Position numbers and translations under genes: made by a program | Sequence record: MW584180.1 | Reading direction: 5' to 3' (one strand) | Length of the DNA stretch: 64,000 bases | Source of the DNA: Mycobacterium phage prophiGD15-1 | Notes under the pieces: generated by a model | The model's database searches: none | Told to the model about the DNA's origin: nothing | What the model saw: only the letters and a program-made list of their open reading frames with translations | Part shown: positions 1-64,000 of the stretch, piece after piece | How the letters are laid out: each line of letters begins with the position of its first letter | Position numbering within the stretch: position 1 is the stretch's first letter

Positions 1-44
1 GGGGCGGTAGCTCAGTTGGTTAGAGCCGTGGACTCATAATCCGT
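1..44 (+). tRNA. Partial tRNA-Met-like gene (anticodon CAT): acceptor 5' strand, D-arm and anticodon arm only. No T-arm or 3' acceptor strand follows, so it is probably the tRNA-derived side of the prophage attachment junction.
   Basis: GGGGCGG-TA-GCTC-AGTTGGTTA-GAGC-C-GTGGA-CTCATAA-TCCGT closely matches the 5' 44 nt of bacterial elongator tRNA-Met (E. coli metT begins GGCUACGUAGCUCAGUUGGUUAGAGC...CUCAUAA). The downstream sequence TGGATGGGGTAGAATG cannot form a T-arm. Confidence 0.5.
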
Positions 45-137
45 TGGATGGGGTAGAATGAAGTGCAGATACTTGTCAAATCGCCTGGCAGAAGCCATAT
101 TGACGAAGTGTGCTAGGCCATGATGGGCCCTACGTAG

Positions 138-161
138 GCTACAGTGTAGGCTACAGTGGCG
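138..161 (+). repeat. Tandem direct repeat GGCTACAGTG-TA-GGCTACAGTG immediately upstream of int. Candidate integrase arm-type binding sites in the P' arm.
   Basis: Exact 10-bp direct repeat separated by 2 bp, located between the tRNA fragment and the int RBS (GAAGGAG at 163-169). Confidence 0.35.
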
Positions 162-178
162 GACGAAGGAGTTTGCTG

Positions 179-1429
179 ATGGAGCAAACGGAGCGAGTAA
201 AGAAGCGCCCCGCCTGTAAGTGCAAGCACGTCTACTTCGCACACCCCAATGAGGGCCCATGCAATCAATGCGGCGACTGCCCGAAGTATCGCGAACGTGA
301 GCGGCGTGAGCGCGGCGAGGGCGGCCTCTTCCAACGTGCCGACGGGATGTGGGTCGGGTCGGTGGAAGTCCCCTCCGAAGATGGATTGCGCCGCCGCCAG
401 ACTGTATCCGCGAAAGACAAGGGTGTGGCGCTGGACAAACTGCGAGACCTGCGGAGCGCCATCCGATCCGGTAAATCCCCAACCTCATCGAAGGTTCACC
501 TCGAACAGTGGCTTAACCACTGGCTCGAAACCATCCAGAAGCCCCGCGTCCGGCCAACGACCTATAAGTACTACGAGACCACTGTTCGGCTGTACATTCT
601 CCCATTCATTGATGGACGCACACAGCTAGGCAAGCTCACCCCAGCGCAAGTGCGCAAGATGATCGCCAAGAACGGAACACGTAACGCACAGAAGGCCCAC
701 CAAACCCTCGTCAAAGCATTGGGTGATGCGATGGACGAAGGCATGCTGGACAAGAACGTTGCCGCAGTTGTCGACAAACCCAAGCATGTCGCCATCGAGC
801 GCCAGCCATTCACGTTCGATGAGGCCCGCCAGATCATCGCCACCGCGATCAAACGCAACGACCCATGGGCCACGATGTGGGCGGCCATGTTCTTCACCGG
901 GGCCCGCCAAGGCGAGATCATCGGCATGGAATGGGACCGCTGCGACCTTGAGAAAGGACTGTTCGACTTCTCCTGGCAGCTCCAACAACTCCCGCCCGAA
1001 CTCCCCAGAGGATTCAAGCACCGCCCCTGCCATCTCTCCCTGGCGTGGACGAAGCCGAAGACGAAAGCCGGTGCCCGCGTGGCCCCCATGACTAAACCGC
1101 TACAGGCGATCATGGAGGCGTACGCCAAAACGGACACGGGTCCGAATCCACATGGGCTTGTGTGGCGCCACCCGGACGGACACCCGATCTCACCGACAGA
1201 TGCATCCGATGCGTGGCGCGCGCTAGTGAAAGCCGCCGACGTCCCATACCGATCGATGCACTCAGCGCGGCATACAACCGCCACTCTGCTCAACAATGCT
1301 GGCGTCAGCCAGGAGACCCGCATGAAGGTAGTCGGCCATTCATCGGCGGTGGCCCAGCAGATCTACGTACACGTCGACCACGAACCTGCCAGGGCAGCGC
1401 TTTCTAACCTCAACGAGCTGCTGAGCTAA
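179..1429 (+). CDS. int: Tyrosine integrase (phage integrase family). The ORF track offers an alternative start at 110.
   Basis: C-terminal catalytic block RSMHSARHTTATLL...VGHSS...YVHV supplies the R/H-x-x-R/Y tyrosine recombinase residues. The N-terminus has a Cys cluster and an arm-type DNA-binding-like segment (LFQRADGMWVGSVEV). The ATG at 179 follows a good SD. Confidence 0.9.
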   Translation: MEQTERVKKRPACKCKHVYFAHPNEGPCNQCGDCPKYRERERRERGEGGLFQRADGMWVGSVEVPSEDGLRRRQTVSAKDKGVALDKLRDLRSAIRSGKSPTSSKVHLEQWLNHWLETIQKPRVRPTTYKYYETTVRLYILPFIDGRTQLGKLTPAQVRKMIAKNGTRNAQKAHQTLVKALGDAMDEGMLDKNVAAVVDKPKHVAIERQPFTFDEARQIIATAIKRNDPWATMWAAMFFTGARQGEIIGMEWDRCDLEKGLFDFSWQLQQLPPELPRGFKHRPCHLSLAWTKPKTKAGARVAPMTKPLQAIMEAYAKTDTGPNPHGLVWRHPDGHPISPTDASDAWRALVKAADVPYRSMHSARHTTATLLNNAGVSQETRMKVVGHSSAVAQQIYVHVDHEPARAALSNLNELLS

Positions 1430-2217
1430 GGGCAGTTCGGGTAGATGGACATTGCGGTGCGTACGAACTCCACAGCCTGATCCAGAGGAGTATTCGTCTC
1501 CGCGCTGAGGGACTGCTGTACGAACTGCACGGTGTTGCCCTGAGTGAGTAGTGAGCATGATTGCCGTGCGTTGTGGGTCATCCCGTCCGCATCGGTGATA
1601 GTCCAGCCCAGTGCCCGCATCTTGCTCAAGAACTTCTGGTCGTAGACGGCGGGCTGCACGGCGGCGGGTTTTGGGCAGTAGTGCTCGAGTGCCGCGGTCA
1701 CGATGATCCGGGCTTTGTCGTACGGGTAGGCGGTCCGTTTTTCGGCGATAGTCATAGCCAGATCGACTATCTGCATGGACGGGTTGTCGCGGTGGGTGAC
1801 GCAGGTGGCTTGCCCCATCTGAATAAGTGCCCCGCGGTTTACGTCCGAGACCGGGATTCCTTGGCTGAAGACATCCGCTAGGTATGCGTCATCGACGGGT
1901 GATTTCGGATCTGCCGCAACAACCTTCGGTGACTCGGCAACGACAGTGGTCGGCGGCGCAGTGGGTTTTGGGCTTTGGCCGAAGAAGACGTATGCGCCAC
2001 CGGCAACCAATCCCGCGACCGCTGCTGTAGCGGCAAAGATGACTCCGCTGATCAACCAGTTGCGTCGGCGGGGATCGTCGTACGGTTCAGGCTCTTCAAG
2101 CTCTTCCGTCTCGGACCAGGCCGTGGGTGCGGTCTCTACAATACCGGTCTCAGCCAGTGCGGCAGGTGACACCATTGTCGGCTCTTGCTCTTCCATGAGC
2201 CCTCCCTTGACCTGCAC
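1426..2217 (-). CDS. Membrane-anchored protein with two tandem DUF732-like domains (mycobacterial secreted/envelope family).
   Basis: Central TM segment (LISGVIFAATAAVAGLVAGGAYVFF) and a Pro-rich linker. Two repeats fit the DUF732 pattern (…GQATC…, …EHYCP… and …QSCSLL…YPNCP). Confidence 0.55.
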   Translation of the reverse strand: MQVKGGLMEEQEPTMVSPAALAETGIVETAPTAWSETEELEEPEPYDDPRRRNWLISGVIFAATAAVAGLVAGGAYVFFGQSPKPTAPPTTVVAESPKVVAADPKSPVDDAYLADVFSQGIPVSDVNRGALIQMGQATCVTHRDNPSMQIVDLAMTIAEKRTAYPYDKARIIVTAALEHYCPKPAAVQPAVYDQKFLSKMRALGWTITDADGMTHNARQSCSLLTQGNTVQFVQQSLSAETNTPLDQAVEFVRTAMSIYPNCP

Positions 2218-2291
2218 ATTCTACGACTTGGGCAGTATTCTGCGTGCCCATCTGAGAATCGGCCAGGACCATTCATATCTGCATACTTCAA

Positions 2292-2564
2292 CTATCCCGC
2301 CGACTTCGCCTGAGCCTCTAAGTAGTAGGTCAGGATGGCGCGTAGGTCAGCTGAATTACCTCCTGCCGCTGCGCGGGCAATTGCCGCACGCTGCGGTTCT
2401 GCGCACCAGTTCGCGTATTCCATAGCCATCTTCCATGTCGGGAAGATGGACCCGCCGGTAATGCAACCCACTTTGGGCAAGTAATGTTTCACGACCCAAG
2501 GGAATCTGGGATGGGGCTTGTGAGATACCGTCCATCGCTCTGTGTCGCCGTAGCAATCAGTCAT
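2292..2564 (-). CDS. Hypothetical 90-aa protein. Its start is fused to junction repeat F.
   Basis: ORF with GAGG SD inside the conserved junction element. No recognisable domain. Confidence 0.45.
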   Translation of the reverse strand: MTDCYGDTERWTVSHKPHPRFPWVVKHYLPKVGCITGGSIFPTWKMAMEYANWCAEPQRAAIARAAAGGNSADLRAILTYYLEAQAKSAG

Positions 2565-2605
2565 CCCTCAATTATCCGCCGTTTCAACCGAAGTCGCGGT
2601 GTCTA
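2562..2605 (-). repeat. Gene-junction repeat, copy F (minus strand): TAGACACCGCGA-N17-GATAATTGAGG-g-ATG. It links the acyltransferase stop codon to the start of the 90-aa gene.
   Basis: The reverse complement of 2562-2605 reads ctagacaccgcgacttcggttgaaacggcggataattgagggatg. It matches the five plus-strand copies at 19014, 23616, 24224, 24771 and 25083. Confidence 0.8.
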
Positions 2606-3724
2606 GACGGCCACCACTTGCTTCCGTTTCTTCAACGCCAGAGTGCGTTTCTCAACAATGAACCAGCTCATTGCCGCCAGCGGCAGGGTTAGCAAGGTCG
2701 CCAAAACGAAGAAGGGGAACACCCCGAGTGTTCCGAGGCCGATGATGACGAGTAGCTGTTGGATGGGGAAGGCGTAGATGTACACCCCGTAGGAGAGGTC
2801 GTTGCGCAGGTTCGGGCGTTTGAGCATAGCGCCGGACGCTATGACGAGGTACGCCAAAGGGATTGCTGCCAACACCCGATAATTCGGTAGCAGCCCGGAG
2901 ATAAGCACCACTCCTGCCGCTAGTGCGATGAGCGACCAGCGGGCGGGAATCTTGTCCTGGTACTGGTAGATCAACGCCCCAGCCGCGAACATCACCGCGA
3001 ACCGGGTAACCATCTGGGGGATGGTCTGCATCGCGAACGCCGGATACCCGAACACCGCCGTCCCACACAGGGCGAGGACGAAAGCTACAGGGATAGTCGA
3101 GCGGTATTTCAGTAGTCCCGTGACACCGAGGATGGCGACGAAGATGTAGCAGCCCATCTCAAAGGTGAGGGTCCACAAAGACCCATTCCACACCCCTGGC
3201 CACGGCACATCCTGAGGTGTCCCACCAATACCGGGATAGAACGGGTTCAGCAGGCCGCCGTTGATGATGTAGGCGACCGCCGACATGGGGCTGGGCATCG
3301 TCCCATGCTTGATCCACACACTTACCGGTGCGATCACAAACGCGGTGATCAGTAGGCACACCCACAACCCGGGAAAGATCCGCAGGCAGCGGGCGGTGAA
3401 GTACGTCTTCGGATTGGGGTGCCGCATCCAACTGGACGTGATCAGAAACCCCGATACCGCGAAGAACCCATCCACCCCCACTTGCGAGAGCAATTGCGTG
3501 ATCGGCCTGGCGGGGATCTCATGGCCAGTCAGTGGCCAGGTGTGCCACAGGATCACAGAGGTGGCCAGGATTAGTCGCCATGCGTTGAGCGCGTTGTTGC
3601 GTGGGTCGAATACGCGTCCGAGCACTTCCCCTCCAGGGCTTGGTGATTGGACGATACGCCGCTTCAAGATCGCACGCAGGAGATTCCCAGCTTCGGGCAT
3701 GATTACTACGTTTGTAGTGATCAT
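2603..3724 (-). CDS. Acyltransferase family 3 (OafA/OatA-like integral membrane O-acyltransferase).
   Basis: 373 aa with ~10 predicted TM helices. The N-terminal motif NALNAWRLILATSVILWHTWPL is typical of acyltransferase_3 proteins. Confidence 0.75.
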   Translation of the reverse strand: MITTNVVIMPEAGNLLRAILKRRIVQSPSPGGEVLGRVFDPRNNALNAWRLILATSVILWHTWPLTGHEIPARPITQLLSQVGVDGFFAVSGFLITSSWMRHPNPKTYFTARCLRIFPGLWVCLLITAFVIAPVSVWIKHGTMPSPMSAVAYIINGGLLNPFYPGIGGTPQDVPWPGVWNGSLWTLTFEMGCYIFVAILGVTGLLKYRSTIPVAFVLALCGTAVFGYPAFAMQTIPQMVTRFAVMFAAGALIYQYQDKIPARWSLIALAAGVVLISGLLPNYRVLAAIPLAYLVIASGAMLKRPNLRNDLSYGVYIYAFPIQQLLVIIGLGTLGVFPFFVLATLLTLPLAAMSWFIVEKRTLALKKRKQVVAV

Positions 3725-3843
3725 GCGGATTCATCTGTCCGTAATGCCAACGACCCCTTCCATTCAACTAGCAGTCCGGTGTAACCTACGTCACACCACC
3801 TCGGGGGTGGCTCAAATCCCATATCGCACAAAGGCTTTCGGCG

Positions 3844-4572
3844 ATGCATGCTGCCCTCATCATCTTCACTATCACCACCATCGCATGGTCGCTGTGGGTA
3901 CGAAGACTCACGTGGCAATGCAAAATGGAAGTTGCCGCAAGCATTAACCTCGTTTTGCAGGCCGGGGCCGTGGTCTTAATGAGCCCGTGGGCATCCGAGG
4001 TGGTCGGCCTACGCCTGTACAGCCTGACGGGCCAGCACAACCTAGAGGACTTACTGGGCCACGACTTATATGTGATCGCTGCGAGCTCGGTGGTTTACCA
4101 CCTCATTTTGAGGCTCGATCAGCGCCAGATGGCTATCCGGTTTAAGACTCATGTCGAGCTGCCTGCGACGATATGCCTGCCCTTGATGTACGCCACGTTC
4201 ACCGCTGGCGCCGGTACTGAAATCTATCGGCGTGACTTTTTCCGGGTGCCGTGCGACTTCTGGCTGGCGTCCTACTGGTTCATCATGTGCGGCACCACCG
4301 CCTACCTGCTCGTCTACAGCGTTCTAGCACTGGTGCCCATGCTGCAAGCGCACGCCCGTCTCGCCCGCCTGTACCTCGTCGCCAGTGGGGCTGGAATAGG
4401 GGCTTGCGCGGCCCGGCTAGTCACCGCAGTGCTGCCCGATCACCTTCAGGACACGTTCACGGCTTCGATCATCGTGTGGTTTCTAGCCTGCTCATGTGGG
4501 GCGGCCTTCGCCCTCATCTCTGGCTATTCCTGGCTTCAGCGGCAGCGGGCCCTCATAGGGGCGGCCCCTTAG
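3844..4572 (+). CDS. Integral membrane protein of unknown function, ~6 TM helices.
   Basis: Hydrophobic segments run throughout the ORF. It is transcribed divergently from the acyltransferase operon and converges on the repressor gene. Confidence 0.55.
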   Translation: MHAALIIFTITTIAWSLWVRRLTWQCKMEVAASINLVLQAGAVVLMSPWASEVVGLRLYSLTGQHNLEDLLGHDLYVIAASSVVYHLILRLDQRQMAIRFKTHVELPATICLPLMYATFTAGAGTEIYRRDFFRVPCDFWLASYWFIMCGTTAYLLVYSVLALVPMLQAHARLARLYLVASGAGIGACAARLVTAVLPDHLQDTFTASIIVWFLACSCGAAFALISGYSWLQRQRALIGAAP

Positions 4573-4993
4573 GGTCATAGGCGTCACGATGAGGGAAAGA
4601 ACCGCCACCCATTCGCCGCTGGACCTCCGCGAGCAGTTCCATGTCGCTCGCATCACGGATGGACCCCGCTGTGCCGATTGGAGTGGGGGAACCGCCCGTG
4701 AGGATGTCGATAGCCGAACCTGGTTCCCATCGCAGTGCCGCGTCGAGCATGCGGAGAGTGGAGCCACGGGGGCGAGGCTTAGTCCCGTCGTTGTTTTCAA
4801 TGCGGGACTGAATCACATCCGACGGGCCGCCCGCCTCCTGCACCTCCGCCTGGCTCAACTTCAGTTCCTCACGCCGGGCACGAACCATTCGCCCGAGCCT
4901 CCCCCACTGCTCGCCTGTGGCCTTCGTCGCCTCCGTCATGCCCATAATCATCCGGAAAATATTCGGCAAACACAACCCGCGTTGGGCTAACAA
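4553..4993 (-). CDS. Putative immunity repressor (HTH XRE-family). The true start is probably an internal Met near 4939-4951.
   Basis: HTH segment RARREELKLSQAEVQEAGGPSDVIQSRIENN. Leftward gene, divergent from a cro-like HTH gene across a ~100-bp intergenic region. Confidence 0.55.
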   Translation of the reverse strand: MLAQRGLCLPNIFRMIMGMTEATKATGEQWGRLGRMVRARREELKLSQAEVQEAGGPSDVIQSRIENNDGTKPRPRGSTLRMLDAALRWEPGSAIDILTGGSPTPIGTAGSIRDASDMELLAEVQRRMGGGSFPHRDAYDPKGPPL

Positions 4994-5093
4994 CCGGCAT
5001 GTAATTCACGGCTTCACCTGCCAGAACCGGACTATTCGCACTGGTCTACAACATTTCCCGAACAAAGCCTTGTAATGCCCAGATATTTGCCGT
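4994..5093. promoter_or_regulatory. Divergent promoter/operator region of the immunity switch (repressor leftward, cro-like rightward).
   Basis: Non-coding gap between divergent HTH genes. It contains the partial palindrome cgtatgTTGGgacacatgCCAAcgg. Confidence 0.35.
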
Positions 5094-5426
5094 ATGTTGG
5101 GACACATGCCAACGGGTGCCAAACTCTCACAAGCCAGGGGTGATGACCGCCCGCTGCGGACCCCACCCCACGTGCCCATCGGCGCTCTACGTCTGGTCGC
5201 AGATATCACCCTCGATGAGCTCGCGGTAGGGATCGCCGAGATCTTGACCGTGAAGCAAGGGCGCGAGGCGACACCCCCGAGTCGAGGAACACTGTCCGCC
5301 ATTGAGTCCGGGCGGCGCGGCGCATCGGCAGAGCTCCTGTCTGCCATCGAGGAGTTCTTCCAACTGCCCGCCGGAACGATCACAACTACTTACCGCCCGC
5401 GCCCCAAGGCGCGATTCGCCGCTTAA
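5094..5426 (+). CDS. Cro-like HTH XRE-family regulator.
   Basis: HTH segment ITLDELAVGIAEILTVKQGREATPPSRGTLSAIESGRR. First rightward gene after the switch region. Confidence 0.5.
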   Translation: MLGHMPTGAKLSQARGDDRPLRTPPHVPIGALRLVADITLDELAVGIAEILTVKQGREATPPSRGTLSAIESGRRGASAELLSAIEEFFQLPAGTITTTYRPRPKARFAA

Positions 5427-5484
5427 CGAAAAGGCCCCCACCCGGTCCAGGGGTGAGGGCGCCGACAACCGAAAGAGGATCGGA

Positions 5485-6291
5485 ATGTCAGACATCCAGA
5501 ATATCAACACTGAGCTGGTCTTCATGGGAGACAACGGCGAGCCGTTCACAACGTCGATGGTGGTTGCCGCCGAAACCGAGAATGAGCATGCGTCGGTCAT
5601 AAAGACCGTGCGCAAGCACCTATCTGATCTAAATGAGGTCGGAAGGGTGCGATTTGAAATCCAACCCTTCGAAACTGCGGGTGGGACACAGCGCCGCGAG
5701 GTTGCCCAACTTGACGAGCCTGCCGCCGCACTGCTGATCACCAACCTCAAGGGCAGTCCGGTCGTGTGGGACTTCCGCAAGCGGCTGGTCGCTGGGTTCT
5801 ATGCCATGCGGCAAAAGCTCGCCGAGCGTTCCGCCGCGCACCCACTGCAGGGACCGGAACTACTAGCCGCAGCAGTACTCGAATCGCAGAAGATGATCGA
5901 GCAGCGCGACGCCCGCATTCACCAGCTGGAGCAGAAGGCGATCGAGGCGGCGCCGAAGGTGTCCTATGTAGACACCTATGTCACGGACGCCGACCTGCTG
6001 TCCGTCTCCACGGTTGCGTCCACGAATAGCGTCACTGAGAAGTGGCTACGAGAACTCCTGATCGCCAAGGACTGGATCTACAGCCAGCAGGACTCCAGAT
6101 GGTCAGAGAAGAAGCAACAGAAGGTCATCCGCAACCGGTACTCAGAGAAGGCCGACAAAAAGCGCTACTTCCGCCGCGTTGAGGTGCATGAGGCCCCCCG
6201 GTTCCGCGGCTCCGAGGTTATGCACACATTAAAGATCACGCCGCAGGGTGCCGAGGCCATCGCCCGGTTGATCGCGCGAGAGGCGGCATAG
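5485..6291 (+). CDS. Antirepressor-like protein (Rha/phage regulatory protein N-terminal domain).
   Basis: N-terminal ELVFMGDNGEPFTTSMVVAAETENEHASVIKTVRKHL resembles Phage_pRha. The ATG at 5485 has an AGAGGA SD. The ORF-track start at 5302 overlaps the cro-like gene. Confidence 0.55.
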   Translation: MSDIQNINTELVFMGDNGEPFTTSMVVAAETENEHASVIKTVRKHLSDLNEVGRVRFEIQPFETAGGTQRREVAQLDEPAAALLITNLKGSPVVWDFRKRLVAGFYAMRQKLAERSAAHPLQGPELLAAAVLESQKMIEQRDARIHQLEQKAIEAAPKVSYVDTYVTDADLLSVSTVASTNSVTEKWLRELLIAKDWIYSQQDSRWSEKKQQKVIRNRYSEKADKKRYFRRVEVHEAPRFRGSEVMHTLKITPQGAEAIARLIAREAA

Positions 6292-6626
6292 TGTCCGGGC
6301 CACCGGGCATCGCCCGGATATCAGCCCTCGGATGTAGTACCGGATCTGAGGATCGGATCGACAAGGTGATCCGCGCGGCGCACAAGGCGCTTGCCGAATC
6401 GGGCGTGTCGATGTCGCCACGCAAGGTCAGCAAGATCGTTCGAAGGTTCGGCATGAACGCCCGAAAGCGCGGCGTCAGCTTCCATGAGTACTTGTCAGCA
6501 GAGGCGAATCTATCACCGGCACAACAGCGTTACCTGGCGGCCAACCCTGACCTACAGATAGTCATCGCGTACGCCGATCCCACCGGAGAGACCGCAGTAA
6601 ACAACGTTATGCGAGGGAGAGGGTAG
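6291..6626 (+). CDS. Hypothetical protein.
   Basis: ORF in the rightward early operon. Its start overlaps the upstream stop. Confidence 0.4.
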   Translation: MSGPPGIARISALGCSTGSEDRIDKVIRAAHKALAESGVSMSPRKVSKIVRRFGMNARKRGVSFHEYLSAEANLSPAQQRYLAANPDLQIVIAYADPTGETAVNNVMRGRG

Positions 6627-7018
6627 TGAAGGGTCACGTGAAGCGCACACTGGAAGTGCTGGAGGCGCTGGGGTTCACGCGCGAAGACGACATGTTCGGG
6701 CGGCGCAAGTGGACTTTCCATCATTCATTCGCCCCCGACGAACAGCTGAAAGTATGGGAGGGCCAATCCGAGGCGGCATGCATAGCCGTGCAACAGAAGG
6801 CGCATGCCATTTCCGAAACCGGATCTTCCGGCCCATCCATGCCGAAAACCGTTGGGCGGCGCAAGCATCGCGTCAAAGCGGCGTCATCGGGGCCGACCAT
6901 CATGGAACTTGCTCGACAGGACCGTGAAGCCGCGCGCAAGGAACGGGACGCTGCACGGATCGAGGCGCGCCACGATCGCGAGATCAAGTCGCTAATGCAA
7001 CCCGGTTGGGGGAGGTGA
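6626..7018 (+). CDS. Hypothetical protein.
   Basis: ORF. GTG/ATG start overlaps the upstream stop. Confidence 0.4.
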   Translation: MKGHVKRTLEVLEALGFTREDDMFGRRKWTFHHSFAPDEQLKVWEGQSEAACIAVQQKAHAISETGSSGPSMPKTVGRRKHRVKAASSGPTIMELARQDREAARKERDAARIEARHDREIKSLMQPGWGR

Positions 7019-7022
7019 CGGC

Positions 7023-7265
7023 ATGAGCATCTCTGAATCCCGCCTACGGGAGATTGTTCGACAAGAGATAGAGCGGTCAGCCGGCGGTGCGCTACCCGCA
7101 GATGAGGCAGCCAAGTATTGCGGCATCTCGAGGTCAACACTCGATAGGCATCGGCAGGCTGGACACGTGCTGCCGCGTCACCCCGGAAGCCGACCCGTCT
7201 ACCTCATCTCTGAGCTCAACCGATTTCTTGAAGACCTGCCGTCAGAACCCAAGGGGGCGGCATGA
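7023..7265 (+). CDS. Excisionase-like / MerR-type HTH DNA-binding protein.
   Basis: AAKYCGISRSTLDRHRQAG is an Xis/AlpA-type helix-turn-helix. 80 aa. Confidence 0.45.
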   Translation: MSISESRLREIVRQEIERSAGGALPADEAAKYCGISRSTLDRHRQAGHVLPRHPGSRPVYLISELNRFLEDLPSEPKGAA

Positions 7266-7951
7266 CGACAAAGGGTGTGCCGACACCATTGGGTGTTCGC
7301 GTCCGCACGCTACGTAAACAGCGTGGGTGGAGTGCGCAGAAGTTGTCCGATGAGACTGGCGGCTCGGTAACCCGTTGCGTGATTGCGGATTTGGAACTAG
7401 GCCGTAAAAAAGATCTATCACTAACCGCGGGAGCGGCTATCGCCTCCGCGTTTGGGATGAGCGTAGATCAGCTGATCTACTACGCCGTACCTGCGGGGGC
7501 GTATGCGGCCGCGCGGGAAATCGTGGATACAAAGCTCCGACTGGAATCAATTCTCGCCCTCAAGGCTGTTGCTGTTTGGCCGAAAGAGCCGTGGCCGCCA
7601 CCCGATCCAGCTTCATCAGCATCAATAGCCGACGGCCTAGCCGAGTACGGACGCAGTGAAAGTGTGTCTAGTGACTGGCTTGCGGTTCCAGAAGCGCCCC
7701 TGAGGCGTATCAAGGCTCTCCTACAGCGCAGCGTTCGCGCACTGAATGAGGCAACCAGCGACGGCTCCACGGTGGGTAGGAACTACTGGAAGGGCGCGCA
7801 TGACAGCCTGCGACAAGTGCTACTTGGTCTCGGTCTATCACACATAGACATCGCCGCAGTGGAAGAAGATTCTTACCCCGCACGTCAGGCACAGCGACGC
7901 GCGTTCGATGAGTTGCGAGAACTAGACGAAGAGATCGGCCTGGAGCCATGA
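7262..7951 (+). CDS. HTH XRE-domain protein with a C-terminal domain of unknown function.
   Basis: VRVRTLRKQRGWSAQKLSDETGGSVTRCVIADLELGRKKDLSLTAGAAIASAFGMSVDQL. Confidence 0.5.
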   Translation: MTTKGVPTPLGVRVRTLRKQRGWSAQKLSDETGGSVTRCVIADLELGRKKDLSLTAGAAIASAFGMSVDQLIYYAVPAGAYAAAREIVDTKLRLESILALKAVAVWPKEPWPPPDPASSASIADGLAEYGRSESVSSDWLAVPEAPLRRIKALLQRSVRALNEATSDGSTVGRNYWKGAHDSLRQVLLGLGLSHIDIAAVEEDSYPARQAQRRAFDELRELDEEIGLEP

Positions 7952-8130
7952 AGGAATTTTCTGTGGATGATCAGGTTCGGCAGATGATCGAGCGCCTGAC
8001 ACGCGAGGCGGACCGCCTTGATGCGGACAGCTCTGCGCGGATAGCAGCGTTTCATCGCGACGAAACACGCCAGGCCAAGAAACGTAGAGAAGCCCATCTC
8101 ATTGCCGCCGGCCGACGAATACACAACTGA
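7948..8130 (+). CDS. Hypothetical small protein.
   Basis: 60-aa ORF coupled to the upstream gene. Confidence 0.3.
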   Translation: MKEFSVDDQVRQMIERLTREADRLDADSSARIAAFHRDETRQAKKRREAHLIAAGRRIHN

Positions 8131-8140
8131 ATAACCCCCG

Positions 8141-8183
8141 AACGCTGGGGCGGGACATCTTGGCGGAAGACCGCCCCAGCGCC
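8141..8183 (+). terminator. Stem-loop (CGCTGGGGCGG...CCGCCCCAGCG) downstream of the 7948-8130 gene. Possible terminator or attenuator.
   Basis: 11-bp perfect inverted repeat with a 19-nt loop. No clear U-tract, as is common in mycobacteria. Confidence 0.35.
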
Positions 8184-8211
8184 ACTGCAACCAACACCTT
8201 GGAGGTGTGGC

Positions 8212-8520
8212 GTGTTCAAGCATAGATCCATCACGGCGGTAGCCGTAACAGTCCTAGCGGTTTCATGTGCTCCACCAGCCCACGCGGACTCGGCTCAAGA
8301 CCTAGCCGAAAAGTACGGCATCTCGGTGTGCCGCAGTCTGGACGCTGATCCCACGATCGATGGGGTTCTCAACACCGGGATATCACTCACCAAAAAAGCG
8401 AACATCGACCCGTATGTAGCGGGACAAGTGTTGGCATACAGCGCCATCTGGTTTTGCCCCACGCACATCACTCTCTTGAAGCGGTTCGCCGACTACTACA
8501 AGGGAGGGCGAGAAGCATGA
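8212..8520 (+). CDS. Secreted DUF732-like protein with a signal peptide.
   Basis: N-terminal MFKHRSITAVAVTVLAVSCAPPAHA, then a two-Cys DUF732 pattern (…ISVC…FCP…). Confidence 0.5.
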   Translation: MFKHRSITAVAVTVLAVSCAPPAHADSAQDLAEKYGISVCRSLDADPTIDGVLNTGISLTKKANIDPYVAGQVLAYSAIWFCPTHITLLKRFADYYKGGREA

Positions 8521-8864
8521 ACCCCAGTGGTTTCCATCTTCATTGTGATGGTGCATATCCGTTGCCGCCGTTGAAGATTTACGGGCCTAGAGCTGCTGGA
8601 ACTCGCAACGTTCTTGACTGCATCGCAGAGATGGATTTGGAGGACATCGAGGAGATGTTGGCCTCTGTCCGTAGCCAACTACCCAACCCGGAGTCGGTGT
8701 TGTGGCGGTACGACAAGTGCGAGTTGGAGACCTACACGGCGCTAAGCGCTGAACTCAAGGTCAACCCACGGGCATTGAATGCCGAACTCAAGCACGGATG
8801 CGAATTCAACTGGGACTCAGATGGCCCCGAGTATTCCGAAGATGAAGAAGGGGAGGCGGCGTGA
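8517..8864 (+). CDS. Hypothetical protein.
   Basis: ORF. ATG overlaps the upstream TGA (ATGA). Confidence 0.4.
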   Translation: MNPSGFHLHCDGAYPLPPLKIYGPRAAGTRNVLDCIAEMDLEDIEEMLASVRSQLPNPESVLWRYDKCELETYTALSAELKVNPRALNAELKHGCEFNWDSDGPEYSEDEEGEAA

Positions 8865-9015
8865 TGTTCGCCCTACTCATAGCTGTATGCGCGATCGTCT
8901 TCCTTGCAGTCATTCTCGGCGGGCTTGGGCTTGGCGGGTGGGCGATGTGGGAGTGCTGGAAAACCGCACACCGTCCTGGCTATCAGTCCCCGCTAGTGCA
9001 CGGTTGGGAGGACTG

Positions 9016-9192
9016 ATGCGCGAGCTATTCACGTTCCCAATCTGCCACGCACACCAAGTGTTCCACCCATGTAGGCCGTGCGAGAGGGAGCAGGCCCGTA
9101 ACCAGGTCAAGAACTGGACCGCTATCGGGTGGCTGCTCACGTTCTCGGTGTTTTTCATGGTCGTTCTATGGTACTCGGCAGGTGGGCGATGA
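9016..9192 (+). CDS. Small membrane protein.
   Basis: C-terminal TM WTAIGWLLTFSVFFMVVLW. Confidence 0.3.
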   Translation: MRELFTFPICHAHQVFHPCRPCEREQARNQVKNWTAIGWLLTFSVFFMVVLWYSAGGR

Positions 9193-9419
9193 ACATCCGA
9201 GAACTAGGCGCCGTGGACCAGCTGTTCGCGGCAGCCAACGACCACCTTTCCGAAGCGGTGATCACCGTGAAGGAAATGGTTGATGCACATGGACCAGAAG
9301 AGGTGTGGGACAGATTCATCCGTGTGCTGACCGAACGTATTGAAGCAGGCGATTCGGATATCAAGACCATCGTCCATATTCACGCTACAGCGTTGATCCG
9401 GTTAGCGAGGCAGTCATGA
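9189..9419 (+). CDS. Hypothetical protein.
   Basis: ORF with an ATGA overlap start. Confidence 0.35.
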   Translation: MNIRELGAVDQLFAAANDHLSEAVITVKEMVDAHGPEEVWDRFIRVLTERIEAGDSDIKTIVHIHATALIRLARQS

Positions 9420-9561
9420 GCCTGTATGAATTCCACTGGCGCAATGGTGTATCCGAAGAGCTGTATGGCGATAGTGCTGCCGACGCTCTCGTCCGTGCTG
9501 GTTATGGAAGTGGCGCACTAGCCGCGCTCGACTACTACGAAGAGAAGCGGGGGGCGTCACA

Positions 9562-9759
9562 GTGAGGGATCAAATCATTGCCGTCATGGTTGTAGCTGTC
9601 CTCGCCCTGATGATCGCATGGCAGACATCCGATACTCGGGAGTGGCGTAAGGAAAACAAGGCCCTGCGCCGTGAAATCGCCCGCCTGTCAAAGCATCCCT
9701 CTACCTATGAGCCTGAACCACTCCCGTATATGCAGAGGTTGTATGCGGACGATGAGTAG
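9562..9759 (+). CDS. Small membrane protein.
   Basis: N-terminal TM IIAVMVVAVLALMIAW. Confidence 0.35.
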   Translation: MRDQIIAVMVVAVLALMIAWQTSDTREWRKENKALRREIARLSKHPSTYEPEPLPYMQRLYADDE

Positions 9760-9949
9760 GTACACGATCAATCATGACGAGGCCGATGCGCGGGTGTTGT
9801 TGATGTGCGCGGAAATGCTCAAGCACCTTGACCTAGCCGGCCGTGGCGGTGTTGATGTGTCCGCTTCTATTGCCGAGGTTATGGCCAGGCGTGATGAAGT
9901 GTTGCGTTCCAGGGGTATTGAGCCGAACGGGCAGGGGACATGCAAATGA
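9752..9949 (+). CDS. Hypothetical small protein.
   Basis: ORF overlapping the upstream stop. Confidence 0.3.
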   Translation: MSRYTINHDEADARVLLMCAEMLKHLDLAGRGGVDVSASIAEVMARRDEVLRSRGIEPNGQGTCK

Positions 9950-10216
9950 GTGGGTTGAGTGATGCGCAGCGCGGGGCGCTCAAGAGTTGCTTGGAAGAGA
10001 TCTATTTCGGGTACGGCGAGAAGGATTGGGAACGCCTCGCTGGTGAAGCTACTGATCGGATCGCGTCTGCGGTGAGGACGGCGTCATGAGCGACTACATC
10101 AAGGATGTTCTTAAAGACGCTATCGAGGAAGAGCTTTCGTTGGGTGGTGATGCGGGGACTGTGATGGCCCGTATCGGTGAGGTGTTGTCAGAAGAGGGCT
10201 ACAGGGTGGTGGCGTT

Positions 10217-11419
10217 GTGAAGCTGGAACCGACCGAAGCGCAGCGGAAAGCCATGAGGCACATAGCGGGGATTCGGCTCGATGCAGCCGCGCACCACCGC
10301 TTTAAGCCTGATCCTGAAGAGTTCCTTACTGAGCTAATCGCTGCCGCTAACAGCATCCCTGAGGGGCCACCTGTTGGCACCATCGCACGACGACCAGACG
10401 GGGAGTGGATTGCATGGCGCACCGAAGACGGTTGGGGGTACCGGTTCATCGGGGATGAGGAACCGAACGAATGGCCTCCCGGTAGTAGCATCGCCGACTT
10501 TTGGCCGCAGATCCGCCCCGACGAGTGGCCCGAACAAGTAGGGTTGGATTGGTTCCCACCTGGCGAAGAGCCGATTGTGCCTCGGCCCGACCCAACAGCA
10601 CAACAGGAACCGGGGGCGTTCAACCGCTTTCCGGGAATTGAGAATCCCACCACCTCCGACTACATCGGGGCGGCTGTTGCCGATGAGCAGCTGAAGTTGG
10701 TGTTCGCTCTCCGCGATGTGCGTAAAGAGCGGGGTCTGGAAATAGCGGAAGTGGCAGAGGCCGCAGACGTGCCCGCCTCTGAGATCTCCATGTTTGAGAG
10801 CGGTTCGAGTAATCCGACTTTGTCGTTGGTTCGCCGTTACGCCAAGGCGGTGGGGGCGGTTTTCACGGTTGATGTGCGTAAGTGGGAAGACACTCAGCCA
10901 CAACGGGAACCGGCGCTACGCGAACGGTTTCCCGAGCAGGCATCGGCTTACGTGGCCGACCCCGAGTTAGCCGAGGTTGACGATGAACCACTCCCATCCG
11001 GGTCACTGATCACCCCCAAGCCCCGTACACCCCGTGTCGTTGACCGTCTAGGGGTAGACGAGCAGGGATCACGGTGGCGGGATGAGAACGGATTAATCCA
11101 CTCGTTCACGGAGGGTGCAGACGGTGGGCGATGGAAGACGCAGATTGGTGGGTCCTGGTACCCGTGGGCGAAGGGTGTAGTGCCGCATGGCGGCGAGTAC
11201 ACCGAAATCCTTGAGCCCCGTGTACTAGCCAGCCTGGCCTATAACGAGGCGCGCGAGGGCGCGGTGTGGAGCATCGTCACCAAAGCGGGGGTTAGGCGCC
11301 TGTTTCAGTGTCAATCCGACAGGTGGCACACGCGACTCGACCTTCCTGGTACGCACTGGACACTATGCGAGAACTTCGGTGACGGCCCCTACACCGAAGT
11401 TCTCGGTGATCCCTCATGA
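10217..11419 (+). CDS. 400-aa protein with a central HTH XRE-like segment.
   Basis: LKLVFALRDVRKERGLEIAEVAEAADVPASEISMFESGSSNPTLSLVRRYAKAVG. Confidence 0.45.
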   Translation: MKLEPTEAQRKAMRHIAGIRLDAAAHHRFKPDPEEFLTELIAAANSIPEGPPVGTIARRPDGEWIAWRTEDGWGYRFIGDEEPNEWPPGSSIADFWPQIRPDEWPEQVGLDWFPPGEEPIVPRPDPTAQQEPGAFNRFPGIENPTTSDYIGAAVADEQLKLVFALRDVRKERGLEIAEVAEAADVPASEISMFESGSSNPTLSLVRRYAKAVGAVFTVDVRKWEDTQPQREPALRERFPEQASAYVADPELAEVDDEPLPSGSLITPKPRTPRVVDRLGVDEQGSRWRDENGLIHSFTEGADGGRWKTQIGGSWYPWAKGVVPHGGEYTEILEPRVLASLAYNEAREGAVWSIVTKAGVRRLFQCQSDRWHTRLDLPGTHWTLCENFGDGPYTEVLGDPS

Positions 11420-11540
11420 CTCGTGGTGTCCGTATGTCCGATTGGCTCGCAACCGATTACCGGCGTCTGTCTGATCCTGGTCCTGCTGTTCCTGACTGGT
11501 TTTGGGTTGATGACGAGTACGACGAGAAGGGGAACCCGCG

Positions 11541-12038
11541 GTGAGTGAGACGGCTAGAGCGGCGGTTGCTTATCTTGCCGCACTGAACGTGTTGGGCAAG
11601 GCCGCGCCGGCCGCGAAAGAAGCAGTGAAGGCTGAGCTTGTCCAGGGCGACGGACTGGCCGGGTTTATTGACGGACACAAGGTCGGCACCGCCACATGGG
11701 TCACCTCGAACCGTGTCGCCACAGTCGCCGACGAAGCGGGATTTGTGCAGTGGGTCAAAGACCACTGCGGCGAAACCGAAATCGTTGAGGTTGTGCGCGA
11801 AGCGTTCCGCAAGCACCTGTTAGTCAATGCCCTTGAGCAGGACGGCCAAGTGTGGCTGCGCGGCGAGGTATGCCCTTATGTGGTGTTCGAACAACTCAAA
11901 GAGCCCTACGTGAAGATCACCCCCACTAAGGATGCCGCCGAGATCGTGTCAAACGCACTCGCCAGTGGGCGGCTATCGCTTGACGGAACCGTGAAAGCCC
12001 TGGAATCCAACATTATTGATGCGGAGGTTGAATCATGA
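11541..12038 (+). CDS. Hypothetical protein immediately upstream of the ERF gene. Possibly Gam-like/Gp157-like.
   Basis: 165 aa. Weak pattern similarity to Mu Gam (…WVTSNRVATV…FVQWVKDH…). Synteny with the annealing protein. Confidence 0.3.
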   Translation: MSETARAAVAYLAALNVLGKAAPAAKEAVKAELVQGDGLAGFIDGHKVGTATWVTSNRVATVADEAGFVQWVKDHCGETEIVEVVREAFRKHLLVNALEQDGQVWLRGEVCPYVVFEQLKEPYVKITPTKDAAEIVSNALASGRLSLDGTVKALESNIIDAEVES

Positions 12039-12673
12039 CCACCATCTACCAAGCGCTATCCGAGGTGATGAAGGATGTCGGAGCCGTCCGCAAGGGTGAG
12101 CGGAACCAGCAGCAAGGCTTCTCATTCCGCGGGATCGATGCAGTCACATCGGCGGTGTATCCAGCTCTCACGAAGCACGGCGTGATCGTTGTACCGAAGG
12201 TCTTGGACTACGAGTACGGGACTGTTGAGGTGGGCCGCAACCGCACCCTCATGGGGCATGCACGGCTGACAGTAGAGTTCACCTGGTATGGACCAGATGG
12301 TGACTCGATCACCTCTGTCGCCGCAGCAGAGTCAATGGATGCCGGCGACAAAGCTACCGCTAAAGCGCACTCAGTGGCTTTCCGTACTGCAATGCTACAA
12401 ACCCTCTGCCTACCAACGGATGAGCCGGACCCAGACTCACAGGTGTATGAGAGGTCATCGGCACCCCCAGAGCGCACCGACGTAGACGACGCACTCGACG
12501 AGCTCGCCGCGGCCTGCACCGAGAACGGGTGGGACCAACGTGAGACCGCAGGGAAGTTCTTCTCTGAGCATGGCAAGCCCCCGCGGCAGTGCACCGCAGA
12601 TGTGATCCGCAAGTTCATTGGCGATTTGATCAAGCCTCACCCCGCGGAGCGAGCGGAGGCCGCTAGTGCCTAG
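12035..12673 (+). CDS. ERF-family single-strand annealing protein (phage recombinase).
   Basis: N-terminal IYQALSEVMKDVGAVRKGERNQQQGFSFRGIDAVTSAVYPALTKHGVIV matches the ERF signature (ALxxxQxE…K…N…Y.Y..L..V…L..HG). Confidence 0.55.
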   Translation: MTTIYQALSEVMKDVGAVRKGERNQQQGFSFRGIDAVTSAVYPALTKHGVIVVPKVLDYEYGTVEVGRNRTLMGHARLTVEFTWYGPDGDSITSVAAAESMDAGDKATAKAHSVAFRTAMLQTLCLPTDEPDPDSQVYERSSAPPERTDVDDALDELAAACTENGWDQRETAGKFFSEHGKPPRQCTADVIRKFIGDLIKPHPAERAEAASA

Positions 12674-13091
12674 GCCGGATATCGGGGATGTGCGCGCCGG
12701 CCTGCTAACAGTGAAGCAGGCGGCCAGGATCCGAGGATGTAAACCCAAATATCTTGAGCAGTTGGTATGGCAGGCGGTAAAGGCGGATGTCCTGGAACGG
12801 GATGGGGCCTGTGTTATCTGCTCCCGCCCGGACGGGGTGTTGGACGTTCACCACCGCATGGCCCGCGGGAGCGGCGGAACTTCCGTGGCCCATATCGCTT
12901 TCGGTATGGCCAATCTGATCACTTTATGCAGAGAGCACCACATGTGGGTGGAGGGTAACCCCGACGAGGCTCGCGAGCATGGCTGGAAGTTAGACCATGG
13001 CGACACCCTGCCGGCGGATCTTGAGGTTCTGAGGTTCGGCGCAACAGTCCGTCTCTTTGACGACGGCTCTTTCTTGGCGGTGGTGGCGTGA
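12666..13091 (+). CDS. HNH endonuclease.
   Basis: CVICSRPDG…DVHHRM…LITLCREHHMWVE: Cys pairs flanking the HNH His residues. Confidence 0.7.
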   Translation: MPRPDIGDVRAGLLTVKQAARIRGCKPKYLEQLVWQAVKADVLERDGACVICSRPDGVLDVHHRMARGSGGTSVAHIAFGMANLITLCREHHMWVEGNPDEAREHGWKLDHGDTLPADLEVLRFGATVRLFDDGSFLAVVA

Positions 13092-13504
13092 TGGCAACGT
13101 TTGATCCGCTGAATGTGGAGGCCGCTCTTCAGGGATATCCGGTGTCGTTGTCAAAACCGGATCGTGTGGTGGCGGCGAAAGCCCTAACCGCTCAAGGGTT
13201 GTCCGGGACAGAGGTGGCGCGCCGACTGAATGTTACCGACCGCCAGATCGAGCGGTATAAGGCTGAGCCGATGCCTGAACCTGAAGGCCCTCCAGAGGTG
13301 GATTACGAGTTCTGCGGCAACGAAAACGTTTTGGTTCGTAAAGCCACCGAGTTGATCCGGTCTCTGCGAACCAAGGATCACTTGGAGGTGTTGGGGGATT
13401 GTGTGGACTTCTGTGCCTGGCATCCGGGTGTAGCGGCACAGGTTATGTGTGCGTTGGCGTTGTGGGCTGATTCGGGGGAGTGGGCGTTGGGGAGGTCGGC
13501 GTGA
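13088..13504 (+). CDS. HTH DNA-binding protein.
   Basis: LTAQGLSGTEVARRLNVTDRQIERY. Confidence 0.4.
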   Translation: MMATFDPLNVEAALQGYPVSLSKPDRVVAAKALTAQGLSGTEVARRLNVTDRQIERYKAEPMPEPEGPPEVDYEFCGNENVLVRKATELIRSLRTKDHLEVLGDCVDFCAWHPGVAAQVMCALALWADSGEWALGRSA

Positions 13505-13643
13505 CTGTTTGGCCTACCTACCACTTCTGCCGTTGTGGTCATCAGAGATACCAGCATAACGGTCAATCAGCTGAGTGTTACGGGGCTTTGGATGACGGTG
13601 TGACCCTTTGTGATTGCGGAGGGTTTGTTGAAGACAAGAAGGA

Positions 13644-13910
13644 ATGCGCATGAGCGAGCCTAAGAACGCCAATGAGATCATCACGCAAGCCGCGATCAGA
13701 TGGTACGGCCCCGCCTTCACCCTTGGCAGCGCCGGATTTGGTGGCTTCATCCTTGAAGAACTGAAGGCCAACGGATACGCAGTAGTAGAACTACCGAGAT
13801 CCCTGCCGGTAACACCGGAGGTGCAATCCGGGTGTGAGCACACATGCCTTATTGGGTCTGATCTTCTCGCCGCTGCTGCTGCGGCTGCACGTGATTCGGA
13901 GGAGCGATGA
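13644..13910 (+). CDS. Hypothetical protein.
   Basis: ORF. Confidence 0.35.
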   Translation: MRMSEPKNANEIITQAAIRWYGPAFTLGSAGFGGFILEELKANGYAVVELPRSLPVTPEVQSGCEHTCLIGSDLLAAAAAAARDSEER

Positions 13911-15010
13911 GCGACCTGCGGGAAGGGCTACTTTTTCCCAACCTCCTAACCCGTTCTGAACGTCGTGAATTGGATCGCGAACCAGAGCCCAGATTCCTGT
14001 ATCAGAGCATGGGCGCGGGGTGGCAGTCGACGGCTATAGCGCTCTTAGCGGCGCAGGGGGTCATTGAGAAGCCCCGGTTTGCGGTATTCGCCGATACCGG
14101 CTGGGAGCCACCGGAGGTATACGCGCATCTCGCTCGTCTAGATGAGGAGGTGTTGGCGCCGGCTGGGATAGCCCTGGTGCGCGTTCGGGCAGGGAGTATC
14201 TACGACGAGGCTTTGGACCCCCACTTTCCAAGATCCCTGCCGTTGTACACGAGGGACCCAAAGACTGGCGAGCCAGGCGGTATTACCAGCCGGGCCTGCA
14301 CAACCAACTTCAAGATGATCGCCATCTATCGGTGGTTGCGTGAGCAGTTGGGAGCCAAGGTAAGCGAGGGGTCCTGCACTTTCTGTAGCGGCGAGGGGCA
14401 GCGCAATGCCCCCTGGTTGGTGAAGTATGGACACGAAAAACCCTGGGGTATCTGCTCGGTCTGCCGGGGGACTGGCACTGTCCGGAAGGTTGGCGCGCCA
14501 CCACAAGGGGTGTGGGCGCGCAGCTACGTGGGCTTCTCTGCTGATGAGATGGGCCGGATATCGCCGTCGCGCGTGTCCTACGCCTTCGACACTTTCCCTT
14601 TGGTTGGCAGGGATCAAAACGGCGAGGTTGTGCCGCCTGATCTTTCAATGTCTCGGCACGACTGCGGTGAGTACAACACGCGTCACGGATTCCCTGAGGT
14701 GATGAAGTCGGCGTGTATCGGCTGTCCGTGGCATTCGGACGCTGAGTGGATCCGCATCAAACAAGATGAGCGGCAGTGGCAGCAGGTTGTTGATCTGGAC
14801 CGCAGTATCCGAAACACCCCCGGTTTAGACAACGAAGCCTTTCTCCATAAGAGCCGCATTCCTATTGAGGATGTGACTTTCGAGTCGGCGGATGACGTTG
14901 AGCGTCCCAGCTGCTCTCCGTACGGATGCCGTAGCGGGCTGGATACCGATTCCGTGGCACCGCCCTCGCTTTTCGATGACGACTGGATCGATCTAGAGGA
15001 GACCGCATGA
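13907..15010 (+). CDS. PAPS-reductase-like (PP-loop ATP pyrophosphatase superfamily) protein with a Cys-rich C-terminal half.
   Basis: PP-loop-like YQSMGAGWQSTAIALLAAQG near the N-terminus. Several CxxC pairs follow (CTFCSGEG, CSVCRGTG, CIGCPWH). PAPS reductase-like genes are common in mycobacteriophages. Confidence 0.45.
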   Translation: MSDLREGLLFPNLLTRSERRELDREPEPRFLYQSMGAGWQSTAIALLAAQGVIEKPRFAVFADTGWEPPEVYAHLARLDEEVLAPAGIALVRVRAGSIYDEALDPHFPRSLPLYTRDPKTGEPGGITSRACTTNFKMIAIYRWLREQLGAKVSEGSCTFCSGEGQRNAPWLVKYGHEKPWGICSVCRGTGTVRKVGAPPQGVWARSYVGFSADEMGRISPSRVSYAFDTFPLVGRDQNGEVVPPDLSMSRHDCGEYNTRHGFPEVMKSACIGCPWHSDAEWIRIKQDERQWQQVVDLDRSIRNTPGLDNEAFLHKSRIPIEDVTFESADDVERPSCSPYGCRSGLDTDSVAPPSLFDDDWIDLEETA

Positions 15011-15295
15011 CCGACCTTTGTTCCTGCGGCCACGATCTCGATGAGCATCAACGTCACTACGGCACTTGTAAAGCCACTATCCCTGGTTCTTTTGAGCCTC
15101 TTTACCGGTACTGCCCTTGTGGGGGATTTGATAGGAGTGACGATGAGTGACGAGCGTCTGGATTCCTTGGCGAAAGAACTCTGCGAGAAGCGTTCTGTGT
15201 CCGCGCCGCTGCGATGGGATTCGCTCACATCTGACCAGAAAGACACATGGCGGCGGATGGCTGCGCAGCGCCTCAACGACCAGGAGGCGGTGTAG

Positions 15296-16231
15296 ATGGG
15301 CTGGATACGCGTCTCTGATGACTTCTACGACAACGACAAGTTCAGTGAAGTCGGACCACTGGGGGTGGCGCTGCACTTCGCGGCGATGGGTTTCTGTAAC
15401 CGGAACCTAACGGACGGATTCTTCAAAAAGAACAAGGCTCGACTTTTCCTTGACTTCGACGGCATCGGTATCACCACTAGTCAATCGGATTGCTTCGGTG
15501 TTGGCGTCGACGGTGATGACGCGGTGAAGTTGGTCATCGAATGGATGATGGCATCAGAGCTTTGGCACGAGTGTGGCCATGGGTGCGAGGAATGTCATTC
15601 CCGCGAAGACGGCGGCGAACCTGGCGGCGATGAGTACCTGATCCACGACTACCTGAAGTTCCAGTTTTCGCGTCAGGAAATCGAGGAGAAGGCCGAGAAA
15701 GCTAGGGCGCGCAAGGAGGCCTGGAAGGCTAGGCAGGCGGTAGAACGTAGTTCGGAACAGCGTTCGGAACGGGGGAAGAACGGCGTTCGGAACGCTGCAG
15801 GAACGCTGGCGGAACACGACAACCCAACCCCAACCCCAACCCCAACCCCAACCCCAACGAAAGATTCATTCTTCGTTCCTCAGAATGAATCTTTAGGGGG
15901 GTCACCAAAACCGGGAACCTCACCAGAGCCCGAGTCGGCGTCAGCCCCGCGCTGCGCGCGCCACCCCTACGGAAATCCCGAAGACGAAAACTGCCGGGGC
16001 TGCAAGCGAGTCAAAGACGCCGAGAAGGCACAGGAACTCCAGGCCGAAATCGCAGAGAAGGCGGCACGCACAGCAGCAGCCGAGCGGCGACGCAACTGCA
16101 AGCTCTGCGGCGGCAGCGGATGGATCGACCTCCCTGACGATTCCGGCGTCATCGACTGCGAATGCAAGACGCCCATCCCAAATCTCCAGCTTGTCCATGA
16201 CGCCACAAACCAAAGGAGGTCGGCATCGTGA
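15296..16231 (+). CDS. Hypothetical protein with an internal (TP)6 linker and a C-terminal Cys-rich segment.
   Basis: 311 aa containing TPTPTPTPTPTK. CARHPYG…CRGCK and CKLCGGSGWIDLPDDSGVIDCECK. Confidence 0.5.
   Translation: MGWIRVSDDFYDNDKFSEVGPLGVALHFAAMGFCNRNLTDGFFKKNKARLFLDFDGIGITTSQSDCFGVGVDGDDAVKLVIEWMMASELWHECGHGCEECHSREDGGEPGGDEYLIHDYLKFQFSRQEIEEKAEKARARKEAWKARQAVERSSEQRSERGKNGVRNAAGTLAEHDNPTPTPTPTPTPTKDSFFVPQNESLGGSPKPGTSPEPESASAPRCARHPYGNPEDENCRGCKRVKDAEKAQELQAEIAEKAARTAAAERRRNCKLCGGSGWIDLPDDSGVIDCECKTPIPNLQLVHDATNQRRSAS
15823..15858 (+). repeat. Hexanucleotide microsatellite (CCCCAA)x~6 encoding (Thr-Pro)n.
   Basis: cccaaccccaaccccaaccccaaccccaaccccaac. Confidence 0.9.
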
Positions 16232-16515
16232 CTACCCAAGCCATAACAGACATCAAAGAACTCGTAGGAGAAATGCCAGCGAGGGGATGTGAGTGGCCCA
16301 GCCACGCGTGTGATTCGCAGGCGCACTGGATCGCTCGCTGTCATTGCATGCGCGGATGGGTCTGCGTGTCGCTCGTGCTGGAGTTATGCGACCGCCACAA
16401 AGATGAAGCCCTGTCTATTGCGACGGAGGCCGTCACCGAACGTCGTTTCTGCTACAGCTGCGGCGTCGCGGCATTGAGCTCGTCTGACGTGGTCGGTCCG
16501 GTGATGCCGCTATGA
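16228..16515 (+). CDS. Hypothetical Cys-rich small protein.
   Basis: ORF with translationally coupled start. Confidence 0.35.
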   Translation: MTTQAITDIKELVGEMPARGCEWPSHACDSQAHWIARCHCMRGWVCVSLVLELCDRHKDEALSIATEAVTERRFCYSCGVAALSSSDVVGPVMPL

Positions 16516-16856
16516 CCGCCTGGTTTAAACGCACACAGCCCAAACCCCAACCAGTGGTGTCACTACAACCCCGAACCGGTGAAGAGACCCCTACGGCGTT
16601 CCTAGCCCGATTAAAGATCGAATGCACACCCCCATGCGAAGACTGCTACAGGCCCGCGGACTTCATGGTCACCATCCACCTCGTAGACCACTGCGACAGA
16701 CCAGCCGTTGAAGTGTTCATCTGTGCTGCGCATGTATCCACGATCGGGAACTGGGTACAAGCCTCGATAGAGACAAGACGCAGAGGACGCTGCACCTGCT
16801 GCGGGCATGAAGTAACAGCACCACACGACCTCATAGAAGACGTGGTGAAGCTATGA
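16512..16856 (+). CDS. Hypothetical Cys-rich protein.
   Basis: ORF. CEDCY…CAAH…CTCCGH. Confidence 0.35.
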   Translation: MTAWFKRTQPKPQPVVSLQPRTGEETPTAFLARLKIECTPPCEDCYRPADFMVTIHLVDHCDRPAVEVFICAAHVSTIGNWVQASIETRRRGRCTCCGHEVTAPHDLIEDVVKL

Positions 16857-17035
16857 GCGATCACGTCGGGCGCGGTGGTGGCGGCCGGAACAAGTGGTGG
16901 AAGATTCGGAAGCTGGGAACCGGGTGGGAAATATGGCAATTCGAGACTGGAACATCCCGAATTCTCATGATATGCCAAGGGATCTACCCCTCTGGTGCTG
17001 AGGCTATAGCAGCATTCGCGGCAGGTGGAAGATGA
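16853..17035 (+). CDS. Hypothetical small protein.
   Basis: ORF. Confidence 0.3.
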   Translation: MSDHVGRGGGGRNKWWKIRKLGTGWEIWQFETGTSRILMICQGIYPSGAEAIAAFAAGGR

Positions 17036-17167
17036 GCGACCCATCCGAATCCGCAGTGATAAAGCTCATGGGGTACGCCCACGGCTTCATGAACCCCGAG
17101 TACATCCACCTGACGAGGGAAGAGGCGCAGGTGATTTTGCAGGCGCTGGAAAGGTTGGCTGATCTAA

Positions 17168-17473
17168 GTGTCTGATCCTGCAATCGAAGCCGCACGCAAG
17201 GTATTCACCGAGTACTGGCCGGATCAAGGCGACTTTGAGTTCAACTACAGCAACGAGGGCCGCTTCGGTATCGAGGTCGCCCGTGAGATGGCTAAGTCGG
17301 TACAGGAACAACTGGCCGTCATCCGTGAACGCTACGAATTGGTACGTACGTGGATGCTCGCAGCTGAGACATCAGCGGAACTATCCCGGCACTCAAGCGA
17401 AATGGCTGGTCTCAAGTACGCATACGACCTGATAGCACCCACGGTTTACCCAAGTGAGGAACTAGAGCGATGA
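17168..17473 (+). CDS. Hypothetical protein.
   Basis: ORF. Confidence 0.35.
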   Translation: MSDPAIEAARKVFTEYWPDQGDFEFNYSNEGRFGIEVAREMAKSVQEQLAVIRERYELVRTWMLAAETSAELSRHSSEMAGLKYAYDLIAPTVYPSEELER

Positions 17474-17766
17474 GTGAGCTTGTAGACCGCGCTAAAGCAT
17501 CCCTAGAAGGCGTAACCGGAGGACCGTGGGAGACCCGTCCTGGTGCTACCGGTGATCCGACGACGACAAGTGCATCGGTACATTCCGGCCACCGTTCAAT
17601 TCTCGTGTCTAGTGACGGCTACCACTACGGATATGCCGACAAGGCGGATGCCCGATTCATCGCCGCTGCAAGGCAGTTGGTTCCTGAACTCATCGCGGAA
17701 GTAGAGCGGCTGGAGGAACGTATCGCTGAGCAGGACCAAGAGCTTAGGTACTGGAGTAACCGATGA
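17470..17766 (+). CDS. Hypothetical protein.
   Basis: ORF. Confidence 0.35.
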   Translation: MSELVDRAKASLEGVTGGPWETRPGATGDPTTTSASVHSGHRSILVSSDGYHYGYADKADARFIAAARQLVPELIAEVERLEERIAEQDQELRYWSNR

Positions 17767-18080
17767 GTGACGAACCTTCGGACGCACAGAAGCTCATAGC
17801 GGAAGTGATAGCCACGCACCGCGCTTTATTCGATGGAGAGGCTTGCGACGCCTGCGACTGGAAGTTCACCAATGAGTATTACGGGCACGACGAACACGTT
17901 GCCGTAGAGGTGGATAAAGCCCTTGGAGGACTCACGCGGAAGCGGCGGATTGACTATCAATGGCGCGAGACGGGCGAGGTGCATCACGACCGATTCTTTG
18001 AAGGGAAGCCCGTCCCCAAGACGCGGCTGCACTATGTGCAGCAGTCCCGTTGGGCGTCTGGCTGGACGGTGACCGAATGA
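17763..18080 (+). CDS. Hypothetical protein.
   Basis: ORF. Confidence 0.35.
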   Translation: MSDEPSDAQKLIAEVIATHRALFDGEACDACDWKFTNEYYGHDEHVAVEVDKALGGLTRKRRIDYQWRETGEVHHDRFFEGKPVPKTRLHYVQQSRWASGWTVTE

Positions 18081-18194
18081 GCTACATCGACATGTTCGGA
18101 ATCGAGTATGGCGGCTGCGGTGACTGTGATTGTGATCATGGTTGTCAGGGCGTTGGCTCCGACGATGAGGCCAAGTTCTACCCCGAGGCTTCCG

Positions 18195-18383
18195 ATGACT
18201 GACTACCAAGACACCGGTAGCCGACGGAAACCTACGGCATACACCGAAACGGGGGCCGCTGAGCGGGTGTGCCCGGACTGTAGTGCCCCAGAAGGACATC
18301 CCTGTAGATGGATAGCCATGGATGGGCAGGGGGATTTAGGGAAACCAAGGCATTGGCCGCATGAGACACGTTGGAGGAAATGA
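18195..18383 (+). CDS. Small zinc-ribbon-like protein.
   Basis: CPDCSAPEGHPC. Confidence 0.3.
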   Translation: MTDYQDTGSRRKPTAYTETGAAERVCPDCSAPEGHPCRWIAMDGQGDLGKPRHWPHETRWRK

Positions 18384-18384
18384 A

Positions 18385-18702
18385 ATGCGTGACGATATTC
18401 ACCCTGGACCGCGCATCATCTCCGGTAAAGCGGAACTACCCTGCCTGAAACCGGAGCCCTGGATGATCCAGGCGTCCTGCGCCACCGCAGACCCGGACGC
18501 GTTTTTCCCCCATAAGCGTGGCGACGGTGATAGCGAGTCGATCACCGTGCAGTACCAATACGCCAAGAAGATATGCCGCTCATGCCCAGTCAGGGTTGAG
18601 TGTTTGACCTACGCGATCGTCAACGACGAACGCGACGGGATCTACGGCGGCTTAGGCCCTCGTGAGCGCGCGAAGATCATGCGTAACAGGGAGGCAAGCT
18701 GA
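18385..18702 (+). CDS. whiB: WhiB-family transcription regulator.
   Basis: Four conserved Cys (C…C..C…..C: CATADPDAFFP…CRSCPVRVECL) and a G(I/V)(W/Y)GG turn (GIYGG). Confidence 0.75.
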   Translation: MRDDIHPGPRIISGKAELPCLKPEPWMIQASCATADPDAFFPHKRGDGDSESITVQYQYAKKICRSCPVRVECLTYAIVNDERDGIYGGLGPRERAKIMRNREAS

Positions 18703-19016
18703 TGCCGCACTCAAGCCCTACCGACTGGATAGCCGGTGGAAGTGTCGCCGCAGACATCGTTGGATGCCTCACCGGTCTGGTCGCGGACCTGTCCTGGCAG
18801 GATAAAGCGGCGTGCCGTGGACTCCCTACGGAGTGGTGGTTCCCGGACCAAGGCGGCAGCCGGGAATGTAAGCGGGCCAAGGAAATCTGCCACGGCTGCC
18901 CAGTCAAACTCCAATGCCTCCAATTCGCGATAGAGGTACACGACCAGCACGGAATTTACGGGGAGCTGTCATTGAAGGACAGGCGCAGGTGGAACCAGGA
19001 AAGGAAAGCGGGCTAG
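18702..19016 (+). CDS. whiB: Second WhiB-family regulator, a paralog in tandem.
   Basis: CRGLPTEWWFP…CKRAKEICHGCPVKLQCL…GIYGE. Confidence 0.7.
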   Translation: MPHSSPTDWIAGGSVAADIVGCLTGLVADLSWQDKAACRGLPTEWWFPDQGGSRECKRAKEICHGCPVKLQCLQFAIEVHDQHGIYGELSLKDRRRWNQERKAG

Positions 19017-19057
19017 ACACCGCGAATGTCAGTGTATCGGAGGATAATTGAGGTATG
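19014..19057 (+). repeat. Gene-junction repeat, copy A.
   Basis: TAGACACCGCGAatgtcagtgtatcggagGATAATTGAGGTATG. Confidence 0.8.
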
Positions 19058-19486
19058 GGAATGACTGATTTACAGAACGTCCACGAGCGCATTGCGGGCA
19101 AGCGTATAGCCTCCGTCGAGGCCGACGGTACGAGGCTGGTGCTAAACGATGGCACTGTGCTGCATCTCTACATGTCAGACAGTGACTGTTGTGCTTCCGC
19201 CGATGGGAAGTGGGTAATCCAGCCGGACGCGCTGGAGGCGATTATTACCGGCGTTCAGGTTACACCAGACGCGGATCGGAGCGGTTATGACGGTGACGGA
19301 AATACCAACTACGCCACCATCTCAATTCTGCACAACCAGAACCCCATTGCCCTTGCAGACTGCTATGCCAATGACGGTAATGGGGGCTACTACTTCTCCG
19401 TGCTATCCCTCCGTGTTGTCATGCCCGGTGACGAAGATGACGTCAAGGTGGAAGTCCTGAACTCTGACTCCTCGTCCAGCGATTGA
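19055..19486 (+). CDS. Hypothetical protein.
   Basis: Start is embedded in the junction repeat. Confidence 0.45.
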   Translation: MGMTDLQNVHERIAGKRIASVEADGTRLVLNDGTVLHLYMSDSDCCASADGKWVIQPDALEAIITGVQVTPDADRSGYDGDGNTNYATISILHNQNPIALADCYANDGNGGYYFSVLSLRVVMPGDEDDVKVEVLNSDSSSSD

Positions 19487-19500
19487 GGAGGTAGTGAGAG

Positions 19501-19794
19501 TTGAGTGCTGAACCGCTGCAATGGGACCACAACCCAGATATTCGCGTCCCAAAGAATGGGTGCCGCGCCGAAGTTGACGGCGGTGCTTACATTCTGTTCA
19601 AGTACGGCGCTAGTTCGTGGCAGGTGCTTTTCAGCACTGGGTGGCATATACCCGATGAGGTCTATCTCGGCGACAGCGAATCAGACGCACTAGCCGCAGC
19701 AGAAGCTCACCATATCGCCATTAGGCAGAGAACGATCTACCGTCGAACGGGCAGGAGTGACGATGCCGCAGCGGATTCAGCGGAAGCGCACTAG
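19501..19794 (+). CDS. Hypothetical protein.
   Basis: ORF with a TTG/GTG-type start. Confidence 0.35.
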   Translation: MSAEPLQWDHNPDIRVPKNGCRAEVDGGAYILFKYGASSWQVLFSTGWHIPDEVYLGDSESDALAAAEAHHIAIRQRTIYRRTGRSDDAAADSAEAH

Positions 19795-20131
19795 GGGTTG
19801 GCGAATGCCCGAGGGTGCTATCTACGTCGGGCGACCGAGCCAATGGGGCAACCCGTTTCGACCTGTTCTCGTCGGTGGCGAGTGGCTCATAGAGGATGAC
19901 AACGGCGTCCAGTACGACGGGTTCGGGAGCAAGGTAAGCGCTATCGGTCGGTGCGTTGCGCTCTACCGGTCGCTCGATATGACGTTCATGACAGACGCAG
20001 ACCTAGACGAGTTCGTCGCGCCGCTACGGGGCCACGATCTCGCCTGCTGGTGCTCTCTCGATTCCCCTTGTCATGCAGACGTGCTGCTTGAACTCGCTAA
20101 CGATCCACCGTCGAACGGAGAAGCTTTGTGA
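19757..20131 (+). CDS. DUF4326-family protein.
   Basis: RKRTRGWRMPEGAIYVGRPSQWGNPF…GHDLACWC…CHADVLLE is characteristic of DUF4326, common in mycobacteriophages. Confidence 0.55.
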   Translation: MTMPQRIQRKRTRGWRMPEGAIYVGRPSQWGNPFRPVLVGGEWLIEDDNGVQYDGFGSKVSAIGRCVALYRSLDMTFMTDADLDEFVAPLRGHDLACWCSLDSPCHADVLLELANDPPSNGEAL

Positions 20132-20270
20132 GCGAACTACGTAGAGCACTGTTGGTAGCCAAAGCGGAAGCGGCACTTATCCCCACCGGCCGACGGGCTG
20201 AGCTCGACCGCAGATTCACTGCGGCCCAGAAGGCGGCACAGGCTCACGCCACGTACAGGAGGTCCGCTTA

Positions 20271-20948
20271 GTGTCCGTCTCCGACAGCTTCTTTCTCGAT
20301 AAAGGCTCCCAACACAAGCTCCGTGAAGAGTTGGCCAGCATCCCCCGCATGATCGGGGAGCTGTCCGTCACCCTCACCCGCCAGGCTCGCATCCAGAGGC
20401 CAGGGTTGAGTATGTCCCGAAGGCCCAAGCCTGAGTCTCAGGTCCCCATCCATATCGGGGCACACAACGCCGCTGACGTACTGCACAACTGCCTAGGTAC
20501 GTGGGTGAGGCTGGTATGCGAACAACGAGCGATCGTGTGGGATAAGGGCAACGACATCATCACGCTGGCCAAGTGGCTGCGAGTCAACATGATCGCCCTA
20601 GCCCTCACTGAAGGTTCAGAAGAAGCGTACGAGGACATCAAAGCCGCTATCGATGACTGCTGGCGACAGATAGACATCCCCGCCGACGATGACATTGTGA
20701 TCGACCGAGGACGAGTACATGAAGCGAACAAACACATCGTCACCGCCGACACCATCGAACCTATCGCCCGCCGGATAGGGGAGATGGGAAAGAAGCTGAA
20801 TGCGCAGCGGGTGCACTCGCTTACCCGTGGTGGGCATCTGCGTCCAGTCTCTAGCGACCCGGACACGGGTAAGAAGTTCTACCGACTGGGGGATGTGCTG
20901 CACGCGCACAACAACTGCGAGAAACGAGACCGAAAGAAGGGCGCATGA
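20271..20948 (+). CDS. Hypothetical protein.
   Basis: 225-aa ORF. Confidence 0.4.
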   Translation: MSVSDSFFLDKGSQHKLREELASIPRMIGELSVTLTRQARIQRPGLSMSRRPKPESQVPIHIGAHNAADVLHNCLGTWVRLVCEQRAIVWDKGNDIITLAKWLRVNMIALALTEGSEEAYEDIKAAIDDCWRQIDIPADDDIVIDRGRVHEANKHIVTADTIEPIARRIGEMGKKLNAQRVHSLTRGGHLRPVSSDPDTGKKFYRLGDVLHAHNNCEKRDRKKGA

Positions 20949-21145
20949 GCGACGGACGCGGCATGTACATGAAGTACCGAGTTGAGCGGATGGACGGCAA
21001 GGATATGGGGCCATGTTTCATCCTTGAATACAAGAAGGATCGCCACGCGCGGGTGGCACTTGCGGCGTATGCCGACGCGTGCGCCGAGGACAATCCTGGA
21101 CTAGCCCAAGACCTGCGGTGGACGCTAGAGGAGCTGGAGCGGTGA
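20945..21145 (+). CDS. Hypothetical small protein.
   Basis: ORF. Confidence 0.35.
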   Translation: MSDGRGMYMKYRVERMDGKDMGPCFILEYKKDRHARVALAAYADACAEDNPGLAQDLRWTLEELER

Positions 21146-21291
21146 GGGTCGGGACCTGTCCGAAGTGTAAGCACTTGGAAGGTCGACACATCCAGTCCAC
21201 GTACTTCGATGAAGAGACGTGGACTGGCCGATTCGTGTACGCCAGGTGCGATTGTGGCTGCACCCACTACGTCGTAGTGGAGCCGGTCTAG
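21142..21291 (+). CDS. Small Cys-rich (zinc-ribbon-like) protein.
   Basis: CPKCKH…CDCGC. Confidence 0.3.
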   Translation: MRVGTCPKCKHLEGRHIQSTYFDEETWTGRFVYARCDCGCTHYVVVEPV

Positions 21292-21440
21292 TGTCGGCCC
21301 TCGACTGTGAGGGGAGTGACCTAGATCCTGGTTGGTGCTGCACCCATAGATGCGATTTCAGGGACCCTAGGCATCCGCACTGCTGGCAGAACTGTGACGA
21401 AGAAGATTGCGCCGCCCCTGAGTGTGATTGGGTTGAGTAG
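21291..21440 (+). CDS. Small Cys-rich protein.
   Basis: CEGSD…WCCTHRCDF…CWQNCDEEDC. Confidence 0.3.
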   Translation: MSALDCEGSDLDPGWCCTHRCDFRDPRHPHCWQNCDEEDCAAPECDWVE

Positions 21441-21639
21441 TTCACGCTGGTCGCACATACTGCGCAGGCCAAGGTATCTCACGCATCTTCCACGCCTGCG
21501 TAGGGTTGGCCGCAGTGACCCAAACGATAGGCATATCGCGTCCGGGAACTACCCGAGTGGTAGTTAGACACTCAACTTCACCACCGGTTGCGGTGGTTAC
21601 GTAGACACGCATTCTAGCTTCAATACCCATACGTCTAGC

Positions 21640-21721
21640 GTCGGTCTTGCCAAAAGATCTGTAAAGAAAAATCTATGCGACACCGCGTTATGGCAGTGCC
21701 TTATGGCAAGCCGCAAAGGGA
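21640..21721 (+). promoter_or_regulatory. AT-richest non-coding stretch in the window, carrying direct repeats TTATGGCA-N5-TTATGGCA. Candidate internal promoter/operator for the downstream genes.
   Basis: ttgccaaaagatctgtaaagaaaaatctatgcgacaccgcgTTATGGCAgtgccTTATGGCAagccgc sits just upstream of the 21722 start. It is the only ~290-bp gene-free gap in the early region. Confidence 0.3.
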
Positions 21722-21982
21722 GTGAAACTGATGAACGTATGGATAGTCTCTGCGCATCGGTCCTGGGGCGACAGGATTGAATACCACGGACACAGGGGGG
21801 ATACCCACCGCTGGATGGGCTGGACGCGACCCATACCCAAGGTGGGGGAAGTTATTGAAACTGAATTGAAGTCCGGACGGGCGGCCCGCTTTCGGATAGT
21901 TGAGGTTGAGCGCGGGTACGGCACGGATGATATGTGGTGGGCCACAACCTCGGACGCGCCCATTTATGGAGCGACGACGTAA
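21722..21982 (+). CDS. Hypothetical protein.
   Basis: ORF with GGGAG SD. Confidence 0.4.
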   Translation: MKLMNVWIVSAHRSWGDRIEYHGHRGDTHRWMGWTRPIPKVGEVIETELKSGRAARFRIVEVERGYGTDDMWWATTSDAPIYGATT

Positions 21983-22028
21983 CTGCCTCCACCTTGCATA
22001 AGTATATCGGTTCTGATATATTAATGAG

Positions 22029-22361
22029 GTGACCGACGAAAAGCCTCTCCGCTGGATAGGTACCTCACTTGAGGACCTACGGGACTTCCCCGAAGCGGCA
22101 CGGCAGGACGCCGGTTACCAACTGGATAGGGTTCAGCACGGCCTAGAGCCCCACGACTGGAAGCCAATGCCAACAGTCGGCAAGGGCTGCCGCGAGATAC
22201 GCGTACGCACCGAAGACGGCGCGTACCGTGTGTTCTACGTAGCCACCCTTGGGGATGTGGTGTTCGTACTGCACAGCTTCGTCAAGAAGTCACAGAAGAC
22301 TTCCCAGCAAGACATCAACACCGGTAAGGCTCGATACAAGAAAGCGCAGGAGGAACTATGA
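22029..22361 (+). CDS. RelE/ParE-superfamily toxin of the HigB / phage Gp49-like (DUF891) type.
   Basis: LEDLRDFPEAARQDAGYQLDRVQHG…GKGCREIRVRTEDGAYRVFYVATLGDVVFVLHSFVKKSQKTSQQDINTGKARYK matches the Gp49-like/HigB pattern. Confidence 0.6.
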   Translation: MTDEKPLRWIGTSLEDLRDFPEAARQDAGYQLDRVQHGLEPHDWKPMPTVGKGCREIRVRTEDGAYRVFYVATLGDVVFVLHSFVKKSQKTSQQDINTGKARYKKAQEEL

Positions 22362-22609
22362 GCGTATGGGACGACATCGCCGACACCCCGCGCGAAGCGG
22401 AGAACCTTCGCGTGCGGTCTGAGCTGATGATGGCAATCGAAAAGAAGATCAACGAGCGCGAATGGACCCAGGTCCAGGCCGCCGAAGCACTCGGACTGAC
22501 CCAGCCTCGGGTGTCGGATCTGCTGCGCGGCAAGATCTCCAAGTTCTCCTTGGATGCTCTCGTGGACATCGCTTCCGGGTTGGATGTGCACGTGAAGGTG
22601 TGCGTCTGA
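22358..22609 (+). CDS. HTH XRE-family antitoxin (HigA-like), downstream of and overlapping the toxin gene.
   Basis: WTQVQAAEALGLTQPRVSDLLRGKISKFSLDALVDIA. The toxin-then-antitoxin order is typical of higBA. Confidence 0.6.
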   Translation: MSVWDDIADTPREAENLRVRSELMMAIEKKINEREWTQVQAAEALGLTQPRVSDLLRGKISKFSLDALVDIASGLDVHVKVCV

Positions 22610-22694
22610 TTGCGACACGCCGACCAGGGGATATACCCCTTAACCGCTGTCAAGTAGTAAACTGCGCATAGGCGCGACTTACACCCATTCTTTT

Positions 22695-22730
22695 AAACCC
22701 CCATCGACATTTGTTCGGTGGGGGTTTTTC
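22695..22730 (+). terminator. Rho-independent terminator (AAACCCCCA-loop-TGGGGGTTT followed by TTTCT). It may function in both directions.
   Basis: 9-bp perfect stem, 15-nt loop and a T-tract, immediately after the TA pair. Confidence 0.6.
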
Positions 22731-22880
22731 TATGCCCAAACGGAGGTTCCCTTATGCCTCTGTCTCGTGTCCGCTGCTGCATCCCCTGTGGCCGTATCCG
22801 CTACGCCCCCTGCTCTGCAGGGTGTCGAGTAGATCCCGAGAACGACCCAACAAGCTGGACAGAACAGGTGCCGCCGAGCG

Positions 22881-23105
22881 ATGAAGCTGAGTAAGGAAGC
22901 GCGCAATACCGTCGCCGACTGCATCAGTAAGGGCATCCACCTGACGCTGGACGTTCAGTGCGATGGCGAGCCGATGGGCGGCTGGTGCGATAAGTGCGAG
23001 AAACCGTCGATGGTCGAAGTGCAACTGCGTGGCATCTCCACTGACGCCGTGTACGACCTCGGACCCGCCGTCGTATGTGCAAACCATGAGGCTGGCGATG
23101 ATTGA
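22881..23105 (+). CDS. Hypothetical small protein.
   Basis: ORF. Confidence 0.35.
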   Translation: MKLSKEARNTVADCISKGIHLTLDVQCDGEPMGGWCDKCEKPSMVEVQLRGISTDAVYDLGPAVVCANHEAGDD

Positions 23106-23349
23106 ATGTCTTGGTTGCGGCTCGACGGTGGGGCAAGACGGCGATTGCCCGCGCCCCGAACACTGCGGAAACTGCCCACCTTGGGACTGTGACGAATGCG
23201 GCCAGCAGTGCTCGATCAACACCCCTTGCGGGTGCTGGATTTTCCTTGAAGGCATGAACCTCGCCGACATCAAGGCGGTACTCGCCGCAGCCGATCTGAG
23301 TGTCAATGTGGAGGTGCCGCCATGCTCGACAGATTCTTCGCGGCACTAG
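23098..23349 (+). CDS. Cys-rich small protein.
   Basis: CLGCGSTVGQDGDCPRPEHCGNCPPWDCDECGQQC. Confidence 0.35.
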   Translation: MIECLGCGSTVGQDGDCPRPEHCGNCPPWDCDECGQQCSINTPCGCWIFLEGMNLADIKAVLAAADLSVNVEVPPCSTDSSRH

Positions 23350-23618
23350 CCGGCGCCATGGCCCCTCCACTCGTGGCCATGTGTGAGCGCATCGCGGATA
23401 AGAAGATCCCTGACGACACCGTGCCGAAGTTCATGGACGGCCTGCTGGATATCGCCCGCGACGGCGTTGACCGCGCCGTGAGTGTGGTGCAGACGTCCGC
23501 TGACGGTATTGCCGGTAGCGCGGAAGCTGAACTAGGTCAGCTCGGCTCGGAGATTAGGGGAGTGGTCAAAGCGGCCAACCCCATAGATATTCTCGGCAGC
23601 CTGTTCGGGCGACGCTAG
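23322..23618 (+). CDS. Hypothetical protein.
   Basis: ORF. Its stop codon is the TAG of junction repeat B. Confidence 0.4.
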   Translation: MLDRFFAALAGAMAPPLVAMCERIADKKIPDDTVPKFMDGLLDIARDGVDRAVSVVQTSADGIAGSAEAELGQLGSEIRGVVKAANPIDILGSLFGRR

Positions 23619-23659
23619 ACACCGCTGATGTCGCTGCACCGCAGTAAAATTGAGGTATG
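23616..23659 (+). repeat. Gene-junction repeat, copy B.
   Basis: TAGACACCGCTGAtgtcgctgcaccgcagTAAAATTGAGGTATG. Confidence 0.8.
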
Positions 23660-23833
23660 AGCATTGAGACCGAGCGGCAGTTGAATCGCCGCTGCATTGA
23701 GCTGCAAGACGAGATAATCCGCTGGGGCGAGAAGGCGCAGTGGGCGCTTGAGCAAGATGACACCGGATGGTGGGGCGATGTCCTCGGTGGCATCGTCAAG
23801 CGCGGCAAGCTGATGGCAGAGAAGGGCACCTAA
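23657..23833 (+). CDS. Hypothetical 58-aa protein.
   Basis: Start lies in the junction repeat. Confidence 0.4.
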   Translation: MSIETERQLNRRCIELQDEIIRWGEKAQWALEQDDTGWWGDVLGGIVKRGKLMAEKGT

Positions 23834-23980
23834 CGATGTGCCCTCCACGCTGTCAGAACTGCATCCATCCGCAGCATGACCACGAAGGCTGGTTTGGTCG
23901 CTGCACCCGCGACGACTGCGAATGTAAGGCAATGCAGGACTGACTTGCCCCTACAGCCTCTCCGTTCTACTATCGAACAC

Positions 23981-24226
23981 ATGTTCGACAAGGTGTCATA
24001 CCGTATCGAAGGTGATGGACCCGTCACAGCGGTACTCACTTACCAAAACCGGGAGTACCGGCACACCTCCCGAACCATGTGGCTCGGACACGAAGACGGC
24101 ATGCCCCAAGGCTCCATCCAACTCGACGAGCATGTGTGGGCGCGGCTACAGCGCATCAACGGAACCATAGAAGCCACCATCACCGACTCTAAGACTGGTG
24201 AAAGCTACACCCTCACACCTGAATAG
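23981..24226 (+). CDS. Hypothetical protein. The ORF track's longer form starts at 23876.
   Basis: Its stop is the TAG of junction repeat C. A 35-aa Cys-rich ORF (23836-23943) may also be a gene. Confidence 0.3.
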   Translation: MFDKVSYRIEGDGPVTAVLTYQNREYRHTSRTMWLGHEDGMPQGSIQLDEHVWARLQRINGTIEATITDSKTGESYTLTPE

Positions 24227-24267
24227 ACACCGCGACTTACGCTGTAGCTCGGTAAAATTGAGGTATG
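24224..24267 (+). repeat. Gene-junction repeat, copy C.
   Basis: TAGACACCGCGActtacgctgtagctcggTAAAATTGAGGTATG. Confidence 0.8.
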
Positions 24268-24501
24268 GATGATCCCGAGATTGAAGTCGCTGAGGCGGTG
24301 TGTAAACGGCACAACTGGGACGGCATGATGTTTTGCGCTTGCACTGCCGCTGCTCGTGAAGCTTTGAAGCGAGTGGGCGCCGATCTGCAATCCGTCGATG
24401 GCGTCTTAGGTCTGCTTCATCATCGAGGGCTTGTTGACTCCGAGCGCAATAGAGCTGATGTGAAAGCTGCCCTCGAAATCGTACAGAGGTACACCCGATG
24501 A
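24265..24501 (+). CDS. Hypothetical protein.
   Basis: Start lies in the junction repeat. Confidence 0.4.
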   Translation: MDDPEIEVAEAVCKRHNWDGMMFCACTAAAREALKRVGADLQSVDGVLGLLHHRGLVDSERNRADVKAALEIVQRYTR

Positions 24502-24773
24502 CTGAACCATCTCAAGCCCATATAGACCGGGCACGTGAACTCGGCCTCTCTTTCGATCCTTCTGATACATCGGATGAAGAGTTAAGCCGTGCTATCGCAA
24601 CGTATGAGCGGGTTTACATCGAGGCGATGACCGAGAATGCTGGTAGGGACACTGATACTCCTACTGAGCGCCGCAAGATGCTGGGCGTATGGACTCAGCG
24701 CGATGAAGAAGAGGCCAAGGAAGCCGCTGAACGGCGGCGGATGTTCGGCTCCCGACGAATCCCACCCGCCTAG
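24498..24773 (+). CDS. Hypothetical protein.
   Basis: Stop is the TAG of repeat D. Confidence 0.4.
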   Translation: MTEPSQAHIDRARELGLSFDPSDTSDEELSRAIATYERVYIEAMTENAGRDTDTPTERRKMLGVWTQRDEEEAKEAAERRRMFGSRRIPPA

Positions 24774-24815
24774 ACACCGCTGATTCCTCTGAAACGTCGG
24801 ATAATTGAAGGTATG
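24771..24815 (+). repeat. Gene-junction repeat, copy D.
   Basis: TAGACACCGCTGAttcctctgaaacgtcgGATAATTGAAGGTATG. Confidence 0.8.
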
Positions 24816-25085
24816 GACATCACCGAGAAGCCATTGACCAACCTGGCTGACACAATACATACAGCCCTGATCGGACACAGGCCGGACGACTACGCCTGCT
24901 ACTACAAGCAGCTTTTCAATGTGTTTGGAGCGCCCGGCATCCCGAACACCTACGAGGCGGTACTCAAGCGTTACGGCAGGGTAATCCATCGAGAGACATT
25001 CTGGCGGCGCAAGAGCGCAGAGAAGCAATGCATCGCATGGAAGCGCTTGTATGACGCCGTCGTACTACCACCTCCACAGTCCTAG
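24813..25085 (+). CDS. Hypothetical protein.
   Basis: Flanked by repeats D and E. Confidence 0.4.
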   Translation: MDITEKPLTNLADTIHTALIGHRPDDYACYYKQLFNVFGAPGIPNTYEAVLKRYGRVIHRETFWRRKSAEKQCIAWKRLYDAVVLPPPQS

Positions 25086-25126
25086 ACACCGCTGATCCCG
25101 TTGAAACGCGGGATAATTGAGGTATG
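25083..25126 (+). repeat. Gene-junction repeat, copy E.
   Basis: TAGACACCGCTGAtcccgttgaaacgcggGATAATTGAGGTATG. Confidence 0.8.
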
Positions 25127-25291
25127 AACGACGAATTGAGCTTCCTGCTTGAGGCGTCGCCGGAAGAGTGGGATACCTTCATTGGATGCCCACATACAGG
25201 CAAGTCCTACACGGAAGTGGGACGGCTAACCGGCGAGGTGTTCACGCGCTGCTGCGACTGTCACACGGCTTTGCCTAATCTCCCGTCCTAG
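25124..25291 (+). CDS. Hypothetical 55-aa Cys/His-containing protein.
   Basis: Start lies in repeat E. Confidence 0.35.
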   Translation: MNDELSFLLEASPEEWDTFIGCPHTGKSYTEVGRLTGEVFTRCCDCHTALPNLPS

Positions 25292-25565
25292 CTGAATCCC
25301 TTTGGGAGGTAATCATGCTTGATGGTCAACCGTTGGGCGAGTACCCGGAACTGGGGCCGACGCACACCGCCGAGTATTTCGAGCTCCTAACACTGGCCTA
25401 CTTAGCCAGGCTCATGGGTTACCACATCTAGTGCCATGCCCCTCACTGCTAACCAGCTCCGCATCCTAGAGGCGTTGCAGCGGTTACGTATAGCCCGTAC
25501 TGAGGGCGATGTTGACGCCGAGCTCGTGGCCTACAGCCGCATGGATGAGCTACTGGATCGTGAAC

Positions 25566-25847
25566 CTAGGGGCATAGGTTCCGTTTCGCCGATCGCGCCA
25601 TAGCCAACAGATTGGCTGGTGTCGCGTTCGGATAGTTGGAGTGCGAGGCGACCTGCTCGGGGGTTTCCCCGTTGCGCAAGTCATTGCACATGCCGTTCCC
25701 GGCGGCCAGTAGGAACGGCCGGGACTGCCACATCACTTGAAAACCCTGCCCGGACAGTTCGTCCAGGTAGGCGTCATCGTCCGCGTACGCCGCGGGCGCG
25801 AAAACAATGCTGGCCGCTACGGCGGCTGCAGCTGCGATCTTGATCAT
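25566..25847 (-). CDS. Secreted DUF732-like protein (signal peptide), on the opposite strand to its neighbours.
   Basis: MIKIAAAAAVAASIVFAPAAYA, then DDAYLDEL…GMCNDLRNGETPEQVA…LCP. Leftward gene in a rightward operon, typical of a moron. Confidence 0.5.
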   Translation of the reverse strand: MIKIAAAAAVAASIVFAPAAYADDDAYLDELSGQGFQVMWQSRPFLLAAGNGMCNDLRNGETPEQVASHSNYPNATPANLLAMARSAKRNLCP

Positions 25848-25976
25848 TGGCGGATCGTAGACCTCCACCCCGACGGGTACAGGCGAAACGGGAGATCAGA
25901 TGGCCGTGCAGCACTGCGAGTACTGCGGCCGCCGCCTCCGGTACGACTGCTGCCCGCACTGTGAAGAGGGTGAGTA

Positions 25977-27239
25977 GTGCTCGGGGTAGCGATCACCACC
26001 CACAACCGCCGAGATGTCCTCCTCAACGCGTTAACGCACTGGATCGAGCACACCTCGGCTGATGTGCCAATTGTCGTTGTGGACGACGGCAGCGACGAGC
26101 CCCTATGCCTTGAAGGCTGGCGCGGTATCCCGGTGCATCGAGTTCCTAGCGTGAGCGTTGTTCGCCATCCACAACCTATGGGGATAGCGGTGGCGAAAAA
26201 CCGTTGCATCGCCGAGCTCATGGACTTGGGGTGCGACCACCTGTTTCTCGCTGACGACGATGTGTGGCCCACCGTAGACGAGTGGTGGAAGCCTTACGTT
26301 GAGTCGCCGGAACCGCATCTGTCGTTCCAGTGGCCCAGCGGCGGCCGACACAGCGTCACCCACCAAGACGAGCAGCATTTCGCCATCGGATTCCCCCGCG
26401 GAGTTCTCCTATACGCCGAACGCCGAGTGATCGACACGGTGGGCGGCATGGACACCGGATATGGGGCGCACGGCGGCGAACACGTCGACTGGTCACAGAG
26501 AATCCACGACGCAGGGTTGACGCGATGGCCGTTCGCCGATGTCCGAGGATCACACAACTTGATCTACTCCCGCGACAAAGCCGAAGGAAACCGAACAGGT
26601 TCTTCCCGGTTTGAGCTTCCCGAGCGTGCCCGGATGTGTGAGGCCAATGGAAACCGTTGGGGCCACAAGCACCCAACATGGCCGTACTTTCCATTCCGGG
26701 GAGGCGAGGGCGTCCAGGACTACCAGTTAGGCCCGTACTTCCCGCCCGCGGAGCATTATTCGCTGCTGCGGCATGTGGTCGGTTTGAGACCTTCCGGTGT
26801 GGCTTTGGAGTTTGGGGTGGGTAAAGGCGAATCGACCCGCATCATTGCCGAGCACATGCCGGTGATCGGATTCGACAGCTTCACCGGACTGCCTGAGGAT
26901 TGGCGCGACGGATTCCCTAAGGGGTCGTTCGCGCATAAACCACCAGCCATCAACAACACTCGCCTAGTGATAGGTCGGTATGCCGACACCCTGCCAGGGT
27001 TCACGTTCCCTGAGTGTGGTTTGGTGCATATCGACTGCGACCTGTACTCGTCCACGGCAACAGCTCTGGAATATCTACAGCTCAAGCCTGGAACTTATGT
27101 CGTTTTTGATGAGTGGCACAGCTACGACGGCTGCGAAGACCACGAGATGAAAGCCTGGCGCGAATATGCCGACCGCACCGGCATCAACTGGTGTGTGGTT
27201 GGGCATTCGCATGAGGCTTGGGCGATTCGGATCACCTAG
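25977..27239 (+). CDS. Bifunctional glycosyltransferase family 2 (N-terminal) / TylF-MycF-type SAM-dependent O-methyltransferase (C-terminal).
   Basis: N-terminal GVAITTHNRRDVLLNAL…VVDDGSDEP is GT2. C-terminal LEFGVGKGESTRIIAEHMP…LVHIDCDLYSSTATALEYL…VVFDEW is macrocin-O-methyltransferase-like. Confidence 0.65.
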   Translation: MLGVAITTHNRRDVLLNALTHWIEHTSADVPIVVVDDGSDEPLCLEGWRGIPVHRVPSVSVVRHPQPMGIAVAKNRCIAELMDLGCDHLFLADDDVWPTVDEWWKPYVESPEPHLSFQWPSGGRHSVTHQDEQHFAIGFPRGVLLYAERRVIDTVGGMDTGYGAHGGEHVDWSQRIHDAGLTRWPFADVRGSHNLIYSRDKAEGNRTGSSRFELPERARMCEANGNRWGHKHPTWPYFPFRGGEGVQDYQLGPYFPPAEHYSLLRHVVGLRPSGVALEFGVGKGESTRIIAEHMPVIGFDSFTGLPEDWRDGFPKGSFAHKPPAINNTRLVIGRYADTLPGFTFPECGLVHIDCDLYSSTATALEYLQLKPGTYVVFDEWHSYDGCEDHEMKAWREYADRTGINWCVVGHSHEAWAIRIT

Positions 27240-27245
27240 GGAGTT

Positions 27246-28067
27246 GTGTTGCGAGTCATCCTCTTTGTGTTCGCGGGCCGTAAAGCCAATATGCAACTCC
27301 AGGTACCGTACATCAAACGCATCCTGGCTGAGCATCCGAATGTTGAATACGACATCTGGAACCTCGCCCGCGACCCCAAGGACGCGGAGTATCTGCAAAC
27401 CATCACGGGCGAGCGGATCACCGTCCGTAACGACTTCCATGGCGGATGCCATTGGACCGGTTTCAACAAGGTGTGGTGGTACTACGCCCAACCCGAGTAT
27501 CGGGACTGTTTGTTCGTCAAGGTCGATGACGATGACGTGTTCTTCGAGACCGCACGCTTCGGTGAATACCTTGAGGCGATAGACAACAACCGCGGCAGCG
27601 TTGTCTCCGCGCTGACCGTGAACAACGGCGCCTCAACATGGTTGGAGCCGCTGATTTGGCGCGGCTTCGAGAACCTGAACATCCCTTTGTTGGATGTGCA
27701 CATGTCCGGCGACTACGCCCACATGTCACACGAGCATTTCCTGACCAATTGGCGGGATGTGACTGGTCAACCCAACCAGGTCATCCCGACGACGGACTGG
27801 TTGTCGATCAACTGCATCGGACTCGACCACCCCACCCTGAAACGCATCGCAGACCTACTGGACACCCCTTCGCCTGCCCATATCGCAGGCAGGGATTGGC
27901 CGCACGGCTTCAAGATCGGTGACGAAGGTGCAGCCAATATGCAGCCCCGAGTCATCCATAGAGGGTTTGTGGTGTCGCACCTATCGTTTGGACCTCAAGA
28001 ACTCCCCGATGAGACGTGGGACCAGCTGCGCGCTGGTTATGCGAAGGTCGCAGGGGAGTACCTGTGA
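27246..28067 (+). CDS. Probable glycosyltransferase (GT-A-like with DxD).
   Basis: Acidic motif VKVDDDDVFF. Located within the glycosylation cluster. Confidence 0.35.
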   Translation: MLRVILFVFAGRKANMQLQVPYIKRILAEHPNVEYDIWNLARDPKDAEYLQTITGERITVRNDFHGGCHWTGFNKVWWYYAQPEYRDCLFVKVDDDDVFFETARFGEYLEAIDNNRGSVVSALTVNNGASTWLEPLIWRGFENLNIPLLDVHMSGDYAHMSHEHFLTNWRDVTGQPNQVIPTTDWLSINCIGLDHPTLKRIADLLDTPSPAHIAGRDWPHGFKIGDEGAANMQPRVIHRGFVVSHLSFGPQELPDETWDQLRAGYAKVAGEYL

Positions 28068-28759
28068 ACGTCGCCGTGATCATCCCGTTCCGGGACCGCG
28101 GTAAGGACCCTCTAAGGCCCGCGAATCTGCGACGCGTCCTGATGGGCATGGAGGGGCTGTACCGCATCCATGTTGTTGATGACGGCCGCTCAGGCTATGA
28201 GTCGTTCAATCGATCCGCCGCATATAACCGCGGTGCCGACATGGTTGACGCCGATGTACTTATCTACTGCGAATCAGATCTGCTGGTCGACCCTATCCAG
28301 ATTCGGGAAGCGGTCGCGCTGGCTTCGTTGACACCAGGTTTAGTCGTTCCGTTCTCACGCTTCATGGCCATTGCCCCCGAGGACTCGGTTCGCGTCCGAG
28401 ACCTTGAGTTAGAGCCCGAAGAAGCTGTATCGCATCAGGTCCGAGGCGACCGTCAGTCGATCGGTGCCGTCAATGTCGTCTCCCGGGAATCACTCTCACT
28501 GATCGGTCAATACGACGAGTCGTTTGAGGGTGCTTGGTATGACGATGACGCGATGTGCCGAGCGTTTGAGGTGTGCTGCGGCCCAACCCGCTTCATAGAC
28601 GGCCCCGGATATCACCTGTACCACCTACCCGGCGCCAGCGGCGATCATTTGACCGACGCTGATCGTGCCGCCACTGAACGCAACAAGGCCCGCTACCAGC
28701 TGTACCGGCAGGCAACAACACCGGAACGTATCCGCGAACTCACCGCAGGGGGTGTGTGA
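28064..28759 (+). CDS. Galactosyltransferase-like glycosyltransferase (GT-A).
   Basis: VAVIIPFRDR matches the beta-1,4-galactosyltransferase-family N-terminal motif, and VVDDGRSG follows. Confidence 0.5.
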   Translation: MNVAVIIPFRDRGKDPLRPANLRRVLMGMEGLYRIHVVDDGRSGYESFNRSAAYNRGADMVDADVLIYCESDLLVDPIQIREAVALASLTPGLVVPFSRFMAIAPEDSVRVRDLELEPEEAVSHQVRGDRQSIGAVNVVSRESLSLIGQYDESFEGAWYDDDAMCRAFEVCCGPTRFIDGPGYHLYHLPGASGDHLTDADRAATERNKARYQLYRQATTPERIRELTAGGV

Positions 28760-29004
28760 TGGCCGACCATCTCATCACCGGCCCTGACGGCATCCAGTAC
28801 ACCTTGGCGGAGTGGGTGAACTCCCACATCGTTGGAACTTTCGAGCAGATGCTCCCCGGCGGGAAGACCCGCAAGGGCGGTGCCTGCTCGTGTGGGTGGC
28901 GCACCCCGCCTTTCGATCCTGTCGGTGATCGCGCTAAAGCGATGGCCGATGAACATAAGCGTCTAGAAGACCTCGCTGATGAGATGCGAAGGGAGAATGG
29001 TTAA
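28756..29004 (+). CDS. Hypothetical protein.
   Basis: ORF. Confidence 0.35.
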   Translation: MMADHLITGPDGIQYTLAEWVNSHIVGTFEQMLPGGKTRKGGACSCGWRTPPFDPVGDRAKAMADEHKRLEDLADEMRRENG

Positions 29005-29420
29005 TGGCAGCCTTCGTGTACTTCACTGTGGCCGACACCTATCAGGCCATCGTCTCTGATGGGTCTGATGAGGGTAGCGAGCCGGATCTGAAGATGATTT
29101 CCGGCACGGTCACTTTCACTCCGTCGGTGAAGGAAGTGCTGGCCACCATCTCCGATATCCCCACCACGGTGCGTTTGGAGCCGATCATTGGCCGCATCGA
29201 GGAAGACGGTGTGCTGAAGACTCTCGATTCCACACCAGGTGTGAAGCTGCTCGCCAACACCGAAGCAATCGGGCCACTGCCTGAGCTGACGTATCGGGTG
29301 GACTTCACGAACGTGGTCTACAACCGCAAGACCAACCAGCGCATCGAACCGTTCCGGTTCGCCGCTGCCACAAGCGCCACCACGCTGCGCTTGTCTTCGG
29401 TTGAGCGCCTGCCGCTTTAG
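29004..29420 (+). CDS. Hypothetical protein.
   Basis: ORF. TAATG overlap with the upstream stop. Confidence 0.4.
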   Translation: MAAFVYFTVADTYQAIVSDGSDEGSEPDLKMISGTVTFTPSVKEVLATISDIPTTVRLEPIIGRIEEDGVLKTLDSTPGVKLLANTEAIGPLPELTYRVDFTNVVYNRKTNQRIEPFRFAAATSATTLRLSSVERLPL

Positions 29421-29494
29421 GCACACGTACTAGGCGCCCCTACCCGTCCAAAGGTAGGACCAGTTAAGTCAAGTCGAGAATTGAGGGAACAACT

Positions 29495-29863
29495 ATGTCT
29501 GTCGACGTGATCCATGTGCCAGGCGGTATCGGTGGCCGCTACGAGGATTACTACTTTCCTGTCCAAGCGGCGCAGGTCCGAAACCTGCTAGGCAAGATCC
29601 TGACCCATATCGAGGCCATGAACCTTCCACCGCGCGTTGAGAAGGCCAACAAAGACCTGGTCCGCCAATCCATCTGGGACTGGTGGTCCGACGCCATGGA
29701 GAACTCCACCACCTCAGCGGGCGGATGCATTGGGCCGATCGAGAACATTCGGGAAGCCCGCACATCTGACGACAAGCCAAACCGATATGTGTGGCACACG
29801 ACGGTTGGAGAGCTGGCGCCCAAGGCGCCGAAGATGTTCGTCACATACAGAGACAAGCGCTGA
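29495..29863 (+). CDS. Hypothetical protein.
   Basis: ORF with GAGGGAA SD. Confidence 0.4.
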   Translation: MSVDVIHVPGGIGGRYEDYYFPVQAAQVRNLLGKILTHIEAMNLPPRVEKANKDLVRQSIWDWWSDAMENSTTSAGGCIGPIENIREARTSDDKPNRYVWHTTVGELAPKAPKMFVTYRDKR

Positions 29864-30081
29864 TGAGCGACGAGCAGTACTTCGGCCCCTTCTGGGTCGG
29901 CATCAAGACTCGAGATTTCTGCGGTAAGCGCCTACCGAAGCGAGATCATAAGCCGTGGATCGACGACGGCGTCTATGGGGAGATCTACTGGGGCGATAGC
30001 GCGGGGGCCCGCGAGCTCGCGCAACATCTACTCGACGCAGCGGACGCCTATGACGCACTCGCTTCGGAGTTCAACTCATGA
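29863..30081 (+). CDS. Hypothetical small protein.
   Basis: ORF. Confidence 0.3.
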   Translation: MSDEQYFGPFWVGIKTRDFCGKRLPKRDHKPWIDDGVYGEIYWGDSAGARELAQHLLDAADAYDALASEFNS

Positions 30082-30281
30082 GACCCGACGAACGCATGAA
30101 CCAGCTCCAGCGAAGAGTGGTTAACCATGCCCTGGCGGATCGGATGCTGAAAGTATCGCGGGGCGAGCCGATATCCGTTATGCGGGGATGGGCCAAGGAT
30201 GGAAAGACCTTTCACTTCCTTGAGCCAGACCTATCTGGCGTGGATTGGCACCATGAGATGCAGAGGCTTTGGTGGGCTTGA
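30078..30281 (+). CDS. Hypothetical small protein.
   Basis: ORF. Confidence 0.3.
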   Translation: MRPDERMNQLQRRVVNHALADRMLKVSRGEPISVMRGWAKDGKTFHFLEPDLSGVDWHHEMQRLWWA

Positions 30282-30910
30282 CCTACCGCATCGGCATAGT
30301 TGGCCATAACAAGCGGGCCGCCGCGGCCCATAACCTGATGGAAGCTACTGGTGCAGCGTTCCTGTCGTTAGACAACGGATCTAAGGGCTGCAACGGCAAC
30401 CACCGCCATGTACTCGAGTGGCTATCCACCAGCCCTACTGAGTGGGTAGTTGTCCTTGAGGATGACGCCCAACCCATAGACGACTTCCGCACACAGCTCG
30501 ATAAAGCGCTCACCGCGGCCCCTTGTGACATTGTGTCCCTGTATTTGGGGACCAACTATCCGCGTCTATGGCAGCGCGGCATACAACGCGCCACAACCCA
30601 AGCCGACCAAACTGATTCGCCCTGGCTGGTATCCGAGCATCTACTACACGCAGTGGGGTATTGCATCCGCACCACCCTGGTACCTGATCTTCTCGACGCC
30701 CTACCTGAGATGCCCATTGACGACGCCATCACCACATGGGCCAGAGACCAAGAGCACCGCATCGCCTACACATGGCCAAGCCTCGTAGACCACGAGGATG
30801 CGGACACCTTGATCTCCAAGCGCCCCACACGTAACGCCCCACGCAAGGCCCACCGCACAGGCACACGCACCCAATGGGCTGGCCCCACCGTAGAACTGGA
30901 GTACTGCTGA
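30269..30910 (+). CDS. Possible additional glycosyltransferase (GT25-like).
   Basis: VVVLEDDAQP resembles the GT25 (LPS glycosyltransferase) motif. Weak. Confidence 0.25.
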   Translation: MVGLTYRIGIVGHNKRAAAAHNLMEATGAAFLSLDNGSKGCNGNHRHVLEWLSTSPTEWVVVLEDDAQPIDDFRTQLDKALTAAPCDIVSLYLGTNYPRLWQRGIQRATTQADQTDSPWLVSEHLLHAVGYCIRTTLVPDLLDALPEMPIDDAITTWARDQEHRIAYTWPSLVDHEDADTLISKRPTRNAPRKAHRTGTRTQWAGPTVELEYC

Positions 30911-31051
30911 TGCCCGAAGAGATGACTACGGCCGCCTTTCATGTCGATGCGGGCACGTCCCGTACGGAGCGCACCACAGTAAGTGCAACGTTCGAAGTCG
31001 TGGGTTGCGAAGCCGTGATTGATCTAGGTACCTCCTAAGGGGGATTCACTA

Positions 31052-31336
31052 ATGCCCGTCCTAGTCTGCTCACGAGGCAAGGAATACGTACACCCATCAG
31101 GCACGCACTACCTGTCCAGTCCCACCAATGTGCTGCACATCTTCAATGGTGAAACCAACGTCGCGTCCTACCGCGAATGGGACTATGCCTGGATACCCAA
31201 CGGAGAACCCGGCACAGGCCAACACGTCGACAACTCGATCAACTTCAACAGGCCAGTCGGTGTCACCACCGTGGAGGAGCAGCAGAAGCGCGCGCGTCTG
31301 CAGTTGTCCCGAGATGGCCATGCCCCGCGCACCTAG
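31052..31336 (+). CDS. Hypothetical protein.
   Basis: ORF after the putative cos region. Confidence 0.35.
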   Translation: MPVLVCSRGKEYVHPSGTHYLSSPTNVLHIFNGETNVASYREWDYAWIPNGEPGTGQHVDNSINFNRPVGVTTVEEQQKRARLQLSRDGHAPRT

Positions 31337-31667
31337 AGTCTGCGCACACCCTGACTGCACAGAGCTGGTGCATGGCGCTAGGCGCTGCCCCCAGCATCAG
31401 GTAAGCGGCTGGTCCTCTAGTCCACGCACCGCATCCGCAGGACGCACAGGAACCAGCGCATGGAGACGCACCAGAGCCTACGTCCTACACCGCGACAACC
31501 ACACATGCCAGATACGCGGACCACGATGCACCACCCACGCCACCGAAGTCGACCACATCAAACCAGTCAGCCTCGGCGGCACAGACTTCGCAATCAACTG
31601 CCAAGCAACCTGCCACACCTGCCACGCCTGGAAAACCGCACAGGAAGCCAACACGGCCCGGCAATGA
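31314..31667 (+). CDS. HNH endonuclease, terminase-associated.
   Basis: CAHPDC…CPQH…HTCQIRGPRCTTHATEVDHIKPVSLGG…NCQATCHTCHAWKT. Immediately upstream of the small terminase. Confidence 0.65.
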   Translation: MAMPRAPRVCAHPDCTELVHGARRCPQHQVSGWSSSPRTASAGRTGTSAWRRTRAYVLHRDNHTCQIRGPRCTTHATEVDHIKPVSLGGTDFAINCQATCHTCHAWKTAQEANTARQ

Positions 31668-31793
31668 CCCCCTGGGGACCACCCCCACCCCACCCCACGC
31701 CCCGACATCGGCCAGACGCCGTCTTTTCGGCCTGTACGGGTTCCCCAGCTTTTCCGGCCCCGAAACGGGGCGTCCAAGTCCCGAAACGGGAGG

Positions 31794-32255
31794 TTGATGA
31801 TGCCTGGACCCACCAAGAAAGATCCGAGTCTGGTTGCTCGGCGCAATAAGACGACGACCAGGGCTGTTTTGTCTGCCGATCACGACATTGAAGCGCCCGA
31901 GCTCCCTGCGGAGATCGCGTGGCATTCGATGACGAAGCGTTGGTGGGCTGATATTTGGTCGTCTCCGATGGCTCCCGAGTATGCGGAGTCGGACATCAAC
32001 GGTTTGTTGCGTGTGGCGATGTTGTACAACGACTTTTGGTTGGCGGAGACAGCGAAAGAGCGGGCTGAGATTCAGGTTCGGCTCGAGAAGGCCGATGTCG
32101 ACTACGGAACTAACCCGATGGCTCGGCGCCGGCTGGAATGGCAGATCGAGCAGTCGGAGGATTCGAAGGCAAAGGGACAGAAGCGCCGCGGCGTCCCCAA
32201 CCCCGCCCCGATGCCAGAACCCGACTCCGATCCGCGGCTCAAGCTAGTCCAATAG
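31794..32255 (+). CDS. terS: Terminase small subunit.
   Basis: Position directly upstream of the large terminase. ~150-aa charged protein. Confidence 0.5.
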   Translation: MMMPGPTKKDPSLVARRNKTTTRAVLSADHDIEAPELPAEIAWHSMTKRWWADIWSSPMAPEYAESDINGLLRVAMLYNDFWLAETAKERAEIQVRLEKADVDYGTNPMARRRLEWQIEQSEDSKAKGQKRRGVPNPAPMPEPDSDPRLKLVQ

Positions 32256-32262
32256 TCCCGCC

Positions 32263-33915
32263 ATGGCGGTTCTGATTGTTCCGCCGCTCGACCTGTCCTA
32301 CCCGACATTGGGGCCGCAGGTCTGCCAGTTCATCGAAGAGCGGATGGTGTTCGGCCCCGGATCCCTATCGGGGCAGCCGGCACGCCTCGATGACGAGAAG
32401 CGCGGCATCATCTACCGCCTCTACGAGATCTACCCGCAAGGGCACCGGCTTGCGGGGCGGCGCAGGTTTCAGCGTGGAGCCATTGAGGTCCGTAAGGGGC
32501 TGGCGAAAACCGAGCTCGCCGCTTGGATATCGGGTTGCGAGCTGCACCCCGAGGCTCCGGTTCGGTGCGACGGGTTCGACGCCAGCGGCAATCCGGTCGG
32601 CCGGCCCGTGGAGTCGCCCGTCATTCCGATGATGGCGGTCACCGAGGAGCAGGTGGAAGAGCTCGCGTACGGCGTGCTCAAGTATGTGCTCGAAAATGGG
32701 CCTGACGCGGAACTGTTCGTGATCACTAAAGAGAAGATCATCCGAAAGGGCTGGAACGGAACCGAAGACGGCTTTGTCGTCGCGGTATCCAACGCCCCCG
32801 GATCCCGAGACGGTGCACGAACCACCTTCCAGCACTTCGATGAACCACACCGATTGTTCATGCAGCGGATGCGGGACGCGCACGAAACGATGCTCCAGAA
32901 CATGCCGAAGCGGCCCCTCGAGGATCCGTGGACGCTGTACACCTCCACCGCGGGCCAGCCGGGGCAGAACAGCATCGAAGAGGATGTTCTCGCCGAAGCG
33001 GAAGCTATCGACAAAGGTGAGGTTGACGACCCCAGCCTGTTCTTCTTCCGCCGATGGGCCGGCGACGAGCACCGCGACCTATCCACTGTGGAGAACCGGA
33101 TCGCAGCCGTCGCAGACGCCACCGGCCCCGTAGGGGAGTGGGGCGTCGGCCAGTTTGAGCGGATCGCAAAGGACTACGACCGCAAGGGCATCGACAAAGC
33201 CTACTGGGAACGGGTGTGGCTGAATCGGTGGCGCAAATCTGGCTACCAAGCGTTCGACATGCTCAAAGTCGAATCCCTGCGCTTCGAGGACGAAGACAAA
33301 CCGTGGGGTCCGATACCGGACGCCGCGTTCGTCACCGCAGGGTTTGACGGCGCGAGGTTCCGTGACGCCACTGCACTCACCATCACGGATATCGAGACCG
33401 GACGGCAGATGCTTTTGGGCTGCTGGGAGCGCCCTGAAAACGCTGAGGACTGGGAAATCCCAGAGGATGAGGTCACGGACCTAGTCACGGACATGATGTC
33501 CCGGTATGAGGTGTGGCGCATGTACTGCGACCCGCCCCACTGGACAGAAACCGTTGCTTCATGGGCGGCCCGATTCCCCGATCAAGTTGTCGAGTGGTTC
33601 ACCCAACGCAAAACGCCTATGGCCGCCGCGGTTAGGGCGTATGTCGAGGCTATCGATTCCGGGATTGTCACTTATGGCGAAAACGCCTGGCAAGAGACGC
33701 TGATCAAGCATATGGGAAACGCTGGCAGACACGAGTTGAAGCTCCTTGACGACCAGGGAGCGCCGCTGTGGATCCTCCAGAAGCAAGACGGGCGCCTCGA
33801 GGACAAGTTCGACGCAGCAATGTCCGCGGTCCTGTCCTGGACAGCCTGTGTCGATGCTCGACGATCCGGGGCTAAGCCGCGGCCGAAATCTTATGTGCCG
33901 AGGCGCATCTACTAA
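32263..33915 (+). CDS. terL: Terminase large subunit.
   Basis: 550 aa with an ATPase N-terminal and nuclease C-terminal organisation, immediately upstream of portal. Confidence 0.75.
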   Translation: MAVLIVPPLDLSYPTLGPQVCQFIEERMVFGPGSLSGQPARLDDEKRGIIYRLYEIYPQGHRLAGRRRFQRGAIEVRKGLAKTELAAWISGCELHPEAPVRCDGFDASGNPVGRPVESPVIPMMAVTEEQVEELAYGVLKYVLENGPDAELFVITKEKIIRKGWNGTEDGFVVAVSNAPGSRDGARTTFQHFDEPHRLFMQRMRDAHETMLQNMPKRPLEDPWTLYTSTAGQPGQNSIEEDVLAEAEAIDKGEVDDPSLFFFRRWAGDEHRDLSTVENRIAAVADATGPVGEWGVGQFERIAKDYDRKGIDKAYWERVWLNRWRKSGYQAFDMLKVESLRFEDEDKPWGPIPDAAFVTAGFDGARFRDATALTITDIETGRQMLLGCWERPENAEDWEIPEDEVTDLVTDMMSRYEVWRMYCDPPHWTETVASWAARFPDQVVEWFTQRKTPMAAAVRAYVEAIDSGIVTYGENAWQETLIKHMGNAGRHELKLLDDQGAPLWILQKQDGRLEDKFDAAMSAVLSWTACVDARRSGAKPRPKSYVPRRIY

Positions 33916-35298
33916 ATGACAGAAGGGAGTCCCATGGCGTCTACACCAGAAGAATGGCTCCCCATCCTGACCAAGCGCATCGACGACAACATGCCGCGAG
34001 TCCGGCTCCTGGACCGGTATGTGTCCGGCGACGCACCGCTACCGGAGCAGTCGAAGAACACGAAAGCATCCTGGAAAGCGTTCCAGAAGATGTCCCGCAC
34101 CAACTGGGGCATGCTGATACGAGACTCAGTTTCTGATCGCATCGTGCCGAACGGAATCACAGTCGACGGGTCCGCGGACTCGGAGACTGCTAAGCAGGCG
34201 CAACGCATCTACCGCGACAACCGCATGGATGCCGTTGTGCGGCAGTGGCTCGACTACGGGCTGACCTTCCGCGATTCATACCTGACTTGCTGGCAGGGAA
34301 ATGACGGCCAGGCAATAATCACCGCCGATTCCCCCGAAACCATGTACGCCGCAGTAGATCCCCTGCAGCCTTGGCGAGTGCGTGCCGCGATCCGCTACTG
34401 GCGCGACATAGACGAAGAGAAAGACTTTGCGTTCGTTTGGGTGAACGGTGCGCGCCAGAAGTTCTCACGCCCCTGCTACGTGCAGAACATCAACTCCAAG
34501 CGCCTCATGACCAGAATCTCGGGCGGTTGGGAGCCTGAAACCGACCTGATCGAGACTGACGGCGCCCCACCTGTGGTTGTGTACACCAACCCGGGCGGTG
34601 CTGGGGTTTTCGAGACCCATATAGATCTCATCAACCGCATCAACTCCGGCGTTCTGCAGCGCTTGTCGACGATGGCGATGCAAGCGTTCCGTCAGCGCGC
34701 TCTAAAGAAGGAGGGAGACAAGCCCCTACCGGCGGTCGATGACAAAGGCAACGCCATCGACTATGCGGCCATCTTTGAACCAGCCCCCGGAGCGCTGTGG
34801 GATCTCCCACCAGGTGTTGACATTTGGGAATCTGCCACAACCGATGCAAGCCCCATGCTCGCCGCGTCGAAAGAAGACATCCGGCATCTCTCGGCGGCCA
34901 CGAAAACGCCCCTTCCCATGCTGATGCCCGATGGCGCAAATCAGACGGCGGAAGGCGCGATGAACACCGAGAAGGGCTTCATTTTCAAGTGTGAAGCATG
35001 CCTAGCGGTAGTGAAACTCGGCCTCGAAGCCATCATCGTTAAGGCGCTAGAGACCGAAGGTGTCGCAGACGTAGGCAATGTTGAGGTGTCATTCGAGGCG
35101 CCAGCCCGTGTGACACTCTCTGAGAAGTACTCTGCCGCAGCACAAGCGGCGGCAGCAGGGGAGCCGTGGGGCTCAATTGCGCGGAACATCCTCAAGTACT
35201 CACCCGACCAGATTGCACAAGTCGAAAAGGATCGGGCCAAGGAAGAGGCGATGGCGCCACAAGTAGCGCCACCTGCTCCACAAGACTTCCCCCAGTAG
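33916..35298 (+). CDS. Portal protein.
   Basis: 460 aa following terL. Typical mycobacteriophage portal N-terminus. Confidence 0.7.
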   Translation: MTEGSPMASTPEEWLPILTKRIDDNMPRVRLLDRYVSGDAPLPEQSKNTKASWKAFQKMSRTNWGMLIRDSVSDRIVPNGITVDGSADSETAKQAQRIYRDNRMDAVVRQWLDYGLTFRDSYLTCWQGNDGQAIITADSPETMYAAVDPLQPWRVRAAIRYWRDIDEEKDFAFVWVNGARQKFSRPCYVQNINSKRLMTRISGGWEPETDLIETDGAPPVVVYTNPGGAGVFETHIDLINRINSGVLQRLSTMAMQAFRQRALKKEGDKPLPAVDDKGNAIDYAAIFEPAPGALWDLPPGVDIWESATTDASPMLAASKEDIRHLSAATKTPLPMLMPDGANQTAEGAMNTEKGFIFKCEACLAVVKLGLEAIIVKALETEGVADVGNVEVSFEAPARVTLSEKYSAAAQAAAAGEPWGSIARNILKYSPDQIAQVEKDRAKEEAMAPQVAPPAPQDFPQ

Positions 35299-35348
35299 GG
35301 GGTTCGCCCGTACGGGCGCCACCAATGCGAAACGCAAAGGAATTTCAC

Positions 35349-35963
35349 ATGTCTGATGTGACCCCGAATGACATGCCGGGAGCCGTAACGGAACCGGGCG
35401 AACCAGAAGGAACCGTAGACGCCATCAAGGCGCCGAAATCCGAAGCCAAAACCGATGGTTTGACCGCTGAGGAACGGCAAGAGCTGGACAGACTTCGCGC
35501 CACCCGCGTTGAGGAACGACGCTGGGAAAAGCGCGCGAAGGAAAACTACGACGACGCCACCAAGTGGCGTGAGCTCATCGAGAAGAGCGGCGGAGACAAG
35601 AAAGAGTTCGACCCAAGGGCCGAAATCGACAAGATCCGAGCCGAACTGACCACCGAACGCACCGAACGGTTGCGATCAGAGGTCGCCAGAACCACCGGAG
35701 TTGACCCTGAGGACATCAAGGGCGGCACCGAAGAAGAGATGCGCGAATCCGCCGAACGGTGGAAGGTGCGTTTCAACGCTCGACTCGAAGAAGCGATCAA
35801 GTCGAAGTCCGCACCGGCCGCAGCGCCGGCAGCCGAGGTTACTTCAGACAAGAAAGTCACCGGTCCCAAGCAGTTGACCCGTGATGACCTCAAAAACATG
35901 TCCCCCAAGGCGATTCGAGAAGCCCGCGAGAGCGGGCAGCTCGACGAGCTGATGGGGAAGTAA
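35349..35963 (+). CDS. Scaffolding protein.
   Basis: Highly charged, Glu/Arg/Lys-rich, predicted coiled coil, between portal and capsid. The ORF-track start at 35166 overlaps the portal gene. Confidence 0.55.
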   Translation: MSDVTPNDMPGAVTEPGEPEGTVDAIKAPKSEAKTDGLTAEERQELDRLRATRVEERRWEKRAKENYDDATKWRELIEKSGGDKKEFDPRAEIDKIRAELTTERTERLRSEVARTTGVDPEDIKGGTEEEMRESAERWKVRFNARLEEAIKSKSAPAAAPAAEVTSDKKVTGPKQLTRDDLKNMSPKAIREARESGQLDELMGK

Positions 35964-35984
35964 GCATAGGAAGGAGCCAGTCAG

Positions 35985-36815
35985 ATGGCTGTTACCCATT
36001 TCATCCCCGAAATCTGGTCGTCCTACATTCTTGAGCGCTACATGGCCAAGAATGTGTTCGCCTCCCTCGTTGACCGCAAGTACGAAGGTGAAGCCCGCAA
36101 GGGCAACACCATCCACATCCCCGGTGTGGTCGCCCCGGCGGTCAAGGACTACAAGGCGGCTAGCCGCACCACGTCGGCAGACGCCATCAGCGACACCGGA
36201 ATCGACATCCTGATCGATCAGGAGAAGAACTTCGACTTCTACGTCGACGACATCGACAACGCGCAGTCGAACGAAAACCTGCTGCCGCTGTACACCGACG
36301 CCGCCGGTGACTCGCTGGCCACCGACGCCGACCAGTTCATCGCCAACCTGCTTGTCGCCAACGCCACCGGCATGCCATGGTCGTCCAACCCCACCACGGG
36401 AGATGGCGCGTTCAACGTCGTCAAGGACGCCCGCAAGCTGATGAACAAGGCCAACGTTCCTGACGACGATCTGCGTGTCGCGGTTGTGAACGCCGAGTTC
36501 GAAGCCTTGCTGGTCGGTGCTGATTCGAAGCTCACCAGCTTCGATTCGTCCGGCGACACCGCTGGTCTGCGCAACGCCACTGTTGGAAAGCTGCTCGGAT
36601 TCCGTGTGGTTACCTCGAACAACCTGCCTGAGTCTGACTCGCCGCAGGCCGTGTTCTTCCACCAGCGTGCCGCAGCGTTCGTGTCTCAGATTGACGAGGT
36701 CGAAGGCATGCGCGCACAGGACAAGTTCGCCGACCGCATCCGCGGCCTGCATGTGTACGGCGGCAAGGTCGTTCAGGCCCCCGGCGTGCTCGTCTTCAAC
36801 CGGGCCGGCAGCTAG
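35985..36815 (+). CDS. Major capsid protein.
   Basis: Position after the scaffold. 276 aa. Strong SD GGAAGGAG. Confidence 0.65.
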   Translation: MAVTHFIPEIWSSYILERYMAKNVFASLVDRKYEGEARKGNTIHIPGVVAPAVKDYKAASRTTSADAISDTGIDILIDQEKNFDFYVDDIDNAQSNENLLPLYTDAAGDSLATDADQFIANLLVANATGMPWSSNPTTGDGAFNVVKDARKLMNKANVPDDDLRVAVVNAEFEALLVGADSKLTSFDSSGDTAGLRNATVGKLLGFRVVTSNNLPESDSPQAVFFHQRAAAFVSQIDEVEGMRAQDKFADRIRGLHVYGGKVVQAPGVLVFNRAGS

Positions 36816-37387
36816 TGCTGGCATCTCCCGCTGACGTCGCCCACGCCCTAGGGCTGGAAGACGAGAACGAGCTCACCGCCTCCCAGCAGGCCCGTGTCGA
36901 GGGCCTGCTGGAGAGGGTGTCTCGAAGGTTTCAGCGGGAGGCCGGACGAACCCTGACCGCAGGGGCGGTGACCGTGCGTGCACTCACGGTGGAGGGCCGG
37001 GTACATCTACCGGACCCCCCGTCTGGAGACACTGTTACGGTCACCGACCTCTGTGGTAACACGCTCGAAGGTGTCATCGAGGGCGACTACGTTGATGTCA
37101 CCCGCAACGGGTGCCCTGTCGCCACGGGTGAAATCCTTGTCGTCGAATACACCCGAGATGAGCCGCCCCAGGCCGCAATAGATGCGGTAGCGGCGATGGT
37201 CGCGCGCCACCTCACGGTGGAACCCGGTTCACCCGAATCGAAGTCCACCGACCTCACCGCGGGCGCGGATTTTCGGCAGCGTCTTGCCGACTGGGTGTCT
37301 GACACATCCTTGTTCACCGACGAGGAACTAGCGGAGGCGAGAAGCTACCGCTACCCCGTCCCTAATGTGATCATCCACCGCCTGTGA
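36815..37387 (+). CDS. Head-to-tail adaptor/connector protein.
   Basis: Synteny. Confidence 0.45.
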   Translation: MLASPADVAHALGLEDENELTASQQARVEGLLERVSRRFQREAGRTLTAGAVTVRALTVEGRVHLPDPPSGDTVTVTDLCGNTLEGVIEGDYVDVTRNGCPVATGEILVVEYTRDEPPQAAIDAVAAMVARHLTVEPGSPESKSTDLTAGADFRQRLADWVSDTSLFTDEELAEARSYRYPVPNVIIHRL

Positions 37388-37719
37388 CCTTCGAATCACT
37401 GGCCAGGATCCCGGTCACGTACACCCCATACACGGGTGTCACTCAGGATTCCCTAGGGAACGATGTTCCCTCATTCGGCCCCACAGTGGACCTGAAGGCG
37501 TACTCGTATGCCCCGCACCGGACTGAAGACACGGACGGGCACACCTCACGCGATATCGCAGAAGTCGATCTAGCCATGCCCCCCATGACCGTTGATCTGA
37601 TGTCCCGATTCGGGATCAATGGGAAAACCTACGAGGTGGTGGGTGAACGCGACGAAACAGGCGGATTCCACGGCTGGAAGCCAGGAATCATCGTCGAGCT
37701 GAAAAGGGTGACCGGATAG
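37384..37719 (+). CDS. Head-tail connector protein.
   Basis: Synteny. Confidence 0.4.
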   Translation: MTFESLARIPVTYTPYTGVTQDSLGNDVPSFGPTVDLKAYSYAPHRTEDTDGHTSRDIAEVDLAMPPMTVDLMSRFGINGKTYEVVGERDETGGFHGWKPGIIVELKRVTG

Positions 37720-37985
37720 TGGCCAAGTTCAGGCTGAATCGTAAGGCGCAGAGCGAATTGACGAAGGAAATCGTCGAGAAGGTCTGCGTTCCCATGATGC
37801 AGCGGGTCGCTGACGCCTGCAACCAAGAAGCGGGACTGGAAGACGGTTTCCGCGTCTCGGTAGAAGGCGATGATCCTTTGGATAAGCGCGACTACCGGGC
37901 AACAGCTATCGCCGCAACGGCAGAGGCCATCCGGTACGACCACAAGCACGACGCACTGCTACACAACTTTGGCGAGGCTGGCTGA
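37719..37985 (+). CDS. Head-tail joining protein.
   Basis: Synteny. Confidence 0.35.
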   Translation: MAKFRLNRKAQSELTKEIVEKVCVPMMQRVADACNQEAGLEDGFRVSVEGDDPLDKRDYRATAIAATAEAIRYDHKHDALLHNFGEAG

Positions 37986-38362
37986 TGTTCGCCTACCACG
38001 CCCAAGTGGTCAGGGACTGGCTGGACGAAAACATGCCGGTTCGGGTGTCCACTGACGTGCCGAAAACGCGCCCAGCGCAGCTGATCACAATCGATTCAGC
38101 GCCAATCTCTAGCGGATACTCGGGAACCAAAGCCCGCGTACTCGCACGGCGCCGACTGATCATCTACTCATGGGGCGCCAACGAACTGGACGCATACAAC
38201 CTGATCGAGCAGACGCGTGAATGGCTCCTCAAACTCCCCGGCAAGGGCCGCGGAGTGCACGCTGTAGACATCGCAGGGGAACCTGCCCGCCGCGATGACA
38301 TCGAAAGCGAAACGCGACGGTTCGTGATGACCGTCGATGTATTAATGCGTTCAAATCCCTGA
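37985..38362 (+). CDS. Tail terminator-like protein.
   Basis: Synteny, upstream of the major tail gene. Confidence 0.35.
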   Translation: MFAYHAQVVRDWLDENMPVRVSTDVPKTRPAQLITIDSAPISSGYSGTKARVLARRRLIIYSWGANELDAYNLIEQTREWLLKLPGKGRGVHAVDIAGEPARRDDIESETRRFVMTVDVLMRSNP

Positions 38363-38428
38363 ATTTACAACTAAATACACCCTTTCAAAGGCTCGGCTGC
38401 ACCGATCTGCTTCTGAAAGGGGCACATC

Positions 38429-39016
38429 ATGGCTGAAGAAGTCGGCAACGTTTTCGCCGCAGAGCCGTCCGCCGCTGGGGCCGCGTTCGTCGCCCCGCTC
38501 GGAACTACCCTCCCAACCAGTGTCGACGGAGTGCTCGATGCCGCGTTCGTCGGTCTTGGGTATGTCGGCGAGGACGGTATCACTGAAACATCGGAGCGGT
38601 CCACCGATGAGAAGAAAGACATGGGTGGCCGCATCGTCAAGGTGCTGCAGACCGAGTACAACCACTCGTTCAAATTCGTCCTCCTGGAATCGCTGAATGC
38701 CGATGTCCTCAAGGCGATCTACGGTGCTTCAAACGTCACCGTCACCCCCGCTGACGGTACTCACGGCACCCAGGTGAAGGTCCGCAAGACCAGCAAGAAG
38801 CTGCCCCACCAGACGTGGGTGTTCGACACCATCGACTCGGAGCTGTCCGCGAAGTACCGCAACTGCGTCGCAGACGGGCAGGTCATCTCTGTTGGTGATG
38901 TGACCTTGGCTAGCAAGGACACCATCGAATACGAGGTGGAACTGAAGGTCTTCGAGTCGTCCACCGGTGAATACGTGACCACGTACACCGACGACGGGCG
39001 GATCGCGGGCTCCTAA
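38429..39016 (+). CDS. Major tail protein.
   Basis: 195 aa directly before the chaperone pair. Strong expression signals. Confidence 0.6.
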   Translation: MAEEVGNVFAAEPSAAGAAFVAPLGTTLPTSVDGVLDAAFVGLGYVGEDGITETSERSTDEKKDMGGRIVKVLQTEYNHSFKFVLLESLNADVLKAIYGASNVTVTPADGTHGTQVKVRKTSKKLPHQTWVFDTIDSELSAKYRNCVADGQVISVGDVTLASKDTIEYEVELKVFESSTGEYVTTYTDDGRIAGS

Positions 39017-39020
39017 TAGA

Positions 39021-39066
39021 CGCGGCGGGGCCGAATTCCCCTGCAGCCGAGCGCGGCCCCGCCGCT
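39021..39066 (+). terminator. GC-rich stem-loop (GCGGCGGGGCC…GGCCCCGCCGC) after the major tail gene. Possible attenuator.
   Basis: 11-bp perfect inverted repeat. No U-tract. Confidence 0.35.
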
Positions 39067-39110
39067 CTCCAAGCGCTACGGCTGCACACAAACCCCTTGA
39101 AAGGGCGCTC

Positions 39111-39377
39111 ATGGCTGCAAAAAACGCAACACCCTACGTCCACATCGTGGAAATCGAAGGCGTCGAAAAGAAGATCAACCTCAAACCCTTCGGGTCCGTT
39201 CCATCCGGTGTCATTCGGCGAAACCGCAAGAACCCCGAAGAGGGTATGTGGGAAATCTTTGAGTGGGGCGCGGTCTCGGAAGCCGATCTTGCTGTGTTCG
39301 ACGAGCTGCCCCTAACTGAGGTGGAAGACCTTTTCACCGCCTGGCAGGAGGCCGGACAGGTCACCGTGGGGGAATAG
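39111..39377 (+). CDS. Tail assembly chaperone (short form).
   Basis: 88-aa ORF between the major tail and tape measure genes. Confidence 0.55.
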   Translation: MAAKNATPYVHIVEIEGVEKKINLKPFGSVPSGVIRRNRKNPEEGMWEIFEWGAVSEADLAVFDELPLTEVEDLFTAWQEAGQVTVGE

Positions 39378-39805
39378 TCGCGCTTCTCGACCTCATCGAG
39401 AAGCATGGCACCGCACTAGAATACGACCTGATCAAAGACGGGCTACGCCTACGTGACTGCCCGTCTGACGAATTCAACTGGCGCGATCTGTGGGTGTATG
39501 TCAATCACCCGGAAGAGACAAGCGCGCTATGGAAGTCCAGGAACCCGAAGTATGCGGGCTGGACTCTGACTACCCGCCTTCTGGCGATTATCGCCAATGC
39601 GCTGCGCTGGCTGGTGTGGGCGAAAACCAAGGACGGACACCGTAACCGGAACCGTCCGGTGCCAATCGGCCCTGATATGGGCGATCAGCAGTCACGCCCC
39701 GGCCTGAAAGTCAAAGCCGCGCCCCTCTCGAAGGTCAAAGAGCTACTCGGCCTTTCAGGCGAAGAGCGGCGCGAGAAGAAACTGCGAAACCTGTTCGGAA
39801 ATTAG
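39111..39805 (+). CDS. Tail assembly chaperone, long form via programmed -1 translational frameshift near 39360-39377.
   Basis: A downstream ORF in the -1 frame (track 39494..39805, open from ~39380) ends just before the tape measure start. Possible slippery run GGGGGAA at 39369-39375. Confidence 0.45.
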
Positions 39806-39815
39806 GAGGTGACAC

Positions 39816-42800
39816 ATGGCTGTTGAACTTTCATCGGGATATGTGTCTGCCACCGTCAGGTTCGATGGGGTCAACAGGGGCATCAGCAAGCTCTTTGACA
39901 ACGTCCAGAAGCAGGCAGTCAGCGCGGGAAAGAGGACCGGCTCCGCATACGCTAAAGCCCTTGCCGACGAGGCGAAAACCGCTGCGGATCAAGTTAAAAA
40001 GATCTCCGAAACGGTCGCTAAGTCTCGCGACAAAGAAGCTGACGCCGCGGGCAAGCTCAAGGTGGCCCTTGAGAAGCTGAATGAGGCTCGCGAGGCGGGA
40101 ACCAAGGGCTCGAAGCTCACCGCTTTGTCGGAAGCGCATGCGTCGGCGATGCGTAAGCAGCAGGCCGCGGCGAGTGAACTCGCCAAGGACTTGGATGCGG
40201 TAGCACGCGCCCAGAAGCGTGCCTCCGACGCGCAGTCCGCGATCGACAAGTCGTCCAAGCCGATACGTAACCAGGTATCCAAGCTCCTCTCTGGCTCATC
40301 TGACGCCGCAGGACGTGAAGGCGGACTTGCGGGGCGCAGGTTTGGCGATTCATTCTCCAGTGCGCTACGCACAACCGGGATTGTTGCTGCGGGTACCGCG
40401 GTAGGGAACCTGGCTGCTAATGCGATGACTAAGGCTGCGAGCCTGGCCACGAGCGGTGTTTCAGCGGTTGTCACCAAGGGCTTGGACTTCGAGAAGACCA
40501 TGAACACCCTCTCGGGTGTCACAGGTGCTTCGGCAGACGTGATGCAGCGGTTCCGCGACACCGCCAAGGCCCTCGGTAACGACATGACGTTGTCGAATAC
40601 CTCGGCTGCTGATGCGGCGCAGGCCATGACGGAGCTTGCCAAAGCCGGTTTCTCGGTGGATGAGTCAATAACCGCGGCCAAGGGCACCCTGCAACTAGCC
40701 GCCGCCGCACAGGTGAGCGCCGGACAAGCTGCCGAGATCCAAGCCAACGCGCTACAGGCATTCGGATTGAAGGCCGACTACGCCTCTAAAGCTGCCGATG
40801 TGCTGTCCAATGCCGCCAATGCATCATCGGCAGAGATAACCGATGTCGCGTTCGCTCTTCAGGCTGGCGGTTCTGTCGCACGCCAGACGGGGGTGTCCCT
40901 CGAGGACACCGCGGCAAGTATCGCACTGTTGGCCAACAACGGAATTAAGGGTAGCGACGCTGGAACCCTGTTGAAGTCGGCGCTTTTGAAGCTCTCCGCC
41001 CCGAGTGATCAAGCCTCGGGGGCGCTGCAAGAACTGGGCGTGAGCGCTTTCGATGCGCAGGGCAACTTCGTTGGCATGGAAGCCCTGTTCGGGCAGCTGC
41101 AGGCCGCATCCAAGCGCATGACGCCCGAAATGTATGCGATGAACACCGCCCTCGCGTTCGGATCGGATGCCGCACGTCTGGCAGGTGTGGCGGCCAAGGA
41201 CGGCGCAGCAGGATTCGACAAGATGCGCGACGCCATGAACCAGGAAGGTTCAGCGTCGAAGCTGGCGGCAGCCCAAAATCAGGGCCTACCTGGCGTAATT
41301 GAGCGGCTGAAGAACGCTGCGGAAACCCTCGCCATCACGTTGTTCGAGAAGATCCAAGGCCCCCTGTCAAGCATCGGCGATGGACTGACCGGATTCACGA
41401 ACAAGATGCAGGACGCTTTCGAGAACCCTGCCGTGAGCCAAGCCGCGGGGAATATCGGTTCAGCTCTGTCGACCATCGGAACCGCCTTCGGAAACGTCCT
41501 GTCTGCGGTCGGTCCGTCGTTGGTGAGCGGACTATCCGATGCGGTCAACCTGATCGTCCGGTTCAAAGATTTCCTCATCCCACTAGTGGCCGGTTTGGCC
41601 GCCTACAAGACGGTGATGCTCGCCATCACTGTCGCCACTAAGGCGTGGGCTGCCGTGCAAGCACTGTTGAATATTGCACTCACAGCCAACCCGATCGGCC
41701 TGATAATCGCCGCAATCGCCGGTTTGGTCGCCGGAATTGTGGTGCTGTACAAGCGCAACGAGACATTCAGAAACATCGTCCAGGCCACGTGGACCGCCAT
41801 CAAGAACGTTATCGGGGCGGTGTGGGGCTGGCTATCCACCACCGTATTCCCGGCACTGAAAACCGCGTTCACCGCCATCGGCACAGGGGCGATGTGGCTG
41901 TGGAACAACGCCATTAAGCCAGCTTGGAACGGAATCAAGGAAGTTATCGGCCTCGCGTGGGAGGTCGCCTCCGATCTGTTCGCGAACTGGAAGCGCGCAA
42001 TGGACCTGCTGGGTCAGGGCGCATTGTGGCTGTGGAATAACGCGATTTCCCCGGCATGGGAAGGCATCAAGACCGCTATCAGTGCGGCCTGGAGATTCGT
42101 GTCACCAATCTTGGATAAGTTCTCCGAGGGGTGGGACGCGCTCAAGTCCGGCATCTCTGGCGCTTCAAGCGCGATTAAAGACGCTGTTACCTCGGCATTC
42201 TCGGGTCTCGCAGCGGTCATCAAGGCACCCCTGAAAGTCCTAGGAACGTTCCTCGCCGCAATCCCATCCGAGGTGTTCGGATTCCAGATTCCCGGCGCAG
42301 ACAAACTCAACTCGTGGGGTAAGTCGCTACAAGGCTTCGCTGCGGGTGGCATGGTCCGCGGCGCCGGCACGGGCACAAGCGACTCCATCTTGGCGTGGCT
42401 GTCTAACGGTGAGGGTGTTGTCACTGCCAAGGGGATGAAGAACGGCGGCGCGGGCATCGTCGCTGCCCTCAACTCAGGCTGGGTGCCATCTGCCGCATAT
42501 CTGCACGACATGATGCGTGCCCCCGGATACGCCCAGGGCCTCAACCCTGGCGCCGACTATCTGCGGTCACTGGTCATGAAGATGTGGCCCCAGATCAAAG
42601 ACATTGGCGGCCGACGGGCTGAAGATGGCTTCGGGGAGCACTCATCCGGCAACGCCATCGACATCATGATCCCCGGCTGGGACACGCCCCAAGGCAAGGC
42701 GCTGGGTGACGCGGTCGCGGCGTTCATCGCCAAGAACGCGTCAGCGCTGGGGCTTGACGGATTCATTTGGCGTCAGCAGAGCTACGGATATGGCGGCTCG

Positions 42801-43829
42801 CTCACCTCCGGTAAGCAGATGCCCGACCGGGGTAGCAGCACCCAGAACCACATGGATCACGTGCACGTGATGCTAGGCAAGGGCCGGGGTGCCGGCGCCG
42901 CGGCTGTGGGGCTCCCGACAAGCAGCATCTCCCTTCCCTCAGGTGGTGGTTCGGTATCCGCTTTGGGATTCGGGGGCTCATCGGGATCTGCGGGGTCCTC
43001 GGGTGCCAGCCCGAAGCAGGTGCGCGAAGCCGACGACCGTATCAATGATCTGTCCAACCGCCTGGACGTGACCGAGCAGGAGCTAGCCGACCTCGAGTCC
43101 AATCCTAAGGCGAAAGAAACGACCAAGCAGCGTAAACGCGACATGGTCGACAAGCTCAAGCGGGATCTTCAGCAGGCGAAAGACGACCGAAATGCCCTCG
43201 GTTCAAGCGGGTCTGGCGGTGGATTCGGGGGCGGCAACAACCCGTACGCCAAGATCGCCGAAGGACTAGCTGAAATCATGCCGGATGCCGGGGGCCTCGC
43301 TGACATCGGCATCGGCGGACTCAAAGAGTCCCTTCTGCCGCCAGGATTCTCCGACCCCACCCAATGGGGATTGGTACAAGCGGGCTCAACTCTGCTGAAG
43401 TTCTTTGGCGGGCTGCGCAATAACTCGGATGGAAAACCGCTACTAGGTGAGGGCGGGGCGCTGTTCGCCAATATCGCCGGATCTGCCATGACTGGATCTG
43501 GCAGCGGAATCGTCGACGCGATCAAGACAATCATTCCGGCCCCGTTCGGGAGCATGGATGCTGCGCAACTCCAAGGCGCCCCAGGGGACATCAACCCCGT
43601 CATTGCAGGTGCTCAAATCCCAGGCACCGGCTTCGGCGATATGGGCTCCGCTTTCTCCAGCGGCAGCGCCGGTCCCGCACAGGGCGGAAATGGCGCAAAC
43701 GTCGACCAGTCCATCAACTTCAACGCCCCCGTAGGAACCGGCGTCGATCAGGCGATGCAGAAGTCGCAATCCGCCCAAAACCAACAGTGGCGCCAGAACT
43801 TCGGAACACGAACCGGACCGGTGGGGTAG
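39816..43829 (+). CDS. Tape measure protein.
   Basis: 1337 aa, Ala/Gly-rich, with TM segments, after the chaperone pair. Confidence 0.8.
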   Translation: MAVELSSGYVSATVRFDGVNRGISKLFDNVQKQAVSAGKRTGSAYAKALADEAKTAADQVKKISETVAKSRDKEADAAGKLKVALEKLNEAREAGTKGSKLTALSEAHASAMRKQQAAASELAKDLDAVARAQKRASDAQSAIDKSSKPIRNQVSKLLSGSSDAAGREGGLAGRRFGDSFSSALRTTGIVAAGTAVGNLAANAMTKAASLATSGVSAVVTKGLDFEKTMNTLSGVTGASADVMQRFRDTAKALGNDMTLSNTSAADAAQAMTELAKAGFSVDESITAAKGTLQLAAAAQVSAGQAAEIQANALQAFGLKADYASKAADVLSNAANASSAEITDVAFALQAGGSVARQTGVSLEDTAASIALLANNGIKGSDAGTLLKSALLKLSAPSDQASGALQELGVSAFDAQGNFVGMEALFGQLQAASKRMTPEMYAMNTALAFGSDAARLAGVAAKDGAAGFDKMRDAMNQEGSASKLAAAQNQGLPGVIERLKNAAETLAITLFEKIQGPLSSIGDGLTGFTNKMQDAFENPAVSQAAGNIGSALSTIGTAFGNVLSAVGPSLVSGLSDAVNLIVRFKDFLIPLVAGLAAYKTVMLAITVATKAWAAVQALLNIALTANPIGLIIAAIAGLVAGIVVLYKRNETFRNIVQATWTAIKNVIGAVWGWLSTTVFPALKTAFTAIGTGAMWLWNNAIKPAWNGIKEVIGLAWEVASDLFANWKRAMDLLGQGALWLWNNAISPAWEGIKTAISAAWRFVSPILDKFSEGWDALKSGISGASSAIKDAVTSAFSGLAAVIKAPLKVLGTFLAAIPSEVFGFQIPGADKLNSWGKSLQGFAAGGMVRGAGTGTSDSILAWLSNGEGVVTAKGMKNGGAGIVAALNSGWVPSAAYLHDMMRAPGYAQGLNPGADYLRSLVMKMWPQIKDIGGRRAEDGFGEHSSGNAIDIMIPGWDTPQGKALGDAVAAFIAKNASALGLDGFIWRQQSYGYGGSLTSGKQMPDRGSSTQNHMDHVHVMLGKGRGAGAAAVGLPTSSISLPSGGGSVSALGFGGSSGSAGSSGASPKQVREADDRINDLSNRLDVTEQELADLESNPKAKETTKQRKRDMVDKLKRDLQQAKDDRNALGSSGSGGGFGGGNNPYAKIAEGLAEIMPDAGGLADIGIGGLKESLLPPGFSDPTQWGLVQAGSTLLKFFGGLRNNSDGKPLLGEGGALFANIAGSAMTGSGSGIVDAIKTIIPAPFGSMDAAQLQGAPGDINPVIAGAQIPGTGFGDMGSAFSSGSAGPAQGGNGANVDQSINFNAPVGTGVDQAMQKSQSAQNQQWRQNFGTRTGPVG

Positions 43830-43832
43830 TAG

Positions 43833-44942
43833 ATGGCTCTGTCTAACCCTTGGATCCACGGCCCGGAAACCGGCGAAGACTTCACACAGCTCCCGCCGCA
43901 CCTGCAAGGCGTGGAAACGAAGATCGTCTACATCGGCGTCGTGCATCCGATCCACAAGAAGCGGTTCACCTGGAACCTCTTGGGTTCACACAAGGGCCGC
44001 GAGGGCATTGTGATGGCGCCCGTCGCCACCGGGTTGTTCCACACCCCGTTCGAAACTCTCATGTCCGAGGGCCCGTACCAGATCGGTGCCGAACCAGAGC
44101 GCACCGACTGGAAGAAGCGCATGATTTCCATCGGCGTTCACGTGAATCCCGATATCGCCCCCTGGATAAGCGGCAGTAGTAGCAGGGTCATTGACACCCC
44201 GTTCCGGTATCGGATGATTGAGGAACGCTGGTGGGGTTCATGGTCGGCCACCGAAGACGGCTACCTGGGAGTGTTTACCCGCACCCATGGGTGGCGGTGG
44301 CTGCGGGTCAGGCTCGCTGAAGAGCCCAAAGACCCGTGGGAACTCGACCCGGTGGCATTCGGCAACAACTTCATGACCTGGAGCATGAACATCGTTGCCA
44401 CGCAGCCCTATTTCGCTAAGCGAACCGAGTTCAAGACGTGGCAGAACGATGTCGAAACCTCCACCCTGTGGGACAAGATTGAGGACCTGCTCAACGAGTT
44501 CATTCCCGGGCTGGATGTGGGTGAAGGCGCCATTCGTGTGCCGAACCGCGGAGACATCGCCGTCTACCCGAAGTTCTTGGTGTCCTCGCCAGGCAAATGC
44601 TGGATTCAAGAGGGTGACCGGTGGGTCCAGCTGCCGCTACTGAGCCCGCAAGACGGCTACGTGATGGTAGATACCGACCCGAACGCGCAAACACTCACCG
44701 CAACAACAGATCCAGTGGACCCGCTGTTCATGCGGATCCTGCGAAACTCTCAACTCCTAGATGTCCTTCTGCATGACCTGCTTTCCATCACCCTGCCGGT
44801 GTGGAGGCGTATGGAGGACCGATTCACCGAAGCATCCAAGATCCCGCCACGCACGCTCGCGGCGGTCAAGGTGCGCCACTCCAACGCTGACGGGCGGGTC
44901 ACCATGTTTGTTCCCCAACGCTATTCGAAGGGCTTCGCGTAG
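43833..44942 (+). CDS. Minor tail protein (distal tail-like).
   Basis: Synteny after the tape measure. Confidence 0.5.
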   Translation: MALSNPWIHGPETGEDFTQLPPHLQGVETKIVYIGVVHPIHKKRFTWNLLGSHKGREGIVMAPVATGLFHTPFETLMSEGPYQIGAEPERTDWKKRMISIGVHVNPDIAPWISGSSSRVIDTPFRYRMIEERWWGSWSATEDGYLGVFTRTHGWRWLRVRLAEEPKDPWELDPVAFGNNFMTWSMNIVATQPYFAKRTEFKTWQNDVETSTLWDKIEDLLNEFIPGLDVGEGAIRVPNRGDIAVYPKFLVSSPGKCWIQEGDRWVQLPLLSPQDGYVMVDTDPNAQTLTATTDPVDPLFMRILRNSQLLDVLLHDLLSITLPVWRRMEDRFTEASKIPPRTLAAVKVRHSNADGRVTMFVPQRYSKGFA

Positions 44943-44944
44943 CA

Positions 44945-46741
44945 GTGTCGGGTGATTGGTCGGTCGATCTGACCGACTTCACAAGCCTGCAAGGAATCCT
45001 GGACCGGCTGCTCCGCGAGACGCAGACCACCCCAGACCTTGGCGACCCCATGGTGGCGTACCGCTACCTCAATGCGCGCCGCAAGGCCATGCGGGACGCC
45101 TACAAGCAGCGACCTTTGCTGAGGATCTGGGACAAGCACCACCGCCCGATCGCCGACCTAGCGGGCGAGAAATCGGTTGTTGTAGAGGAAGTCATGGCGG
45201 ACTCAGGTACCGCCACGGTGGTCATCAGGCATTCGAACTGGCTGTCAAAGTTCCTTCTCTATGACCGCCGCGCTGAAGAAGATATCCAGTTCACGCTAGA
45301 TCCGAACCCTACTGATCGGTCTTGGAAAACCCGTTGGGGCGGAAAGATCGTGAACGTCAACGCAGTGCGCGACAAAGACGGGTTGCACACCGTTGAGCTC
45401 GAGATGATGCACAACCGGGAGCACGCCAAACACATCCTGGGTGGCGCGAATCCTCTGTTACCGCCTGAAATTCAGTTCCCGAAGATGTTCTTCCTTCCCT
45501 GGAACATGCGCACTGCCGGTTCGATCATCATGTTCTTGAACCTGGCTCGCCAGTTCTTTCCGCTATTGAGTATCCCCACGAACATTTTCAACCCTGGCGC
45601 CTGGCTAGGGGTTCGGGACATCATCGGCGGCCTGAACCCGTTGGCGTGGCCTATCCAGGTCCAATTCGTCAACCCACTGTTCGATCAGTCTCGTACCACG
45701 ATCCTGTCGTCCCGCTGGCAAGACCTGCACACCGTTTTGGCTGCACCGATGCAGGACGCCGGCTGCATGCTGCGCGCCTACACCTGGCTGACCGAAGATG
45801 ACACCTCGCCGCACCCAGAACTGGGGGCACTCGGGGATGCGCTGGCGCGCCCCACCCGCAACTGCGTGGTCTTCGCATTCGAAGACAAGTCCGGGGTTAC
45901 TGGACCCACGGGGACCTTAATTGACGGTCCTCTCCGCCTAATCGCTGAGACCGCCGACGATTTGATCACCAACGCCATCGTCCCGCCCGACATGTACGAC
46001 GAAGACGGCGACGGCAAAACCGATCCACTGATCAGGAAGTGGTTGGGATTCGCCCCCGCTAAGCCCAAGGTTGTTTTCCGCGAGGGTGAATACACCGGGA
46101 TCATCGACGCTAAACGGTCCATGAAGGGCTCAACAGCGAAGACCGTGATGACGGGCTCCCGGTCACCGGCCTGGCTGAATCAACTCCAAACATTCGGCAT
46201 CAAGTACGGGCTGTCCCAGCTATCCGCTGTCATTTCATACGGTTTGGGTGCTTACCAGCAGCCGGGAACCCCCGGTTTGGAGGAGCTGTACCAAGGGCAG
46301 CTGGATAACACGCTGTTCGCATGGCAACGATTCACCGATCCGCGCCGCGTACTTCTCATGGGCGATCTGGGGTATCTGGAGCATTTCGAACAAGGTCAAG
46401 GGACCGCCTACACGTCAGCGGGAATCCTGGATCTACGGAACGGGCATTGGAAGACAAGGGCGTTCGTCAGCTTCAAGACAAGCATCCGCAACGGGATGCC
46501 TTGGATAGCCGATGAGCATTTCACCCTCGGCGACAGGGTGGCCTTCCAGTTGGGAAGCGTCCTGCACGTCGACCAAGTGTCGGCGATCCGCCGCTCCTAC
46601 GATGCGGACTCGCCACTACTGGTTGAACTATCGCTCGGCCAGGACTTGGACGAAGAAGACCCAGTAGCCAAGTCGATGCGCACCCTCGCGGGCTTCTGGA
46701 ACCTCGCCGGAACCTTCTTCGGTTCCGACTCAATGTTCTGA
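44945..46741 (+). CDS. Minor tail protein (tail-associated/hub-like).
   Basis: 598 aa, by synteny. Confidence 0.5.
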   Translation: MSGDWSVDLTDFTSLQGILDRLLRETQTTPDLGDPMVAYRYLNARRKAMRDAYKQRPLLRIWDKHHRPIADLAGEKSVVVEEVMADSGTATVVIRHSNWLSKFLLYDRRAEEDIQFTLDPNPTDRSWKTRWGGKIVNVNAVRDKDGLHTVELEMMHNREHAKHILGGANPLLPPEIQFPKMFFLPWNMRTAGSIIMFLNLARQFFPLLSIPTNIFNPGAWLGVRDIIGGLNPLAWPIQVQFVNPLFDQSRTTILSSRWQDLHTVLAAPMQDAGCMLRAYTWLTEDDTSPHPELGALGDALARPTRNCVVFAFEDKSGVTGPTGTLIDGPLRLIAETADDLITNAIVPPDMYDEDGDGKTDPLIRKWLGFAPAKPKVVFREGEYTGIIDAKRSMKGSTAKTVMTGSRSPAWLNQLQTFGIKYGLSQLSAVISYGLGAYQQPGTPGLEELYQGQLDNTLFAWQRFTDPRRVLLMGDLGYLEHFEQGQGTAYTSAGILDLRNGHWKTRAFVSFKTSIRNGMPWIADEHFTLGDRVAFQLGSVLHVDQVSAIRRSYDADSPLLVELSLGQDLDEEDPVAKSMRTLAGFWNLAGTFFGSDSMF

Positions 46742-46755
46742 GTAAAGGAACGAAA

Positions 46756-47274
46756 TTGGCTGCAGATAAGTACGTTCCGCGTGCCTTACAAGCCTATGCG
46801 GAGAAGCAGAAGGCCCAGGACGCGCAGAAAGCGGAGATGGAAAGCGCCTATCAGGACTTTCTGACGGACTGCCACTACCCGCAGGACAAAGACGGAAACC
46901 GCATGGACTCGGCGCATTTCGTGTGGCTTGTGGGTTACCACATGATCAGGTGCGGGTGGCGGCGCTCGGCGCAACCCCTCATCAAACCGCGGGCCGTTGA
47001 AGCGCCCGGGGTAGTCGAAGGCGCAATCGAATGGGTTCCTATCGACGCACCCGACGACCCCTTAGAGGGCGTCGAGAACATGACGTTCGCACAGATCAAC
47101 GCCCTACCGGAGTGGCTGAAACGCAAAGCGATACAGCGACTCAACGGCAACCAAGACGCAGATGACGACCTACCCGAAATGGCCGAACCGGCATGGCGGG
47201 TGACTCCGAACATCGCCATCAAGGATGAGCGACCCATCGGGGATGACTTCGTGAAGGGAATCGAGAATGGCTGA
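46756..47274 (+). CDS. Hypothetical tail-region protein.
   Basis: ORF. Confidence 0.35.
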   Translation: MAADKYVPRALQAYAEKQKAQDAQKAEMESAYQDFLTDCHYPQDKDGNRMDSAHFVWLVGYHMIRCGWRRSAQPLIKPRAVEAPGVVEGAIEWVPIDAPDDPLEGVENMTFAQINALPEWLKRKAIQRLNGNQDADDDLPEMAEPAWRVTPNIAIKDERPIGDDFVKGIENG

Positions 47275-48352
47275 ACCGGGCGATACCCCCTACCTTGGGT
47301 CGATCCTTGCGCGCCTGCACTTCTGGGGTGTCGTCTCCGATATGGACGTACCTGGCGGCGTCACAGGCACATTCGAGCTCGCCGACCAAGACGGCGCAGT
47401 CACCATGGACGCCCTCGTAGGGCCTCCTGGTCCCGCTGGTGAGAATGCCCCCATCGTCAAGATGCAGTACCAGTCCAGCATCGACGACCCCGCCGATCTT
47501 CCCCAAAACCTCACCGACGATCCGATCGATATCGGAAAAGCCTGGTGGGTAGGCAACATCGTCTACCTGTGGGACGGCGAACACTACGTCCAGAAGCAGA
47601 TGGGCACACAAGGCCCCCCGGGACCGCTGCCGAACATCACTCCCACGGTCCAACTGCTGGACCCGGACAACCCCAGTTTGACCTCGGAGATCATCGTTTC
47701 GGGTACCTCCGCCAACCCGACATGGCTCCTGAAGCTCAAAGCACCGCGGGGTCCGCAGGGCGATAACGCCACCATCCGAGACGCAACCGACTATGACGAC
47801 TCGGTCGCGCCCGCCGCGGGACAGGTCATTGCCTGGAACGGTGTCGACTACGCGCCAGCCGACTTCAACCCCTTGGCGACAAGGTTCTACACCGTCCCCG
47901 AGTCTGCGTTCACCGACTTCACGGGTCTAGCCACGCGACAGACGATCGGCTCATTCATCATCCCGCCGATGCCGTTCGACTACGTACCCGTAGTGCACGG
48001 GCATTTCAAGGCCAACGGCATCGAACTCGACGCCGACCCATTCATCATCGGCTCCGAGGTCCGCATAGGGAATGCCACAAGCGGCCAGCTGATCGCCAAG
48101 GGCGCCGGCAACATGTCCTCCTGGTCCGCCCTGTTCCCGCACGCCTCATCCACGGGCTCCCCGAACACCGCTATCACCCCCGACAACGGGATAGGCATGA
48201 TCCCGGCATACAGCACCGGTACAACGTCAACTTTGTACGTGAACCTCGTCAACGAGGGCATGGCGGGCTTCTACTCCTTCAACAAAGCAGGCGCACAGCT
48301 CTCAATCCTCATCGTCCCCGTCTCTCCGTTGAAGCCTGAGGACGGCTCCTAG
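47267..48352 (+). CDS. Minor tail protein with a short collagen-like Gly-Pro segment.
   Basis: GPPGPAGE… and GPPGPLP. Confidence 0.45.
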   Translation: MAEPGDTPYLGSILARLHFWGVVSDMDVPGGVTGTFELADQDGAVTMDALVGPPGPAGENAPIVKMQYQSSIDDPADLPQNLTDDPIDIGKAWWVGNIVYLWDGEHYVQKQMGTQGPPGPLPNITPTVQLLDPDNPSLTSEIIVSGTSANPTWLLKLKAPRGPQGDNATIRDATDYDDSVAPAAGQVIAWNGVDYAPADFNPLATRFYTVPESAFTDFTGLATRQTIGSFIIPPMPFDYVPVVHGHFKANGIELDADPFIIGSEVRIGNATSGQLIAKGAGNMSSWSALFPHASSTGSPNTAITPDNGIGMIPAYSTGTTSTLYVNLVNEGMAGFYSFNKAGAQLSILIVPVSPLKPEDGS

Positions 48353-51300
48353 TGCCACGGTCTTTCGACCGAATCCCGCTGCCGTTCAACGACCCTAACC
48401 AGGGGCTCGAGTTCCATATCGGCACCGCTTTCCAGCAAGGGCTGGAAATGTGGAAGGCAATCATCGATGGAATCATCGAGTACGCCGAAAGCCTGATCAA
48501 GGAACTCATCCAGAAACTCCTGGGCTTGGATGTTGACCCGGAGCAGGCGCTCGAGGATCTGTGGAATCTACTCACCGGCTGGGTAGATGACATCCCGATC
48601 ATCGGCGACATCATCGAGATCATCAAGGACTTCCTGAACGGGAACCTGTTCGGGCGTGACGGATTCATTCTGTCGAACCTGATCCCGGCGTTGTCGTTCA
48701 GCTGGATCACTGATGAGCAGCCGAACCTGTTGGTGGCGGGCAATTTCCAGGACGGCTCCAGCATCGCCGACAACCCGTACTGGACCTGGGAATCCGGGGT
48801 TACGCATAGTGCGGACAGTTCCGGCAGTGTGAAAGTCACCGCGAATGGTGTCACGAAAGCGTTGCGGTCCAACGAGATCCTTGCCAATCCTGGCCAAACC
48901 ATGTCGCTGGAGATGTGGGTTAAGTGGTCCGGGTACGCGGGCACTAATTCGCCGATCAAGTTGCAGATGGTCGAGTTCTCCGGTCGCGGGGATAGCGCTG
49001 TACAGGTTGGGGTTGAGGACGTTGCGACGCTGAACCCGAACACGTCAACGGGGGATTGGCGTCAAATGGTCGGGAACTACACGGTTCCCGACGGTGTGCA
49101 TGCGGTGCGTGTGCGGATCCTGGTGACCAAGGACGCCACCTCGGGTGTTTTCAACTTTGATGACGGTGTTGGTAAGAAGACCAACAAGATTCAGCAGGGC
49201 TGGATCGACGGGTTGTCGAACACGTTCCAGGAAGTTCTGTCTCGGTGGCAGTTGATCATCGACACCGTAGTCAACGGGATCACGGGATCCAACAACGCGT
49301 TACACACCCTGGAAGATCTGTTCGACGCTGTCACTCATATCCCGTTGTTCAAGATCCTCGGCTTCGGTGGCCCGGGGGATGCGAACACAACTTTCGAGGA
49401 GTTCCTTTCACATCTTCTCGGGGGAATGTCGGGATCGACTGACCCGAACTCCAATGGCGGTTTCGCTGACCTGTTCAACGTTGCCAAGCTGCTACAGACC
49501 GCGGCGGCGATGGGGGAGAGCGCCTTCCAGATCCTCTCTATCCGCAACAACACCCCCGTCAACACCGGTTTGTTGCCGTCGGGTAGGTCGAACTACGGCC
49601 TGACCAGCGTCAACACCACCCTGTCTGCCACACAGAGTGCGTCACTGATCGCGACAATGCGCGTGGAGCAAGACATCGCTTTGGGCGTGGTGTCGTGGCT
49701 GGGCTGCGGCACCAGCGGCATCACAGCGTTCTACGTCAACATCTGGAAACTCGACGGGGTTTCCGGGGACTGGGCTTTGGTGCATCACTCCCCGAACATC
49801 CTGTCCGAGCTGACCGCCGGTACTACACCGAACTGGACGTTCTACCAGCTCGACACCCCAGTTGATCAGAAGGCGGGGGAAATCTACGCCTACGAACTCG
49901 TCCCCGTCGGCGGAACCCACAGTGTCCGCGGCATTTCCACCACGGACGATATTCCTGATCACCCGTTCGCGCAGGTCGTTGGCTTGGCCGCGACACGGGA
50001 TAACTCGTCGTCCCCGAACACACCTCCCTCGACCATCGCCAAGGCGAGCGTTGTTCGGTCCGGGAACATCCCGTGGATTGAAACAGCTATCGACACCGGA
50101 AACGGTGTGGGCTACTACGACCCCATCTCGGTGTATGCCGTTGACGATGGCACGATTCCGATCCCGTCGTGGTGCAACTTCGTTGATGTTGTAGCAGTAG
50201 GTGGTGCCGGTGGCGGCCAGATGGGGTTCACCGTCGGATTCCACGGAGAACCGGGATCTCCGGGTCTCTACAAGGCCGCAACGTGGCAACGGGGCGTGCA
50301 CTTCGCCGACGACACGGTTCTCACGTTCACCAAGGGTCCCGGCGGACTAGGTGGACGCCTCGGCCACGATGACGGCGAAGACGGCACGGCTACTAGTTGG
50401 TCAATTCCTGACTACAGCATCACGGCGGAACCCGGAATCGGCGGTACTGAACTACAGCTGGGCTACAACCCCATTGGTCGCGGTCCCGGGAATTTCGAGT
50501 ACAAGGGCGAGAACCATGTCGGTGGCGCGGACCAAAAGATACCCGGCCGCGACGGTGTATCCCCGGGCGGTGGCGGTAACGGCGGCAATGGGCTGACGTT
50601 CCAGAACGGCGGTAAGGGGGCCGACGGCGCAGGCTGGGTGAGATTCCGGCAGAACCCACTCGAGGGGGAAGAGGTCATCGGCGGCCCCGGCCAAGTCTTG
50701 GTCCCCAGCATCGAATCCACCGCATCGCTGGGCACACCGACCGTCTCGGGTGGGTTGTCGCTGCTTCCGCTGGAGGATCAGGCCGCTATCGACGCGATCG
50801 TGGCCGCGAACATGACCGCCCCGGGTGGGGTGTTGGCCATCCAGTCCCCAGACGGGTACTACACGAAGGCGTACGGCAAGGTCTCCACCGCCGCAGGGGC
50901 GCGGAACGTGATCCCGGAGGACCACTTCCGTATCGGTTCCTGCACCAAGTCGTTCACCGCAACCATGATCTTGCAGGCAGTTGATCGTGGCTTGTTGTCG
51001 TTGGACGATCCGCTGGAGAAGTTCCTTCCCGGCGTTCCGGGCGGCACCAAGATAACGGTCCGCCACATGATGTGTCTGCGGTCGGGTCTGTTCAACGAAC
51101 AAACCGACCTCGGCATGATGATGCGCTACTTCCTGATGCCGACCTCTGACTGGACGGACGAAGAAACACTCGCGATCGTCAAACAGCACGAACCGTCATT
51201 CGAACCCGGCCAAGGTTGGGCGTACGTCAACTCCAACTACTTCCTGCTGGGGATGATCGTTTCGATCGTCAACGGCCGCCCCACGAGAGACGTGCTACAG

Positions 51301-52476
51301 ACGGACATTCTGGATCCGCTGGGTTTGACGCAAACCAGCTGGCCCACCACCGCGAAGATGCCCGAACCGTATGCGAACGGACACGCCTGGGCCACCGGAA
51401 TTTTCGGTGGCGGGGCCTGGCAGGATGCCACCGAAACCGGGCCGGGATATGCGAGCGCCGCCGGTGTCATGATTTCCACCGCCCACGATCTGCTGCTGTG
51501 GGCCAAGGAATTACGCGACGGCACCCTATTGAGTCCTGAGCTGCATGAGCTGAGAACCAAATGCTACTGGCCTGTCCCGTGGGGCAATGATGACCAGCTG
51601 ACCTATTTCGGGTACGGGCACGGCATGTTCGAGCTTGGGCAGTGGCGCGGCCATGGCGGGTCGTGGCGCGGGTACGAAGTCTCGGTCTACTACCTGCCGA
51701 ACGGCACCTTGTTCGCGATGTGTGAGAACGCCCAGACACCGACCGTTGAGGTTGAGGTGTCGATGATGTTCAAAATCGGCAAGTACCTTTACCCGGATTC
51801 TCTGACGGTCCCTGATTATCAGGCGAATCGGGTGTTCGGTATCCCATCGAAAGCCTCGGTCGGTAAACCGATCGTCGGCAGTATTGATGTCAAGTTCGAC
51901 AACAAGAGCACCTTGGGTACAAGTCAGGCGACGATCCCGGAATTCACGCTGGACCCCGAAGCGAACATTGTGTTCGCCTATCTGGCAACGCAATCCGGCA
52001 TTGATCTGTCTGTAGTGACGGCGAAAATCGGCGGCGTCACCATGAACAGGCTACCGATTATGTCCAATGGGTCGAACCAACTGGTGGTGTGGTGGCTGCT
52101 CGATCCGCCCACAGGGGCTAGGTCGATCAACCTGCTCAATGCCCCGTATGGGTCGAACTATGCAACCGGTGCGGCGTCCTACAAACTCGCCGCACCTGCA
52201 GGGATTGAAACACCCGTGATCACTCAGGGCTACAGCGCGTCCCCATCGGTCAGTGCTACCACCAATAGCCACGGCAGGATCGTCAACGCCTTCCTGTATG
52301 GGGGACAGACCAGCGCCTACAACCAAACCGAGCGTGGACATTTGGATGCCGTCGCGTTCGGTGCCGGACTGATATTCGGCGACGCACCAGGCGGTTCGGT
52401 GACGTTCACCCAAACCCTCACAGCTGCCGCCCCATGGATCGGTATCGCGATCCCCATCGTCTCCAACGCGGAATAG
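48352..52476 (+). CDS. Large minor tail protein carrying a serine beta-lactamase / D-Ala-D-Ala carboxypeptidase-like domain.
   Basis: 1374 aa. Gly-rich region, then SCTKSFTATMILQAVDRGLLSLDDPLEKFLPG (SxxK motif) and a YANGHAW…GYASAAGVMISTAHDLLLW class C/DD-peptidase-like core. Confidence 0.65.
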   Translation: MPRSFDRIPLPFNDPNQGLEFHIGTAFQQGLEMWKAIIDGIIEYAESLIKELIQKLLGLDVDPEQALEDLWNLLTGWVDDIPIIGDIIEIIKDFLNGNLFGRDGFILSNLIPALSFSWITDEQPNLLVAGNFQDGSSIADNPYWTWESGVTHSADSSGSVKVTANGVTKALRSNEILANPGQTMSLEMWVKWSGYAGTNSPIKLQMVEFSGRGDSAVQVGVEDVATLNPNTSTGDWRQMVGNYTVPDGVHAVRVRILVTKDATSGVFNFDDGVGKKTNKIQQGWIDGLSNTFQEVLSRWQLIIDTVVNGITGSNNALHTLEDLFDAVTHIPLFKILGFGGPGDANTTFEEFLSHLLGGMSGSTDPNSNGGFADLFNVAKLLQTAAAMGESAFQILSIRNNTPVNTGLLPSGRSNYGLTSVNTTLSATQSASLIATMRVEQDIALGVVSWLGCGTSGITAFYVNIWKLDGVSGDWALVHHSPNILSELTAGTTPNWTFYQLDTPVDQKAGEIYAYELVPVGGTHSVRGISTTDDIPDHPFAQVVGLAATRDNSSSPNTPPSTIAKASVVRSGNIPWIETAIDTGNGVGYYDPISVYAVDDGTIPIPSWCNFVDVVAVGGAGGGQMGFTVGFHGEPGSPGLYKAATWQRGVHFADDTVLTFTKGPGGLGGRLGHDDGEDGTATSWSIPDYSITAEPGIGGTELQLGYNPIGRGPGNFEYKGENHVGGADQKIPGRDGVSPGGGGNGGNGLTFQNGGKGADGAGWVRFRQNPLEGEEVIGGPGQVLVPSIESTASLGTPTVSGGLSLLPLEDQAAIDAIVAANMTAPGGVLAIQSPDGYYTKAYGKVSTAAGARNVIPEDHFRIGSCTKSFTATMILQAVDRGLLSLDDPLEKFLPGVPGGTKITVRHMMCLRSGLFNEQTDLGMMMRYFLMPTSDWTDEETLAIVKQHEPSFEPGQGWAYVNSNYFLLGMIVSIVNGRPTRDVLQTDILDPLGLTQTSWPTTAKMPEPYANGHAWATGIFGGGAWQDATETGPGYASAAGVMISTAHDLLLWAKELRDGTLLSPELHELRTKCYWPVPWGNDDQLTYFGYGHGMFELGQWRGHGGSWRGYEVSVYYLPNGTLFAMCENAQTPTVEVEVSMMFKIGKYLYPDSLTVPDYQANRVFGIPSKASVGKPIVGSIDVKFDNKSTLGTSQATIPEFTLDPEANIVFAYLATQSGIDLSVVTAKIGGVTMNRLPIMSNGSNQLVVWWLLDPPTGARSINLLNAPYGSNYATGAASYKLAAPAGIETPVITQGYSASPSVSATTNSHGRIVNAFLYGGQTSAYNQTERGHLDAVAFGAGLIFGDAPGGSVTFTQTLTAAAPWIGIAIPIVSNAE

Positions 52477-52487
52477 GGAGAACCTTA

Positions 52488-52886
52488 ATGGTAAACGCTT
52501 TGTACGATCACGCCCGAGAAGCATTCCTTAAGGGCGACCTCGACTGGGAAGTGCACAACTTCAAAGTCTGCGGAGTGGACGCCACATACACACCCAATAT
52601 CGCAACCCACCAGTATCTTTCGCACATCACGGGAATTGTGTGCACATCCTCGAACCTGTCCGGTAAGTCATGGACCGCCGGTGTCGCAGATGCCGCTGAT
52701 GTCGTATTCCCGACAGTCACGGGTGCAACGATCGTGCGCTGGATCATCTACCAAGACACCGGCACCGCGGGCACATCGCAGCTTGTCGCGTTATACGACA
52801 CAGCATCCGGGCTGCCGGTGATCCCCGATGGCACCAATATAACGGTCACCTGGGACAACGGGGCTAGTCGGATCCTCCGCATCTAG
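52488..52886 (+). CDS. Hypothetical tail-region protein.
   Basis: ORF. Confidence 0.35.
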   Translation: MVNALYDHAREAFLKGDLDWEVHNFKVCGVDATYTPNIATHQYLSHITGIVCTSSNLSGKSWTAGVADAADVVFPTVTGATIVRWIIYQDTGTAGTSQLVALYDTASGLPVIPDGTNITVTWDNGASRILRI

Positions 52887-52888
52887 CT

Positions 52889-54286
52889 ATGGCTGGTGTA
52901 ACCGGCTGGTGGGCTGAAACATTCAGTGAACCGGCCCCTAAAGTGCTCGCCCTAGCCGGGGGCGTTCCTGGGGTTGCGGTGACGCACGACGTATACGCGT
53001 TCACGACCGGGGCAACCTTGACCCTGACGGGATCTGAGCCACCCGTCATTGGTCCACCACTGCGGCCGGGTTCGCCGGAACTCACCCTTACAGGCGGGGT
53101 CCCTGGCATTCGGGTCGGCAACGTTCTGTCGCCGGACGACGGCGAGATGGCATTGGCTGGCGATATCCCCACGATCGTTCAGTCCAACAACAACCTTGTA
53201 TTCCCCACGGCAGCTGCGGGTTCACTCACCGGGGGAACGCCGACGATCATCACCGGCCCAATCCTTATCCCGACCGCCGCCACACCGTCGCTTACCGGCG
53301 GAACTCCCGCGTTGGCGCATCGTTTGGTGCCCACCGCTGCCACACCGACACTCACTGGTGTACGCCCGCTGATCAACGTGACCTACCCGCCACCCACGGT
53401 GCAGCTCACCCTCACGGGCGGCACCCCACGGATTGCCATCACAGTCACCCCGACTGGCGCAGCCCCAACCGTCACGGGCGGTATACCGTCCATAGCCCTG
53501 TCACTGGCCCCCACAGCTTCGCTGACTATTACCGGTGGGACGCCGCGCATAGTGCAGACCCTCGCACCGCCAGCAGCAGCACCGACGCTTACCGGCGGGG
53601 CTCCGCTGATTGCCGCGAAGGTAGCACCCACAGGTGCGACCCCATCCTTGACTGGCGGCACACCGGTAGTCACCACCATCCACACAGTCTCTTTCGTTGC
53701 CGCCAACGGGAACGCGAGCAGTTCTGTCACCATCCCCACTCATCAAATCGGGGATCTGATCGTCCTGTTCGCGTACAACCCGTTCTCAACCTCCGCGCCC
53801 ACCAAGCCGTCGGCGGGCGGCACGGTCCCGGACTACACCTATATCGACAACGCCAACAGCGGAAGCGGATCAGGCTGCACCACCGCGTATTTCAAGGCGA
53901 CAGCTACTAACACGACATCGGGGACTTGGGGCAGTGCGTCCCACATGATCGCGGTCATTGTGCGTGACCAGAACACAAGCTCGCCGATCGGTGGTCATGG
54001 CCAAGCTGCGGGAACGAGCGCCTCGTCCACTGCGCCGTCGGTGACGTTGACCCACACCGACGGGTCCTCGGTACTGCTGCATTTCCACGGCCACTCCAGC
54101 TTGGGTGCGAGCGGATGGGATGCCGCGCCAGCCGGTTACACACGCCAAGCCTCATCGGGCGCGGCGTTCGGTTCAGCGACCGCCCTCAACACCAAGAACA
54201 TCACCACCACCGATGGATCTGTAGCCCAGACGGGCGGCCAGTCCGGCCAAAGCTACGCGGCAGCCACTGTCGAAATCATCAACTAA
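52889..54286 (+). CDS. Minor tail protein with ~9 tandem ~22-aa PTxAxPxLTGGTPxI repeats.
   Basis: Translation shows iterated …PTAATPSLTGGTPAL…PTGAAPTVTGGIPSI…PPAAAPTLTGGAPLI…. Confidence 0.55.
   Translation: MAGVTGWWAETFSEPAPKVLALAGGVPGVAVTHDVYAFTTGATLTLTGSEPPVIGPPLRPGSPELTLTGGVPGIRVGNVLSPDDGEMALAGDIPTIVQSNNNLVFPTAAAGSLTGGTPTIITGPILIPTAATPSLTGGTPALAHRLVPTAATPTLTGVRPLINVTYPPPTVQLTLTGGTPRIAITVTPTGAAPTVTGGIPSIALSLAPTASLTITGGTPRIVQTLAPPAAAPTLTGGAPLIAAKVAPTGATPSLTGGTPVVTTIHTVSFVAANGNASSSVTIPTHQIGDLIVLFAYNPFSTSAPTKPSAGGTVPDYTYIDNANSGSGSGCTTAYFKATATNTTSGTWGSASHMIAVIVRDQNTSSPIGGHGQAAGTSASSTAPSVTLTHTDGSSVLLHFHGHSSLGASGWDAAPAGYTRQASSGAAFGSATALNTKNITTTDGSVAQTGGQSGQSYAAATVEIIN
53020..53680 (+). repeat. 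In-frame tandem DNA repeats (~66 bp unit, imperfect) encoding the LTGGTP motif array.
   Basis: Recurring …accggcggaactcccg… / …acgggcggcaccccacg… / …actggcggcacaccgg… blocks. Confidence 0.6.
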
Positions 54287-54301
54287 CGAAAGGGCACTAC
54301 C

Positions 54302-54733
54302 TTGACCGCAGGCACATGGACGTTCCCCAATGGGGCACGCACCAATCTACTTAACGGAACGTTCGACATCGACTCCGACACCTGGCGGGTCGCCCTCGTC
54401 ACTTCGTCATCCAATATCGGTTCCTCCACCACCACTTGGGCTGGTGTCACCAATGAGGTTGCTCAGGCGAACGGCTACACCACGGGCGGTGTGGCTGTGA
54501 CCCTCACCCTTTCGGGCACCACGAGTGTTACGGCGTCGTTCTCCACGAACCCAACCTGGACCGCATCAGGCGGCAGCATCACCGCAAGGTGGGCCGTCCT
54601 TTACGAGCTCGGCGGAAACGTGCTGTGCTACGTGCTCCTGGACAACACCCCAGCCGATGTGACAACCACCAACGGCAACAGTTTGACGATTGACAGCGAT
54701 GGGGCACCGGCTCCCGTCTTCACCTTGTCGTAG
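54302..54733 (+). CDS. Minor tail protein.
   Basis: 143-aa ORF following the repeat protein. Confidence 0.4.
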   Translation: MTAGTWTFPNGARTNLLNGTFDIDSDTWRVALVTSSSNIGSSTTTWAGVTNEVAQANGYTTGGVAVTLTLSGTTSVTASFSTNPTWTASGGSITARWAVLYELGGNVLCYVLLDNTPADVTTTNGNSLTIDSDGAPAPVFTLS

Positions 54734-54796
54734 CACTCTCACCTCCTTGTGGGCCTCGCTAGTGCGGGGTCTTTTTTAATGCCCGAAAGAGGTCGC

Positions 54797-54937
54797 ATGT
54801 TCTCTCAACTGCTGCGTTACCCCGCCTACTACGCCGTTATCGGGTTGGCGGGGTTCGGGTTCGGAGTGTGGTTCCGGCGCTCCCGCTGGGTGACGGCGGG
54901 TCGACCAGGGCTCGATCCCCGGATCGGAGGCATCTAG
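54797..54937 (+). CDS. Small membrane protein upstream of lysin A. Possibly holin-like.
   Basis: TM YYAVIGLAGFGFGVWF. Confidence 0.3.
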   Translation: MFSQLLRYPAYYAVIGLAGFGFGVWFRRSRWVTAGRPGLDPRIGGI

Positions 54938-54995
54938 TGAATTGGTTGCGCCGCAAGATCAATGAGTGGCTGGCCGCGATCTGGTGGTCGTACTA

Positions 54996-56369
54996 ATGGC
55001 CGTCCTACGCGCGAATGTTGAGTTCGCGAAGCGGATTTTCCAGGACCGCGTCGGCAACGACTACGTGTACGGCGGCAACTGGAATCCGTTCAACCTCAAG
55101 GTCGGTACCGACTGCTCCGGTCTGGTCATTGACATCTGCGACGCTGTGCGCAACGGGACCGCGATGGCCTGGACCCGGCATGGGATGTCCACCGAGAGCT
55201 GGCGTCCGATCGAGGTAGGTCAGACCGGAACGATCTTCAACACCATATGCGTGGCGTCGCCGAATGACTTCCCGGCTGATGCTGCGGTGAAGATCGCCAT
55301 CCATCACGGCCCCGGCGGTGGGGCGAACAGTCACATGTGGTGTGAGGTTGAGGGAATCCGCATGGAGTCCAACGGCTCCGATGGGTGTGTGACCGGGAAC
55401 CAGGCGCGGTCCGTGTACGACACGAGCTATGCGAACGACTGGCACTACCTGCCCGGACCCATCACAGGCCAGGTAGGTGTCGATCCCGCAGGAGTGCTGG
55501 CACGTGCCACCGGGCTAAGTGTCGCGAGGGCTTCGCAGATCCTACCCGCGGTGTCGGACGGGCTCAAGGCTAGTCAGTGCACGAACGTCAATCGGATCGC
55601 GATGTGGCTGGCGCAGGTCGGCCACGAGTCAGCCGGCTTCAATGCCACCGAAGAGTATGCCTCCGGTGCCGCCTATGAAGGGCGTGCAGATCTGGGTAAC
55701 ACCCAACCCGGGGATGGGGTGCGGTTCAAGGGCCGCAGCTGGATTCAGATCACCGGCCGCAACAACTACGCAGCGTTCTCGCGGTGGTGTTCGGGTAAAG
55801 GACTCGTTCTGTCGCCAACGGAATTCGTTGATAACCCGAACCGACTGGCCGAACTGCGGTGGGCCGGTATAGGTGCGGCTTGGTACTGGACGGTCGCCCG
55901 CCCGGACATCAACGCCCTGTCGGATCGGCAGGACTTAGAGACCGTCACGCGCCGAATCAACGGCGGCACCAACGGCTTGGCTGATCGTCGCGACCGATAC
56001 AACCGCGCCCTACTCCAGGGCGATGCGCTTCTGCAACTACTCACTGAACCGCTGGACCCGATTGAGGAGCTACTGATGTCAGACCTTCAGGTCGAATCCC
56101 TATCCATCTACGCCACCCCAGGTGAGCCGTTGATCCCGATTGTTCGCATGGTGCAGGCCATCGACGCCGCGGAGCACCGCAAGCTCGTCGAGGACTGGGC
56201 GCGCACCGGGGATGCAGACGCACTATCCCGTATCGCCCGCACCGCGGCGGGGCAAGGGAAGTTCCGTGACGCCGCCACCATCGCACACGCCAAAGCCGTG
56301 CTCGCTGACATTGAAGCCACTAACCCTGCAGTCCTGCAGGAGTTCATCTCTCAGAAGGGACAATCATGA
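54996..56369 (+). CDS. lysA: Lysin A (endolysin): N-terminal Cys-peptidase-like domain plus GH19 glycoside hydrolase domain.
   Basis: DCSGLV Cys motif near the N-terminus. GH19 signature RFKGRSWIQITGRNNYAAFSRW and WLAQVGHESAGF. Confidence 0.8.
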   Translation: MAVLRANVEFAKRIFQDRVGNDYVYGGNWNPFNLKVGTDCSGLVIDICDAVRNGTAMAWTRHGMSTESWRPIEVGQTGTIFNTICVASPNDFPADAAVKIAIHHGPGGGANSHMWCEVEGIRMESNGSDGCVTGNQARSVYDTSYANDWHYLPGPITGQVGVDPAGVLARATGLSVARASQILPAVSDGLKASQCTNVNRIAMWLAQVGHESAGFNATEEYASGAAYEGRADLGNTQPGDGVRFKGRSWIQITGRNNYAAFSRWCSGKGLVLSPTEFVDNPNRLAELRWAGIGAAWYWTVARPDINALSDRQDLETVTRRINGGTNGLADRRDRYNRALLQGDALLQLLTEPLDPIEELLMSDLQVESLSIYATPGEPLIPIVRMVQAIDAAEHRKLVEDWARTGDADALSRIARTAAGQGKFRDAATIAHAKAVLADIEATNPAVLQEFISQKGQS

Positions 56370-56782
56370 CCGCCCAGATTCGCAAGTGGTACTACCTCAT
56401 CGGCGCACTGGTGACAGCGCTCGTGCCGATTCTGGTGACCTCCGGTGTCGTCAGTGACACCCAGGGCAATGCGTGGATCAACGCCGTTGTAGCTATCGGT
56501 GGCGTTCTGGGTGCTGCGGGTCTCGGCACTGCCGGTGTGGTCTTGGGCAAGCAGATCAAGGGAGCCCCCGGTGCCGCAGCGGACAAGGCCGTCACAAGCC
56601 TGCAGGACATCCAGGCTCAGCTGAACTCCACCGCGCAGGCCGCGCAGGACCAGCTTGCCGCCGCCACCCAGGTTGCCGTGGACAGCATCACCAAGATTCA
56701 GGCCACCGTAGGCAATGTCGTCGGCCCGCAGGTTTCCCTCGGCCCGCTGGCTGCCGAGGTCATCAAGAGCGTGACTGAGTGA
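56366..56782 (+). CDS. Holin-like membrane protein.
   Basis: Two TM helices at the N-terminus (YYLIGALVTALVPILVTSGVV, AVVAIGGVLGAAGLGTAGVVLG). Located between lysA and lysB. Confidence 0.55.
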   Translation: MTAQIRKWYYLIGALVTALVPILVTSGVVSDTQGNAWINAVVAIGGVLGAAGLGTAGVVLGKQIKGAPGAAADKAVTSLQDIQAQLNSTAQAAQDQLAAATQVAVDSITKIQATVGNVVGPQVSLGPLAAEVIKSVTE

Positions 56783-57747
56783 TCCTCACCCTCGGTTCTC
56801 ACGGGGAGGTAGTAGCGAGGTGGCAGCGGGTCATGTTGGCCCGCTTCGCCTCCTACGCCAAAGCCGCCGATGGGGGACCACTGAAGGTCGACTCGTATTT
56901 CGGGTACGACGACCAAGCCGTCCAGAAGGAATATCAGCGCCGCACGAACCAACCTCAGACGGGTGAGGTCTCGCAAGCGGATCTGGTGAAGCTGGGTTTG
57001 ACGCCGCTGTTCTTCACGGTCGAGGGACACCTGTCCGACATGTACCAGGGGCCTTGTGCTTTCGTGGCCTCTACTTTGGAGCGTGAAGGGCGGGCGGTGT
57101 GGCGGCCCACCGGCTATGACAACGTGCGGTTGCCGTTCAACAACCAGTCCGGTGTGGACGAACTCGTCAACCGTCTGGATACCAAGCTGTTCGACGACGG
57201 CACACCCTTCCCTGAAGGAACACCCTGGAATCTGGCGATCTTCAGCCAGGGCGCGATGGTCGGCTGCGAGGTCATGGAAAAGCACGTCCTACCGACTAAT
57301 GGCAGGTTGCATTACCGGCTCAAGGACTTCCGCAAGGGTATTGCATTTGGGAACCCCTACCGCCTGATCAACCAGTGCGCCCCTTGGGTTCCCGACCCGC
57401 CCCAGCCCAACACGCAGGGAATCATGGACTGGCACTTTGACTTCCTGAAATACCCCGAGCTGGCGGGGAAGTGGCAAGAGCATGCCCGCACCCGCGACTG
57501 GTACGCCGAGAACCGGTTGGACGAGGCAGGTCAGAACATGACCGCGATCGCAAAGATCATCACCCAATCCTCCTGGACCGGTGGGGCTTCCTCGATAGTT
57601 GCCCGAATCATGGACCTATTCATCAACCCATTCGACGGGTTGATCGACATCGTGTGGGCGATCGTCCGAACCTTCCAGGGCATCGCCCACTTGGAGGCCC
57701 ACGGCACGTACGACCTGAATCCAGTCCTTGACTGGTTCCGTGCTTAA
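56779..57747 (+). CDS. lysB: Lysin B (mycolylarabinogalactan esterase, cutinase-like), with an N-terminal peptidoglycan-binding domain.
   Basis: PG-binding-like N-terminus (GSHGEVVARWQRVML…). Serine esterase motif AIFSQGAMVG. Confidence 0.75.
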   Translation: MILTLGSHGEVVARWQRVMLARFASYAKAADGGPLKVDSYFGYDDQAVQKEYQRRTNQPQTGEVSQADLVKLGLTPLFFTVEGHLSDMYQGPCAFVASTLEREGRAVWRPTGYDNVRLPFNNQSGVDELVNRLDTKLFDDGTPFPEGTPWNLAIFSQGAMVGCEVMEKHVLPTNGRLHYRLKDFRKGIAFGNPYRLINQCAPWVPDPPQPNTQGIMDWHFDFLKYPELAGKWQEHARTRDWYAENRLDEAGQNMTAIAKIITQSSWTGGASSIVARIMDLFINPFDGLIDIVWAIVRTFQGIAHLEAHGTYDLNPVLDWFRA

Positions 57748-57795
57748 CAACTGAATAGAGCCCTCGAAGCGCCCCATGAAAGGCGGTTCAAACAA

Positions 57796-58017
57796 ATGTC
57801 CATCCGGGAACAACTGGCCGAGGCCGCCAAGCCGAAGCAGCGCTGCACATGCTGTGCATGGGTCGCTACGCAGAGTGCAGATGACCGTAAGGCTATTGAG
57901 GAATGGGTAGCCGAAGGGAAGTCGATTGAGGCGCTTGTCCGCGTGCTGCGGAATGAGGGTCTTCCGGTGGGGCCGGTGCAGTTCCGGCGTCACGTGCGAG
58001 AGTGTGTGCGCTCTTGA
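57796..58017 (+). CDS. Small Cys-containing protein.
   Basis: CTCCAW…ECVRS. Confidence 0.35.
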   Translation: MSIREQLAEAAKPKQRCTCCAWVATQSADDRKAIEEWVAEGKSIEALVRVLRNEGLPVGPVQFRRHVRECVRS

Positions 58018-59210
58018 GTATCCGTGACAGCCTCAATAGTCGCCGCCCCGTGCCGGAAGAGTCGGCACCAGAGCAGGCGAAAATGCGCGCGGAGTGGGAC
58101 GGCACCGCAGGTTTTATTCAGACGGGCAAGGTCTCAGATGACTTCGATGAGCAGGACTTCGAGGGCATCCTTCGCGAGTTCGCCGACGAACTGCACTACG
58201 ACCCAGCCAAGGTTGAGATTGCCGGTAACCCACAGGTCGTGGTGTGGGAGACGGGCTTCCGCAACAAGGAGGGGGAGTGGGAGAAGCATAAGCACCACTC
58301 CTGGCGGTATCACCTCGCCGTCCGGCGTTGGGCTATAGACCTACCCGCCTTGTATGCGGAGGTCCGCAAGACGAGGCCGGTGCAGCCGAAGAAACCCACA
58401 GGGGAGTCGACGGTTGTGGTGTGCTGGGCAGACATTCAAACCGGGAAGGTCGACCACCTCGGCGGCGTCAAAGAGTTATTACTGCGCCTTCAGGAAAAGC
58501 GGGAAAACCTGAACGCCTACCTGAAACGTTCAAGGTTTGATCGCATCATCATCGCGGACGTGGGCGACATTGTGGAGGGCTTCGACAACGTCACAGCCCA
58601 AACCCGCACCAACGGCCTATCTCTCATGGATCAGGTCGAGGTTGCCGCCACGGAGTTCTGGAAGACCATCACCCTGTGCGCCAAGCACGCCCCGGTGGAT
58701 GTGCTGTCCATCCCGTCCAATCACGGCCAGTGGCGCCGCGGGAAGGATCTAATCGGGAAGCCCACCGACGACTGGGGATTGGCTATCTCGAAACGTCTTG
58801 AATGGCACAACAACCCCGACAACCAAGGCCCGAACCTGCCGGTAGATTTCCACCGGCCGCCCGAGTGGTGCGAGACACTGCAGTTCGATGTACGCGGCAC
58901 CAGGTTGGGGTTGGCGCATGGCCACCAAGCCTCCGGCGCTGACCGGGTTAAGACGTGGTGGGAGAAGATGACCCACGGCGGCGTCATGGACTGCCACGTC
59001 CTCTTGACTGGACATTTCCACTACGCCAGCCTGCGCCCCCATGGGCGGGATCAAGTAACGGGTAAGGCGCGCTGGCACATCCAAGCCTCAACCCTGGACA
59101 ACGGCTCCGCATGGGTGATGAACAAGATGGGCGAAGACGGAGATCCGGCACTGACGGTGTTCCAGATCAACAACGACGGCTTCGACGTACAGAGCTTCGC
59201 CCTCCTATGA
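58002..59210 (+). CDS. Calcineurin-like metallophosphoesterase.
   Basis: DVGDIVEGFDN…SNHGQW…GLAHGHQASG…LLTGHFHYASL are phosphoesterase motifs (GDxxD/GNH(D/E)…GH…GHxH). Confidence 0.55.
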   Translation: MCALLSIRDSLNSRRPVPEESAPEQAKMRAEWDGTAGFIQTGKVSDDFDEQDFEGILREFADELHYDPAKVEIAGNPQVVVWETGFRNKEGEWEKHKHHSWRYHLAVRRWAIDLPALYAEVRKTRPVQPKKPTGESTVVVCWADIQTGKVDHLGGVKELLLRLQEKRENLNAYLKRSRFDRIIIADVGDIVEGFDNVTAQTRTNGLSLMDQVEVAATEFWKTITLCAKHAPVDVLSIPSNHGQWRRGKDLIGKPTDDWGLAISKRLEWHNNPDNQGPNLPVDFHRPPEWCETLQFDVRGTRLGLAHGHQASGADRVKTWWEKMTHGGVMDCHVLLTGHFHYASLRPHGRDQVTGKARWHIQASTLDNGSAWVMNKMGEDGDPALTVFQINNDGFDVQSFALL

Positions 59211-59335
59211 AACGTCACGATACGATTCAAGTAGGCGCCAACGCTGAAAAGCGCTGCCCGAGATGCGAAACCGTCAAGCCCGTCACGGCATTCTCGGTTG
59301 TCAGTTCTCAAATGACCTGTCGCATTCTCATCTAA
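59208..59335 (+). pseudogene. Small Zn-finger-like ORF (KRCPRCETVKPV…) whose 3' end runs into the transposon terminus. Probably a phage gene truncated by the Tn7-like insertion.
   Basis: The reading frame continues into the TGTCGCATTCTCAT terminal repeat and ends at a TAA inside it. Confidence 0.3.
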
Positions 59336-59388
59336 TCTGTCGCAACCGCGTGTCGTTCTCATTTGATCTGTCGTACGCCTCTTAACAT
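59318..59388 (+). repeat. Tn7-like transposon terminus (tnsA-proximal, Tn7-R equivalent): four TGTCG(C/T)-initiated putative TnsB-binding repeats.
   Basis: TGTCGCATTCTCATCTAATC / TGTCGCAACCGCG / TGTCGTTCTCATTTGATC / TGTCGTACGCCTC. The terminal 5'-TGT and reiterated TTCTCAT…ATC are Tn7-family hallmarks. Confidence 0.6.
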
Positions 59389-60147
59389 TTGGGTGTGCAA
59401 GCGTCTCGGGCGCTGGTTGCGCCGCAGATTGCTAGTGACGTTGACGTGGAGTTCGTCGCCGATGGTCAACGCCACAGAGTACCGCTGGTTGAGTGCGCGA
59501 TGCTCAGATTTGATTTGGATTGCTCACCTGCCCGCAACTTCCCGAATTTTAGAGGTCAAAGCAACTACCCAGGCCTGTGGTGGTTTGCTACGACTGGCCA
59601 GCATGTAGGTCATGAATCCTGGCTGGAACGTGATCATCTGATGCTGCTCGATGCTGATCCGCACGTTGTGGGTGTGGCGTCGCAGCCATTTCGGCTGCAT
59701 TGGCCTGGTGGCACTCACCATGTCCCGGACTACTTTGCTAGATATGCCGATGGCGGTGTGACGGTTCTTGACGTGCGCGATGACAAGCGCATCACTGAGG
59801 ATGATCAGCTCAAGTTTGATCTTTCGGAAATTGCTTGTCGCACAGTGGGTTGGGGTTACCGCCAGTTAGGTGTGCCTGATCAGGTGTTGGTGGCGAACAT
59901 TCGGTGGCTATCGGGGTATAGACACCCCCGAGTGTGCCGCGAGGATGTGGCGGAGTCGTTGCTCGCGGTGTTCGCCGAACCGGCGCGGCTATTGTCTGGC
60001 GCTCAAATCGTCGGTGATCGGCTGCATGTGTTGCCGGTGCTGTTTCATTTGTTGTGGCACAGGCAGTTGTCGACAGATTTGGCTGGCGCGTTGCTATCGG
60101 AGTCGGCGGTGGTCGGCCCTGCCGGATGGTGGGCGCATTCGTGTTGA
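59389..60147 (+). CDS. tnsA: TnsA-like transposition endonuclease (start codon uncertain).
   Basis: HESWLERDHLMLLDADPHVVGVASQPF…VPDYFARYADGGVTVLDVRDDK aligns with the Tn7 TnsA catalytic region (SDLELAVFLSLEWESSVLDIREQFP…DFLVDCKDG…VKP). Confidence 0.65.
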   Translation: MGVQASRALVAPQIASDVDVEFVADGQRHRVPLVECAMLRFDLDCSPARNFPNFRGQSNYPGLWWFATTGQHVGHESWLERDHLMLLDADPHVVGVASQPFRLHWPGGTHHVPDYFARYADGGVTVLDVRDDKRITEDDQLKFDLSEIACRTVGWGYRQLGVPDQVLVANIRWLSGYRHPRVCREDVAESLLAVFAEPARLLSGAQIVGDRLHVLPVLFHLLWHRQLSTDLAGALLSESAVVGPAGWWAHSC

Positions 60148-62216
60148 GGGCAGCTGCGGTACGCGTGGGTGATGAGATCCGTTTAGCTGGTGAACGTTTC
60201 ACGGTCTTATCGATCACCGATGGTGCGGCGCGATTAATCAGTGCTGTCGGCGAGCGCAGTTCGGTGCCACTGCCGGCGTTGTGCACGGACCCGTCGTTGG
60301 AATTGGTGGCAACGTCATGGCCGCCATTGTGCTCCGAAGAGGCTTTGACTGGCGTACCCCAAGAGGTGGTGGAACGGGCACGCTGGTGGGAACAGCATCT
60401 GCTTGACGTGATCACCGGCCGCTCCGGGACCGGCATGGACACTGACAGTGCTGATTTCGACCCCGCGGTGACGACGCTGCGCCGCCGGGAGATGGCCAAG
60501 CTCGCCGAACTTGCCGATGAAGGTCATGTTTTGACGTTGCGGACGCTGCAGCGCCAACGCAAGGCCTACCAGCGTGACGGGCTGCTGGGTGTGCTGGATG
60601 GGCGTTACCGGCCGAACCGGCCCGTGCATGGGCGAGTCGATCCGCGGGTGAGCGAGACGGTAGTTGGTCTTATCGAGGCCGAAACTGAGTTGTCGACGGG
60701 CACGGTGCGCCGCATGCAGCGCAAGACCGCACGGGCGTTGAAGGCTCAGTACGGCGATGAGGCACCGCAAATGCCCTCGAAGGCAACATTTTATCGTCTG
60801 GTGGGCCGATTATCTGCGGGCAAGCACACGTTCGGGTCAGCCCGCACGCGCAGGTCGTTGGCCAAGCAGCCAGACAAACCGTTCGGGACGTTGACAGTGG
60901 CCCGCCCCGGCGAGGTGGTGGAGGTCGATTCCACACCCCTGGATGTAGCGGTGCGCTTCGATGACGGCACCGTTGGCCGGGTCGAGTTGATTGGGATGGT
61001 CGACTGTGCCACCCGCACGATCGCCGCAGCGGTATTGCGGCCAACAACCACGGCGGTGGATGCGGCGCTGCTGTTGGCGCGATCGTTGACCCCGGAGCCG
61101 ATGCGCCCAGGCTGGTCTGATGCGGTGCGGATGACGGCCTCAGTGCTACCCCATCACAGTTTGACCACTCTGGATCAGCGGTTCGCGGCCGCCGCTGCCC
61201 GGCCCGTGATCGCCCCAGAAACCATTGTGATCGATCACGGCAAAGCGTATCTGTCGCAGACATTTTCGCAGGCCTGCTGCACGCTGGGGATCAATTTGCA
61301 GCCCGCGCACCCGGATGAGCCGACGGACAAACCGAAGATCGAACGCACTATCGAGTCGGTCGGCACGATGTTCGCCTCCGAGGTGGCCGGATATCTGGGG
61401 TCCTCGGTGGAGCGGCGCGGCAAGCACGCCGAAAAACGTGCCGTGTGGTCGATCGTGCAGTTGCAAGCGCTACTGGATGAATGGATTGTCACCGCCTGGC
61501 AGAACCGGCCCCACGACGGGCTGCGCGACCCCTTAACTCCGGGAAAGACGTTGACTCCCAATGAGAAATACGCAGCCCTGGTCGAGGTGGCCGGGTATGT
61601 GCCGGTGGCCTTGAGCGGTGATGACTACATCGAACTGCTGCCGACGCGGTGGCGCAAGATCAACTCCTACGGGGTGCGGATCAACAATCGCCACTACGAC
61701 GCCAAAGCCTTCAACCCCTACCGCGGCCAATCTTCGGGGGTCGGTAAGAAGAACAATAGGTGGGAAGTGCATTTCGACCCGTGCGATGTGTCCCGGGTTT
61801 GGGTGCGCAATCACCACGAATCGGGCTGGATCCAGGCCAACTGGACGCACCTGCGGACCGCGCCGGTGCCGTTCGGGGAAACGATCTGGAAGCAGAGCCA
61901 ACAGATCCTGGCCGAGCGCGGCCAGCGTGCCGCGACGCAAGCCGAGATCGCCGAAGCGGCCGAAGAATTGCTGACTCGGGCCGCTGCCGGGCCGCCAGAG
62001 CAGCTCGTGGACAAGAAGATCCGCCGGAAGCTGGTTCGCGCCCAGCACTCCACCGTGACACCGCTGTGGCCACGCCCAGCACCCGATTTACCCGCCGACG
62101 GCCCTGTGGTGGCCGATCGCGGCGATAGGGACAACGACGATGTGATTGATGTGGCGGCAGTGGTGCCGCTTCCGGTGTTCGATGCCCGCAAGGAGGCCAA
62201 ATTGTGGCGACTGTAA
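60126..62216 (+). CDS. tnsB: TnsB-like DDE transposase (Mu/retroviral integrase superfamily).
   Basis: ~700 aa. The motifs GEVVEVDSTPLD…, IVIDHGKAY and PDEPTDKPKIER supply the D, D, E catalytic triad. The ATG at 60126 overlaps the tnsA stop. Confidence 0.75.
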   Translation: MVGAFVLRAAAVRVGDEIRLAGERFTVLSITDGAARLISAVGERSSVPLPALCTDPSLELVATSWPPLCSEEALTGVPQEVVERARWWEQHLLDVITGRSGTGMDTDSADFDPAVTTLRRREMAKLAELADEGHVLTLRTLQRQRKAYQRDGLLGVLDGRYRPNRPVHGRVDPRVSETVVGLIEAETELSTGTVRRMQRKTARALKAQYGDEAPQMPSKATFYRLVGRLSAGKHTFGSARTRRSLAKQPDKPFGTLTVARPGEVVEVDSTPLDVAVRFDDGTVGRVELIGMVDCATRTIAAAVLRPTTTAVDAALLLARSLTPEPMRPGWSDAVRMTASVLPHHSLTTLDQRFAAAAARPVIAPETIVIDHGKAYLSQTFSQACCTLGINLQPAHPDEPTDKPKIERTIESVGTMFASEVAGYLGSSVERRGKHAEKRAVWSIVQLQALLDEWIVTAWQNRPHDGLRDPLTPGKTLTPNEKYAALVEVAGYVPVALSGDDYIELLPTRWRKINSYGVRINNRHYDAKAFNPYRGQSSGVGKKNNRWEVHFDPCDVSRVWVRNHHESGWIQANWTHLRTAPVPFGETIWKQSQQILAERGQRAATQAEIAEAAEELLTRAAAGPPEQLVDKKIRRKLVRAQHSTVTPLWPRPAPDLPADGPVVADRGDRDNDDVIDVAAVVPLPVFDARKEAKLWRL

Positions 62217-63253
62217 ATAGATTCGAGGCCGTCAACCCGCTCGATGATCGCCGCCAGCCCACCACCACCTTGGAGGGCTGGCGGCGTTTCGTTGAGGCCG
62301 ATCCACCCGAGTTCACGCTCCTGGACGATACGCAGTGGCGCAGTCTGGATGTGCGGGACCGGATGCTCTACGACGAGGCCCGAATCGCCCATCACTCCGA
62401 ACTGGTCGTGGTCACCACGTCGGCGATCGCCCGGATCAACAACGAAGGCCGGCTGCTGACCCTGCTCAATCAGTGCGAGATCGGAGCCCGCCGCGGTTTG
62501 ATCATTTCCGGGGATGCGGCCACCGGGAAGACCACGGCCATCAAACAGATGGGCCGCACCCATGAACTGCGGGTGCGGGGACGCCTGACCTACGACGCCA
62601 CGTACGACGCCGTCGCGGGCCGTATCCCGGTGGTATACGTGACGGCCCCGCCCAAGGGCTCACCACGCAAACTGGCGATGGAATTCGCCCGTTTCCTGGG
62701 GCTGCCGATGACTATGAACGCCCGTGCGAACGTCACCGACATCGCCGACGCGGTCTGCCAAGTCCTCATCGATGCCCGCACCGACATCGTGGTTGTCGAC
62801 GAGATCCACAACCTGAACCTGGAAACCCGCGCCGGAGAAGACCTCTCGGATCATCTCAAATATTTCACCGAACACCTGCCCGCTACGTTCATCTACGCCG
62901 GCATCGACGTCGAACGTTCCGGGGTATTCACAGGTACCCGCGGAAAACAACTCGCTGGACGCTGCGGAGTTATCCACACCCAGGCCTTCCCCTACAACGA
63001 GGAATGGATCTCGCTGGTGGCAGGGATGGAGAACACGTTGCGACTGCACCACCACGAACCCGGAACCCTTGTCGCCGACGCCAAATACTTGCATCGGCGC
63101 ACCAACGGCATGATCGGCTCGCTGGCGCACCTGATCCGCTCAGCAGCTATCCGTTCCATCATCGACGAGACCGAAGCCGTCACCCGGGCACTGATGGATG
63201 CCACCCTGCTCGACTACGCCGCGCAAAGCGCTGCGGCCCGAACCGCCAGCTGA
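62204..63253 (+). CDS. tnsC: TnsC-like AAA+ ATPase.
   Basis: Walker A GDAATGKTTAI and Walker B IVVVDEIHNL. Overlaps the tnsB stop. Confidence 0.75.
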   Translation: MATVNRFEAVNPLDDRRQPTTTLEGWRRFVEADPPEFTLLDDTQWRSLDVRDRMLYDEARIAHHSELVVVTTSAIARINNEGRLLTLLNQCEIGARRGLIISGDAATGKTTAIKQMGRTHELRVRGRLTYDATYDAVAGRIPVVYVTAPPKGSPRKLAMEFARFLGLPMTMNARANVTDIADAVCQVLIDARTDIVVVDEIHNLNLETRAGEDLSDHLKYFTEHLPATFIYAGIDVERSGVFTGTRGKQLAGRCGVIHTQAFPYNEEWISLVAGMENTLRLHHHEPGTLVADAKYLHRRTNGMIGSLAHLIRSAAIRSIIDETEAVTRALMDATLLDYAAQSAAARTAS

Positions 63254-64000
63254 TGAACACCGCCACCGCCGCAGGACGCGCCTGGCCGGCCGGGCCGCGT
63301 CAACGCTTACCACGTGTAGTGACCCCATTCCGCACCGAGACAGTGAGTTCGTATATCGACCGGCTAGCCCACGCCAACCACCTCACCCGAGGCCGGTTGC
63401 AGTACCACGTCGCCGCAGGCACCTACCAGACCCGCGCCGACTGGCTCGCCGTCGCCACCGGAATCGCCGAAAACATCCTGCGCGAACGGCTCATTGGGTT
63501 CGGAGCGGCCAACGGCACCAACGCCAAACAACAAGCCCGGGTACGGCCCGCCTGCCGGCTGTGCATGGCCCGTCGCGGTGTCTACGAGCCCGTCCACTGC
63601 TGGCTGCCCGCGTACGAAACTGTATGTTTTCGCCACTTACGCTGGATCGGCCCCGGCGCGGCCACCTGGGAAGACCAACACGACCTGAGCAATCACCCCG
63701 ATATCGTGGTCGCCGCCCGCCGCCACCGCCAGCTGATCCGAGCCCACCGCGACCTCGCCGGCAGCGCCTTGTCCGAGGCCCGCCACATCCTGACCTGGTG
63801 GTCCCGGGTCAACCAAGACAGCGGCGACGACCAGACAGACCCGACCACGTATCTGCAGGCCTACCCAGACCTGATCACGATCGCTACCGTGCTGGCCGAT
63901 CACCGCCACCAAGTCGCCGCCGGTCCCTGCACCAGGCATCCGATCTGGTCTGAGCACCTGCTGGGTTTGATCAACACACACGCAACCACCATCCGCGACG
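63254..64000 (+). CDS. tniQ: TniQ/TnsD-family target-selection protein (partial, continues past the window).
   Basis: Frame-2 translation from ATG 63254: MNTATAAGRAWPAGPRQRLPRVVTPFRTETVSSYIDRLAHANHLT…CRLCMARRGVYEPVHCWLPAYETVCFRHLRW (TniQ N-terminal zinc-finger fold). Start overlaps the tnsC stop (ATGA). Confidence 0.65.

Follow-up and report, generated by a model that had tools for sequence, protein, structure and literature searches.

Tn7 of E. coli (TnsABC+D/E) is the reference system for the transposon described here. Both have a heteromeric transposase made of TnsA and TnsB, together with an AAA+ adaptor and a selector that contains a TniQ domain; both end in TGT...ACA, carry several TnsB sites at these ends, and leave a 5-bp target-site duplication. 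As in Tn7, insertions of the present family lie with the tnsA-proximal end facing the recognised sequence. In contrast, Tn7 has TnsD plus TnsE, while the element has one short TniQ (279 aa) and a short TniB-type TnsC (349 aa). Tn7 uses a single conserved gene at a fixed distance, while the family is found beside a multicopy 13-bp palindrome at 35-91 bp. Furthermore, the copy studied here disrupts a gene. The Tn5053/Tn402 elements, known as res-site hunters, also have a short TniB-type ATPase and a short TniQ, and their insertions are spread across several hundred bp about a palindrome that is bound by a protein, with one orientation predominating. However, Tn5053 has no TnsA, and its pathway is replicative and depends on a resolvase, while the present element has TnsA and its complete copy has no resolvase gene. 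As outlined in a recent report (Mob DNA 2025, PMC11837452), cyanobacterial Tn7-like elements target CRISPR repeats, which are likewise a short, repeated, partly palindromic multicopy host target instead of a unique gene; the host phylum and the target sequence are different. Closest by its TnsA, which strongly matches NCBIfam NF033179 (TnsA_like_Actin), is an actinobacteria-dominated Tn7-like clade (Benler et al. 2021, PMC8649781). According to that survey, no member of the clade has been characterised experimentally, which includes transposition assays, and it gives no attachment site for them.

The transposon itself has already been published. Dedrick et al. (2021, mBio; PMC8092298; GenBank MW584158) described an 8,452-bp transposon in prophiGD20-1 and a similar one in prophiGD15-1/41-1/59-1, with 25-bp imperfect inverted repeats, a 5-bp duplication, and a position inside an HNH-like gene. 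They also reported a second insertion ~25 bp to the left and an imprecise excision that gives the viable phage phiGD20-1. This is the same element as the one analysed here, whose sequence is base-identical to GD59 (prophiGD59-1), and its TnsA is annotated in GenBank. Thus, a sequence-only reading of this DNA, which had called such an insertion rarely described, restated a known finding, and the identification by itself adds little. On the other hand, Dedrick et al. gave no Tn7-like classification and no analysis of the proteins, the cargo, or the target choice, and they did not mention other prophage positions or chromosomal copies beside palindromes. The palindrome association is described neither in Benler et al. 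2021 nor in Faure et al. 2023. In the literature searched, no account was found of the palindrome as a target or of targeting at the prophage hot spot, and a search for the palindrome string returned only eukaryotic response elements. The palindrome association of the relatives appears to be new.

The window, the whole stretch of 64,000 nucleotides analysed here, comes from prophiGD15-1 (MW584180.1). Its positions 50144-64000 match the chromosome of M. abscessus GD59 (CP065274.1, locus L029) with 0 mismatches; thus, the right half of the element beyond the window can be read there. The host prophage is a MabA1-cluster prophage of M. abscessus in the prophiGD15-1/41-1/59-1 configuration. By comparing the empty site in prophiGD22-1 with filled sites, the boundary between phage and transposon was placed at 59298|59299, and not at 59318, where the phage gene order had been thought to end. 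The left 4,702 bp of the element occupy 59299-64000 on the plus strand, and the full extent is 59299-68078 in window numbering, or 8,780 bp. These 4,702 nt are 100% identical to the 8,780-bp copy in locus L011 and to the GD59 locus, where the complete copy spans 9156-17935. Very probably, the window carries the tnsA-proximal half of an intact, recently active cut-and-paste transposon of the Tn7 family, belonging to an actinobacterial clade in which the marked target for the family is a host palindrome. The left transposon end had no match in an IMG/VR scan.

The ends are of the Tn7 type, with TGT...ACA termini, several internal repeats, and a 5-bp duplication. The terminal inverted repeat (59299-59324, plus strand) is 26 bp long and starts with 5′-TGT; it reads TGTCAGTTCTCAAATGACCTGTCGCA, to be compared with the far end in reverse complement, TGTCCGTTCTCAAATGATCTGTCGCA. 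The terminus TGTCCGTT... is also conserved in relatives from other genera. A motif scan gave three direct copies of a 19-bp repeat, TTCTCAWWTGATCTGTCGC, on the plus strand at 59305-59323, 59325-59343, and 59356-59374, and the far end has three further copies within ~125 bp, two inverted and one direct. These repeats are the predicted binding sites of TnsB. Repeats of the TnsB type had been noticed earlier, but as four; three clear copies are present at this end. The left copy of the target-site duplication, TCGGT, lies at 59294-59298. In GD59, the left junction reads ...cattc TCGGT|TGTCAG... and the right junction reads ...GGACA|TCGGT tgaccgtaaccg..., while in prophiGD22-1 TCGGT occurs only once at the empty site. 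Thus, the expected 5-bp duplication and inverted termini are both present at the unseen end, and the proposed comparison with prophages lacking the insertion yielded an empty site. Eight further insertions are likewise flanked by a matching 5-bp duplication of their own.

The phage gene on the left (58014-59210, plus strand) is annotated by the depositors as 'MRE11 double-strand break endo/exonuclease' in prophiGD20-1 and prophiGD22-1. Its product had no Pfam or NCBIfam match, and its translation shows the metallophosphoesterase-like motifs GDxxE, SNHG, and GHFH. It is followed by a 92-nt fragment (59207-59298, plus strand) that is identical to the first 92 nt of an intact 648-bp HNH endonuclease gene in prophiGD22-1. 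The 3′ remainder of this gene, with an HNH Pfam match, sits after the right end of the element in GD59. Thus, the element disrupts the HNH gene of the prophage. The insertion point is 88 bp downstream of the stop codon of the Mre11-like gene, and the idea of a harmless location immediately 3′ of a gene that is recognised does not hold, since a gene that is intact in prophiGD22-1 is split. The small phage ORF said to read into the terminal repeat does so, but it consists of the start of the split HNH gene running on into the transposon end (59207-59335, 42 aa). A look-up of this fusion ORF gave only a 6-kb contig that stops at the same point as the window, whereas GD59, with its right junction, was retrieved through TnsB. 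In the literature, the prophage is described as too long for packaging as long as it keeps the element.

Four transposition genes follow on the plus strand. The tnsA gene (59389-60147; 252 aa, or 250 aa from a GTG at 59395) encodes the endonuclease subunit. Its product scores 281.7 bits against NCBIfam TnsA_like_Actin (cutoff 110, E 3e-84), and its homologues, of which more than 1,500 were found in Mycobacteriaceae, Nocardia, Streptomyces, Micromonospora, and others, carry Pfam TnsA_N. An AF2 model (pLDDT 88) matches Tn7 TnsA (1f1z, 1t0f, 9bw1) with E ~1e-7 and probability 1.0 over 217-231 columns. In an alignment of 24 homologues, E74, D112, and D126 are invariant, and the basic residue is an invariant Arg, R128 (D126-x-R128). 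This Arg occupies the position where Tn7 TnsA, with E, D, and K as catalytic residues, is expected to have its catalytic Lys. Since an invariant Arg stands at the expected Lys position, this TnsA is regarded as a putative nuclease. The tnsB gene (60144-62216; 690 aa, alternative start at 60126) encodes a DDE transposase with Pfam Mu-transpos_C (33.9 bits, cutoff 21.7), an rve match of 26 bits that is below the cutoff of 32.6, and HTH matches. A phmmer comparison with the solved TnsB chains 9y7b and 7svw gave E 2e-8, with D(EVDST), D(IDHGK), and E(KIERT) aligned. The tnsC gene (62204-63253; 349 aa) encodes a short TniB-type AAA+ ATPase that matches Pfam TniB (56.9 bits, cutoff 22.4), AAA_22 (51.6 bits), and the V-K type TnsC of PADLOC (9e-8). 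Its translation shows a Walker A (GDAATGKTT) and a Walker B (VVVDEIH) motif.

The gene for the target selector, tniQ, starts at 63253, and the window has the first 249 of its 279 codons; the gene ends at the window-equivalent position 64092. The full-length TniQ, taken from L011 and L029, scores 22.2 bits against Pfam TniQ (E 2.4e-4), which is under the cutoff of 27. Other matches support it. PADLOC TniQ matches at 4.7e-7; the homologues are named TniQ, and several of them at 41-69% identity pass PF06527; the family has an invariant Cys/His zinc motif, CxxC...C...CxxH; and among PDB structures the AF2 model is matched best by ShCAST TniQ (7svu_X, probability 0.98) over the N-terminal half. The C-terminal half of the model is a helical bundle in which no DNA-binding fold was detectable. 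Because of the sub-threshold Pfam score and this C-terminal half, direct DNA recognition by TniQ is only putative. In summary, TnsA, TnsB, an AAA+ TnsC/TniB, and TniQ were each identified; in the profile checks TnsA, TnsB (with Mu-transpos_C, though not with rve), and TnsC are above the cutoff, while TniQ is below that of Pfam. The gene matches and the ends confirm a Tn7-family element with TnsA, TnsB, TnsC, and TniQ within a mycobacterial prophage. Judging from Tn7, TnsB would bind the end repeats and cut and join the 3′ ends, and TnsA would cut the 5′ ends, so that the element would excise fully. The AAA+ ATPase TnsC would link the transposase to TniQ, which would mark the target.

What is the marked target? 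In the family, and in the M. abscessus chromosomal copies, it is probably a host palindrome, CGTCAC-W-GTGACG with AT-rich shoulders, which adjoins the relatives in M. abscessus chromosomes and in ~20 other actinobacterial species. The gap between insertion and palindrome is 35-91 bp (median ~60), and the tnsA end faces the palindrome. Insertion to one side with the tnsA end facing the target is the geometry known for TnsD and for CRISPR-associated transposons. In M. abscessus, the gaps are 52, 53, 59, 61, 63, and 91 bp, and in ~18 other species they are 35-89 bp, including elements whose TniQ is only 40-46% identical. Counted as a 13-mer with at most one mismatch at 30-95 bp outside the tnsA end, the palindrome is present in 23 of 38 loci, against an expectation of 0.002 per locus (binomial P ~5e-51). 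About one third of the family insertions have no palindrome. Three loci have a palindrome past the cargo end: L005 and L063, neither of which has one outside the tnsA end, and L034, which has one there too. The left ends of the Streptomyces relatives are not reliably definable, and the Mycolicibacter TniB-TniQ remnants (L015-L020), which have other boundaries and no TnsB, were set aside.

The palindrome belongs to the host: it is also present apart from any element and in several genera, and it is sometimes paired around small toxin-antitoxin-like cassettes. It resembles a 21-bp dimer operator, with complementarity of 82% at position 8 from the centre and 21% at position 7. Since just four of 38 palindrome copies fold well beyond shuffled controls, an operator-like site is favoured over a REP or attC-like hairpin, and a general long hairpin was rejected. 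An Rfam search with a palindrome pair gave only sub-threshold, hairpin-like microRNA matches, and no conserved gene adjoining the palindrome was evident from the ORF lists. I therefore propose tentatively, as something just short of an even chance, that the clade homes by a single short TniQ to a multicopy, operator-like host palindrome (AT-n-CGTCAC-W-GTGACG-n-AT), inserting 35-91 bp away with the tnsA end facing it, and that the M. abscessus member adds a palindrome-independent preference for a ~310-bp segment of the MabA1 prophage. It is possible, if rather doubtful, that the palindrome is instead read through a bound host protein, on which TniQ would dock, much as Tn5053/Tn402-family elements depend on a resolvase bound to res; in that case the same protein, or a phage analogue, would also bind at the prophage hot spot. 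The operator-like look of the palindrome, its occurrence apart from the elements, a spread of gaps looser than for TnsD, and the C-terminal half of TniQ are all consistent with a bound protein. However, no candidate protein was identified, and the retention of the motif where TniQ has diverged to 40-46% identity fits direct recognition equally well.

The proposal of homing to a palindrome with a second preference draws its latter part from the prophage insertions. No palindrome is recognisable at the site in the window or at five other prophage sites, and when the hot spot was searched for full or degenerate palindromes by mismatch scans and with a weight matrix of 29 columns, the matches did not rise above background. 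With the matrix, built from 21 sites, the best hot-spot match ranks 40th in the prophage. With 58 occurrences of the half-sites CGTCAC/GTGACG across the window, the two that fall in the hot spot carry little weight. Since no such palindrome lies near this insertion, a second preference for this prophage segment is suggested. In related prophages, the same element was found at window-equivalent positions 59018, 59070 (inverted), 59160, 59283, 59298, and 59329. The first three fall inside the Mre11-like gene, whose 3′ part belongs to the hot spot. The insertion points span 311 bp, one orientation is common to five of the six, and they represent four to six independent events within ~310 bp, one inverted. 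Two of the six junctions (L005 and L012) are in short-read drafts with mismatched left and right flanks and may be misjoins.

It is unlikely that this cluster reflects something other than targeting, such as selection for insertions harmless or useful to the lysogen, clonal sampling, or assembly errors across the 8.4-kb repeat. The two draft junctions, the dominance of a few clones in M. abscessus collections, and the dispensability of the Mre11-like and HNH genes for lytic growth (PMC8092298) would all be in keeping with it. However, four prophage insertions in finished genomes have matching duplications on both sides (ACTGT, GGTGT, TCGGT, and GCCTT, the last for the inverted copy), and 6 of 13 distinct junction positions in M. 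abscessus lie in the hot-spot segment. Moreover, a silent 60-kb prophage should accept insertions along most of its length; thus, selection does not explain four to six events within 0.3 kb.

Far less probable is the model implied by the sequence-only reading, in which TniQ/TnsD recognises the 3′ end of the Mre11-like gene and inserts at a fixed point downstream, with the prophage as a dedicated home site. The 88-bp distance and the orientation common to five insertions would suit it. Nevertheless, a fixed attachment point is contradicted by six junction positions across 311 bp, three of them inside the very gene to be recognised and one inverted, and the insertion destroys the HNH gene. No attachment sequence at a set distance and orientation was detectable near the site. 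Nor is the prophage a dedicated home, since the same element occupies unrelated chromosomal sites, and in each of two genomes one copy lies in the prophage and one in the chromosome. Among the chromosomal insertions, the five that are fully flanked show the matching duplications TGTTC, CCAAC, CCGGT, and GCAGA, with ATGAG added for the related element in prophiGD05-1. No sequence common to the phage and chromosomal sites was found by blastn and tblastx, the hot spot showed no inverted or direct repeats or k-mers in common with the rest of the prophage, and the relatives in other species do not adjoin homologues of the Mre11-like or HNH genes.

The cargo of the complete element consists of four DUF5994 genes and one DUF6307 gene. 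CRISPR guides or defence cargo had been suggested, but PADLOC, Rfam, and a repeat scan found no cas gene, CRISPR-like repeat array, Rfam match, or defence/Cas match in the complete 8,780-bp copy. A Tn5053/Tn552-type gene set, which had been named as what could overturn the Tn7 assignment, does not apply, as TnsA is present and is predicted to fold like Tn7 TnsA. Accordingly, a CRISPR-associated transposon, a defence-island carrier, or a Tn5053/Tn402-type element without TnsA, which the short TniQ and the short TniB-like TnsC, as in type V-K and Tn5053, might have suggested, is refuted by the presence of TnsA and by this cargo.

For phage work in M. abscessus, the element has a bearing on whether phage can be obtained from a prophage that bioinformatics calls "intact". 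Where a genome has two copies, these may give 8.4-kb substrates for rearrangement, although the two apparent recombinants seen may be assembly errors. If the proposed dual preference is true, the element would reach the chromosome by one route and phages by another, with no second selector gene. For this Tn7-like clade, whose cargo across Mycobacteriaceae includes metal resistance among other functions, no target had been known; the 13-bp palindrome provides a testable attachment signal, and the prophage hot spot provides a second target for comparison with it.

Four overlapping genes lie on the plus strand after position 59299, and ORF listing and family searches identify them as the transposition genes of a Tn7-like transposon, the family proposed by the sequence-only reading. 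The tnsA product (59389/59395-60147) matches NCBIfam TnsA_like_Actin (3e-84), the tnsB product (60144-62216) scores above the threshold of Pfam Mu-transpos_C and also matches rve and HTH families, and the tnsC product (62204-63253) matches Pfam TniB and AAA_22. The tniQ ORF starts at 63253, runs past the window end, and has a TniQ signature in its N-terminus; identical copies outside the window give a full length of 279 amino acids. The match of TniQ to Pfam is weak (22.2 bits; cutoff 27), but four other results support its assignment: the PADLOC TniQ match to the complete protein (4.7e-7), homologues that pass PF06527, an invariant Cys/His zinc motif, and an AF2 model. In that model, the best match of the N-terminal half is ShCAST TniQ, while the C-terminal half is a five-helix bundle in which no DNA-binding fold was recognizable.

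The three catalytic acidic residues of TnsB align in register with those of solved TnsB chains. An AlphaFold model of TnsA (24 homologues, pLDDT 88) resembles the crystal and cryo-EM structures of Tn7 TnsA over both domains (E about 1e-7). The nuclease motif is D-x-R at TnsA residues 126-128 (window about 59770-59778), and its arginine is invariant among 24 actinobacterial homologues. PD-(D/E)xK nucleases have a lysine at that motif position, which is presumably where the catalytic lysine of Tn7 TnsA lies. Since an invariant arginine takes its place, TnsA is only a putative nuclease.

A megablast search of phage records showed that the window matches M. abscessus MabA1-cluster prophages. The whole region is present in prophiGD20-1, whereas its first 93 nt alone, part of an intact HNH endonuclease gene, are common to prophiGD22-1 and six other records. 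Alignment of empty and filled prophages delimited the prophiGD20-1 element as 8,452 bp with a duplication of ACTGT and termini TGTCCGTTCTCAAATGAYCTGTCGCA in inverted orientation. The window junction (…CATTC TCGGT/TGTCAG…) lies 31 bp to the left of the prophiGD20-1 junction. The transposon end is real, although its boundary had been placed at 59318 and is corrected here to 59298/59299; the insertion is inside the prophage, as had been stated, and divides the HNH gene behind its first 92 nt. Looking up the window TnsB sequence led to the GD59 chromosome (CP065274.1, locus L029), which matches window 50144-64000 with 0 mismatches. Its right junction reads …GGACA/TCGGT TGACCGTAACCG…, and thus the window copy is a simple insertion of an 8,780-bp variant (59299-68078 in window numbering) bearing the predicted 5-bp duplication, TCGGT, at both ends. 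The 76 bp next to the left terminus contain three repeats of 19 bp (TTCTCAWWTGATCTGTCGC), and three further ones are found within about 125 bp of the right terminus. The 8,780-bp and 8,452-bp variants are separated by a non-coding 328-bp indel after tniQ and before the first DUF5994 gene (element about 4836-5188 in L029 and in L011, another 8,780-bp copy; window-equivalent about 64135-64486). Within the first 4.8 kb, 22 substitutions also separate them, and the left terminus reads TGTCA in the longer of the two and TGTCC in the shorter. The exact junction ORF of the window occurs in one other contig only, L013 (Logan SRR21939626_146; 6,010 bp), which stops inside tniQ at 64000, where the window stops too. 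This shared stop is probably an assembly break where two variants or copies of the transposon diverge.

Elements of this kind in prophages had been called rarely described in Mycobacterium, yet this one is already published. In an HNH-like gene of prophiGD20-1, Dedrick et al. (2021, PMC8092298) described an 8,452-bp transposon bounded by imperfect 25-bp inverted repeats and a duplication of 5 bp, and they reported a similar one inserted about 25 bp farther left in prophiGD15-1, 41-1, and 59-1. They also noted copies elsewhere among M. abscessus genomes and recovered a lytic phage after the element had been excised imprecisely; a later paper (PMC9934374) repeats this account. GenBank already annotates TnsA. 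Thus, the finding as first stated is correct but known. The published text on the element contains neither a Tn7-like label nor an analysis of target choice. Within Tn7-like elements, Benler et al. (2021, PMC8649781) reported an Actinobacteria-dominated clade of which no member is characterised. The CRISPR guides or defence cargo that had been hoped for did not appear: past tniQ, the cargo consists of four DUF5994 paralogues and one DUF6307 gene with no PADLOC match, and the complete element has neither an Rfam match nor a repeat array.

Where does the element insert? Exact-sequence look-ups of TnsC and TnsB gave 20 M. abscessus loci, from which the junctions were extracted; TnsC by itself occurs in 448 blocks of the assembly index. 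I found six positions within one prophage segment. In window-equivalent numbering, these are 59018 (L005, left junction only), 59066-59070 (L032, opposite orientation, duplication GCCTT), 59160 (L003/L024, duplication GGTGT), 59283 (L012, left junction only), 59298 (the window and L029, duplication TCGGT), and 59329 (prophiGD20-1, L009, and L010, duplication ACTGT). The Mre11-like gene upstream contains three of the six positions, and the HNH gene contains the other three. The pattern is that of a regional hot spot. It does not fit a fixed attachment point on the downstream side of a recognised gene, and the home-site geometry first suggested does not hold. Just past the right boundary of the L003 prophage (about 18189), a tyrosine integrase gene and an excisionase-like HTH_17 gene occupy 18265-19670, the further integrase beginning about 100 bp beyond the prophage end, which suggests a second integrated element in tandem.

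The element is also found at chromosomal sites, and each of two genomes has one prophage copy and one chromosomal copy. In the chromosomal copy of L028 (about 15050-20800), another insertion has truncated the transposon behind its second DUF5994 gene. This insertion carries genes for a Peptidase_M78 protein and a DUF6262 protein and two adjacent genes with Phage_integrase (tyrosine-recombinase) domains; the transposon right end is absent from this locus. The chromosomal sites have no extended similarity to the phage site. Outside the tnsA-proximal end of every chromosomal insertion, however, there is a perfect 13-bp palindrome, CGTCACWGTGACG, at 52, 53, 59, 61, 63, or 91 bp (distance between the palindrome and the transposon's first base, duplication included). 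A metagenomic relative whose TniQ is only 42% identical has the palindrome core 78 bp from the tnsA end. Is this common in the family? Eighteen TniQ homologues were aligned and one genome per species was scanned, giving 79 loci. Among those with a placeable left terminus (TGTCCGTT…), the palindrome is found again, 35-89 bp beyond the tnsA end, in Mycobacterium, Mycolicibacterium, Mycolicibacter, Mycolicibacillus, and Mycobacteroides. The 13-mer with at most one mismatch occurs 30-95 bp outside in 23 of 38 loci, against an expected rate of 0.002 per locus (binomial P about 5e-51). Two further loci have the half-sites without the central base, and one Streptomyces locus has half-sites with a 3-nt spacer. 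The only nearby palindrome is beyond the cargo end in L005 and L063, L034 has one on both sides, and about a third of the family insertions lack the motif. At one and the same palindrome, the duplications differ between species, and the insertions are therefore independent. Benler 2021, Faure 2023, and the other literature searched do not mention a palindrome target.

The palindrome is a host feature, because it is also present away from any element. The description that fits it best is a quasi-palindrome of 21 bp whose shoulders are AT-rich, and in only a few copies does it continue into a long hairpin. It stands at the tip of a perfect hairpin of 37 bp in L063 (13940-13976) and of about 60 bp in L072. 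It is multicopy in several mycobacterial genera and often paired at 100-850 bp, as in L004 (6730-6742 and 7020-7032), L079 (8791 and 9632), L037 (17495 and 18259), and L072 (4669 and 4776). Such pairs bracket small two-gene cassettes, some of them toxin-antitoxin-like, including a vapBC-like pair in L079.

Even with three mismatches allowed, the prophage hot spot contains no palindrome, and its best weight-matrix match ranks 40th in the prophage. Notable repeats are absent from it, as are k-mers in common with other parts of the prophage. A related element in prophiGD05-1, of another prophage cluster (MW584169; L014 7471-17196; 9,726 bp, duplication ATGAG), precedes the lysin A start codon by 1-4 bp, and no palindrome is nearby. 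Its TnsB is about 78% identical at the DNA level, its tnsA is a degraded 189-bp remnant, and among its cargo are a histidine kinase and a response-regulator-like DNA-binding protein. That prophage DNA is entered by a second route, independent of the motif, is plausible; selection or sampling may account for the hot spot instead, although they would explain poorly a cluster only 0.3 kb wide. Separately, in Mycolicibacter and relatives (L015-L020, around 7917-10858), metal-resistance genes (P-type ATPases, ArsR, and MerR) accompany identical TniB-TniQ pairs in at least four genomic contexts. These loci lack TnsB, having only an upstream ORF of 197 amino acids, and their boundary sequence differs (GGTCCCCCGCCCCCGGGGACG...); the pairs may be remnants on another kind of mobile element.

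By analogy with Tn7, TnsB and TnsA would jointly excise the element and TnsC would bridge to TniQ, which may bind the palindrome directly or dock on a protein bound there. This TniQ step would set insertion about 60 bp from the palindrome, which the tnsA end would face. What deserves further work is the association with the palindrome and the hot spot in the prophage. L005 (FSMV01000002.1) and L012 (FVSO01000001.1), short-read drafts counted as junction-level evidence only, have a prophage left flank, a chromosomal right flank, and no matching duplication. They may be misassemblies across the 8.4-kb repeat or recombinants between two element copies; if such recombination joined their flanks, large rearrangements would be implied.
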